From: Dipteris shenzhenensis
Taxonomy: Eukaryota
Assembly (NCBI GenBank): GCA_047967505.1
Contig: CM106538.1
Length of the DNA: 64,000 nucleotides
Reading direction: 5' to 3' (one strand)
In this document: positions 1 to 64,000 of the stretch, piece by piece
Layout: each line of letters opens with the position of its first letter
Numbering within the stretch: position 1 is the stretch's first letter
The notes under the pieces: model-generated
Told to the model about the DNA's origin: nothing
What the model saw: the letters and a program-made list of their open reading frames with translations, nothing else
Database searches by the model: none
Translations under genes and position numbers: made by a program

Positions 1-293
1 TCACGGAGGATCAAACCATAGAAGAAACTTCATGAGAGAGAAAGAAAGTATGAAACACTCAATCTATTCCAATCTATATGATCAACAATACATGATAGGC
101 TTCTTATATAGAGAGAGCCTTTAGACTAGTCAACACATGTGGGATCCTCTCATCCACATCTCTCCTTGTGGATATCCTCAATCCACATCTCCACATCATG
201 TAGTCCACATCCTAGGGTGGCTACTTTAATACATTCCTTATCACATACCTTTGGTCTTTAATCTATGTGCTCATGGCACCATATCTCTCAACA
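1..293 (-). repeat. 3' LTR (partial) of the non-autonomous element
   Basis: Direct repeat of 2559-2851, ends ...ctctcaaca, abuts PPT. Confidence 0.92.
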
Positions 294-2493
294 CCTCCCC
301 TTGGTGCCATGATCCTTTGGCTACTGCAAGGTGGTCAGATGTGAGTTACATTCCATCACCTCCCCTTAGTGCATGCATTGCTACTTAAGGTGGTAAAGTG
401 TGGCTTTTACATGTCAATACCTCCCCTGGGTGCTTTCATAGCTACTCTCAGGTGGTCAGGTTTGATTACAAACATATAGGCAAGGTTGGCAAGGTTTTTC
501 GTTTCTCAATACATTCCATTGATGTCACCATTTGGCTCATGGCTTGATGACGATCTTGTTGTCTTCTTCGCTTGATGCATGATGCTTTGTTTTTCCATGT
601 GCCTTGATGCTTTGTGTGTGGATGCCATGCTTTCTGCTATGGTCATCTCATGCACTTGTGCTTTTGGCATGCTTTCTACATTCATGCGTTGCTTTTTCAG
701 TTGTTGCAAAGGTCTTACCAATTGATTTCTTTCAATATTGGCAGTGTCTAATTGCATACAATGATTCTAACTTGACAGGCACATAGAGCTCGAAAAGGCG
801 ATCACTTTTCCCTTTTGGAGCGTGTTCAAATTCTTCCTGGATTGCAAGTTATGGCTTGTTGAAGATTTTGTGAAGAAGAGGGCCTTTGATGATGTGGCAC
901 AATGGGCATTCACATGCTGCAATTCCGAACTGCGCTTCGCAGGGGCTATGTGCTTAGGTGGCACTACTGATTGTGCATGCTTATGTGGCAGTTAACCAAT
1001 ATTGAACCAAAACCTAACCCTGGTTCAGTGTGAGTTACTTGACCATTGAGCAAACCTAGGGTCAATGTGACTTCACCTTGGTAATTGGGATAAGGTGCCA
1101 CGTGTCCACTTCTAGACCAACTATTTAACCACAATTCTACTTCGCTTAGCTCGAGTTGAATTTTAACTGCCACATGTCAATGAATGGGAACCGTATGAGA
1201 GAGTGGAGGATAAGGTCGTTTGCTGCTTAGTTTTGATGGAGCAGGCTTCTGGCAATGCAGGAGCTGTGTTTGCCTATGCATAACTCATTGTGAGGCGGCT
1301 GGAGACCGCTCACAGGTGCTGCTCACGGATGTTGCTCATAATCCAGCGTCGCCCTTGGAAGCATGGGCTTGGATGGCGGTGGGATGGCCTTAGCTGCAAG
1401 GCTTGTAAAGCAGGAGGGTGGTCAAGCTGTTGTAGACCCGTTTGCACACCCGGTGAGGCAGAGAACTGGCTGCACAGGCGCTGCAGCTGTGTAAAGACCA
1501 AGAGGGGTTGGAGCCACCTTGAAAGCAACGAAGATAGAAGGCGTTGGTCGAGGAGGGAGGCTAGAGCTTTGGTGTGAACTCTTTTATCACAGCTAGCGCC
1601 TTTCGCATCACTATGGATTACTGCTTGGTCTATGAAGCTGTGAGCCTTGCGTAGGCCCAAGAACTCCATCGTTGAGACTCATGCAAGATATTTCCAAACT
1701 TACAAATTTTGAGCAAAAAACGACCGATGCAGTTGAACAAAATCATCCCTGCTCTTCCCTCTCTATCTTCATCAGAAACTACAACTCAGAGAGCGCGATC
1801 TGAACTCTCCGAAACTGCCTCTTTCAGACGCTCCCCTCTTGTGTTCGTTGATGTGGCCGCGTAGTATGTTGTAAGAGTTGTACCAGACGTTGCTTGATTT
1901 GTTTGAGTCCCGCTGTGCCGATTGGATTTCAAATAGCGTTGGTTTGGGTCATAGAGTTGTGGCACTATCGCTTACTGCAGAAGATCTCGTAGGTCAACGA
2001 CGATCATCCAATTGAAGAGTTGCATGTCGAGAGGCATTGGTTGTTGTGCTCGTTATTCCCTTGAAGCCTTTGTTTGTTGCTGCTGCTGAGTAGAGGAGTT
2101 GTTGAGAAGTCGATTGGCGCTGTTGAGTTCCTGGCTCTACCCGTCCATTGTTGGCTGACTTCGAAGCTGCTGTGGAGATCTGCATAGATGTAGAAGCTAT
2201 GACTCATCGCCAAGAGCTGTTGCGGGTCTAACGTGAGTTTTGTGTTGCAGGTCATAGGAGCTTGAAGGAGGCAGAATATGTTGTAGCCTAGAGTCCCTCT
2301 CTCTAAAATGAAGCATTGACTTGAACGAACAACTCAAAGAATCTCTCTCTCTCAATTGCACACAGAGAGAGTCTCTCCCACTCAAAAAACACTGTAAAGA
2401 ACTCTCTAGATCTAAAACTAATCTAAACTAATCTAGGAATGGGAGCAATCCTAGTGAACTACTAATGAGCTAAACTAGGAGAGCTAAACCTAT

Positions 2494-2505
2494 GCTCTGA
2501 TACCA
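2494..2505 (-). other. Primer binding site, tRNA-iMet type (TGGTATCAGAGC)
   Basis: Exact reverse complement of the canonical plant iMet PBS, adjacent to the LTR. Confidence 0.92.
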
Positions 2506-2851
2506 TGACAAAGTGTGGAACGTACTTAGCCTAATCTATCACTCAATGAGCATAAAGATCACGGAGGATCAAACCATAGAAGAAACTTCATGAGAGAGAA
2601 AGAAAGTATGAAACACTCAATCTATTCCAATCTATATGATCAACAATACATGATAGGCTTCTTATATAGAGAGAGCCTTTAGACTAGTCAACACATGTGG
2701 GATCCTCTCATCCACATCTCTCCTTGTGGATATCCTCAATCCACATCTCCACATCATGTAGTCCACATCCTAGGGTGGCTACTTTAATACATTCCTTATC
2801 ACATACCTTTGGCCTTTAATCTATGTGCTCATGGCACCATATCTCTCAACA
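2506..2851 (-). repeat. 5' LTR (346 bp) of the non-autonomous element
   Basis: tgacaaa...ctctcaaca; repeated at window start. Confidence 0.92.
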
Positions 2852-5800
2852 GATCTTGTAGTTCTCATTCTCTCATCACATGTTGTGATTTAGATCTCTC
2901 CTCCCTCATCATCGTTCATGACAAGTTTTCCTACAAACTATGTAGCATCAAAGATTTCCTAGCTTGAGTTACATGGTATCGGCTTCATGTCCATGTGTTT
3001 TGCAACATGATTCTCGTGTAAGTTGTAAATATCATCAATGTTTCCTAGCCCAAGATTGTTTATTGGTGACTCTACCCATCCCCCCTTAATCCACAACCAA
3101 GTAAGGTGTTTAGAGAGGTCTCTCATCTAAAGACTTTATTGCTATTAAAGTTTAGTGTAGCGTGTAGCATCACATCATGTTTTATTTGTACCTTTACAAC
3201 TTGCATGCTTTCTTGGAAACTCTCAAGGTTTCACAGTAGCATGCCAAGTCATCAACTCCACTATGGATTTGCATTGCAACATGTGCTGTATTCTAGCAAT
3301 GAATCTATTAATTAATTACTCACTGTTCCCTCCCGTCTTTTGCTCTCAATTAACCTATCTATGTCTATTTTAATTCGCTCCCTTTTGCATCTATCTATGT
3401 CTGTGTTAATTCGCCTCTATCTTGCCACTCCCTCCGCTTCTGTCCCTCCGCTCCATCCTCCCTTCACTTCCTCTCCCCTGTCCTGCCTTTCCTTCAGCTC
3501 AGTGCTCCCTTGTCCCTCTACACCCTACCCTCTCTCGGCTCCGCCCCTCAACCCTCCACTCTTCCTCCATCAAAGAATAAAATCTTTTTATAAATCTAAA
3601 AGCTAAGATTTTTTCATAAAACATGTGCAAACTTAGATCAACATGGAAAAACTATAAAAAGAAAATCAACATTTTCAAGCTTTTGTAATCTTCTCAAAGC
3701 ATGAACAATAAGATTGACTAATCAGGGAATATTCAACCACGGACACCCCAATAGCATTTAATTAGAGGTCAAATCATTATAGCTAAAGAGGCTAGGCAAG
3801 AGTAAATGAGGAGTGGTAAGTATGCTTGTAACTATGGGCTCACTAAACCTTCTCACATAAATATTGAGGAAAAGCCCCATCATTTGTCATAAATATACAA
3901 TACTCCATTGAGACTCTATCAAGGTTTCTTAATAAATACGTACAAAGTCCCACTAACGAGTATGTCTAGTAAAACATTGAGAAAAAGACAATTGAAGCAT
4001 GCCATGGTAAAATTTCATAATATAACCAATCTCAAATGGGAAAGCGTGCATGTGCATGCATGCGAGCATGCGTGCGTGCATGTGTGTGTGTGTGTGTGTG
4101 TGGTGGGGGGGTCATAAAATGCCAATGTAATGATGTTTAATTTTGATGTAGTTCCTCTCTTGACTCACAAATCTCATCTAAACTCATGACTTGTATATCA
4201 TCAACATGATTTGATTGTGAATAGCTTCATATTAGAGATTGCTGTCTTGCACTCTTTGCTAGAGGCTTACCCATGTATCCTTGAGAGTGTCTACCCCATG
4301 AGAACATTATGAGGAACTACCACAATTGGGTGTATGCTCTAAGGTACCACTATGGGGCTTATGTGAACCTGTCAATCTATGATACTCCCCCCCAACACAA
4401 AGTGTTCTATAGCAATGGTCCAAACTATGTGGATGTAAGAGGAGTACTCAAGAAATCTATAAATTGAGTCATGATTGAGAACAATTGTAGGCCAAAGATC
4501 AAGCCTATAACATGATATGACAACAAAGTGTTGAGAATAGCAAAGAGGCTATACAATGTTGATGTATGTATAGGAACCGATGATAGAAAATAGTAACAAA
4601 ATGTGACTTTACATGGCTGGCACATGAAGCGTAAATATGTGCAAGTGTCCTGAATCCAAGGAAGATCCCTTTGCTAAAAGTCACAAATCTCTGATGTGAT
4701 GAAGAGTCCAATGCCAAATGTACTGACGTGGTGTGGATGAGTGTGAACATCGGTGATAGAATTAGATGGATTGGTGCTAGTGGAAACTAATCGGATGGTT
4801 CACACAATGGCTCACTTTGGATTGGTGGAGTTGGATCTCCTCTAAGGCTATGCTAGTCTACAAGTAGACTACACATTGATCATAAAATGCACCATAAGGC
4901 TTTATCTACATTCATTTTATGTGTTGAGTTGAATAGGTGTTAATGGATTAGGAGGTGGTTTTGATGATGAGTATTGAATGATTGTAAGCTATGGAAAAGT
5001 CAAAAGCTAGATCTAATGTACTCTGCATGGAGAGCATGATTTGTAGAGCATTTGTCTTTTTACACCGTTGCAAAATTTAACAAGTATACAAAATTATTGC
5101 CATTTGAAATTTGCTAAAAAACTTTGTTCGAGTGGTCAAAATGATGATGTGAGATTGTGTGATGATGTGGCACTATGTGTGCACATGATATTTACAAAAG
5201 TGTGCTTGTGTGGCAATGTATACTTAGGTGGCACATGATGGGAGATAATGATAGTTTGTGATGTGGCATTGCCATTTGTTTGATGACATGGTAGTGGGTT
5301 GGCTATTGATGAGATGGCGATTGTGCTAACATGTGGTAGCGTGAGATGGTAATGTTGAGGTGGAAATAACACATGGACCCTATTTACCACCACATATCAA
5401 GATTTGTGATGGAGAGAAGGGTTTGATATGGAGCGTGAAGGCAATGAGATGGTGATGTGGAGCAGGAGGAAGATGCAGGTCAAGAAGAAGATGACAATAT
5501 CAGAGGCTTGCTCTAAGTCTCTCTATTGCATTGTTGCTTGAGGCATTCTTTGTCGAAGTGTTTATTTGTTGGAGCTATTCTATTATTGCTTCAAGCATCA
5601 TTCGCCACATGTCATATCTAGCTTGCTCTTTGTTGTGCTGAGTGTATGTGGCTACCTATTATTCTTTTGCTTGTTCGTCATTTGCATCTGAGTTTTATCG
5701 TGGTTGTCAAATCTTTTCTATGTTGATGTCATTGTAGATCACCATAGTTACTACTAGTCTCTTGGTTGTTGTAGGCATGTCACATGTACCTTGTCAATTT

Positions 5801-6133
5801 TGTGTTGCCTCTATATAGCTCGTTTGCTCTTGGTTATAGTTGTAGTAGATGTCCTTGTTTTCCTTTGTAGTTATTGCAATTGAGTTACATTGCAACTGAG
5901 TTAGGCGATCGAGTTACATTGTTTTGTAGTTATTACAATTGAGTTACATTGCAGTTGTGCTAGGCACGTAGGTTAGCAGTTGATGTAAGAGTTGCATTTA
6001 GCAAGCCTTGGAGGAGAAGAGGCAAAGGCATTTAAAATCTCTCCTACCAAAATGATATAGCTTTCACCCTCAACCTCTCACATAAAACTTTAAAAAACTC
6101 AAACATAACATAGAAACCTTTAGAAATCAAGAA

Positions 6134-6169
<36 letters not shown>

Positions 6170-7128
6170 GTTACAACCACTTCGGCCCATCTAGTGCCAA
6201 GGCATATGCTAATTCTCTCTACACTCTATCTACAAATGGCTCTTGTGCTATCCATATATGAGATCCAAATGGTTCTTGTGTTATTCTAGCCAATTTGGAC
6301 AATCCTGATGACTACTTTGAAATGGAGCCCTTTGTGCCTCAAAACCTTAAAAATTTGGATAGGCCAGATCCGTTAAGATGCCCCCCTTCCTCTTCACAAT
6401 CCATTCATGGACTGTGTCTGGTGCATGATGTTGGACTTGAGGGTGTTGTTCATAGTCCAATAGCGGTCAAGTGTCCTATGGGAGATGCGAAAAAAGGGAT
6501 GGAGAGGCTTCCAAAAATGTGTCTAGAACATATCTTCAAATGTTTGGATGTGATGTCTATGAAGATTTTGGACACATACATAGAGCCGCATGACCTGAGG
6601 GAATGAAGGGCCCTCGTTTAGATTGAAAACCAATCTCCGCTCGTAGCTCTCTGCTGGTGGAGCTCTTTTGCTAGTAAGGCTTGGGCGGGTAGGTCCCTTA
6701 GCAATATTATCAATAGCTTAAAAAAATGCATGGGGCCTACAAAAGTTGGATCATGGATAGATCCGAATATTGTGTTGAACTCTTCCATCTAGGCGGCCAG
6801 AGTGAGGGAAGAGCCAATTAAGGAAAAATCAAAGTGCGGAAAATTGTATGCAATCTTTGGATCCGCATCGAGCATCTTTTCAAAATTGAGCCAACTTTAG
6901 TGATGGCATAGGGGCATAAATATGGGGTCGATTCTCGTTCAGGCCCTGTGCAGCAATATGTGATCCAAAATGCTGCATGCCGCAAAAATTGAATTCTCCA
7001 CTTAGGCTGAAGCCCTCCATCAGTGTCGGTCATAGGTACTTACTTATAATTTGGTTTAGTGTAGCCTCCCCAAATACACCACTTGTGTTCATGCCACCAC
7101 TTATGAAAGCTACATTGGATAAGTTTAC

Positions 7129-8283
7129 TGTTGGCTCTTTCCCACGCCTTCCATAGGAAGAGCAAGGTATTCTCAGTATGTAGGGTTTCGAGGCTTTTTG
7201 TCACCTATAGATATATCAGGGTTGTTGTTTGTAGTATACATGTAGCTTAGGACCTCGAGTCGTGTTCCGGTGAGAGACGTAGGCTTAAGTATGGTAAGCA
7301 AACATATAACTCGCATGTATAAAAGGGACGTGTATCATCATGGTTGTGGTAATGAAGGCTTTCGTCTTCATTGGGGTTGTAGGGTTTAGGAGGAGTTCAA
7401 GGGTTAGAGGGAGGTTTAGGGTTTAGAAGGAGGTTCTAAGGTTTAGAAGGAGGTTCCAGAGTTTAGAAGAGGTTCCAGAGTTTAGAAGAGGTTCCAAGGT
7501 TTAGAGTACTATACACGGTGGAGAACTCGTCTCCCTTGTAGATCATGGAGATTAAGGGTTGAGGAACTAAGGGTTTAGGGGGAGCATAGGAGTGGGAGAG
7601 GAAGAAGGTGTAAGAGCATCGGGGAAAGAAGAGAGAGGAGGAAGGAGGAGGAGGAGGAGGAAGGAAGAAGGAGGAGAACAGAGGAGGAGAGGGGAGGAGG
7701 AGAGAGGAGGAGGAGAAGGAGGGAGGAGGAGAGGGGAGGAGGAGGAGGGAGGAGGAGAGGGAGAGGATGGGTTGCAAGGTTGGAGGAGAGGGGAGAAGGA
7801 GTTGCAAGGTTAGGACATGCTTTTGGATGTGGAGTGCAAGGAAGCATGGACGCTTGAGACAATTGCTTGGAATACCAAAGTAGAACTCAACACAATGCCC
7901 CAAAGAGTGTGGGCTTCATTCCATTATAGGGTATTTATACAAGTTGGAGAGCTTCTCTCTTTGCATGTAGGAATTGTAAGACATTCTCTCTCTATATGTA
8001 GAACTCGCATGTAGGAGTTGCATGTAGGAGTTGTATGTAGAACTCGCATGTAGGAGGTGCATGTAGAACTTGCATGTAGAACTCGCATGTAGGAGTTGCA
8101 TGTAGAACTCGCATGTAGGAGTTGCATGTAGGAATCGTATGTAGAACTTGCATGTAGAACATGCAAGTTGGATTTCTAACAGGGATTATTTCTAGCCTTA
8201 TGCAAGTACAAGTAGAGCTTTGTCACCGCTACTCTATACACACATTCTGTTCCACCTAAGTCCATGTTGGCATAGAGACAACA
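7129..8283 (-). repeat. 3' LTR of A (1155 bp) with internal ~19-20-bp, (GGA)-rich and 13-bp tandem arrays
   Basis: tgttggctc...gagacaaca; colinear with 17186-18100 plus 43687-44321. Confidence 0.9.
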
Positions 8284-9491
8284 TACTCCCGGATCCATTT
8301 TATTACCCGTCCTCGGGTTATGTCTTATTTTGATTTCGGAGTTGGGATGCCATGTGCGTAACCCAGTGGCTGTTGAGCTTGTGGCATGCGAGTCATTCTT
8401 GCTGTAATGCTTTTACACCATACAATTTATGGTCTATAGTCAGGAAGCTTATCTCCTCTTAAGGAGGGGTAGATGACTATGAATTTCAGAGGAGATCTCG
8501 TTGCTGAGGTTGCGGACTCTACCATCGAATCTTCTTGGAAAGAGATTTAGCGGGGGTCTCATTATGCCTATGTTCCTTTTGCTGCTAGATGTATGGGACC
8601 CACATAGTCAATCCCCCATTTTTCAAATGGTTTTTGTGCAACAACTATTGTTAGGGGATTGAAGTCTTTGTGTTGTGGTTTAGTAGTCCGTTGGCATACA
8701 TCACAGCCTTTTACATATTCATAGGCATCTGCTCACAGTGTTGGCCACCAGTAGCCTATAAGGAGAACTTTTCTTGCTGTGGCTTCCCCTTGGAAGTGTC
8801 CTCCTGCAATGCCTTCATGGACTTCACTAAGGATTGGCATGATCTCATGAGGCATTACACATCTTCTTAATATCTAGTCCTTGCCCATCTTGTACAGTTG
8901 TCCTGCAATGAGTTGATAGGGTGCAGCCTTTAGAATCAATTTTTTGGCATCTACTGCTTTCATTTTAGGGGGTGGTCTTCCTACCATCAAGTACCCAATG
9001 ATATCTCCACACCACTTTGGAACAGCATCTATTTGAAATAGTGTGGCATCTGGTAAGTTGTCTTCTATCCCAGTGGCTTCTTCTCCCGACTTGACACGAC
9101 ATGTGATCGGCAATGTAGTGTTGGGCGCCCTTGCGGACCACTATTTTGAAGTTGAATTCTTGAAGCAAGAGGAGCCATCTGGTTATTCTTCTTGTTGTAC
9201 ACGGACGGTTCACAAGATAAAGCAATGCTTGATGGTCAGTGTAGAAGACAAAATCATTTGCCCCAGTAGATAGTGCAAAAATTTCTTTACACTATACATC
9301 ATTGCTAGGGCTTCTCTTTCTGTGGTGGTATAGTTGATCTCTACATCATTGAGTTGTCGACTGGTGAAGTAGAATGGGTAGTCTTTCTTATGTTCACCAG
9401 GTTGACAAAGCACACTCCCAATTGCATACTTGGATCCACCAGTATGAACATGAAAATCAATGTCCCAATTGGGAGATATAAGGATGGGTGC

Positions 9492-9937
9492 TGTGATTAG
9501 GTGCCACTTTAAAAGCTCAAAGGCTTGGTTGCACTCTTCGGTTCATAAGAATTCCACTAGTAATTTGTAAAGTGGTCTAGCTATCATGGCATACTGTAAT
9601 ATAAATCTTCTATAATAGCCAGCATGTCCCATAAAGACTTGTACACCTTTGGAATTTGTAGGAGGCAATTCCATGATGCTTTTGATTTTGTCCATGTCAG
9701 TTGTTGCAATCCCATGTGATTAGGTGCCACTTTAAAAGCTCAAAGGCTTGGTTGCACTCTTCGGTCCATAAGAATTCCACTAATAATTTGTAAAGTGGTC
9801 TAGCTATCATGGCATATTGCAATATAAATCTTCTATAATAGCTAGCATGTCCCATAAAGACCTGTACACCTTTGGAATTTGTAGGAGGCAATTCCATGAT
9901 GCTTTTGATTTTGTCCATGTCAGTTGTTGCAATCCCA
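9492..9937. repeat. Tandem duplication, 2 x 223 bp, in RT/RH linker of G
   Basis: tgtgattaggtgccactttaaaagc at 9492 and 9715; tgt microhomology at the junction. Confidence 0.92.
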
Positions 9938-11488
9938 TGTTGAGAGACGATGTGTCCCAAAACAACTCCATGGGTGACCATGAACTGGCATTTTGTTGGA
10001 TTTAGGGAGATGCCATACTCCCTGCATTTGATTAGTACTGCTTCAAGACATTTGAAGTGGTCTTTTTTGTTTGAATGGATGCACAAATCATCCAAGAACA
10101 CTTGTAAAAACTTATTCAGAAATGACTTGAAAGCTATGAACATGACTCGTTGGAATGTGGCTGGGGCATTACAAAGGCCAAATGGCATGACTCTATATGC
10201 AAAAATACCCCATTATGTACCAAATGCTATTTTTAATTGGTCTTTAGGAGCAATTTGCACTTGGTTATAGTCACTGAAGCCATCGAAGAAGCTACATATT
10301 TTAGAGCTTGCCACCTTTTCCAACACTGTTTCTGTTAAGGGTAGGGGATAGTGATCCCTAATTGTGGCGGCATTCACATTTTTTAAGTTTACGCATATTT
10401 TGAGCTTCTTGTTGCATTTAGGCACAATGACGATGGGTGAAATCCAATCAGTGTGCTCTATCTCGTAGATGAATCTGGCATTTAGGAGTTTTTCCTGTTT
10501 GTCATAAACCATGGTGCCATATTTAGGATTTGTGCAATAAGGTCCACATACCTTAGGGTGAGCACCTTCCCTTATAGGTATTGTGTGTACTGCCACATTT
10601 GGTGAAGTTCCTTTCATTTCTTTGTATGACCATGCTAGGAGTGCTTTGAGTGTGGTTTCATCTTCTTGTCGAAGCTGTTTCCCAATGAAAACCAGTTTTT
10701 CTTCCTCCCCTTCAAGGGTGAGGTTTATTGTGCTTGTTTTTGCCAGTCCCTCATAGATTGGAGTTTCTCCAATACTATTAGTTTCTTGAATTTTAGATTC
10801 TCTTAGTGGTCTTGGCATTGCTATTGGTGCACTGCCATGTGTAATTCTTAAAGTATTCCGGCACATCTCAAAGATTGGCCTCTGATGGTGTTGAACTAGC
10901 TTGACATGTGCCATGTGTACTGGGTGGCATAGTTGCATTTACCAATTTGTTAGGCTCTTCTTGACTTTCTTTTTCTGAAGTCTCTTGATCGAGCTTCATT
11001 CGCACATGTGGCTTATATTTCCAAAACTTCTTACGTTGGGAACTGTGGGGTAACTTTTCCACTGATAAGGTGTTTCCAAGTAAGGGGGTTCATTTGTTGC
11101 GCATACTCCTTCCAGTCCCTTAGGGGACCATTCAAGACGTGGTGGTTTTGATTTTGAGGGAGCTGGCTTTGCCAGGTACAATTCGATGATCCTTGTTTGG
11201 ACTCGTTCAAATTCATTGAAATGTTCGACCATGGCTTTTCTATGTTCTCCTCCTTCAGCTTTCTTGCAGGATCTTCTGTTGTTATTCAACTTTGGAGGTT
11301 CAACTTTCGGGAGTTTGACTGCCATTAGGGCATGCAGAATGGCTAAGTCATTATCAAAGATTTGATCTCCAATTTTAGCATTCTCAGCCTCTGTTTCAAG
11401 GTCCCAAGGAAAATCTGAGTCATCATTGGTATGGGTACCTTCTTCAGGTTCATTATCCCACTCAAGGTCAGCCATAAAGAATGGCACT

Positions 11489-11920
11489 TCTAGATCGATT
11501 GGTTCTTCATGTGTGAGTGGAGGATCTACCTTTAGCACCTTAGCATCAATCTACGAGAAGATGGGGTCTAATGAATGGTAGTTGTCGATGGTTGCCAATG
11601 TTTGTATCCAGTTATTGACATTGCTTTGTGAGTCACCCGCTATGGCGTGCTATTGCAAGGGAGATGATTTGCTTGAGATTCGTGGAAGATGTGTCATCCA
11701 ATGCTCTAGATCGATTGGTTCTTCATGTGTGAGTGGAGGATCTACCTTTAGCACCTTAGCATCAATCTACGAGAAGATGGGGTCTAATGAATGGTAGTTG
11801 TCGATGGTTGCCAATGTTTGTATCCAGTTATTGACATTGCTTTGTGAGTCACCCGCTATGGCGTGCTGTTGCAAGGGAGATGATTTGCTTGAGATTCGTG
11901 GAAGATGTGTCATCCAATGC
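11489..11920. repeat. Tandem duplication, 2 x 216 bp, between protease and RT of G
   Basis: tctagatcgattggttc at 11489 and 11705; near-identical copies; tctag microhomology. Confidence 0.92.
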
Positions 11921-14825
11921 TCTAGGCACAATTGGTTTTATAGCTCTTGTTCCTACATTCATTGTTGACTAGTGTGTCATGATTCTAGAGTCGTGATTCT
12001 GGATTGTCAGTTTATCAGTTCCCCAGTCATGGAGGACTGATGCTTCCCGTAACCAAGGACATTCCAGTAGATTTGATAGGATTTTTTGGGGAGATCCAAG
12101 ATTGTGAATTGAAGGGAAAAGCGGACTCCTGCAATCTTTGTGGACACGCCATTTACTATTCCCAAGGGTTTAGCCGTAAATCATCGATAAGGTGTATGTT
12201 GAAATTAGCCTTTTGCATTGGTGGGAGACTCCATTCTTCGTAGAGCTCCTTTGATAGCACATTTACACATGCGCCACCATCCACTATGGCTTGGACTTCA
12301 TTATATGCCTTGTGGATCAAAGGCACAATAATGTTGCACATGTCATCTCTCTCACCCATCTGCACAAGGATATTTTCGATGTCGTTTCTAGGTGGAGGGG
12401 GATTTGCGAGTTCAATCCATCCTTTGAAACTCTCCTAGAGATTGGGACAATTCTGTAGGAGGATTCCGATGGGAATTGACTCAGGGCAACTCAGAATGCT
12501 AGAGAGTGCGGCTCCTTCAAGTTGACGTGGTAGTACATTATGTTGTGGAGTCTGTTGTTGGAATAGAGGCTCGAGTATAGTATCAATACTTTGTGGGGCC
12601 AAGTCATTGGGTCTTGAGCTTGTTTCTTAGCCTCAAATTGAGCTTGTTTCTTAGCCTCAAATTGAGATTGTTCCTTTTGTACCCATTGTTGAAGTGCCTA
12701 AAAATGAGCCTTCTCCACCTCTGCATTTGGGTATGGAGCTTCTTTTATTTGAGGCTCGAGAGTTGATGTAAATGAGCTCAGTTGCTCATTACTTGGCAGA
12801 GGTGGAGGCACTTGTGCTTTCTTTTTAAGAAGTCGCTTTGGTTGGATTGGAATGTTATGGTCCTTGGTGGCCTTTTTCTGTTGGCGTGTAATTACATTTA
12901 TAGGTTGTGATATTACGCTTGTTGGACCTAGACTTTGATGGTTCACCCCAATGATGCCGATTGGGATGTCAAGCTTAACCTCTGTTTGTTCTGGGCCTTT
13001 ATTTTTCATGGGACAATCCATACAGGCATGTCCTATGCCACAATCTCTGTAGAGTGGTTGGAAAGTAGCACGGCTACCATGATGAGGGCACTCTGCGATC
13101 CGATGATTTTTGCCACAATCGTAGCACTTGATTGGTGCCGCTCGATATGTGTTGGGACATACTTGATTTGCATAAAATGGTATTAGACCCTCTGCACCTT
13201 CTACATAGTACACTGGGTACTTTGTTTCATACTCAAATGACAAGTCTACTTCCTCAGCTTGTAATTGATGTATTGGAACTGCCTGAGGAGCTAGATTTGG
13301 TGCTCTTGGATATGGTCGTGGACTCGGATTCTTGAGAAGTTGTGGGACTTGTGTTTGAACAGGAACAGGATTTAGCCTCGGAGCTGGGGGTGCTTGTGCA
13401 AGTGCCGGTTGCCTGTACACTGGCATGGGTGCCGCTTGGTATTGTTGAGGTCGAGGTAGGTTGTTGCGCATGTTGAAGATGCAACTATTTTCATCATGGT
13501 CGTCGACGACACAGATATGGCACCACAACCTTGGTGGTGGATTTGCTTGTGTGGTGATCCTAGCTCTTAGGACCGGGCACTCATTTGCTATATGATTGGC
13601 CATACAGTGTGGACACCAGACATTTTCTCGCCGTGGATATGTCTGAGTTGGTGGCTGAGACAAGTGAAGTTTTTGTCCCATGGCCGGCATCATGTCTTCT
13701 TTGAGTTGCATAGTCATGGCCTCTAGGCGATATTCATTTGATGTTTCGGTAGTGGACTTGGATTTGCCTTTTTTTGAGTGCTTATCTCGTGTACTAGATC
13801 TACTGTCATCACTGCTAGTGTCTGAGTTGGTCATGCCATCCTCGATGTCAATGGCTGCCGCATGAGCAGAACTAAACGTTTCATAGCTGCTTATATTTTT
13901 CATATCCTTTCAGATTTTCTTTCTTAGTCCTGTAATGAACCATGCCGTGAGGTACTTTGCATTTGGGTGTGGGTCACATTTGGCGATTAATCTTTTCATC
14001 TTACCCAGGTATGTGCGTACATCTTCTCGACGACCTTGTTTGATCTTGCTTAGTTGGCGAGCGGGATCATCTTGTAGCCTCTTCGTTTGAAAGTGTCATT
14101 TAAATTTTATTTGAAGTAGGTCCCATGTGGCGCGCTCTTCCACTAGAAGGTCTAGGTTCCATTCAAACACTTCATCAATTAAGGCCATGGGAAATCAAGC
14201 CACCTTGGTTTCGTGGGATTGATCTCCACCTGCTCGGCATGCTGCATCAAAATGCTGGAGGAAACGGGCTGGATCTCCCCTACCATTGTATTTGGGAAGT
14301 TCCAGTTTTCTCAAGGGGTGCCTACCTTGAGTGTTACTATTTCTTTGATTAAAGAAATTGTTAGCCTCTACATCGAGGTCGATATCCCCATCATTGTCGC
14401 GATGGCATCCAGCCATGTTGTGGCGTGGAGGAGGTAAAGGGAGTGATGGAATCTCAGGGGGGGATTCGAGGTAGAGGATTGTCGGGGGTGGTGGTTGCAG
14501 TGGAGTTGTATGCAAATTTGGCAAGCGTTGGAGTCGGAGGCATTGGCTGGAACGTAGCTGCATGCAAATTGAGTGAGATTTACAAAGGGTGTCTCTGCCG
14601 CAAGTGCAGATGTGGATGTAGTTATGTTGGGAGGGTTAGAGTGGTGTTAATTTGGGTAGGGACCGTCGTGTTAACAATGTGCCTAAGATTGTCCTACGTG
14701 TGTAGGGAACTATGTCGGTGCAGGCGGATCGTTAATCGAACGTCACGACGTGAAGATACGACCAAATTTGTGCGAAACGAGGCCCATACAGGGGCATGAA
14801 TGAGCGAGTGCTAGGGATGCCAAAA

Positions 14826-15466
14826 TGATGTGAAATGGGCTGGAAAAATACCCCGTAGCATGGTGTTTTCATGTGTGAAATCTGGGTTCAAATGGGGTCC
14901 AGTTTGGGTCCCAAACCGATGAGTTAAGAGGGGTTAAAGTAGGGGTAAAATTGGCTTTTTGGGGAGGGGTTGTCTTAAGGGTGGTTTGAATGGACTTTAA
15001 GTCCAATTGAGGGGTTTGAACCAAGATAATTCTAGTTAGATAAACTAACCTATCTCCTCCCAGTTACTGTAACTGGGAGGTTAATCTAACTACTCTTACT
15101 GACTATAGTTAGTTACAAACTGAAGGTTAATTAGACTAACCTAGCTATTAGTAACTAACCTAACTAAGTAAGACTAACCTAACCTAGGTTAAACTAACCT
15201 AAGGTTAAATGAATGCTTAGGTTAGGTTTACATATATATATATATAAAATAGATTTTTGTTAGGGGGGGAATTCTGCGTTACAGCGGCGAGGGGGTTTGA
15301 GCAGCGGCGGGGGGGGTGGAGGGTCCAGGGGAGAGGAGGGGAGGATGGAGGGGAGGGGAGGGGGGGTGGAGGCTGAGGGCATGGGCAAGCGGGGCATGGC
15401 GCGACGGGCGGGGCGGGGCATGACGGGGCGCAGATGGGCAGGGCAAGCGAGGCGCGGGGCGAAGGG

Positions 15467-15530
<64 letters not shown>

Positions 15531-15568
15531 AGAAAAGAGAGAGTGAGAGAGAGAAAGAGAGAGTGGGA

Positions 15569-15643
<75 letters not shown>

Positions 15644-15646
15644 GGA

Positions 15647-15686
<40 letters not shown>

Positions 15687-15713
15687 GGGGGGGGAAGAGA
15701 GAGAGAGAGGGGG

Positions 15714-15767
<54 letters not shown>

Positions 15768-16026
15768 AAGAAAGTTTATTAAAGTCTTCGGGAGACCATG
15801 AAGGTCTATGAGACTAAAGATAACTGATACAATGAGCATAACGGTGGCGATCTCAAAACGAGCCAGCCAACCGTTTCTACAAAAAAGAGGTTATGAAGGA
15901 CGGTGTGTCTAGTCCTGATACAAAAAATATGTGTCTACCTCCAGATGATACAAAAAAGAAGGGGGGGGCACCAAAAATGGGGTAGAGGGGGGAGATACAA
16001 TATATATGTGTAGGTGGTGATCATCA
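14826..16026 (-). repeat. Probable 5' LTR of Gypsy G (no partner LTR in window)
   Basis: TGATG...CATCA terminal inverted repeat; PBS-like TGGCATCCCTAGC (14810-14822, minus strand) lies between it and gag. Confidence 0.6.
15469..15772. repeat. Compound (GA)n microsatellite
   Basis: About 300 bp of interrupted GA dinucleotide runs. Confidence 0.95.
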
Positions 16027-17166
16027 GAGACCAATCATAGAGGGGCTGTCAAATGGGAGGCCGAAAAAGACCCTGCGATAGATGATTGGCCTTTGACATC
16101 ATGCGGCCTAGTCGAGCTCGGTCGTCGAGGGCGGCGGGTGGCACTGTGGATGAGGGCAACGGTAACCCTAGTGGGGTGGGCAGAGAGCAGAGACAAGATG
16201 TCATGGACCCGGATGTGTGAGTTTGTCTGCTGGCGCAGCTGTCGTGGGGGGGGAGAGAGAGAGAGGGGGGGGATGGGGGGGGGGGGGGGAGGGGGTGGTG
16301 AAGGGGGTGAGGGAGTGGTGGAGGGGGGGTGGTGGTAGTGGAAGGGGGAAAGGGTGGTGGAGATGGAGGGGGGGTGGGGGGGGAAATGAGGGAGGGAGGG
16401 GGAAAAGGGGTGGTGGAGATGGAGAGGGGTGGGGGGAGGGGAAATGGAGGGAGGGAGGGGGTGATGGAGCAAGGGGAGAAGAAAAAAGAAAAAAGAAAAA
16501 ACTTGACGGACAGAAAACTTTGACAAAAAACAAAAAACTTTGACGAAAATCCAAATGGAGGAAGAGATGGTCACCTGAACGCTCTCCAAGTCTTTCTTGA
16601 TGTAATAGGATTGTTGAGGACCAATGGATGGTGGGTGGATGGCTAGGTTATCGTTGCTGCGAGATAGGCTCGAAGTCACTTACCATGTGAGGATGGGAGT
16701 AGGGTGGTGGTCGATGGAGAGGGAGGAGTGTCTTGCGTAGGGCTTGGAATGGGGGAGAGGATGGAGGCAAGATGTGAAAGATGAAGAATGAGGGGGTGGA
16801 GTGGGTTTTTGTAGGAAATGGGATTAGGTTTAGGGTTAAATCCTAAACTCTTCCCGAGCCATAACTTTTTATGGTTAGCTCAGTTTGCTCTTCTTCAACA
16901 AGGTGAAATGATCGAAATTGCAAGCTCTATGCATTCGTGTCCACTACCTAGCTTGATTGTTTATCAAGTGGCTTCTTTTTAAGAAATGAAGAAAATTTCT
17001 TAAGGTAGTAACCCAAGGTTGATGCTTGGGGTTGATATGTTTGGCTAGAAATGGAAAAAATTTTATTTTCCTTGCCCTTGAGTGTTATGTTTGTGAAAGT
17101 TCGAAGTAGTTTGTTTTTTTTCACACATACCTACGTATGTTTTCTTGTTACTTGAGACACTAATCT

Positions 17167-17183
17167 CCTCGGTAGCAATGCCA
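17167..17183 (-). other. Decayed PBS of A, resembling tRNA-Asp type (TGGCGCCGTTGCCGGGG)
   Basis: Minus strand reads TGGCATTGCTACCGAGG, 2 nt from the LTR; differences are transitions. Confidence 0.65.
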
Positions 17184-17185
17184 AA

Positions 17186-18100
17186 TGTTGGCTCTTTCCC
17201 ACGGCTTTCGCAGGAAGAGTAAGGTATTCTCAGTATGCAGGGTTTCGAGGCTTTTTGACACCTACAGATATATCAAAGTTGTCATTTGTAGTATACGTGT
17301 AGCTTAGGACCTTGAGTCATGTTCTGGTGAGAGATGTAGGCTTAATTATGGTAAGCAAACATATAACTCGCATGTATAGAAGGAATGTGTATCATCATGG
17401 TTGAGGTAATGAAGGCTTTCGTTTTCATTGGGCATTGCAGGGTTTAGGAGGAGTTCAAGGGTTAGAGGGAGGTTGAGGGTTTAGAAGGAGGTTCCAAGGT
17501 TTAGAAGGAGGTTCCAAGGTTTAGAAGGAGGTTCTAGAGTTTAGAAGAGGTTCCAAGGTTTAGAGTAGAGTACATGGTGGAGAACTCATCTCCCTCATAG
17601 ATCATGGAGATTAAGGGTTGAGGAACTAAGGGTTTAGGGGGAGCATAGGAGTAGGAGAGGAAGAAGGTGTAAGAGCTTGGGGGAAAGAAGAGAGAGGAGG
17701 GAGGAGGAGGAGGAGGAGGAGGGAGGAGGAAGGAGGAGAAGGGAGGAGGAGAGGGGAGGAGGAGAGAGGAGGAGGAGGAGGAGGGAGGAAGAGGAGGAAG
17801 AGGGAGGAGGAGAAGGGAGGAGGAGGAGGGAGGAGGAGAGGGAGAGGATGGGTTGCAAGGTTGGAGGAGAGGGGAGGAGTTGCAAGGTTAGGACATCCTT
17901 TTGGATGTGGAGTGCAAGGAAGCATGGATACTTGAGACAATTGCTTGGAATACCAAAGTAGAACTCAACACAATGTCCCAAAGAGTGTGGGCTTCATTCC
18001 ATTATGGGGTATTTATACAAGTTGGAGAGCTTCTCTCTTTGCATGTAGGAATTGTAAGACATTCTTTCTCTACATGTAGAACTTGCACATAGAAGTCGTA
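17186..18100 (-). repeat. Left part of A's split 5' LTR
   Basis: Colinear with 7129-~8020; breaks off inside the 13-bp minisatellite. Confidence 0.9.
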
Positions 18101-21100
18101 GATGGTGCGTTGATATGTGGATCGAGCGGCCGTGCTCCTGGACCGTTTAATTGCCACGCAGGAGGACAATGCTGAATTTCGAGCTGGAATGACTCAGCAT
18201 GTGTTGGGCTACCTTGTAGCAGGAGCAAGTGACGAATTTTGCCTCAAGCTTAAATGGGAGAATCCAGAAACTATGGTCCTAGCACATGAGATTGCTCAAA
18301 AGTTTGATAAAGTTCAGTCTGTGACCGCGCTTCAAAGAAGATGATTGTCCCTCCACAACCCCCTCAATTCTTGCAACAACAGCCTGGGGGATCTAACTCA
18401 GGGGCATACTCCCACCCCCCATCAGGGATGTATCCACCGCCTCCACCTTAAATGTATGGTCCTCCCTTAGATGCTTACCCCCAACAAGGTATATATTCTC
18501 ACCCTCCGCCTCGAAGATTTCCCTAGCCTCACCCACAAGCCCCCCTCCTTTCTACTCCCTCAGTCCCTCTAGCTAAAGAGGCCCCCCTGCAAAAGAACCC
18601 GGAGTCAATGACCTAGCCAAGGCCCTGAATGATCTTCGACTTGAGATGGTGGGCATCAAAAATCAAGCCAACCGCCCTCCAAGAGACCGTGCTAATGTTG
18701 TATGCTACGAGTGCCACCAGAAGGATCATTATCACACGGAATGTCCCAATATTCCCAGGGTGAGTCTTCTAAGTGAATCTGGCACTGAGGATTCTGATGT
18801 AGAGATCCTTGACCTCGAGAAAAGAAGTCGTACCACCTCGGACCCCTCTCCAAACCATGGACCCGGCTGCCCTAGGAAGAAGGTGTCCTTCTCAGAGCCC
18901 TCAGATGCTAAGATGGCAGACCCACCAATAGAGAAGACTAAAAGATCTCGCAGGAGTAAGTGGTCACCCTCGGATTTTTCCATCGGCTCGGGGCAAGAAG
19001 ACTATTTGGTCATTTAGGACCTTGCTCATCGTTCTTTGAGCATCATGCTCCCTCAACTAATAGCATTAAGCTCTAAGGTGAGACGTGAGCTGCAGCAAGG
19101 GCTCTTAACAAGGAGGAGCAAGAAAAAGGGAAAGGTACGAGAGGTCTCTTCTATCTCTGAAGAAATTGATCGGCACCCACATACAATAGATGTCATAATA
19201 GATAATTGTCATGTCAAAAATGTGTGTGTTGATGGGGGAGCTGCATGTAATATCATGGTGCCCCGAATCATGAAGAAATTAAATTTGAAATGCACAAGGC
19301 ATTTCTCCACTTGAATCAAGGTAGCAGATGGTCGACGACTCGCCACCCTGGGAGTCATTGAGGATTTGACCATCACTGTCAATGGGTTGACCACCACCGT
19401 CAATTTCTATGTAGTGGACATCGAAGATACAGGAAGGAGTTACCCAGCCATACTCAGGAGACCATGGTTGAGAAAGAGTGATGCAGTCAGCTATTGGAAG
19501 ACATGACACATGTCTTTTGGTGCTTCTAAGGAGAAGATCCCGGTGCAACCAGGTGCCACGGAGCCACAAGAAGAAGAGGAGCAAGACAGTGATACTCTCA
19601 TCCTCGGTGTCTGAATCAATGGAAGGATCAGATGGGGGGAGGAGTTCTCATATGAGGAAGTTTACATGATGGGGGTGTCTCCAACCCTGCCACCTACAGA
19701 AAAGGTAACAACTAGTCCTCAACAGCTTGAATCTATGCTTTCCCCAGACCTCACTCCAAGTGAGAAAGATGAGTTCCTAGAAATGTTCAAAGATTTCCCT
19801 GATCTTTTTGTAACTAGCTACTGCCACCTTCGCCATGTGACTACCATAGAATACAAGATAGAGCTGAAGCCTATGCAAAGCCTGTGGCTCAGAAGTATCG
19901 GAGATTAGGGCCCCTACAGACCAATGCTTTGCGCTCAGAGTTGCAGAAACTTGTAGAAGCTTGGTTTATTGTTCCAGTTCACAATACTGAATGGGTTTCA
20001 CTAGTGGTAGTCACCCCAAAGAAAAACAACAAGTGGCGGGTCTGCATCGACTATAAGAAACTCAATGCAGCCACCAAGAGGGACCATCATCCTCTTCCCT
20101 TTCAAGACCTCATTCTTGAGAAGGTAAGTGGTCATGAGATGTATACTTTCTGTGATGGTTACTCCGGGTTTTATCAAATCAGAATTGCCGAAGAAGATGT
20201 CCTTAAAACCACATTTACCACACCCTGGTGGGGGACATTTGCATTCAAAATAATGCCATTTGGCCTCACCAATGCTCTTGCTACCTTTCAAAGATTTATG
20301 CAGATGGTGTTTGCTCCTTATTTGGGGGATTTCTTGGAGGTGTTTTTAGATGATTTTTGTATATTCTCATCACGTAAGGAGCACGTCATGAAGGTTAGGT
20401 TGGCCTTCCAAAGGGTCAATGATGCGAATGGCAGTCTCAACCCTGAGAAATGCACCATTGGAGCCACTCAAGGGAGGTTACTGGGACATATTGTCTCATC
20501 CGAGGGCGTCAAGCCCTGACCCCAAGAAGGTAGAAGCCATCCTCAAGCTCTCCCCACCAACAACCAAATGTCAGTTACGCTCATTTGTCAATCTAGCAGG
20601 ATACTATCGCCGCTTCATTGATCAATATGTAGCTTTGACACGACCCATGACTATGCTATTAAAAGATGGGGTTGATTTCTCTTAGGATGAGGATTGTGAT
20701 CATGGGTTTGCACAAATCAAGAATGCTTTGGCTTTAGAACCCATTCTATGCAATCCAGATTGGTCAAAGTCTTTCTATATCAATCCTGGGTTTGGTGAGC
20801 ACACTCTGGCAGGTATTCTTCTCCAGCAAGGGGAGGATCGGTTCATGTATCCTGTTCGATTTGCTTCTCGACAATTGCTCGACACTGAGCGACGCTATTC
20901 AGAGGCTGACAAGCATGCCTTGTCTTTGGTGTTCTGCATTGAGAAATTTAAGCATTATGTGGCTGGAAAGTCCTTCATTATACTCACTAGCATTGGTCTT
21001 GCAAAGCAAGTTCTGCAATCACCAAATCCCATGGGCCGGTTGGCCAAATGGTTGGTAGTTTTACAAGAATATGATTTTTTTTTCAAAATTGTAAAAGAGG

Positions 21101-22487
21101 GTTGTTCCAACTTGAAGAATGCTTTGATTGATTTAGAGGAGTGCCTTGATGTAACCCTTGTAGCGGCCATAGAAGTTGGGGATCCATGGTATAGTGGTAT
21201 CTATAGGTTTCTAATTGCTTTCTTCTTTCATCTGGAAAGTACTAGCTATGAGAGAAAGAAGATCCGAAGAGATAGTAGGCGCTACACTCTCTTTGATGGG
21301 GTCTTGTACCGTCAAGGCATGAAGAAAAAAGAAAAGCAAGGGAACTAGAGCGATGGACATAGAGGGAAAACAAACCAAGCTTTATTGCAACAAACTAGAG
21401 ACTATACAGCTAAGAAGATTTTACATGCTGGATACTATTGGCTGACCTTGTTCAAGGATGTCACTTTGTATTGCAAAACCTGTGAACCATGCCAATTCTT
21501 TGGTAGGAAGGATTTGTGTCCTGGGCAACACATCTAGTGATGTCCATCCATCCGTTTCAGAAGTGGGGAATAGATTTTGTCGGGCCCTTGCCCATGACTG
21601 CCTACAAAAAGAAGTATCTTTTGGTAGCCACTCAGTATGTCACTAAGTGGGCTGAAGCTATCACCCTCCCCACTGCAAATGGTAAGGTAGTTTTAAATTT
21701 CATATTTGAACGTATCTACACAAGGTTTGGGACACCCATGGAAATAGTATCTGACCATGGGAGTCCATTCTTAAATGAAGCAGTGGAATTGCTCATGGAT
21801 TGCATGGGTATTGATCATCGCACTTCTAGCATCTATTATCCAGCATCCATGGGTTAAATGGAGTAGACCAATGGCCTCCTTTGTAAAACCATGGGAAAAA
21901 TGGCCACAAGGAATAGGAGCCAGTGGGATCAGAAGGTCACTAAAGCCGTGTGGGCTTACAATATTTCTCATAAAACATCTACAGGTCACACTCCTTTTGA
22001 GTTAGTGTATGGTACTGAGGCAGTTTTACCACTAGAGATAGAGATTTCGGCCTTGAGATTGGCACAAGAATAGAGGATGACAGAAGATGAACATGTAGAG
22101 GCCAGATTGGTACAACTTGAGAAGTTAGATGAAACCCGACGCCTTGCACTACACCAAATAGAGATCCAAAAGAATCGACAAAAGGCCCGCTTGATGCTAA
22201 GATTTGCAAGGGATGGGAAAGACACTTTGCGAGCACTTTGCTGAAGGGGATGTTGTGCTATGCTTTGATAACAGATTGGACTACCAAATGGATAAGAAGT
22301 TTCTGCCACTGTGGACCGATCCATACAAAGTCATCAAGGAACGTAGCAATGGGTCTGTACAAGTTCAGGAGCTGCATGAGCCATATGGCAAGAAGGTGAT
22401 TAACAAGCGTTACCTCAAGCCCTTCTTTGTGCGTGATGGGGACCCAGGCATGGAAATGCTATGCATTCCCTGCCTGGGGGGGGGAAC
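18100..22487 (+). pseudogene. Gypsy B (non-chromovirus): gag C-half, Zn knuckle, protease, RT, eroded RNase H, integrase
   Basis: CYECHQKDHYHTEC; VDGGAACNIM; FCDGYSGFYQI/MPFGLTNA/VFLDD; PFQKWGIDFVGPL, SDHG, TPFELVYG; no chromodomain; G-run PPT at 22476-22486. Confidence 0.93.
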
Positions 22488-23264
22488 TGTTATGGATAAA
22501 TTTGACCAAAGTAAAAAGGCATAAATATGTGTGTGTGTTTGTATGTGTGGCAATAATATAATAAAATATGGTGTGCATAGGGCCCAGGGTTTGAGGTGGC
22601 AGGGCATGACCATGTGCCACCCTTCCACATAAGTGGACCCATAAGGTGTGATGTACATAATCCATGGTAGTAATATTATAAAATGTAAGGTGGCATGGCT
22701 CCTCCATGTGCCACCCCTCCACCTAGGCTACATTTAGTGAGATATGGCCCAAAGTCCATGGGAGAAGTAATATAAAATACGTGGAGATGGATATTATATT
22801 GGGTTATTCCCTCCATGTAGGCCCATGTGGGGGAGGTATAGAAGGTCCAAGAGAGCAAGTTAAATAATGGGGAAAGTAGGATGAGGTGGCAAGATTCCTT
22901 GTGCCAACCCTCCACTTGTCCTCCTAGAGGTTTGAATGTATTATAAAATTGGGGAGAGACCAAGGGAGTATCATAGACTTGAGATATGGGGCTTGATTTA
23001 TGTGGAAAAATGAGGCAAAGGGTTGTCACACATAATTGAGAGTGCGTAACTGCCTAGCCCACATGGGAGGCTTTTCCACACGCACCATGCATGTGGGAGG
23101 ATGCATTTATTGGGAGAGACCCCCTCTCTTGGCTATAAAAGGAGGGGGCTATTCCTTGATGAGACATGCTCATTCTTGTAAAGCCACCTAGCTAGTACTT
23201 TGATATTTCCCCCATCCTTTCTTTCAAATAAAACATGACCCTCTTCCCTTGATGTCTCCATCTC
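22488..23264 (+). repeat. 3' LTR of B, truncated by deletion
   Basis: Starts tgttatggataaatttg after the PPT; matches 40303-41083. Confidence 0.92.
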
Positions 23265-25840
23265 CAAGGGTCTAGAATCTGGAGAATTAGCTCGCCACTG
23301 AGAAGTTTAATGAAGGAGAGACAGCAGAGGCATTCATAACTGAATAAAAAATCTACGTGACTAGATGGCTGGTGTTGGGATACAAAAGACTAGCGAAGAG
23401 CTAGCTCGGTGGTGTCTCTGGATATGTCCACCAAGGTCTGATGGAGTGGTAACGGCGATAACACTCAGGCGAGACCCCAACCATTGTCATTTGAGGAGTT
23501 TTGTGCTTTACTTATGGAGGAGGAATTAAGGCTTAAAGCTCAAGATGGAGGCAGCAATGGGAATGCTACGTTCTCTGCCACTACAAAAGGCAAAGCTGGT
23601 TCCTCCACCAAAGGTGAGTCCTCTACTAGTGGAGACAAAAAGAAGAAGGGTGACAAGAAGAAGTTTCAGGGAGAATGCTTCTACTGCAAGAAGAAGGGCC
23701 ATGTGATTGCAGATTGCCGAGTCAAGAAAGTAGATGAAAGAATGGTACCCTGAAGAAGACAGATAAGGGGAAAGAGACAACTAACACAGCAGAAGCAAAG
23801 TTGAATCTATTTTTGGCCATTGAGGAAGAGTGTTCCTCAGTTCAAGAAGCATCAACCACTAATTCATGGGTGTTGGATAGTGGTGCCTCTCGTCACATGA
23901 GTTGCAAGAAGGGTCTATATTTTTCCATGCAGCCTCTACAGGAACCCATCACTGAAGGAGATCATAGCGAGCCACGATGTGGTGTTCAAGGAGTAGCCAC
24001 ATGCAGTGGAGGCAGAGAAGTGCTCTTCCACTTTATCAACAAGTGAAGAGGTAATTCACTATGGACCTGTCCCAGGAGCTATAAAGGAGGAGGAAATAAT
24101 AGATGATGAAGGTATAAGTCACCAACCTGTTGTTACACCACCGAAAAAGCCATTGCTGCAATGGGTAAGGCAGCTCTACGACCATGATAACTAGATGCCT
24201 ATGTCTATTGAGCAGCATGCAAATGGACCAAGGCGGTCTTAGAGAATCAAGGAGCAAAGGAGGGCTTTTGCTCACATAGTCAATATGGCCTTGATGGCTG
24301 AGATTATTACAGAAGTAAAGGAGCTTGCGAGTTTGGAGGAAGCACTTGCAGACCGAGATTGGAAAAATGCTATGCAAGTAGAATATGACAACATCATGAA
24401 GAATGAAACTTGGGAGCTGGTAGATCGACCACCTAATAGAAAGGTTATTGGCACCAAGTGGGTTTGGAAGGTAAAGTACAAGGCCGATGGGACTTTGGAA
24501 AAGTACAAAGCCAGATTGGTTGCACAAGGATTTTTGTAGGTTGAAGGGTTTGATTTTCAAGAATCTTTTGCTCCGACTGCCAGAATGACCACTATTCGCA
24601 TAGTACTATCGGTGGCTGCTCATAAAAAAGTGGCCAGTTTATCAAATGGATGTTAAATCAACATTCTTGAATGGTGACCTCAAGGAGGAGGTGTACGTGG
24701 CTCAGCCACCTAGGTTTGAGGCCCCCCATTCTAAGAACAAGGTATGTAAGCTGAAGAAGGCATTGTACGGACTGAAACAGGCCCCAAGAGCATGGTACCA
24801 ATGGATAGACCAATTCTTTCATAAATTAAACTTCAAAAGATGTACCTCAGATGCTAACTTGTATGTGTACAGGAAAGGTGGAAAATCTGCTATTATTGTT
24901 CTATATGTGGATGATCTCCTTATTACAGGTGACTATGAAGACACGATCCATCAAACTAGAAAGGTGTTGATCACAGAATTTGAGATGATAGACTTAGGCT
25001 TGATGCACTACTGTTTGGGGATTGAAGTCTGGCAAGAGCCAAGCAAGAACTTCATCTCTCAACAGAAATATGCAAGGGAGATCTTGAAGGCATTTGGTAT
25101 GTCCGAGTGCAAGGAGATAGCTACACCTATGGAGGCAAATGCGAGGTTGTCTATGAACCTCACCACCAACAGACATTGGGAGGTATGGGAAGTTGGTCGG
25201 CAGTCTCATCTATTTGTGCAACACCAGACCGGACATCAGATTTGCTGTTGGCGTTTTGAGCAGGTTCTCCAATAAGCCTCGGGAGAATCATTGGAATGCA
25301 GGGATGTGGGTGCTCAAGTATGTGAAGGGCACTCTTGATTATGGCATCACTTATGGTATGGGCACTTCCTTGGCTGGTCATTATGACTCGGATTGGGCTG
25401 GAGATGTTGATTCTAGGAAATCAGTTTCTGGATATTGTTTCTCTTTAGGTTCAGGTATCTTCTCTTGGATCAGTAAGAAACAACCAATAGTGGCATTGTC
25501 TTCTACCAAGGCTGAGTACAAGGCAACATGTTTTGCTGCTTGTGAAGTAGTGTGGCTGAGGAGGATCTTATGGCACATGGGAGTGTAAGAGGATGAGGCA
25601 ACTGTGCTGAGGTGTGACAATTAAAGTTGCATGGCCATTGCTAAAAATCCAGTGTTTCATGCATGCACAAAACATATAGAGATTCAGTATCACTATGTGC
25701 ATGATTTGATCGAGGACGGGATAGTGGAATTGGTCTACTGTCCAACAGAGCAAAATGGAGCAGATATCTTTACCAAGGCACTCGGGAAGGATAAGCTTCA
25801 GGGTCATCTTCAGAGACTCAACAGTGGGCCGAGAAGGTAG
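23265..25840 (+). pseudogene. Copia C polyprotein relic (gag, protease, RT, RNase H); integrase deleted
   Basis: [85 protein letters not shown]; protease joins the post-integrase DVVF region near 23955. Confidence 0.93.
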
Positions 25841-25869
25841 TTCACCTACGGGTGGACATTGAGGGGGGG

Positions 25870-25998
25870 TGTTAGATATGGTCAATGCCCCACCCTCCTA
25901 GTAACCACCAGTGGTCCAAGGTGCTCAAGTTGTAAGGACCCCATATGAGGAGAAGGCATGTGTGAGCCCGGGACACTGGATGGATCTTGACTTGCATG
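25870..25998 (+). repeat. First 129 bp of Copia C 3' LTR
   Basis: Follows PPT gaggggggg (25861-25869); matches the starts at 26321 and 40120. Confidence 0.88.
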
Positions 25999-26002
25999 GA
26001 CC

Positions 26003-26320
26003 ACCCAAGTTTGATTAAAATTCTAGGATGTGGCATGGGCATGCATGGCCATGGTAGTGATGAGAATATGCTTTCATAGTTACAAAATTGACCAAATCTT
26101 ACTTTGAAATTGAAAAAAATGATGTGTCAAGATTATGTGAGCCATAGTGGCAATAATAAGATAGAGCAAAAGTCTTAAAGTTGGCCCCGATTCAATTCTT
26201 AATTAAAGATGTGGTACACGGGAGAGTTTGAACCATGATGCTACTAAGCGCATGTTTTTAGAGTTTTGAAATTGACCCAAGCTCGATTTTTAATTTAAAT
26301 ATGTTATATGTAGATGAGAG
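26003..26320. repeat. Duplicate of the flank 39805-40119
   Basis: acccaagtttgattaaaattctagg...tagatgagag present at both sites. Confidence 0.92.
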
Positions 26321-26964
26321 TGTTAGATATGCTCAATGCCCCACCCTCCTAGTAACCACCAGTGGTCCAAGGTGCTCAAGTTGTTAGGCCCCCATATGAG
26401 GAGAAGCCATGTGTGAGCTTGGGACACTGGATGGATCCTGACTTGCATGTCAGATGAGGTCTATCGATGAGACCGTTGATGGTAGAAAGGTGATTGTGTG
26501 GGAGCCCCTTATTCTTACTGGGGCTTGGGGGCCAGCGGCCCTCTTGGTGGGGGTTTGGGGGCAAAAGCCCCCGAGACAACCATATAGGGAATATTCCGTG
26601 AATATTCCATGGACAACTAGTCAGTTCCATTGACTAGGTTGACTGTTCGGCTTCACCGACTACGTTGATTGGTCGGCTCCACCAACTACGTTGATCCGAC
26701 TACCGCCCTCATACCTATAAAGAGGTGACCTCTCTAGTCCATTGTACCAGATCAGATCTTCCAGCATAGATCTTCCAGCTAGTAGCTCTTCACCTAGTAT
26801 CTATCTAGATCACCATCTAAGCTCCATTGTGGGAGCGCACGGGTGGACGGAGCCATCATCTGTACTACATCAGTATTGAAGGAAAATTTTGGTTCATCTC
26901 CAGTTTGCTATGTACTCTCTATTCTTTGTTCAGTTTATGTTCTACTGTGCCATGTAATTTAACA
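26321..26964 (+). repeat. Complete Copia C LTR (644 bp)
   Basis: tgttag...ttaaca; flanked by gagag/gagaa (TSD with 1 mismatch). Confidence 0.85.
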
Positions 26965-27355
26965 GAGAAAGCCAAAGTGTTACGAGCGCAAGTCTTTAGA
27001 GGTTAGAAGTCACCCAAGGCCTATTTCTAAGAAAAAGATCAAGTTGCAAATTTTTCTAAACAAGGACAGAGGGGTCAAGTTGTAATCCAATTATGTGATG
27101 TATGGGAATGTAAGTGAGTTATTGTGTTTGCAAAAGGAAGCCTTTAGAGTTTTGAAATAAAGGTTGATTTGCAAGAAAAAGATGTACATATGAGAATGTG
27201 TTCAAGCTCTAATAGTACTAGAAATTAAAAAAATCCTTCTCACCAAATTGAAATGTTTTGTGGTACATTCCAGCTCTGCTTTCAACTTTTCCAAATCAGC
27301 TAACAATTCATCTTGCATGGTGCTACTAGCATTTTTTAGTTTGGTATGAACTTAG

Positions 27356-30300
27356 TGTGAAGATAGTGGGAGAGAGGGAAGGAGTCTCACTTGCGGCTTT
27401 CTCACATACACAATGGGGGAATACACACAAAGGTGGAGACTGAAAATAGTTTTTCTCTTCTTAGTTGTGAAAGCCAAAAGAACTCTAGTACAAAGAAATA
27501 GAAGAACCCTATATGTGGGTCTCAAACCAAACTCAGCTAACTAAGGTGGCATACTAACTGAGCCACGAACTAGAGTACATAAGGATAGCTGTCATCCAGC
27601 TATTATTCATGAGCGGTGTACCAACCGCATGTGCAGCTAATAAGTCAATCACATAAATGCACAACGGTCACCCTGGCATATTACGAGTGGAGCTCGATAT
27701 CTCAACACTCCCCCTTGAGCTCAATCCCAATTCCTACACACCAAGCAGGTCTCTAAACTTGCATAGCTTCTCTGTGCCCAATGCCTTCGTAAATATGTCA
27801 GCTACCTGATCCTCTATGCTGACATAAACTAGAGCAATAAGACCTAGTAAAACCTTCTCTTGCACATAGTGATAATGCACCTCAATGTGCTTTGTTCTAG
27901 CATGATAGACTAGGTTATTTGCCAAGTGTATACTGCTCATGTTGTCACAATAAATGACAATTGGCCCATCTGTAGACTGATGCATATCATAAAGTAGCTT
28001 ATGCAACCAAGCTACCTCACATGCAACCATTGCTGCACCCCTGTACTCAGCCTCTATGCTCAACAAGGCAACTGTAGGCTATTTCTTGCTGCTCCAAGTT
28101 ACTGCAGCACTCCCAAAAGAGAACACACATCCACTGGTAGATCGTCTATCAGAAATACTACCAGCCCAATCAGCATCAGTGTATCCATGCAACTGTATTT
28201 GAACCCTAGCCTCATAAAATAGTCCATAATGCAATGTGGACTTCACATACCTGAGTATGTGTCTAGCTGCATCCAAATGCGGTTTCCTTGGAGCCTGCAT
28301 AAACTGACTTACCAATCCAATAGCATAGCTCAAATCTAGCCTAGTAATAGTCATATAAATCAAACTTCCTACTATGCGTCTGTACATAGTAGGGTCTTCC
28401 AGAAGCTCACCTGCATCTGCGCTCAGCTTCACATTCTGCTCGAAAGGAACTGAAATAGGCTTACAGCCTGTCATCCCATATTTGGATAGCATGTCCAATC
28501 CATACTGCCTCTGCAAGAGCTGTATCCCACTTGGTGATCTAATCACCTCAATGCGCAAGAAATAATGCAGCTCTCCCAAATCATTCATCTCAAACTTCTA
28601 CTTCAATAGCATTTTCACATGAAGGATATCTTCATCACTATCACCTGTGATGATCAAATCATCAACATAAATGACAAGCAGCATAATACCTTTCTCTGTT
28701 TTTCTCACATAAAGTGAGAAATCTACCTTGGAAATCTGAAAGCCAATAGTGACAAGATACTATCCTATCTTGTCAGACCATGCTCTAGGTGCTTGCTTCA
28801 AGCCATATAAGGCTTTCTTCAACCTGCAAACAAACTCAAGATGAACAGCATGAACATAACCTGTGGTGGCTGCTCCATAAAGACCTCTTCTTGCAAATCA
28901 CCATGCAAGAACGCATTCTTTACTTCCGTGTGATGTAAAGACCATCCCTTTGATGCAGCCATAGCAATGACTACTCTTACGATTGCCATCCTTGCAACCG
29001 GACTGAATGTTTCTTCATAATCAATGCCATATGTCTGTGCATACCCCTTGACAACTAATCTTGCCTTGTATCTGTTCACAGAACTATCTGCATTGTGCTT
29101 CACCTTATAAACCCACTTATAGCCAATTGCATTATTGTCTTTAGGCAAAGGCACCAATTCCCATGTAGCATTTGCTTCCAAGGCATCCATTTCTTCATCC
29201 ATGGCTTTCTCCCATTTTTCTTTTCCTATGGCTTGCTCAAAAGAAGTGGGTTCTGGTTCCTGTATCACTTTGACCATATAGGCATAGTGAATGGCTGTAA
29301 ATCCATCATATTTCAGCCTATCCATAGGATACCTAGCTCTGGTAGACCTGTGCAAAATAGGCTCACTTCTAGGTGCTTTCAAAACATCCTTGGTCTTCCT
29401 TACTCCAGGTGTAACAACAGAAGGAATACCCAACTCATCATCAATGCTCTGTTCTGAGCCATTGGATTCACCGTCGACATAAGAGTGACCTGCATTCACA
29501 TCAAACATGGGCTGATATACCTTCTCTTTTCCTTTTCGTGATACCTGCATACCACTATCTGCATTGCTTTGAGGAGATTCTCCTGATCTCAATCTGCCTG
29601 TCCATGGCAAAGTATGTGAACCACTGCTAGAGGACACTGCAGGTCCACTAATATTTTGTGATTGCTGTTGCGAATTCTGTGCAGCATTACCATTTTGTGC
29701 ATCTACATCAATCATCACATTTACTGGTTTATACCAGCTGCTCATCTCATCAAAAACAACATCTCTACTCACTGTAAACTTACGAGTAGAAGGGTTATAG
29801 CATCTATACCCTTTCTGCTGTAGAGAATAACCAATAAAGATGCACTTCCCAGCTTTTGGATCCAACTTGGACCTCAACTCATCTGGTACATGAACATAGG
29901 CAATGCAACCAAAAATTTTCAAATGAGAAATATCTGGTTTCCTACTAGTATACATCTCCTCTGGCATCATGCCATGTATTGCTGCAGTGGGAGTCCTGTT
30001 CATTATGTAAACTGCTGTAGCAACTACTTTAATCTGGTAGGTCTTTTTCATTTAGCATGGCCCGAGATACCTCTCCAATATGCCTGTTTTTCCTTTCTGC
30101 AAGTCCATTTTGCTGTGGGGTATGACTGCATGAATATTGCTGCTTTATGCCATGCTCCTGTAGGAACTTTGCAAACTCATTTGAGAGGTACTCTCCCCCT
30201 CCATCTAACCTTAGGCATTTTATTTGCAGGCCTATTTCTTTTTCAACCATAGCTTTAAAAGCTTTGAAATGCCCAAACACTTCACTTTTCTTTTTCATAA

Positions 30301-32450
30301 AATGCACCCAAACTTTTCTAATGTAGTCATCAATAAAAGTGACAAAATAATGACAGCCTCCAATAGATGCAGCTTTAGTAGTCCACACATTAGTGTGGAT
30401 TAATTCCAATGGCTTCTTACTCTCTTGAACATGCCTAGGAAAAGGTTTCCTTGCCTGTTTTCTAAATTGATAGGCTTCACATACCTTATGCATTTCTGCA
30501 ACCTTGAATTTAGGCAATCCTGCAACAATATTTTGGGCCTGCATTAATTTAGGTTGTTGTACATTAACATGACCAATGCGTTTATGCCAGATATCAATAT
30601 CTACAACAACACCGGTCCCATGTGCAAACATTGCTGCACTCAATTCAGGCATGTCCACGTCCAGCGTAAACATCCTGCCCTTCTTCTTTCCTTTTGCTAT
30701 CAAGCAACCGTTATTTTTCATATCCTCAACAAAGCATCCATGAGGATTAAATCTGACCTACAAGCCGGCCTGCTCAACCATTTGACCAACAGAAACTAGG
30801 TTCTTGGTGATATTCGGGACATGAAATACATCAGACAGGTATTTCTTTTTCCCATCTTGCATAAACAAAGGAATTTTACCAATCTGCACAATAGGATGTG
30901 TAGTATCATCACCAGTCTCCACAAATCCTGGTTTTTTCATTTTCCTTGCATCCTGCATCCATTCTGCATGACCTGTCATGTGGTTTGACGCACCTGAGTC
31001 AACATACCACACATCATTTCGCTCTTTTGTACTTGTCACAGAATTGGTCATGTGCTACACCATAAATAGATGCTCATTTCTATCATCACCCTGTCTACTA
31101 GAAGATGCATAATTGCCTTGCTGCAATTTTCCATTCATAATGTCATTATGCTTTTTGTAGCAGTCTTTAGCCATATGACCCATTTTACCATAATAGTAGC
31201 ATTCAACTTTGTTGTTTGCATTTTGGCCTCTCTGCTATCCACCATGATCTCTTTGGCTCCCCCTGCCTCTAGAGTTACCACGTCCTCCTCCAAAGGACTG
31301 TTTTTCTTGAGTTTGCTGCATATTCTGATTTCTACCATGGCCTCCAGATCGGCCTCCTCTACCTCTACCTCTACCTCTTCCAGCATTTGAGTAGAAGATA
31401 GTTTCTTTTAAAGTTCCTCCTGAAGAAGATGCACCACCATTTCTCTGCTCTTCAGAAATTAGAAGAGCAAAGAACTCCTCAAAATCAGGAAATTTTTCAC
31501 GGACGACAATGGATGTCCGGAACTGTGCATAATCCTTTCTTAGACCATTCAAGGTCACAGAAACTAGATCATCATCTTCCACTGGTGACCCAATGGAAGC
31601 AAGTGCATCTGCAATTTTCTTCACCTTCATGTGGTAGTCATTCATGCTCATATTTTCTCTCTGCACATTGTGCAACTCCTGCTTGAGCTGCATTTTCCTG
31701 GCTTGCATATTTGTGCTGTACATTTTTGCCAAAGTATCCCATGCCTCCTTTGGCATACTTGCATCCTGAATATGCACAATCATAGAATCCGAAGTACTGA
31801 TAGACAGCCAGTACATAGCTTTTCTGGCTCTCTCATGCCATCCTTTAAATGCCTACATTTCCTGTTGATTGGGAGCATTAGGAAGAACTGGTTCTTCATT
31901 TCCCATAAGGAAATTCGTCATTCTAAACTTCCATGCTTGGAAGTTGTTCTTGTCAAGCTTTTCAGTGACAATCTGTGAAAGAGAATCAGACGCCATTATA
32001 GAACACTGCAAAATATTCTGTCACTGTAAAGAACACAGCTTCTGCCTCACACGAGCAAATCTGCAAAACTGACGAAAGTGGTATTTGACCACACAGTCAC
32101 TTCCTAGTGATGATTTTGCATCAACAGGCAGTAAGGATGATTCTGTAATCCTAGTATCTCTGCGCATAGGCATATGATGCAATTTCTGCGGCAACTTTTC
32201 ACCGACCTGCAAAGCAATGGTCACACAGCAAAAACAGGGCCTTTTTCTGAGTGCCTGCGAAGAACTTTTGTCTTCAAAACGGGCCCCGAAATGGCCTCGA
32301 ATAAGAAAATTAAAGTCACCAAGGGCTTTGCCCTGTCCCGCAGCATATACTGCCCTCTCACCATACCACGAAGGGCGTCTCAATCTGAGACAGTGCACTC
32401 TTGCATCACCTGCCACCTCAGCTACCCAATCAACAATGCCAGCTAGGCAC
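27356..32450 (-). mobile_element. Copia E: 3' LTR (27356-27707), PPT, full decayed gag-pol; 5' LTR missing
   Basis: LTR tgtgaag...ctcaaca followed by ctccccctt; coding region below. Confidence 0.85.
27734..31996 (-). pseudogene. Copia E gag-protease-integrase-RT-RNase H
   Basis: [81 protein letters not shown]; multiple stops. Confidence 0.95.
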
Positions 32451-33140
32451 CCCTACCTCCTGCCAAGAACGCTGTGCACACTACATGTGACCACACCTAC
32501 CACATCATCAGAGTGCTCCACAGGCATACCCATTGCTAGGCACAGTCACTGCATGTGACATCCTGAGTGCCACATCATCACTGAGCACATTTGCACCCTT
32601 TTTGCCTGTCCACCTACATCAAGTCATATCTCTTGATCCAGGAAGAATTTGAGGACGCTCCAAAAAGAACTATGCGCTCCACATCACGTGCACATTTTGA
32701 GGTGCAGGCGACAAATCCGCACATCAGCCTCTAATCGATGCATCTGACCACCCAGCACCTAAAACGAACAAAGAAAAGGAATTATTTGTTGCTTTTTCAT
32801 CGCTCGACGGTTGGTCTAGATCTAGTTTAGAGTAGATTATATCATCCATAGCGGAGAGAACTCAAAAGCAGCCAATCGAAGCCATGCCAAAAATTCCTAA
32901 AAAGTTCATACTCAGAGTCAGTCCCAGCACTCACATGCAGTTTCTCATCATCATATTACGTGAAGCCTAACATTCCACAGTTCAGTGAGAAGACTTCAGA
33001 GTGTTCAAAGACATTGATTGATTGTTTAGTTGGCAAATAGCACATTATTTGATTTCACACATACATGCCATCATTGTAAAGCCTATTTGGCTATTTCACG
33101 GCATTGTGCACATCAATTCAAGCCTTGTAAAGTCTCTTGG

Positions 33141-33287
33141 TGTTAGAGCTATATATAGCTTTCCCTAACTCAGCCTAGTCCTCAACTATATATATGCCTA
33201 TGATCTATGAATAGAATCCCTGCCTTGGGAGCAACTCTTGTGTCCATCTCTCTTCTCTTTCTCTTCCTCTCAACATTGTATCAAAGC
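33141..33287 (+). mobile_element. Short (135 bp) LTR plus decayed iMet PBS; TRIM- or Copia-like fragment
   Basis: tgttagag...ctctcaaca (33141-33275) followed by ttgtatcaaagc; starts exactly where homology to 48961 stops. Confidence 0.6.
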
Positions 33288-33559
33288 CTGGCTACACTCT
33301 CGCATGACTGTGAGAAGATCTTTATGATCGTTTTGACTACTTGATCGCTAGGTTTTTAGTTGATATGCAAAAGTTATCAAAGATGAATTGCGAATCAACA
33401 CCATGATCATGATTGATGAAAATTGCCCGTGATGGCTTGTTCAAAGCGTATGCGCCAGTTATTTTGATTGGCTAGATCACTATATTCCGATTTCAAGTAA
33501 GAAAGTTATGGTTGATTCTTTTTGCTTCTTGCTATCAATAAACTTATGTCAGAGTATGA

Positions 33560-36500
33560 GGTCAAAATGCGAGAGTTGCAATCAACACAATTGTACGAGG
33601 GTGTTAGGATGTCTAAACTACGTGCTTGTCTCTCAATCTTGAATCTACAAGTAAAGTATGGGTGGTCGAATAAGTGTCTCAGCCTTAATGAGGTTAGCTC
33701 TTGCATTAATTTGACTCATTATTTGGATATTGTTTGTTTTGAGAATCATCATGTTTGTTTTAAGAAACATCATTTGGATAGTGTATACCGAATCATTATT
33801 GTTCGAAGCCTATGTATGTTTGAATTGTCATAGGTTGCTCCAGAAGATGTTGCCTGCACCAAATACCATGCTCGCATCAAGAGATGAAGCGAAAAAGATT
33901 CTAACAACGGTGGGTATGGATTATGATACCATCCATGCTTGCCGTAATGATTGTATTCTCTTTCGTCGTGAGCATGGAGATTTGGCTAGTTGTCCAAAGT
34001 GTGGGGACCAATGATATAGAGATGACTTGCAAGGTGAGCAGATACCGGTAAAGGTCTTGAGACACTTTCCCATCATTGCAAGAATACAACACATGTTTTG
34101 ATGCAAATCCATAGCGGAGTTGATGACATGGCATGCATCTCATTGGTCCAACAATGACACATTGAGGATTCCCGCAGATTGTGCAGCTTGGAAGCACATA
34201 GATAATCAGTGGTCGGACTTTGCGAGGGAGCCACGCAACTTACATCTTGGGCTCACGATGGATGGCGTGAATCCTTTTGGGTTACGCTCGACATCCTGGT
34301 CGACATGGCCCACAGTCGTGGTGAATTACAATATCCCACCATGGCTAACAATAAAAAAGGGACACCTCATTCTTGCACTACTTGTGCCAGGAAAGTACAA
34401 GACAAAAAATATGGACGTGTACATGGCACCTTTGATAGAGGAGTTATAGATATTATGGAGAGGAGTGCAGGTCTTTGATATTTCCAGAGCTCCTAGACAT
34501 ACTAATGATATTTTGGTCAGGGGTATCTTGATGTGGACCATGCATGACTACCCATTATATGGAGAGTGCGCAGGTACGTGGTTGTGTCTCTACATGTATA
34601 ATGAGGGATTATGCTTTTATGACTCTCTTTCGCACGCATGTCTTATTCTAACACATTCATGCACGCATGCAGGACTTGTTGCAAGTGGGTACCATGCTTG
34701 TCCTGTTTGTGGATCGGGTTTGAAATCGCTTGCATGCTACTCCAAACATATGAGGAAAAATGTTTATGAAGATCATGCTCGATACCTTCCGCTCGACCAT
34801 CTTGCACGTGGAGGTCAGCTTGATCCACCACCATCACATTTGAAGGCAAGTGACTGGATTCAAGCTTGGAGGGTGAATGGAGAGGAACCTCCTCCTGATA
34901 TGAAGAGGCTATCGATCTTTCATGAGCTTCCTTATTGGGGTCAGTTACAAATCAATCATCTCTTGGATCCCATGCATATCTTCAAGAATGTGGGGGCTAC
35001 TATTTGGGCACACTTGGTTGGTTCCAAAGACTCGAGAGGAGTGCGAGAAGACTTGCGTGCTATGAATAGGATGTCTCGTTTGTGGCCCCAAGTGCATGCT
35101 TCGGGAAAAGTTATCCTCCTGAAAGCAACGTGGATCCTCTCTACGAGGGAGGAGGCAGCGATCAAGGCAGACATTGCCTCTTTTCAAACACTGATAGGGT
35201 ACATGCGTTGCTTGAAAGGAGCATTTTCAAAGGACAATAAGCTTAGTGGGCTCAAGTCCCATGATTGGCACAAGGTCTTACAGGTATTCTAAGTAGAATT
35301 AGTGTAACGATAATCGTGATGCATTAGCGTAATTACGATTCTGTTATATATTGTTGACATGACTTCTTTGTTGCTTTGATAGTTCATCCTCCCAATTACA
35401 ATAAAAGGGTGCTTACAAGAAGATGTTAGAAATGCTATATTCAAGATCTGTGGTATTGTGAGGTATGCTTACTATCAAATCGCATTGATTGCATTTTCTT
35501 CAATTTAAGCTTATTAATCTATAGACTGATTATGAAAATATCTTACATGGACATGTGAAATAGGTGGATATCTCAAAAAGAGATCTCCATATCGAGCATC
35601 GAGAAGGCTAGGGTGGAATCCATCGAAGCCGTAGGCTTGCTTGAGAAGTACTTTCCCTCGAGCATTATGACAACTCAAGTCCACTTGCTTGTGCACAGTT
35701 GATGAGGTGGCTATTGCAGGTACCATTCATAGTTGATGGATGTTTTTTCTCGAGCGGTTTATGAAAACTTTAAAGGGATTTGTAAGACAAAGAGCAAGAC
35801 CAGAAGCAAGCATGGCAGAGGGATGGCTTGTGCAAGAGTCATTAGTATATATCACAGAGTTTCTTGCATCCATGGATCCGATATGCCACAAGCTTAGCAT
35901 AACAAGGATGATGATCACATCGTTGGTGAGGTTCCTCAAGGAAAAGGGATTGAAAGAAAGATGAGCGAAGAGCAAATGGAGAAATTCAATAAGTTTTGTA
36001 TCCTGAATAGCCCTGAGATGTAGAAGTGGATTGAGAGATATGAAGTGGCCAAAGCAGAAAGAATAAATGCAAGGACGAGATTCAGAGTAATGTACAGGCG
36101 ATCGCAACCATATCCACGGGATCAAGCTCTTCTCCCCACTCACATGTCACTTGATTGGCTACAACTGGCTCTACGTAAAGCCGAACGTGATGGAGAGACA
36201 ATAAACGGGCGCAAGACAGAGTTATCAACTGGATGTATGTTGCATGTAAGTTTCTTACCTCTTGACGTAATTAAGTAATTATTTGTGGCAATATACGCTA
36301 TAAAATAGATGCATCTTCATTGTTTTAATGATGCTCTTTTACAGTACAAAAAGTACAGTGCATTATGGTCATATGGACGACATTTTCGCATGGAACGCAT
36401 CGATTCAAAGAGAGTCACGTATGATTGTGGAGTCATGGCTAACCTCACACAAGATAGCCGAGCAAGTGCTTCAGATACCAATCTTCTCTCCTCACAGTTG

Positions 36501-37251
36501 GATTATTGTGGAACCATATGATGCGATATCTATGAAGTTGATTTCAGACGATTTAGTATTTTCATTCTTGATGTAAAATGGTAGAACTATTTACAACGGT
36601 CCCCATGCGATAGTGAGAAAAGATAGTAGCGGTTTCTTTGCAACAGACTCCACCAAACATTGGACCCATGAAAGTGATACTTTTGTTCTTCCCGAGCACT
36701 GTGAGCAGGTGCATACTAATGATTTAATTAATCAAAGCTTTTGTTTTTAAAGATCCATTGATACATGTACTTGAGCATAATTTCATATATATATTTGACA
36801 ACATTTGGCACCCATCTTCAATATAGGTGGTTTTTCATCCGGATCGTTCTGATCCAAGATGGTGGTACATGATCCAAGTTGCACCATGAAGTAAGCAAAT
36901 TTTTAAAGATAGAGATGTGGATATGGAGATGCCACTACCAATGCCGGATCCAATTGTCCTGATGAATCTAGCGAAGAAGATGGAGATCACAATATGAGCC
37001 AAGAGGAAGATGTGCATAATGACATCGCACGGGAGGAAGATGGAGATCACGATATTGAGAAAGAAGACAACGATCATCAAGAATTGCCACACTTTATTGA
37101 AGAAGATGATCAAGTACTTTTAGGTGAACGTACGATGCTAGAGTACGATGATGATATAGGAGATCAACTCAGTATAGAGTTGGAGATAGACTTGTTTGGC
37201 ACCTTAGACTTGGCTCAAGATGAAACAATTGATGTAAATGCTCTTAATTGA
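33560..37251 (+). pseudogene. CACTA/En-Spm transposase (Transposase_21/Tnp2, DUF4218- and DUF4216-like), six introns
   Basis: IHACRNDCILF, ADCAAWKHID, LGLTMDGVNPF, YNIPPW, DPMHIFKN, GLKSHDWH, WMFFLERFMK, PEASMAEG; GT-AG introns rejoin the motifs. Confidence 0.93.
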
Positions 37252-37399
37252 TTTTTTTCATCTCAAACTTGGACATGAATATATGAGCTTCAAAGGCTTG
37301 ATGTACATGCTCTCATATTTTTATTCTCTATGAGATCAAACATGTATGAAAATTAAAAAAAATTTGTCATAAGGCCTATATGAGTAAAAAACCTCTCTG

Positions 37400-37594
37400 G
37401 AAAACGTCGCTATAAAATAGTATCTCAGTGTCGCTATATAGCGACTTTTGTAATAGTCGCTATATAGCGACGTTTATCTAATGTTGCTATATAGCGACGC
37501 TTTACGAGACGCACTTTTCATACCAACGATTAGCACCCCGTGCGCGCTAAACATCGGTATGTAAACATCGCAATAGGATCCGTGTGTAGTAGTG
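37400..37594 (+). mobile_element. CACTA 3' terminus with subterminal palindromic repeats
   Basis: Ends gtgtgtagtagtg (reverse complement CACTACTACACAC); repeated gtcgctatatagcgac motifs at ~37405-37500. Confidence 0.9.
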
Positions 37595-37751
37595 TATTTC
37601 TAATAATCTATGGAAAAATTAGCTACAAATCCTTCATCGTTGCCAATAGTTTTAATTTCATTAAACTACAATTAAATTACAATTGATTATTTTATAGGTA
37701 TTGCATTGAATTTTCTCTCTATATACAAAATTATGAATGTTCATAGATTAC

Positions 37752-38355
37752 GTTTGTATTGACAATGATCTCAGTCGACACTATTAAGCTCCTCTCTTCA
37801 CCCTATAGTTGTAGGGGCCTTTAGATTCAAAATACCCAGCCTACTAAAAGAGGTTATGGGAAGTTTTAGTTGTTCATATTTTTGAAGGACTTTTGAATTT
37901 GTCCCTCACAAGATTTCTTTTACAAATTGACATGGGTTCTAAATATTTTCTTTATTTATTATTCAAAAAGGTATTTAGAAAACGTAGAATAACAATTTAT
38001 GTAGAACAACAAGTTATCAAGGATGTGATGGGATATAAAAATAAAAAAGAAAATGTTTGTATTGACAATGATCTCAGTCGACACTATTAAGCTCCTCTCT
38101 TCACCCTATAGTTGTAGGGGCCTTTAGATTCAAAATATCCAGCCCGCTAAAAGAGGCTATGGGAAGTTTTAGTTGTTCATGTTTTTGAAGGACTTTTGAA
38201 TTGTCCCTCACAAGATTCCTTGTACAAATCGACCTGGGTTCTAAATATTTCCTTTATTTATTATTCAAAAAGGTATTTAGAAAACGTAGAATAACAATTT
38301 GTGTAGAACAACAAGTTATCAAGGATGTGATGGGATATAAAAATAAAAAAGAAAA
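37752..38355. repeat. Tandem duplication, 2 x ~303 bp
   Basis: gtttgtattgacaatgatctcagtcgac at 37752 and 38055. Confidence 0.92.
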
Positions 38356-40119
38356 CAAATAAACACAAATCATAGAATTGGCAGGCATATGCCTAGAAAT
38401 CATACTCAAATGAATAACTCCTTCAAAGGGGCATGAGCATATATTGCAAATGGATTACAAAAATGTCCTTTTGAAGGGGTGCCATGAACATGTAATGCTC
38501 AAAGGTATGTGTAAAAAAAGTGCCTCATTGGGATATGGATGAAGCCACAACAAGAAATCCCAAAAAGGATATACAACCTCATACTATATACAACAAAAAG
38601 AGAGATCTACATCAATCTCCTCAATCAACATTTCTCTCAAAGGATGAACCTATCTCATCCTTGTGCTGGCTACATATTTTTAATTGGCTCTAATCTCTTG
38701 CTTGCTCCAAATCCCTTGTCGTCTCCTGAGTGGATCACCTAGGTTGAGTTTTATGCAAATGTGAAAATTTATGAAGTATGCCAACATTATATAATTTAAA
38801 ACAAGCTAGTTATACTATGAAAGAAAGAGTATCCAAAAGCTTATCTCATATGTAATTGCATCTCAATCAAGGTCTACTCCCTTGCTCTCAAGCTTGTCAA
38901 AGAGAAATTTTGTATTATGTGCATAAGCATAATTAAATGACAAGATACATCAAAGAAAATACATCAAATGAAATGCATTAACTAACAAGATAGTAAGTAA
39001 TAAGATACTTGTACATAGGTTGTCAAGCAATTCTTGCCACCTCTCCCAAGATGAGAAGGTTTGATCTTTTGTTATCGAGCATATTCTACTCATATTCTAC
39101 CTTTTGATGTCGATGGCTCTATATCTAAGGGTCTATCCTCAGATATTCCTTTGTGGATATCCTCTTTTGCCTAGTGCCAAGCCTCCAAGAAAATGGTACA
39201 ATATCCCTACAATGAGCAACTAGACAAATGAATGATCAGCTCAACCTTTCTTTTTGTGATTGTGAACATCCAAAAGATGTGATTAATAAAATTCCATTAC
39301 TAGCCTAACACTCCATCATTGTTCTGTGCTCTTTAATCATACTGCTCTTGAAAAGTCCATTACTAGCCTTAATACCACATCATTGCTCTGTGCTCTTTGA
39401 ACATACCGCTTACCTACCTAAAAACACTTCAACATCAATACTGAAGGTGATTTCCCACCCAAATGGATAGTATCAATGCCATAGCATCTAGCTCTCTATA
39501 CCTAATTTCAAATTCATACCATTCTAAAATTTATTGTCCTTATTTCCAATCTAAATTCCTAAGTAGATCTATTTTTTTGTCCAATCTTTCTACCATCACC
39601 TCAACATTGTAAGTGTCAAATGGAACCTTGACCTCAATAAGTCAACCTATCTCTTCACAATGGAACTTAAACATGGTATCCCCTATCACCAATATCCTCT
39701 TTCCTCTCTAGTACTATATCAACCTACTCCAACCATTTTTCTTTGTGGTCTTAAATTCTTTGACATCCCCTAACTACTAATCATGTTTTAAATGATCAAA
39801 AGCAACCCAAGTTTGATTAAAATTCTAGGATGTGGTGTGGGCATGCATGGCCATGGTAGTGATGAGAATATGCTTTCATAGTTACAAAATTGACCAAAGC
39901 TTACTTTGAAATTGAAAAAAATGATGTGAGATTATGTGAGCCATAGTGGCAATAATAAGATAGAGCAAAAGTCTTAAAGTTGGCCCCAATTCAATTCTTA
40001 ATTAAAGATGTGGTACACGGGAGAGTTTGAACCATGATGCTACTAAGCACATGTTTTTAGAGTTTTGAAATTGACTCAAGCTCGATTTTCAACTCAAATA
40101 TGTTGTGTGTAGATGAGAG

Positions 40120-40302
40120 TGTTAAATATGCTCAATGCCCCACCCTCCTAGTAACCACCAGTGGTGCAAGGTGCTCAAGTTGTAAGGCCCCCATTTGAGG
40201 AGAAGCCATGTGTGAGCTCAGGACACTGGATGGATCCTGACTTTTGCATGTTAGATGAGGTCTATTCATGAGACTGTTGATGGTAGAAAGGTGATTGTGT
40301 GG
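40120..40302 (+). repeat. Start of Copia C 5' LTR, interrupted by Gypsy B
   Basis: Matches 26321-26501, then switches to the B LTR at tgattgtgtgg|tgttatgg. Confidence 0.88.
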
Positions 40303-41200
40303 TGTTATGGATAAATTTGACCAAAGTAAAAAAGCATAAATATGTGTGTGTGTTTGTATGTGTGGCAATAGTATAATAAAATATGGTGTGCATAGGGCCC
40401 AGGGTTGAGGTGGCAGGGCATGACCATGTGCCACCCTTCCACGTAAGAGGACCCATAAGGTGTGATGTACATAATCCATGGTAGTAATATTATAAAATGT
40501 AAGGTGGCATGGCTCCTCCATGTGCCACCCCTCCACCTAGGCTACATTTAGTGAGATATGGCCCAAAGTCCATGGGAGAAGTAATATAAAATAGGTGGAG
40601 ATGGATATTATATTGGGTTATTCCCTCCATGTAGGACAGGCCCATGTGGGGGAGGTATAGAAGGTCCAAGAGAGCAAGTTAAATAATGGGGAAAGTAGGA
40701 TGAGGTGGCAAGATTCCTTGTGCCAACCCTCCACTTGTCCTCCTCGAGGTTTGAACATATTATAAAATTGAGGAGAGACCAAGGGAGTATCATAGACTTG
40801 AGATATGGGGCTTGATTTATGTGGAAAAATGAGGCAAAGGGTTGTTGCACACAATTGAGAGTGCATAATCGCCTAGCCCACATGGGAGACTTTTCCACAC
40901 ACACCATGCATGTGGGAGGATGCATTTATTGGGAGAGACCCCCTCTCTTGGCTATAAAAGGAGGGGGCTATTCCTTGATGAGACACGCTCATTCTTGTAA
41001 AGCCACCTAGCTAGTACTTTGATATATCCCCCATCCTTCCTTTCAAATAAAGCATGACCCTCTTCCCTTGATGTCTCCATCTCTACATTCCTCTTCCCAT
41101 CATGTACATGCTTCTCCTCCCCCTCTCCCTTTCCCCTTGTGCCATAGTCTCCCTCTTCATTCCCTCCCCTTCTAATCCCTTTTCCCCTCCCATGATAACG
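40303..41200 (+). repeat. 5' LTR of Gypsy B (3' end approximate)
   Basis: Matches 22488-23264 up to 41083; candidate end ...gataacg at 41200; no clear tRNA PBS. Confidence 0.8.
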
Positions 41201-42431
41201 TTTTGCCCTCACATTCTCCTTTCCTCTTGCTGGGATCAAAATCTCCATGGCTAGTGGTGTAAAATCTGTTACTCCTACAACTAGGTGCGGCTCTGCGGCC
41301 TCTTTCGTGTGCAGTTCTCTACTTTTGCACCTCCAAACTACGTGCCTTCCTTGTCTCTACGGCTGCAAAACCTCCCTACTTCTACGCTTCCAGTCGGCCT
41401 GCTTTTTGCTTGCGGTCCCTACGTGTATTCTGGCTGGCGAATCTTCTGCTCGTACCGATCGCATCTGCAGAACTGCAACATCGGTGCTCCCTCTGAGCTC
41501 CTGCGCGTGCATTCACGTGTCCACTATGTACACCTGCGTGCATCCAAGACCTCCCCCTTCACAAAAGGGAGACTTATCATTGGGCCAACAAGTAGGAAGT
41601 GATGAAAATGTAATGATTTTTGCTTATATATTGAAATCTCGGGAACTGTAACTCTCTAACCGTGGGGAGTTTTCTCTTGCTGTAAAAAGCAAAAGTATTT
41701 CATTTCATGTGCTCTATTCACATCTCCTACTAGATCACCGATTCGGAACTTTTCCAAGTTCACTTCACGGATGCACGCCACACGAGGAGGGTGGATATTT
41801 ATGTCACTTCTCGATGAGTTTAAGGATTTGGTGCCTGGTCCTCCACTCATTACGGCTACCAATTGGTGAGATCTCTTTCTTGATCTTCATGTCCACCTTC
41901 AACAGCTGATTGTCCAATGCATTGTTCAACGAGACGACGGGTGGGATGATACACCGTGGATGATTCAAGGTGAAGAACTAGTGATACGTTGGGAGAACTT
42001 TGATTTTAATTCTACTCATTGTGCGATGATCGAGCTACTTGCTGCTTCGGAGGTAACTAAAAGGGTTTCCTTCTTCGAAGGGTGGGATGCTCCCCAAGCT
42101 TGGGAGGAGATTTGGTGCATCTGCTTATTAATTCCTGTGGATAAGCGCATCTTGAATGGTTTATTCTCAATCTCACTACAAAGGTTTCTAGGGCTTGGCT
42201 ATGGTTGGTAATGTTTCAACCAAGGAATCCCTTTGTACGTAATCAACCCTTTGTGCCTCATTTTGAGCTTCAAGTTGTAATTCTTTTTGGTCTAAAGATA
42301 AACTATCAACAAAGGATTGCAAGTTTATTTGGTACTGAATGTTTGGCTCAAGTATTGAATTCTCCCCACCCTCTCCTACCTATCTTGGACTACCGAGAAA
42401 CTTGGGATGTCCGGATTTTATTCTTGGTGTG

Positions 42432-42896
42432 ATGACATCTTGGATCCTTCAATTTGATGGAGCTTACAAACCTTCGACCAAGGCTGATGGCATGGGTGTG
42501 AAGCTCACTTCATCAGGTGGTGAGGAGTATTGTTATAGCAAGTTTGAACCTGCAAGTACTTGCAACCAAGCTGAGTACTCAGCGCTCATTTTTGGGCTAC
42601 AAAAGGCACAAGAACATCATGTCAAGTAAATTGAGGTGCAAGGAGATTCTCAACTAGTGTGTGAACAAGTTAGTGGAAGGTGGAACGTGCGGAGCAAAGG
42701 CTTGGTTCCACGACATCAACAAGCATTGGAACTTTGCAACCAATTTGAAGAGGTAAAAATTCAACATATCCCTCGAGCTCAAAATATAGTTGCTGATTTC
42801 TTGGCACGTGAAGCTTGTACTTTAATCACGCATGACGCGAGTGGAAGCACCACCCCAACAAAGCTGCAAGCCATGAAGGAGGGTGATCATTTGTAA
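42432..42896 (+). pseudogene. Archaeal-type RNase HI (aRH / RVT_3-like) ORF in the leader of B, one in-frame stop
   Basis: WILQFDGA...TCNQAEYSALIFGL...VQGDSQLV...IQHIPRAQNIVADFLA; stop at 42627-42629. Confidence 0.92.
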
Positions 42897-43400
42897 GGAA
42901 TGCAAATGTTGTGGTCATCATGAAACTAAGTATTGGGCATACTTGATACGAGTTTACCGACTTCGAAAGATCATCAGAAAGGTCCTCAAGGACATTGCTC
43001 AAAAGAAGGATGCCAGACCACACACCCCTTAGAGAAATAGCATGGCAACTACAAGAACTAGAAGGAGCTGAAGGTGTTGTGCAAGCTCTCCAACTATTGA
43101 CATTTTTCATGGCATTCTTGTTTGCATTGATGAACAACCTCATGCAGCGCCGCGTCTCTAACCCTCGCTTGTAAAGATGGCTATGATATCATGAGGGTTG
43201 GTCCTTTTAAGATTGTCTATGAGGTATTCTATGCTGAAAATTCTTCCTGGGTAGTATTTCACAATACACTAGTCACACCTACCCTGCCTATGTGTGCTTT
43301 GTGGATGTATCTTCACCTAATTTTCAGTTCAAGCTACCTCTTTCCATTGTTTGCCCATAGATAAGCCTCATTTCATCTCTCTCTTTTCCATTTTCCAAGC

Positions 43401-43688
43401 ATGGCTGACATTCCCATGTTTTGTGGATGGGTTGAAGAAAATCCAAATGAGTATCTTGTGGCCTTCAAGCACCGCTGTGTTTCTCTCAACTTTCTTACTG
43501 AAGACAGATGGCTGTTGGTTCTTCCCACATTTCTAGAGGGTTTGGCTCAAGTGTGGTATGAGAAGCAGGCTGAAGACGTTCGCTAAAGCTGGCCAAGGTT
43601 GATAGCAGCAATGATTGAGTATTTCGGCAAAGAAGAGGAGCCGGAGAATGTGTACCTGCAGGTGGCAACTTGAAGCAGTCAGAAGGTG
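43401..43688 (+). pseudogene. N-half of Gypsy B gag
   Basis: IPMFCG..EENPNEYL..F...LPTFLEGLAQVWY...SWPRL...LKQSEG (one stop, one frameshift); continues at 18100. Confidence 0.85.
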
Positions 43689-44208
43689 TAGGAGTTGCAT
43701 GTAGGAAAGGCATGTAGAAGTTGCATGTAGGAGTTGCATGTAGAACTCGCATGTAGGAGTTGCATGTAGGAGTCGCATGTAGAACTCGCATGTAGGAGTT
43801 GCATGTAGAACTCGCATGTAGGAGTTGCATGTAGAACTCACATGTAGGACTCACGTGTAGGAGTTGCATGTAGAACTCGCATGTAGGACTCGCATGTACG
43901 AGTTGCATGTAGAACTCGCATGTAGGACTCACATGTAGGAGTTGCATAGAGAACTCGCATGTAGGACTTGCATGTAGGAGTTGCCTATAGAACTCGCATG
44001 TAGGACTCGCATGTAGGAGTTGCATGTAGAACTCGCATGTAGGACTAGCATGTAGGAGTTGCATGTAGAACTCGCATGTAGGACTCACATGTAGGAGTGG
44101 CATGTAGGACTCACATGTAGGACTTGCATATAAGAGTTGCATGTAGAAATCACATGTAGAACTCGCATGTAGGAGTTGCATGTAGAACTCGCATGTAGAA
44201 CTTGCATG
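43687..44208. repeat. 13-bp minisatellite (GCATGTAG+GAGTT/AACTC/GACTC), about 40 units, part of A's LTR
   Basis: Read directly; same unit at ~7995-8167 and 18072-18100. Confidence 0.95.
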
Positions 44209-44321
44209 TTGGATTTCTAAGAGGGATTATTTCTAGCCTTATGCAAGTACAAGCGGAGCTTTGTTGCTACTCTACACACACATTTTGTTCTACCTAAGTC
44301 CATGTTGGCACAGAGACAACA
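44209..44321 (-). repeat. Terminal part of A's split 5' LTR
   Basis: Matches ~8168-8283, ends gagacaaca, followed by TSD tttac. Confidence 0.9.
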
Positions 44322-46278
44322 TTTACTGAGGCCTCGCACCTCTAGAATATCTTTCATAGAGATATGAAAGCTCTGTAGCTTCCCTTTTGATTTGTTGACA
44401 TCTGCCACATCCTCGACCAACCAGAATGATGTGATGGCTTCATACCAAGTGTTGTGGTTGGGGTGGAGCCTTGCGCGGCTGGTCCTATTCTTTTGGTGGT
44501 TGCTGTGCCACTTCTTCCTCTGGCTCCTCTTCATAGGACCCTTCAATTTCTAACAAGAGCATGGGTTTGAGAATATTATACTAGTGCTTTGTTCCCATGT
44601 CTTGTTGTTCTTGTCCATCGACAGGCTGCTTTTGCATGGTCTCGGCTTCATGCTATGAAGTGGATGGCTGTGAGGTGGTGGCCATGCGTGGGTGAGTGCC
44701 TATTATGATGGAGCTTGCGCCTATGCCTAGTGATGTGTCTGGGTGTGAGGGCGGTGGTGGTGGTGGTGGCGGTGGTGCAGAGGAAAAAAGATCCTAGACT
44801 AAGTCCATATCATGGTCATGGACTTCCATGGGGTAAGCTACATATGAGTCATCAAACTGGCTAATGCCAGTCTGGAGCATATCTTGTAATGCTTGCATGA
44901 TATTATTATACATAACACTAATTCTAGGTGGTGGGTATCTTTTGCTTGCTACCCGAAATAAGTAGTCGAAGATGTACTCAGCTTCATTGTGACTACACGC
45001 CTACATCCACTCCAGACTGCACTGGATTATGTTGGGATGGCAAGATTTGGTGGTCTTCTAGAGCTTCAAGGTTTTACTAGTTCTAATAGTGGCATTGCCA
45101 TGAGATAGTTGGCCGAGTCTTTAAGCACTTTGCACCATGCCATAAAATTGTAGATGATGGGGTGGTAGCAAAGGGTGAGGATATCTATATCGGCATCCAA
45201 TTTCAATCACCTAGAGTACTGAGGCTTCCACCACCAAGCATTCTAGATGCTCCTTTTGGAGTGTGGTTGTTGTCTTCTTGAGCTAGCAGAAGGTTTGGAG
45301 TGTCTCTTGGTGTTGTAGTCTAAAGGCCTCCTTACGTCACAACAAGACATTTTGTGATGCGACCATGAGAGCATCGATCGACTATAGGAAGGCCAGCTCC
45401 TTTATATCAAGATTTTGATAATGTTGTATCAAATCCCTAAACCCCTCAGTGGAGTTGTATGAAGTCAATGTACAGTACTCCATTGCCTGTTGGTACAAAC
45501 ACTTGGGATGAAGGGGGCCTAGAGAGGCGTTTTCTATTCCCTGTTGCTAAGTAGATGGCAAGGGGTTAGGCTCTTAAGCATCCTGGATCAAAATTGGTGA
45601 TCTTCTCATTAGGACCTATCGGTTGCTTGAGCCAGTGTTCTCGCTCATAGCTTGCTGTGCTTCTTCCGCCTTCTTTTGCTTGTTCTCTACCTAGAGTTTT
45701 TCTTGCTCCTCTTGTTGCCTTAGGAGGTCTCGCTCCCATTTCTCTGTTTCCTCCCTTTGTTTTTGGGCCTCTTCTTCCGCTTTGAGCTTTCTGGCTACTT
45801 CCTCCTCTTGGAGCTTCTTGGCTACTTTTGCTTCTTGGGCCATTTTGATTGCCTCTTCTTCCCTTCTTTTCTTTGTTGGCATCGATCAGGTGGATGGCGT
45901 TGCTAATAATCTGACGTCTATATCCGTATTTCCTTAGCCTTCTGGGATGGGGTTAGCAGAAAGGTGATGGATGATGGGCATCAAGAACATTGCATTATCG
46001 ATCTTCTCGCCATGTTGACAGATGCTAATGATCTCCTTGTAAAAGAAGTCTACTTAGTTAGTGGTCTTCGGCTTGTATAATCACAGTAGGAGGTTTGGGA
46101 GGATGACAAAATGGTGCTCTGTCAATTGGATTTGTGCTAGTAGTGTAATGACCGAGCTGCTTTTGCCAGTTGTGGATCTTTCACTCTATTGAGTGGCACC
46201 CCTCCTCAATGGATTTTTCTATTGTAGGGTACCACTTCGGCCAACCTCTTCTCCATGGTTCTTATTGGACATTACAAG

Positions 46279-49200
46279 TGACAAAATATGAGGGGAGAGG
46301 AGAAGAGTGGAGATGAGGAGAGAGGGCACATCTAGAGAGCACGTGTACAGTTGAAAAAATAGAAAATATACACACCCATTTAGGGTTAGGGTTAGATTGC
46401 TTTCTTCACTGTAGCCAACCATGATGCATTTGCATGACTTTGCATCCAATTTCCTATGATGATCATCATGTATGTGGGCATATGCTATGCAACCAAATAT
46501 GCGGAGATGCCCAATGCATGGCTTGTGTCAAGTGAATGCTTCATAAGGGGTCATACCCTGTATGAGTTCGGTAGGAAGCCAATTAAGCAAGTAGTTTGCT
46601 ATAGTTATTGCTTCTGCCCAATACTGATTCGGAGGATGCTTTTCACTAAGCATTGCTCTAGCACTATCTGCTAAAGTCCCATTCTTTGTTTTAGTTCTTG
46701 CATTCTGCTGAGGAGTATCTGCACATGTGAATTGTCTTCGAATGCCGTGATTTCTGCAAAAGTTCATGAATGCTGAAGACATGTATTCACCTCCTCTATC
46801 TGATCTCATGAGCTTGATTTTTCTGTCTATCTAGTTTTCTACCATGGCTTTGAATTCTTGAAATCTGAAAAACACTTCAGATTTCTCTTTCAGAAAGTAG
46901 ACCCAACAATATCTACTATAGTCATCGATGAAAGTCAAGTAGTAAAGTGAACCATTGATGCTGCAGGTCTAGGCATAACCCCATACATCTGTATGAATTA
47001 AATCAAGAATACCTCGTGCACGAGAGGTACTTCTGCCAAAGTTGGTTCGCTTTTGTTTGCCGAAGTAGCATGCTTTGCAAACTTTTCCAAGAAACTGTAG
47101 CTTTGGAATCCCAATTGCCATATTCTGATTCTTGAGATCTAACAAGTACTTGAAGTTGACATGACCATGTCTCTTGTGCCATTTTGTAGATAGTGGCATC
47201 TGTTGCGGTTGAGCTGACATGGCATGCTTATTTGGTACTATAGCTAGCATTCTATATAAGCATCCTTCCTTGACACGTTTTGCTACTAGCTGACATCTTT
47301 TGGATTTATCTCTAATATTGCATTCATAACCGTCGAAGATGACTCTGTAATTGTGTTCCGTCATTTGTCCTACTTATGACAAAAGGTTCTTGTTGAGCTT
47401 CAGAACATAGAGCACATCTTTCACCAATCCTTTTGTACCAGTGAAATTGTTCATAGGGATAACACCTATCCCTTGAACCGGATTCGGTGTATTGTCTGCT
47501 GTGTAGATGACATTTTTCTGACCTTCTAATGGCTTCATTTCTGTGAACCATTCCTGATAATTTGTCGTGTGAGATGATGCACCACTATTGATATACCAAG
47601 GATCCTATTCCACTTGGTCAACTTGATAGCTGAAGTCCTCTTTGGGATTGAAATCAGTGTCTGGGTACACTGTATCAGTCTGATGCATTTCCTCACTTGC
47701 AAGAAACATATTTCCATGTTCATTTGCAAAATGACTGTGACTAGAATGTCCACCATGATGATTTCCTCTACCTCGAAAATTCCCTCGATTACTACTGGAT
47801 TGACCGCCTTGGTCGTACTACTTCTTGCGGCAATCTCTTTCATAGTGTCCAAACTTGTGACAGTAATTACAGTGGATGTTTGCCACGTTGGTGGATGCAT
47901 TCCCTCATCCTTGAAATCTTCCTCGATTGGAATGATTTCCTCTATGCTGATTTTGATGCTGCTGAGGATGATGCTAATGCTGATGTTGATGCTGACTTTG
48001 ATTTTGTTGCTGATGATGACCACTTCTCTGATATGATCTACCTCTACCTCTGCCTCTACTTCTGTCTGAAGCTATGAATGCCTGATCATTAGAATGACCT
48101 TTACGTGCTTGAATTGCCTGAGTTCTGAGTTCTTCACCAAGTAGAACTGACTGAAGTTCTTCCAATGTTGGAATTTGCCATTGAATGGTAATACTCTGGA
48201 CTAGATTCTCATATCCCTCTCCTAGTCCATTCAAGATGACTTGAACCATTTCTACGGGGTTCATAGTCTCCCCTACTGCTGCTGCAAGTTGATTATTGTA
48301 GTCTTTTATGCGGAGTACATAAGCATAATCGGTTTCGGTGCTGTTGTGGAAACTCTGGTTGATCCAGTTTCCTAGTGTGAGAATTCTGGATGTGTTCTTG
48401 GACTCGTAGAGAGCTGCGAACATATCCCATGCTTCTTTCGATGTCTTGACTATGTTGAGCTATCCTAGCATGACATCTTGCACATTCTGCTTGATCAGAT
48501 GATAGGCGTACTTGTCTTTCTTATCCCATTCTGCCTGAGCTCGCGTGATGGCAGGATCTGCTACAGGTGCGGAAACTATTTGTGTAGCTATAGATCCCGT
48601 TGCTGGTGATGTGACAATAGATGGAGTAGAGCTATTTGTGGCTGGATCGTCCAATGGTCTAGGTGTAGACCCTTCGACATACTCCCATTTGTCCTAAAGT
48701 ACAAGAATGGTCTCCATTCGGTATTTCCATGTACCATAATTGGAGTTGTCTAACTTAGCAGATGCCTCCAGATTGAGGTTGCTAGTCATACACATGGTGC
48801 AAGGAATGTACTTAAAAGTATCGTGAAAATCTCTGTATGAATCAACTGCAAATACACTAATTGTGCCAAGTGAAATCTCTGAACCATCGGTGAAGATAGA
48901 ACTGTAATATATAAAATCTAATATGTCTTACAAGACTTGTGGCAATGATGCCGGGAATAGCCAAGAGGCTTTACAAGGCTGAAATGATGTGCATGATGCT
49001 GTGAGATAACCGAATAGGCTTTACAATGGTGGCATGTGTGTGTGAAATCAAGTGCTATCTGCCCACTTAAACAATCTGCAATGCCTCTATACTCTCTGAG
49101 GTCTAGTCATTAAACTGATGAATGTAAGGTTTCAGGTAATGTAATGATGTGAAACCGTATGTGAGCATATGGACTGGACTCCGAGTAGGTACTAGTCAGG

Positions 49201-51571
49201 AATTTTGGGCATGGCTTAGATTGGCAACTTGGGGAAATTCAAAGTGTCCCCTCTATGGCGATCTGGTCTACTCTGATCTAGATCTATACCAATCGTCTAT
49301 CGATGAAAGAACAACAAATTATTCATTTTCTTTTGTTCTTTTTAAGTACTGGGTCAGATGCATCGATGTAGAGGCGAATGTGCGTGAAGGAAGTGGTTTT
49401 GTTAGGGTGAGGCTCAAATGTGAGTGTAACTTGCACTGAAATGTGTGCATGATGTAATGAGCGAGTAGAGCACGAAAAAATGAGCGACTTTCCTTTTTGG
49501 AGTGCCCTCAAATTCTTCCTGGATCAAGAGATACGACTTGATCTAGGTGGAGGGGCAAAAGGAGTGCAAATGGTGCTCAATGAAGATCTGTCACTGTGGG
49601 TCACATGCAGAGATGATGTGTCACTGTGGGTCACATGCAGAGATGATGTGGCACTGTGCCTAGCAAGAGGTGTGCCAGTGGAGCCCTGTGCTGAGGTGGC
49701 AGGAGTGGTCACATGCAGTGACTGTGAAGCACTATGTGTGCCTATAGAGGTCCAGTGTGCCACATGGCACTGATGGTGTGGCAAATGATGATGTCAACAA
49801 AGGTGACATGGCAATGATGATGTGGCACTAATGATGTGGCTATACTGATGTGGTAGTGATGACATGGCTGATGAGTTGGTAGGGTGATGTGTCCTACTAA
49901 GCTGGGGTGATGATGTGGCTACCACCATGGTAGATGACATGGCAGCTAGGCGCGCTTACTGATGTGGTAGATAATCTGCCACGTGTCAAATCATAGACCA
50001 CTCTTGTATTGAGTGGTTACCTTGGGATAGGGTTGCCACGTGGAGCTCTTCTTAATCAATAGCCTAACCTAAGGTCATCTTCATCAACCCTGGTTAGATT
50101 TGATCTACCACGTGTCGGTTGGAGAGGCACCAGAATCTTTACAGAAATCTGGATGATTTCGTTGATGGCCGCGACAGGCTGCAAAGCCGTTTGTTGCTGT
50201 GTGGAGAGAGGGGCTTGCCTGTGGAGTCTCTGGTGTAGAGGCGTGGCTAGCTTTGGAGCAGAGGCGGCCGTTTGGCTGTTGGAAAGGCATGTAGTTTGCC
50301 ATGAAAAAGAAAAGGAGCTGTCCTGTGTAGTCGTTGAAGGTTGATGACAATGGATAGGTGTCACGCATTGTCTAGAGCCTCGTGGATGAAGGCTAGCTTC
50401 TGGCTAAGCTTACATGTCAAAGAGTCTGTAGAGCCTGTATGAAGGTCATATTGCTGGGGCAGAGCTGGCCGGTCGTTAGTTTGTTGGCACTCGAGAGGCG
50501 TTGAGCACTTTAGAGCTAGCCGCTTGTCATGAGGCAGCCCCCGTATGGACGAGCTATCAATGGAGGCGGCCCGTGAGCTTAAGCTTTGTTGTGCATGGAG
50601 AGGGAGCCACAGTGAGTTGGAGCTCTGTGAACTTTGGTCGTTGCTGGAGGCGAAGTAGCTTTCTTGGAGAGGCTATGCACTGTGCGCTATAGAGGCTGCT
50701 AGTAGAGTTTCTAGGTCACTATAGAGGCTGAGGTTGCTACCACGAGCCATCGCAAGAGGAGCGTGCAAGGAGAGGCATTAAAGGCAAGCTATGACCGGTG
50801 TTGCAGCCCTCAGCCATCCAAGCTGTTTAACTCTTCGAAGTAGGTGGCTCATTGCTTTGAGGAAAACAGAGGAGTGTCCTTGAGTCGCAGAGATGGAGGC
50901 TCGTTGGAGCATGCTATGGGAGTGCTTAGGAGCCTTGCAGCTAGAGCCTAGTAGAAGGTGCAGGAACCTCTCTCACACAGGAGATTGAATCACAAAGAAC
51001 CTTACTGTACTAAAAAAAAACACTCAAGGTCTCTCTCGAAGAATACTAACAAGCACTACTTATCTCTCTCTCTTTAATCAATAAAGATCAAATGAAGGAA
51101 ATCTCAAATGAATTGGACGGAAATCTCTCATGAAATCTCTCTCTCCATAGATGGAAATTCTTCTCAAAATGAGAAGGAAATTTCTCTCTTTCAATGAACA
51201 AAAATCCTTCACTCAACGGAAGTGAATGGAATGAAAGACTACCTTTCAATCTCTCAATCTCACACTCTCAAGGATCTCAATGCCTTAGTGGAAGGAAAGG
51301 GTGCTCAGATACCATGACAAAATATAAAGAGGGGAGAGGAGAAGAGTGGAGATGAGGAGAGAGGGCACAGCTAGAGAGCACACCACAAATGACTAACTGT
51401 ACACTAGATTTAGTTGAAAAAATAGAATATATACAAACCCATTTAGGGTTAGGGTTAGGGGATCTAACCCCTTCCTTTATAGCACTCTATAAGGTTAGTG
51501 CTATGCACATATGATCAAATGATGGTGCTATGCACATGTGATCACATGATGTTGAGCGTGAACTCTCAACA
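46279..51571 (-). mobile_element. Copia F, internally deleted (RT, RNase H and part of 3' LTR lost)
   Basis: LTRs 46279-~46395 (truncated) and 51315-51571; PBS gctcagatacca 51303-51314; TSD acaag/acagg. Confidence 0.9.
46396..48789 (-). pseudogene. Copia F gag, protease, integrase
   Basis: KLDNSNYGTWKYRM; WHKRHGH; LIHTDVWG; RSDRGGEY; TPQQN; TPYEAF; KSCKCIMVGY. Confidence 0.92.
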
Positions 51572-53949
51572 ACAGGTAGGTCAAATGCTCACTGGATGGT
51601 CTCCACCATAAAGTGGTAGTAGTGAAGCTGATCATCTGCATGCACCTAGCTCCTAGTGCTTGTCGCATTGTTAGAGCTAGCTACAAACTCCGCAACCTGT
51701 CTAAGATTGAGGTGGCAGGGGAACTTTGCTGCCACTATTTGTAGCCCAACTGCTCTGATGTATGGCTCCACTTTGGGATCTCGCAGGGCCATGTACACCG
51801 TAGTGTTGTGGTAATACAATCTGTAATATTTAAGATTATGCCAAAACTACGAGTGCAAGATGATCCCATGTAGCTGCAACCTTGTAACTTGGACCCTATG
51901 TTCCAAGAAAATGTGCAATTCTATAGTGTCCTATATCCATCTTTTTTGGGGGTACGTATGGTAGATTGCTAGGCGGATGATTCCGGCTCTTGCTGCTGCT
52001 GTTGGTCCATTTGTTTGAGTAGGGGAATAGAGATTCTATGGAAGGAGGGGGGGTAATTCAGTGCTGGAGGGTGGAAGTGACTTCAGTGAGATCGTTGATG
52101 GAGAAGAGATTGTGAGCAGATACAGAGTGGGAGGAGATGGTGGACATCTATGAAAATGGTGAGCGGGAATCGTTTTGGAGGCTTTTGGGAGCTATGAGAA
52201 TTGGAAGAAAAATTCAGCAGAGTTTCAATATGACAGAAGGTGAGCTCCTAGAAATGAGGCAGGTTGTTTATATAGGGCACCTGTTAAAGCAACGAGTCGC
52301 TTTAGCAAATACCGCAACTGGCTTTATTATAGCAACGATTGGCATTAATCTAGGTTTATAGCAACAAGTACCATTATTAAAGTAGTGGGTAAACATTCTT
52401 AAAGCATCGGCTAGCTTTATTGGGATGGTGTGTCATTACGTTAGAGGTGGGTGCTTTATCCATATAGCAATGGGTATCGTTATTTATGGCAGTGCGACTA
52501 GGATTATCTTTTAGCGCATTGGGTGGCATTATTTATGGCAAAGAGTGGTGTTATTTTTTAGTGTAGCGAGTGAGGAAGTCGTTGCATTAAGGTTATAGTA
52601 GTGACTCAGTTTTGAAGACCCTAGTGATGATTTTGATTGTGGGAACTTCTGCTGGACTTCACCTTGGTGTGTGCAGTGTACAAATGAAGTGGTGCGGACA
52701 ATCATGATAGAAGAATAGTGAGTAGTATGTCCCGAGCCGTGTGATAGACTTAGTGATTGAAGTGTGAGTGGACAAATGGAGACTAGTCAGGAGCCTAGTC
52801 ACCTAGCCATGATGGACTGCCTGCTACGGAGTGGTGGATTAAATTGTGGAAGTCAAAGACTGACTTGACCTTGTTCTATTCTCACCTAGACCCTGTGCAT
52901 GGATAGTGGACTGGGAGCATTAAGTTTGAAAATACCTAGAATCCCTCTAGGTGATGTATTTGCTCAGGGCGCTTGTGAACAATGTGCAGGAAGCCTCCTG
53001 TAGAAGTGGTGTTGCACATTTGCTAGTATTAGATTCCACTTATTGGAGCACCACCTAGAGTTCGACACGAACGTGAAGAATGCATTGGGTTTTAGGTGAC
53101 TTGGCCAAAGCATTGTTGTGTGCCTCAGATGTTAGTGCTATAGGATGAGTGGTAGGTTCTAGTGGATCCATCGTGTATGTTGCTTTTGTGGATGTTGATG
53201 TTGAATTTGATTGTGGGGCAGGGTGCCTCAGAACCCATTGAGGATCTTGGCCTAGAGTGCAGTAGGTTCTTGTCTTACTACCCCCTTTTTAGAGATAGGT
53301 TCTTGTGTATCTACCATTATTCGACCCATCGATCCTTGTATAATAATGACTTAGGGGTACAAGGGTGTTTCTTATGGCTTCACCTTTGCTGTACTAACCC
53401 TTGTGGCCCCAACAGTAGGTTCTTGTGCTACTACCTCTCTTTGAGAGAGGCAACCTATTGTGTGACTACTGGGGTCTAGGCTGGAGATGATGTAAGGCAT
53501 CGCATGTGATTGCTTGAAAAGGTGGGTGCTTTGGGCACCCATATGAAGGTTTTTCCCTCATAGAATCCATGGGCTTCCAATAATCACTTTGTTATCCACA
53601 TTTGGAGTGGTGCTTCTTTTGATCCTTTGTTTGTTGGCATATGCTTGTCCTGCTTCCTTTTGGGATTGCAGTTTTATCTCTCATAGATGTAATGGGAGAG
53701 TGAGCAACCTAAATTGTACCCTTGCTCTTTTTGCGCGAAACCTAGGAAGAGGAACTGGTGTGTGAGTCCTTTGAGAGCTAGAATGAGCACTTTCCTCTAT
53801 GTGCCCATGATGCTGCTAGGGTTTAAATATTGTCCTTCTTGGGTGTGGCTACGGTGGGAACAGCTCATGGAACTGTGGGGTCTGTCAGCTGCTCTCCTTG
53901 CTTTCTCTCTTTAGAGGATGACATAGTTAAAGTCTTGGCATTGATCATG

Positions 53950-54210
53950 ATCACAAGGTGCAGTCATCGTAGGTAAGGGTCGCCGTGTGTTCTTGCCAAT
54001 CAAATTGGGACCAACCCTTGCATCAACCAACCCAAAAAAGGATGTCCTCACAGGCCTCCCATGAAGATATGTTTGGGGATAGATTGTAAGCACAAAAACT
54101 GATACAATGTAAAGGTGCCATCTCTTTTGACAAGGGAAATACAAACCATTATAAATGTGGGAGGTAGTACCCATCACAAATGTTAAAATAGAGTCATGGA
54201 TATGAGGATC
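53950..54210 (-). pseudogene. Heavily decayed retropepsin (Gypsy protease) C-terminal part
   Basis: Across frameshifts reads DIL..WL..VGP.FDWQEHTATLTY, matching the D-I-L-G-x-x-W-L...I-D-W motif. Confidence 0.45.
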
Positions 54211-55565
54211 TAGAGTTCAAGTGTTTGGACTCCCTCTTCCCCTATTTGATCTCATCATTAAATCATGTTATATTTCCTAACCTACTATAGGTTAAATTCA
54301 TTAAAGGTCTCTTGGTGGTATGTCCTTCTAGATTTTAGGATCCTCCTTGTAAGTAAGCATGCTTAGTGTGTAGTGTGCAGCATAAAGCTCAGTGTATCCA
54401 AGCCGTGGCTAAGTGATAGACTCACAATAGAAGAACTATTGGAACTGCACAGTTCCCTTCCTTCTCTCTTTAAGCATTTGTTTTGCTCTAAGTTTTGTGT
54501 GTCCCCTTGCCCTCACACTTTGCGCACATCCCCGATTCACATTCACTTTTCTCTACCCTATCTATTTAGAAACTACAAACTCAAATGAACAAAGGGCCAT
54601 AAGACAAATAGCTAAACCACCAGCCACAACATACATTCGATGTTAACAGTCCACATGTAGCTACCTTTATCCTTGGATTGGGTGAATTTCCACGTGTAAG
54701 TTGTGTGTTTGAAATTCCCATTTATGGAGATCATCCTACCTTTAATAGCCCAATGCCATTTAAAAATTCACCATTGATGTGGATCATTGGACATCCTACC
54801 TTTAATAGCCAATGCTGTTTAAAATTTTTGTTCCTTTCTCATTTAGGGAGTGCCCACTCGCACTTCTGCACTCTTATTTTAATTGGTCTCATATGAATCG
54901 ATTGCTCCATTTTAATTCATCTGATGTGATTGATTGCTCCATCCCCTCACCCTACTGATAGACATGAGCTTTTGGCCACCTTGAATTAATTTGTCTCATT
55001 GGTCTCATTACGTTTGTCTCATTGAAACTTGAAAGACGATGAGGTTGGTCTCATTTACTTGATTGGTTTTTCCATCCCCTCCACCTTGAATTAATTCATC
55101 TCATTGATTGATTTCTTTGTTTTGATGCTTGTCTCATTTGTTTATTGCTCCACCTACGCTACTGATAAAAATCCCCTTGGAGAAATCTAACGGCAAGAAG
55201 GTTGGAGACAAGAAAATGCTAATGTTGTGTGAAACTAACTCGTTATAAATTTGTAGACTACGTATATTTCTCAATCCCACATCAACTGCATTTCTCTATT
55301 ATGGCCAAGATTACCGCTCGAACCTTCTAGGTCCTTGTGTCATCTACTACATGGTAGTCTTACCTGCTGCGGATCCTGTCTGCAATGAAAGAGGAATCGG
55401 TCCAAAAGCTCAAGGTTGCTACACTGTGGCTCATTACTTTACCAAGGATTCATATCTCCTTTGTCCTTATGTTCTAATTACGCAGAGTGTTGGAAGTTGT
55501 GGTGTGGTAGCGAAGCTCTGTGGTGGTTATGCATAGGTGTGTCCTCAAGATGCAATGCTAGACTT

Positions 55566-55769
55566 TTTGGCCTTCCCTTTGGGTAGCCTAAAAAAATTGC
55601 GCAAAGCAAAAATTAGGCATTTTTAGAACTTTTGGAAGTGCATTTTTTCCTATTGGACAATATGTTGATACTTGGCTTCTCTTCATTAGCTCCTGTATGG
55701 ACTTGAATGTAGGATTTAAAGTGCCTGACTCTCTCTCTCTCTCCCCTCTCTCCCCCCTCTGTCTCTCTG

Positions 55770-55809
<40 letters not shown>

Positions 55810-55882
55810 CCCCCCTTCTTTATCTTGTGAAGTCTTCCTACACAGTGTCTCCACCTTTTCTTGCTCCCCCTACCCCCCCCCC

Positions 55883-55931
<49 letters not shown>

Positions 55932-56061
55932 TCTTTGTCTCTCTCTGTCTCTCTCTGTCTATCTCTGTCTATCTGTCTGTCTATCTGTCTGTCTCTCTCC
56001 CCCCCTTCCTTTAATTTGTGAAGTCTTCCTACACACTATCTCCACCTTTTCTTGCTCCACT

Positions 56062-56121
<60 letters not shown>

Positions 56122-57620
56122 TTATCCCCTGCAGTCTTCCTCCACACCATCTCCAGTGGTTTCTTTTTTTATCTTGGGCAGACTTCTGAATGATTAAATA
56201 TAATTCACCTTGTTTTAGCCCTGTGGTTTGATCTGTCCCCTCCTGGGTTATCCATTTCCATGCATTCATAGAGCCAACAATGCTCCAGCTCTATGACTTG
56301 CCTACCCAAAAGCAAAAATGCTCGGTTCGCCCTTATCCAAAAAAACTGATGTACCCCACCCCACCAATCCAATCGTGCTGAATAATATTTTTGAGTCTCG
56401 TGGACTGACATGGGCTTCAGTTTAGAGTTCGAAAGGTGTCATGAGATTGAATTCCATAGTGCAAAGAATCTAGATGCTCACTTTCCAGTACCCAAATGCT
56501 CATTCGACATGCATTTAGGAATTGAGTGGGATTGCTTAATGTATAATGTGCCAGGGTCGACAGGTGCTTCCATAAAACTACATAAAGTGCCAAGGTCCAC
56601 TCAAATTTAAAAACATGTGACTAAAATTTCTTTAATAAGCCTGCCTCCTCTCGTTCATGGGTGGGTGGAATGAACTTGTTTCTACTTATAACCTCTAGAT
56701 TGCTCACCATTTACCAAGAACTTTCTGATTCAGATAGTATTAGAACCGATGATGTGCCTTTGGTGCAACTCTGAAGTGCCAACTCCTATTTTTGAGTCTT
56801 TAATGCATCTAGTTGAGCTTTGGGGAACATCTGACAATCTACAGGGAGCTATGTATGAACTGTAGTGCTGCAGAGTTTGTACGTGACCATTTTTCATTAG
56901 CTGGACAAAGAGTAGCTTGTGAGCTTTAGATTGATGAAGCAGCATTGAAGGCAACGGTCAGAGCCAAATGGAAATCTTTGATTGGCTGGACTCAAAATTG
57001 CTCAAATCTATACCCTCCAAAATGAGGGCCAATTTGAGCACCAAAGCTACGCAGGATTAAAGCCTTAAGAGCAACCAGTGGCACATTTCTAGCCTCGCTC
57101 TTACATTTGGGTTGAGTTTTTAGTCCCGCCAAAACTTTAGAGTGCTCACACTTGCACCGGATATCATTGTCTTGAAACTCCTCGTCTTCCCCTCTCTACA
57201 CCACTAGCTCTATGCTTTCATACCATGAGCTTATTTGGGACATACTAAGTCTTACCAAGTTCATCCACTAGTTTTTACAGAGCTTAGTTTTTTCCAAAAT
57301 ATAGGTAAATCTTTAAGCTAAGACATGGGACATTATGCCAAAGATGAGTAAAGGGCATGGCTCTACTTAAATCCACATACTCTAGATTAGTAAGCTTAGC
57401 ACTCATTATTGGCCTACCCTCTGGGTAGCCTTAGCAATGCTTCAAATTGGGCAAAGCAAAAATTAGGCATTTTAAGAATCCTTGGAAGTACGTTTTTCCT
57501 ATTGGACAATATGTTGATACTTTTCTTCTCCTCATCAGCTCCAATATGGATTTGAATGCAGACTTTAAAGTGGTTGACTCTCTCTTTCTCTCTCTTTGTC
57601 TATCTCTTTGTCTGTCTCTT

Positions 57621-57676
<56 letters not shown>

Positions 57677-57690
57677 CTTTATCTCTTGCA
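55566..57690. repeat. Two ~250-bp direct repeats ending in (CT)n, about 1.84 kb apart, plus extra CT-rich subrepeats
   Basis: ttggcct.ccct.tgggtagcc...gcaaagcaaaaattaggcatttt...cctattggacaatatgttgatact at ~55567 and ~57409. Confidence 0.85.
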
Positions 57691-59199
57691 ATATTCCTCC
57701 ACACCATCACTTTTTTGTTTGGTTTTTGATCTTGTCTGTTAGATATCAATGCTCCACTCTCATGTAACTATGCAGGAACCAGCTAACTCTATCTTGTTTG
57801 AAAGTGGGTACCTGAGACCTCCATTTGGTTTCACGTGTTAGTATAGTGTACTTTGTATCATTTTCCTATTCTTGCAACATGAGTAGTCTCATTCGGTGAT
57901 TGATAGCTTCAAATATTGTGAATGTTTTGATTTTGGATGGAGATCTCGGGAGGGGGATTGTGGTTACCTCGATTACCTTTAACTAGCTGGTTGGAATTTT
58001 GAATTACAACATTTTTTATTTCAATTTTAAAAAAAACATCCGGCCAATTCAAAAGAAAACTTTTTTTCTAGATTTGTGCCATGAACCATTACATAATCTT
58101 TATAGGTATTAAGCTAATAATTTGGTCACAATAGCAATGTGAAAGGGCCACTCTTACTATGATAGTTTGCACATAATATGGTTAGCGCTTGTCAAGGTTA
58201 CCATGCTCCAGATGTGATGTTAATCGAAGGATTCATCAAGCAAATGATCATAGGAGGAAATTTTTAATTCAATTCCCATTACTCATGAACATCAAGCACA
58301 CAAAGGAACCAATAACTCATGTTGTCTCTTTTAGTGTAGTATGTGAGTAATGGTTCCAAGTTAGAGCTATTACGTATTGTTTTCACATTTTTGAAGTAAA
58401 ATGGATTTCTTATGAAAATTTTGGATTAGAAAAAAGAAAAAGACTATAAAAAGTGTGGATACAAAAACACAAAAATTAGAATTAAAACCAATGTCAAAAT
58501 ATGCGCGCCTATCTTTAAATATTTCCATGCTATTTTTGCTACCTCGATCAAAATTTTGACACATTTATGAACACAAGTAGCCACACTTTTCGATCATTAT
58601 TTCAAAATTTTGGACACTATAATCAACATTTATTTCATAGTGTTTGACAATGTGCAAGGTCGATGGTGGCATCCTTTGTAATGGCATGAGCCTCAATGAC
58701 CATGTCAACCCTTGCCTTTGACTCCTTTTATCATGTAGTGCTATTTCCCTTATTGCCTAGCATCGTAGTCCTTGGCTGTTATCACCTGTTGCCTCATGCA
58801 CATGGTCATGATGACCTTAATGCATGGCCTGGGCTTCAGGCATTTGGTACAGCTAATGGATTGATGGGTTTCTATTGCTCTCTTCTTTGCTGAGTCCTTT
58901 GCTAATTAGATCCCTTTATCCTTCAGATGGAGCTTCCTCTACTTGCTTCATCCTTTGGTTTGTGAGCTTACCTTCAGCCACAATTAAATTCTAAACCATC
59001 TATTCAAAGGTTCCACACTCATCCCCCCACTATTTTAAGCTACATCCCATTTGTTGGGTCTGTTTATGGAGGCGGTGCCTTGTAGTGCTTTTCCATAGTA
59101 TAGCGGGAGGCTCATTGCACTAATGTACCAAGTCATAAATACTATTGACATCAATAGTAGAGGTTTTGCATGCACTAGTAGAGGGTATTAGCTTGTGCA

Positions 59200-59900
59200 A
59201 GCCTTGGATCCATCATGAATTATGTAAGGAGGGTGTCTTGCTACAGCTCAATGACCTCAACCAAACAAAGGGTGACATGCTGTATGACTTTATAGCAAAG
59301 ATAAGGGTGCAAACTAACCAGCTCACCAAATCACAAGATGAGATGGCATTCTGGTCTTGACCAATGAGTGGCCTCACCTTAGGAATGGGGCTACATAACA
59401 TTGCGATAGCACACCCAATGACATAGTTTGATGAGTTGCTTCAATGAGTGCTTGTGTTAGAAAAGGAAAATTCAAAGTCTCAAAGAAAAAAGAAGTGACC
59501 CACCCAAGAATTGGAGAGTAACGATGAACAACGAGACAAACTAGTGCCAAGAAAGGAAACCAATGTTGAGAAAGGTTGGATCAATAAAAATTTGAGGAAA
59601 CCTAATAAAAGGAGGGACCTTGTACCACAATGCAAGACCTAGATTCATACATGGGAAGTGAGTGTTAGTCAGGCATAGGGTGCAAAATTTGAATTTACCT
59701 TAGCCACTTAGCGAAAGATTGTTGTAAACCAAGAAATGCAAATGGTATATGTTCAAAAGCGGAATAGGAGATGAAGAAGGCCTACCAGGTCAAAACACTA
59801 AAAAGCACTGACATAGTGTTTCTTATGTGGGAGGAGGGTCACCAAAAATGCAAGTGGCATTTATGCAAAAAGAAACTTGACATGCTCACAAAACATGCAT
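59200..59900 (+). pseudogene. Gypsy gag relic
   Basis: LLQLNDLNQTKGDMLYDFIAKIRVQTNQL; CFLCG..GH Zn-knuckle remnant near 59820. Confidence 0.6.
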
Positions 59901-62639
59901 GTAAGAAGATTGTGCACATCAAGCAAGTACAGTGATAACCAAGGTAGACAATAGTAGTCACCCAATCACGAGGTCCATCCAAAATAGAACCAAAGAAGCC
60001 AAAAGAACAACAATTTCATTGGAAAAGGACAACAAAGAATAGCCCATGAGCTAAAGAAGAACAAACCACTCATCAAAGTGGGAGAAAGCTCAAACCGACA
60101 AGAACTCAAAAGGTAGCCAATAGACTAGAACAACTGACTGAGTGGGGGGGGCAATGAAACCTAAACTGAACTATAAAGCAAGTAGATCAACATAGCATAG
60201 GAGAAGTTTTGCAAGCTAAATATGACAACTGTGATTGCCAACTAATGGAAGTGTCTCCCCATCCAAATCTATTGACAGAGTAGCAACCCCAGCCACACCC
60301 CTAGCCATTGAAGTGATTATAAGAACAATTTGGGGTGAAGAGGTACTTGAGATTCATGTCAAGGTCTGAAACCATATGGTGAAGGATTGATAGTCAATGG
60401 TAGAGGATTGGTCATCTCAAAGTCATATCAGATGATCGAGAGAATCATGGACCTAATTGAGAAATCAGTGGTGGTGAGATTAGTGGACTTGGAGCTCACT
60501 TGGAGATGATTTCTCTCTTGGGCACATGCATTGTATCACTTCCCTACTTAAGGCAACCTCTACTCATGAATAAAACTCTCTTTTTCCCATTATGCTTCCA
60601 TTTAGTTTCCTTCATGGGGTATCAGAGCCTCGCCACCCTCTTGGAGCCTTCATCCCTCACTATGCCACATCATCATCTTCTTCCCCACCTCTCTCCTTAT
60701 TCATTCTTCCCCACCTCTCCTTATTCATTATTCCTTCCCCCTTTTGCCCCAATTTTTCCTTGAGCTTGTTCCCCCACTCCACTGCACCATTCTACAAGCC
60801 CTTTGAGTTGAAGACTCCTCTTGACTAGCTAAACCCCTGGTCCAAAGCAATTAGGGAATGATCTCATCTATAGCCCGTGTTACCACTTGTAGGTCACTCA
60901 TATTTTGCATAATGTTGCCTGTTGGAGTAACAACACTCTAATTCCTCTTAGCCATAGTTGTGTGACACTATGAACTAGCTCCAGTTCAAATATGAGATGA
61001 ATTGGTCCACTGAGCAAGGAGAAATCGACAAAAAACCAATCGGTAATGGCCACACTTTCTATGGTGGCTAGGCACAACATTTTGCTCCTTCTTTGCTCTG
61101 CTAAATCTCTGGTACAAGGGCTTCATTTGAGCTCAAAAAGACCCTTGATTGGACTTATTTTGGTGAGAAATTGATGCTCAAAGATTGTTACTTTTTTGCA
61201 ACATATTTTGGGCTTTTTAAAGCAAATGTGAATCGAAATGCAAACACTTTATGCTAGCTATAGTATTTCCTATTGGTGGAAGTTAGTTTTGAAGGATTGA
61301 AATTCATAGAAGTGATTGGAAGTTGGATTCATTTGCATTTATGGGGGTGATGTGCTCATTGCATATGACACTTGATTGTGATCATTGATTTGGTTGTTAA
61401 ATGACTACCTCTTATGAGTCATCCAATCTTTGGTATATCAGAGTGAAGAAGCCCATCAAGAACAAGTCAAAGTCAGTCCAATAGGAAGGTTACAAAGCTT
61501 CAAGCAAAACCTCAAGTTCCCTACTACTATTAGTGTGCAAAGAACCTTAGATTCTCATATTTTATTGCTTGCAATATGCACTTGTATGGTGGTCTTCATT
61601 GTGTACTTTCAAGGAATGAAATAGAAGCTCTCCTTTCTCTCATTCTCTTGCATTGAGTTTCCTTGTTCTTTCTTGTGAGTTGTCTTGTGATTGCCACTCT
61701 CCCTTGCTCCCATCTCCCTCCCTCATGCTCTCTTTTCCCTTCTCTCCCCCTCTCCCCTTTCTTTCCTTTTTCTTATGGAATTTCTTGCACACGATCTATA
61801 GACACTTGGGTGACACAAGCGAGCTGTTTACTTATGAATGAAGTGGTTTTTTCTCTAAAGTTATATTTAAAGACCCCTCTTTTTGAATGCATGCATGAAG
61901 CTCTCACATCTCTAGTAGCATGTAGAGACACATGCCTTAGTGCATCAAACTCATTAAATGATTCCATGTTAGCATCCATTATTGATGCTTTCACCTCTAA
62001 CATGGAGCATATCATGTCCTTGGACACATTCCACCAACAGTGATTAGTAGATCAGTCATTAGCACTTTTCTAATGATGCATCCATTCTTTACAATTCATG
62101 TAGTACTTGCTTTGCATCTAATGATGCATCCATTCTTTATGATGCATGTAGTACTTGCTTTGATCAACTTGCAATTTTCTTGGTCTCTACAAACAACAAT
62201 TTGCCTTACATACCTAAAATAAATGCAATGCAATAGCATCCCCAGATGAATGAGCTAATCAACTATTAACCATGGAACACTGCAAATCAACTCACAATGA
62301 TGGAATAGTGCAAATCAATTTCAACCATGGAACGATGCAAATCAACTTGCAATGAATGTCAAAAGCAATAGATGCAAGATCTCCATATATAAACACATTA
62401 GTAGTAGAGAGATGAGTGGATACTAGGAATATAATATCAAGCTAGTGGACTTAGGATAGTGAGCAAGAAGAGACTCAGATGAAAAAGGGGAGTGGGCAAA
62501 TTGAGTAAAGTCTAGGAAAAACTGAAAAGGGGACCTCCAGTAACCTTGCTAAGGCAAAGACGTCCAAAGTTCACTAGTACAAGTAGAATGGGTATGTTTG
62601 AGAACCTACCACTCAGTGCATAAAGAGATGTAGAAGAAA

Positions 62640-63340
62640 TGAGGGACCAAAGATAAGGTTGAAATTTGAAAAGTCCATGGGATGAGAGGGATGTACAAAT
62701 CCCTAATTCCATGTGCAAATTTTTTGTAATATTGCAAGTCAATGGAGGAAGAGTACTTCCCCACCATGTTTATAAACAAGTTTCACTGAGTGGTTTGCTT
62801 AGTATCCAAATGATCACTCCTTGATGATTTCACCACATGAGATGAGTTGAAGGAAGCTTTCTTGAGGGGGTTTCAACATGAGTTTAACAAAGAGGACTCG
62901 TGAGACGAAGCTCAATAGAATCAAACAGAAGTTGGGTAAGCTAGTGTATTACTTTGTAGCATGAATGAAGGTGCTGATCAACCAACCAGACAATGAGCAA
63001 GACAAAAAAAGCATTGTGATTCTAGTTGTTGTTGAGTGGTCTTGGCAATCTTAAAGAGTTTCACAACATGGAGATCACCTATTGGATAATGATGTACCAT
63101 GAATCTCTTCACAATGCAATCACAATAAACAAGGGGAAATCAATGAACCCAAAATCAATAAAAAGGCTCTCTTCCATGAGGTGGACAATGAAGAGGAAGA
63201 AGATGACAATCATTGTTCAACAATTTCAAGAGGACTGTAGAGGTCTATCAACTGGAAAGGGAGGCAAACATGTCTTATCAAGGAGAAACAATGCTATAAA
63301 GCATGTGATCTAGATGATCATGTGACAATTTACTGTAATA
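62640..63340 (+). pseudogene. Gypsy gag relic
   Basis: EWFA*YP...T*DELKEAFLRGF...KLNRIKQK; Cys/His knuckle remnant near 63290-63335. Confidence 0.6.
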
Positions 63341-63399
63341 GTGTCCTGCAAGAAATGGAAGAAAAAGGGCTCATCAGATGAATCTAAAGAAGCACTCAA

Positions 63400-63845
63400 T
63401 ACAAATTTGAAGAAGCTAAATGAGATAAAAATTTGCTAGAAGGAAGAGAAGAAGATGGTGAAGGATATCAACCATGCCCTTAATAAAAAAGAACCCCTGC
63501 GGTCATCAAATAAATTTGAAGAAGCCGAATGAGCCAATAGTTTGCTAGAAGGAAGAGAAGAAGATGGTGAAGGAGATCAACCATGCCCTTAATAAAAAAG
63601 AACCCATTGTAAAGATATGGGAAACACTAAGTCCCAAAATGGGGAGCCAGAGTGCAGCTAGAGGAATGAAGGCAAGAACAAATTATAAAGCAAAGATAGG
63701 GCAAGAACAAATTATAAAGCAAAGATATGGGAAACACTAAGTCCCAAAATGAGGAGCCAAAGTATAGCTAGAGGAATGAAGGCAAGAACAAATTATAAAG
63801 CAAGAACAGGGCAAGAACAAATTATAAAGCAAAGACAAGGCAAAA
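63400..63845. repeat. Two adjacent ~110-bp tandem duplications with ~29-bp subrepeats
   Basis: aaatttgaagaagc...taataaaaaagaaccc twice; aaagatatgggaaacactaagtccc twice; ggcaagaacaaattataaagcaa four times. Confidence 0.85.
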
Positions 63846-64000
63846 TGCATTCTAGTAGTTTAGAATCAAGTCAATAGAACCTGAGAGAAAATTCAAGTAC
63901 TTAATGTGATGATTTCAATTGGACAATTATGGATCTTGATTCCCTTTACATGAAGCTTTGCCAAAACCTCACAATCAATGAGCAATCTATAGCAAATCCA

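Follow-up and report, generated by a model that had tools for sequence, protein, structure and literature searches.

A Ty3/gypsy family of Dipteris shenzhenensis with a predicted noncatalytic RT-fused RNase H and a probable solo archaeal-type RNase H

The stretch of 64,000 nucleotides analysed here (contig CM106538.1 of assembly GCA_047967505.1 of Dipteris shenzhenensis; hereafter the window) holds a broken Ty3/gypsy retrotransposon, element B, in which the RNase H behind the reverse transcriptase appeared to lack its catalytic residues. This raises the question whether the loss belongs to the family or to one decayed copy and, if it belongs to the family, which enzyme would cleave the RNA/DNA hybrid. 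A preliminary description of the locus ascribed this role to a separate archaeal-type RNase H (aRH).

Catalytic sites and predicted fold of the native RNase H

The pol domains of B lie on the plus strand in the order RVT_1, RT_RNaseH, Integrase_H2C2 and rve, which is the Ty3/gypsy order PR-RT-RH-INT when the protease, assigned by its motif, is included. The reverse transcriptase is encoded by an ORF piece at 19818..20516 (PF00078, E 3.4e-26) and the integrase by two frames at 21349..21854, with Integrase_H2C2 (PF17921, E 2.4e-06) in 21349-21534 and rve (PF00665, E 1.2e-13) in 21507-21854. The translated region 19201..19503 (VDGGAACNIM ... ILRRPWL), in which a Pfam search found nothing, we take to be the protease because of its motif.

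The native RNase H domain (RH) spans 20743..21135. Alignment with 149 library matches puts G35, H77, S102 and N145 (codons 20788-20790, 20914-20916, 20989-20991 and 21118-21120) where D-E-D-D is expected, and the translation of 20686-21348 reads FYINPGFGEHT, EADKHALSL and ILTSIGL, then GDPWY; the altered motifs reported earlier (INPGFG, DKHAL and TSI) are the same. With Pfam scores of 72.8 bits for PF17917 (RT_RNaseH; E 2.9e-20) and 78.3 bits for PF17919 (E 4.9e-22), the domain is, judged by its sequence, a genuine RT-linked RNase H.

The AlphaFold2 model of the domain reached pLDDT 89 and pTM 0.84, with an alignment that included canonical RHs and thus biased the model towards an RNase H fold. 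The top solved structures in Foldseek were those of CaMV RT, MMLV RT and Ty3 RT (TM 0.76-0.78), and the parts of the hits that this predicted structure matched were RT-linked RNase H domains and connection regions. The RH of B is thus predicted to keep the RNase H fold without the catalytic residues. In this it resembles the connection or tether domain of retroviral RTs (MMLV, XMRV, HIV-1; TM 0.76 to MMLV RT 4mh8), which sits between the polymerase and the active RNase H function as the RH of B does. The active RNase H of retroviruses is fused in cis, whereas in B it would be a separate small protein, and the two arrangements have independent origins.

Directly 3' of the RH follows the GDPWY pre-integrase motif (21178..21192, plus strand, from the translation), which leaves no space for an aRH of 130 aa between RH and integrase and bears out the earlier statement that no aRH follows the RH. 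The end of the RH is covered by five family fragments (P0006, P0009, P0015, P0019 and P0023), every one of them colinear with B. Of these, P0019 runs on from the RH into the zinc-binding region of the integrase; a copy-specific deletion of an aRH, for which the preliminary description had proposed to look, was not found.

Extent of the loss in the family and its clade

The family of B is multi-copy, with 617, 626 and 475 contigs for DNA runs X2, X3 and X5, and RNA run X17 gave 4 reads, all less than 90% alike, over the conserved RT part only. Family fragments with 55-72% identity to B show a non-acidic residue wherever they cover a catalytic site. The second site (E) is H in P0007 and P0023 (2/2 clearly aligned), the third (D3) is N in P0006, P0007, P0009 and P0023 (4/4) and the fourth (D4) is N in P0006, P0009, P0015, P0019 and P0023 (5/5). 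The first site (D1) is R in P0035 (non-acidic in 1/1), and for this site the loss in the family is drawn from that single fragment, from P0022, which is more distant, and from the clade.

In an RH tree of 144 rows, the clade that holds B has 20 rows (SH-aLRT 97). D-E-D is absent from 20/20 rows of this clade and present in 114/124 rows elsewhere, and because of this difference the loss of D-E-D-D is, on the aligned residues, beyond chance. Most rows of the B group score only 55-75 bits with PF17917, as against 113-136 bits for canonical RHs. Nine of the 20 clade rows carry RVT_3 in the same protein as the RH (P0075, P0092, P0102, P0078, P0045, P0017, P0042, P0056 and P0108). Since the tree was made from a quick search that took in no named Tat or Athila reference, the assignment of B to Tat derives from its clustering with these RVT_3-bearing proteins. 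Longer relatives of the RH protein were two distant proteins among 794 candidates.

One might suspect that the changes in the RH of B reflect random decay of a single dead copy while the RH of the family is active. The copy is indeed heavily broken, and the well-supported differences between B and its family are mostly T/C and A/G, as is typical of decay (among the differences listed, 40 of 583). This explanation is however extremely improbable, since the same or other non-acidic residues occupy these sites in all covering family fragments and since D-E-D is lacking throughout the B clade. The fixation check proposed in the preliminary description therefore came out in favour of fixed substitutions: the aligned sequences support a catalytic loss that is fixed in the B family and the wider clade and not specific to this copy. 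The stop at 20683-20685, in contrast, is peculiar to the B copy among the differences listed in the DNA contig comparison.

The solo aRH and the permuted copy

In the ORFs of the window that were scanned, RVT_3 turned up at a single place, 42339-42893. The corresponding plus-strand ORF (42432..42896; PF13456) encodes a solo aRH of 154 aa with D-E-D-D intact at 42456, 42573, 42645 and 42795, and it carries a single in-frame stop in B (42627-42629). Relatives with about 80% identity start and end as the ORF in B does, and 14 full-length relatives are free of stops. In an alignment of 26 rows the four residues are kept in 25/26 (D), 25/26 (E), 25/25 (D) and 16/16 (D). Compared with dual-RH proteins, the ORF shows 33-35% identity to their aRH domains (E 3e-22 to 9e-16). 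A Protein Atlas look-up returned bacterial RVT_3/RNase_H clusters only, and a metagenome scan for aRH loci gave one distant locus with 33% identity.

The preliminary description held that B depends on an upstream, functional aRH. The dependence gains support from the existence of a separate ORF with intact D-E-D-D, on the same strand and in the same inserted segment as B, and from its 14 full-length relatives. ‘Upstream’ does not fit the window, where the native RH comes first and the aRH 21 kb further downstream, and ‘functional’ can hold for the family only, given the in-frame stop in this copy.

B is inserted in an LTR of another element, A. The left LTR of A (7129..8283; TG..CA) contains a 13-nt tandem array, and it is in this array that the right LTR is cut by B into a first part (17186..18096, 90.8% identity to 7129-8018) and a second part with array plus unique tail (43687..44321); the TSD TTTAC at 44322-44326 matches 7124-7128. 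The RNase H of A (8968..9542, minus strand), which had been cited as neighbour ‘G’ with its motifs kept, does retain TEREAL, TDHQ and ADHMS; it has, however, G at the first catalytic position (HTGGS) and contains a frameshift.

Within the LTR of A, the segments of B follow each other as gag C-terminal half, pol, a Copia insertion, aRH and gag N-terminal half, which amounts to a circular permutation. The translated C-terminal half (18114..18744, plus strand, from YVDRAAVLLDRL..., with a CCHC knuckle at 18703-18744) starts at the junction with the array, about 18097, and the translated N-terminal half (43401..43686, plus strand, MADIPMFCGW...) ends at the array, the ATG lying 504 bp past the aRH ORF. 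The C-terminal half is presumably gag by its motif pattern; Pfam found nothing on either half, even at E 5. P0155 and P0158 share the start Met with the N-terminal half, but all four candidate relatives of this half stop short of the break, so that they lend no support to continuity of gag across the junction.

The nested Copia element X (22488..41085, plus strand), which itself contains further insertions, begins just 3' of the integrase of B. Its LTRs (22488-23264 and 40303-41085) are 96.5% alike, and it has no target-site duplication (GGAAC vs CATTC). It may therefore be that sequence has been lost between the pol part of B (18097-22487) and its aRH/gag-N part (41086-43686), or that the two stem from different copies. 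With the Copia element removed, about 1.35 kb separate integrase and aRH.

The coding pieces of B hold at least nine in-frame stops and several frame changes. The copy in the window is dead and cannot work, given these stops and frameshifts, the stop in the aRH and the permuted insertion in the LTR of A. Repeat and motif searches of the window recognised no LTR pair, PBS or PPT of B itself, which reflects the state of this copy and not that of the family. A PBS motif for initiator tRNA-Met had 10 matches against 6 expected, none of them usefully placed. Non-chromoviruses reportedly do not use an initiator tRNA-Met PBS (PMC6317226).

Treating the aRH and B as one element is based on their position within the same inserted segment. 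Alternatively, the ORF could be foreign to B and adjoin it by chance, as part of another repeat (e.g. a LINE that encodes an archaeal-type RNase H) or of a host gene fragment. The linkage of the aRH to gag or pol is known from this window alone, as no relative that links them was found in the searches for aRH, gag and RH relatives or in the metagenome scan, and it is a Copia element without TSD that divides the two parts of B. A foreign origin is nonetheless quite unlikely: the surroundings hold neither an RT nor an endonuclease nor any other domain that would point to a second element, the ORF lies on the same strand and in the same segment between the two halves of the LTR of A, it exists in many copies (clusters with 25 and 8 members, on short separate contigs), and an aRH is expected in a clade with a dead RH.

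We therefore consider it highly probable that B, a dead copy, comes from a Tat-lineage Ty3/gypsy family whose RT-fused RH is noncatalytic with its fold kept, and in which cleavage is done by the solo 154-aa aRH. In such a family, the RT-fused RH would have lost all four catalytic carboxylates and would keep its RNase H fold in the manner of the retroviral tether, and the separately encoded aRH would supply the hybrid cleavage. By analogy with what has been published on Tat elements and retroviruses, the dead RH may still bind and position the RNA/DNA hybrid, and the solo aRH may act in trans inside the particle.

Placement of the aRH and relation to known Tat structures

Degradation of the native RH is described for all aRH-bearing Tat structures, wherever the aRH sits (PMC10508981), its combination with a solo aRH has been published (PMC10508981, PMC13468544), and the same pattern of dead RH and aRH appears in PMC6317226. 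A dead native RH with a solo aRH, as in the B family, is thus a known Tat arrangement and not a new one.

Two of the known structures do not fit. Structure 1, the ‘retroviral’ dual RH of Ogre, Retand and others (PMC4408406), is the form of P0075, P0092 and P0102, the nearest long relatives of the RH of B (38-39% identity), and in both B and these proteins NP[S/G]xG replaces TDAS. It was rejected for B, in which the RH runs into GDPWY; unlike in structure 1, RH and integrase are not separated by an aRH in B or in the five colinear family fragments. Structure 2 (copia-like) was rejected as well, the gap of about 300 nt between PR and RT having no RNase H match.

Since B is permuted, it does not by itself distinguish a ‘pre-capsid’ from a ‘post-integrase’ aRH. 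The pre-capsid form (structure 4; Tat B of mosses and Tat C of Selaginella tamariscina in PMC10508981 and PMC13468544) shares with B a solo D-E-D-D aRH before gag and a degraded native RH, but the B copy is permuted, and its aRH precedes gag without a recognised LTR pair around the two. An intact element of this form would carry the aRH ahead of gag, in the 5' leader, and the single LTR of the permuted copy would lie in the 1.35-kb interval between integrase and aRH. We give this placement about an even chance. The 504 bp between aRH stop and gag ATG are too short to hold a PPT, a usual Tat LTR, a PBS and a leader together, and the Copia element without TSD in the integrase-aRH interval offers a possible site of lost sequence. 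On the other hand, no signature of an LTR, PBS or PPT was found in 41086-42431, structure 4 has been published from mosses and one clubmoss only (PMC10508981), and the runs with the B family total about 2.5 billion contig letters, hinting at a large genome.

The post-integrase form (structure 3, TatIII-like), with the aRH downstream of integrase and before the 3' LTR, is a somewhat weaker candidate. It is known as TatIII of REXdb and from Tat H of conifers and Tat I of Ginkgo and Cycas, with the aRH as a solo ORF or at the Pol C-terminus (PMC6317226, PMC13468544). B shares with it the degraded native RH and the order of integrase, then aRH, which are colinear in the window over 1.35 kb once the Copia element is removed; the same sources give a solo aRH after integrase as the form in conifers, Ginkgo and Cycas, and the purine run AAAAGAAGGA and then TG stand at 43001-43012, 105 nt past the aRH stop. 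Unlike in structure 3, what comes 504 bp after the aRH of B is the start of gag and not a recognisable 3' LTR. Only about 390 bp would be left for the whole LTR, PBS and leader, and no CA/TGG boundary was found in them.

A further, rather doubtful reading combines two proposals, namely that the B copy arose when an extrachromosomal circular (single-LTR) retrotransposon DNA, or a template-switch product, re-entered the genome by microhomology and left it as a footprint, and that the family is a seed-plant or other large-genome example of Tat whose sole active RNase H would be a free 154-aa protein that has to get to the particle in trans. B has a single break, in gag, both ends of which adjoin one 13-nt array of the LTR of A, and gag at the break (..GAAGGTGTAGGAG / ..GAAGTCGTAGATGG) is similar to the array unit (CATGTAGGAG). 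No record bridging the junction at 18097 was present among those listed in the DNA contig comparison. The permuted copy is a minor curiosity with regard to the integrase-free entry of retrotransposon DNA into a genome.

With either placement of its aRH, the B family repeats the published rule that the native RH of Tat elements degrades regardless of the position of the additional RNase H, and it provides a clean, checkable example. The 2023 authors left the question how reverse transcription can be served by an RNase H whose coding sequence is outside pol, and the many intact, near-identical copies of the solo aRH ORF could be used to test it.

The native RNase H of element B is dead but conserved

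Domain matches and translation place the broken gag-pol of element B, a decayed Ty3/gypsy copy assigned to the Tat lineage, at ~18.1-22.5 kb on the + strand. It comprises a CCHC knuckle (18703-18744), a protease-like stretch, RVT_1 (19818-20516), RT_RNaseH/RT_RNaseH_2 in an ORF at 20686-21345, Integrase_H2C2 and rve, all on the + strand. This copy is dead, since at least nine in-frame stops terminate its coding pieces and the frame shifts repeatedly. The family is multi-copy (617, 626 and 475 public contigs aligned, from three DNA runs of one organism). The stop at 20683-20685, just 5' of the native RNase H (RH) ORF, is unique to the window copy; at its middle base every aligned contig of the three runs differs from the window, among the 40 of 583 differences listed in the comparison with B.

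The RH ORF encodes FYINPGFGEHT, EADKHALSL and ILTSIGL, and continues via KNALIDLEECLDV... to GDPWY (21178) and the integrase. The preliminary description had read these motifs at the canonical catalytic positions, and translation and alignment bear out its text. In an alignment of the matching region excised from 149 of the 150 best library matches, the columns of the four catalytic carboxylates expected in active RNase H (D-E-D-D) hold G35 (20788-90), H77 (20914-16), S102 (20989-91) and N145 (21118-20) on the + strand. The fourth carboxylate is thus gone too, beyond the losses first listed.

A representative library at 50% identity contributed seven short family fragments with 55-72% identity to B (P0006, P0007, P0009, P0015, P0019, P0023 and P0035), each a singleton cluster of short-contig origin. 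Wherever these cover a catalytic site, the alignment has no acidic residue, as expected if the substitutions are fixed: D1 reads INPRFG (P0035), E reads SEKHAL (P0007) or KERHQL (P0023), D3 reads IISN(N/K)GL (P0006, P0007, P0009, P0023) and D4 reads KNALIDL or KNVLIDL (P0006, P0009, P0015, P0019, P0023). All five fragments that reach the RH end keep the order of B as far as ..DPWY.., and P0019 extends on into the integrase zinc-binding region. A copy-specific deletion at 21130-21180 is therefore ruled out, and the claim that nothing stands between RH and integrase holds.

For an RH-domain tree (144 rows, quick IQ-TREE search), at least 95 residues of the domain were required, which removed six rows, including short B-family fragments. 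A single branch (SH-aLRT 97) parts 20 rows, including B, from 124 others. D-E-D is absent from all 20 and kept in 114 of the 124, the ten exceptions being scattered single changes. The clade rows have NP[S/G]xG in common in place of TDAS, and most score weakly against PF17917, like B (55-75 bits; canonical RHs 113-136 bits). The RH beside the RT is thus dead but conserved. Its fold is predicted to be kept: a model of the 131-aa domain (pLDDT 89, pTM 0.84), built on a 24-row alignment whose canonical RHs favour the RNase H fold, has the beta-beta-beta-alpha-beta-alpha-beta-alpha topology, with cauliflower mosaic virus RT (TM 0.78), MMLV RT (0.76) and Ty3 RT (0.76) as best solved matches.

A solo archaeal-type RNase H, conserved and intact in relatives

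Stop-to-stop ORFs of at least 62 aa in the whole window, and of at least 45 aa on the + strand at 17-28 kb, were scanned with RVT_3 (PF13456), the profile for the additional archaeal-type RNase H (aRH). Matches occurred only on the + strand, at 42339-42626 and 42630-42893, and nowhere else among these ORFs. The solo ORF starts at Met 42432 and terminates at 42894-42896 (+, 154 aa), interrupted by a single in-frame stop (42627-42629). All four catalytic residues are present, since its translation contains FDGA, NQAEY, GDSQL and VADFL. Relatives of ~80% identity start and end as this ORF does and form two 90% clusters of 25 and 8 members; 14 are full length without a stop. A 26-row alignment (the window, 15 of the 25 and 8 of the 8 members, P0161 and P0162) has D at D1 and E at E in 25 of 26 rows each, and D at D3 in 25/25 and at D4 in 16/16 covering rows. 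The solo RNase H is thus conserved, and intact in relatives. Against three dual-RH proteins, it matches their aRH domains at 33-35% identity, with E-values from 3e-22 to 9e-16.

Permuted element B within element A

Self-comparison and junction sequences gave the layout. The duplication TTTAC (7124-7128 and 44322-44326) stands on either side of the host, element A (7129-44321, pol on the - strand). The left LTR of A (7129-8283, TG..CA) contains a 13-nt tandem array, and its right LTR (17186-18096 and 43687-44321) is split inside that array, with 25.6 kb between the halves. The array (unit like GCATGTAGGAGTT) spans ~170 bp on the left (7990-8160) and, on the right, ~120 bp before B and ~520 bp after it (43687-44210), and has therefore expanded in one LTR. 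The RH of A (8968-9542, within 8285-9542, - strand) shows TEREAL, TDHQ and ADHMS, in agreement with the TEREAL and DHQ first reported for this neighbour; E, D and D are kept, the first catalytic position is G (HTGGS) and the domain is frameshifted. The internal region of A gave no RVT_3 match. It also holds near-exact tandem duplications at 9492-9940 (223-226 bp, 97%, in the RT/RH region) and 11489-11925 (216-221 bp, 99.5-100%), and long purine-rich simple repeats with strong GC skew and GA/GAG runs (15200-16700), which produce long spurious ORFs in all frames.

B occupies 18097-43686, within the array of the right LTR (within 17186-44321). The insert opens with the gag C-terminal half (YVDRAAVLLDRL...), followed by CCHC, PR, RT, RH and IN to 22487. 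A Copia element follows IN (LTRs 22488-23264 and 40303-41085, 96.5% alike). From 41086 to 43686, on B's strand, come 1.35 kb with no recognised domain, the solo aRH ORF, 504 bp and the gag start at 43401 (+, MADIPMFCGW...), whose N-half extends to the array; P0155 and P0158 have the same Met. Both halves are presumably gag, as judged from motif patterns; neither matched Pfam, and none of the gag relatives spans the break. From this order, B is circularly permuted, with both breaks at one place in gag. The coinciding breaks, and gag letters at both ends that resemble the array unit, suggest a circular or template-switched form entering by microhomology, or a misjoin of the array. A permuted copy inside another element's LTR is the one unusual thing here, outside the main RH finding.

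The Copia element has no target-site duplication at its ends (GGAAC vs CATTC), and its 3' LTR begins exactly at the end of a second LTR-like pair (26003-26501 and 39805-40302, 94.8%). These features point to a composite element at 22488-41085 or to copies that recombined. CACTA-type transposase fragments lie inside this region (34102-35961, +; Transposase_21, E 2.2e-35; DUF4218). Two more Copia elements (28082-31852 and 46222-48927, both -) carry gag, Pol_BBD, gag_pre-integrs, rve, SH3_retrovirus and RVT_2. A 293-bp sequence at 1-293 is repeated directly at 2559-2851, an offset of 2558 bp, with 99.7-100% identity, possibly as the two LTRs of a short and very young element; 2494-2505 (-) perfectly matches the initiator-tRNA-Met PBS motif.

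Placement of the aRH and the Tat pattern

The preliminary description had B depend on an upstream aRH. The dependence of the family on a further RNase H has good support. "Upstream" describes only one of two possible placements, because the permutation of B puts the aRH past integrase and also ahead of gag. A pre-capsid solo aRH is structure 4 of mosses and one clubmoss (PMC10508981), and we give this placement an even chance in the B family: the 504-bp gap is short for PPT, LTR, PBS and leader together, and sequence may be lost in the other interval, where the Copia element lacks a duplication. Post-integrase placement, structure 3 of conifers, Ginkgo and Cycas and TatIII of REXdb (PMC6317226 and PMC13468544), is a more tentative reading; integrase then aRH is the colinear order in the window, a purine run then TG lies 105 nt past the aRH stop, and the host genome is apparently large.

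Nine of the 20 clade rows have RVT_3 within the same protein; P0145 covers RH to integrase without an RVT_3 match, and the remaining rows are fragments stopping shortly past RH. A dead RH with RVT_3 in the same protein is the published Tat pattern. The native RH is degraded in every aRH-bearing Tat structure, regardless of aRH position (PMC10508981), and solo-ORF forms are named in PMC13468544. On the features that could be tested, the B family agrees with Tat as described in PMC10508981 and PMC13468544; the only misfits, that no LTR pair, PBS or PPT was found in the B copy, are specific to this broken copy. How a free aRH protein would reach the particle is a question also raised by the 2023 authors (PMC10508981). 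The B family is a new case of an already published Tat pattern, in which, by analogy with PMC10508981 and PMC4408406, the dead RH would be a tether holding the hybrid and the solo aRH would cut the RNA.
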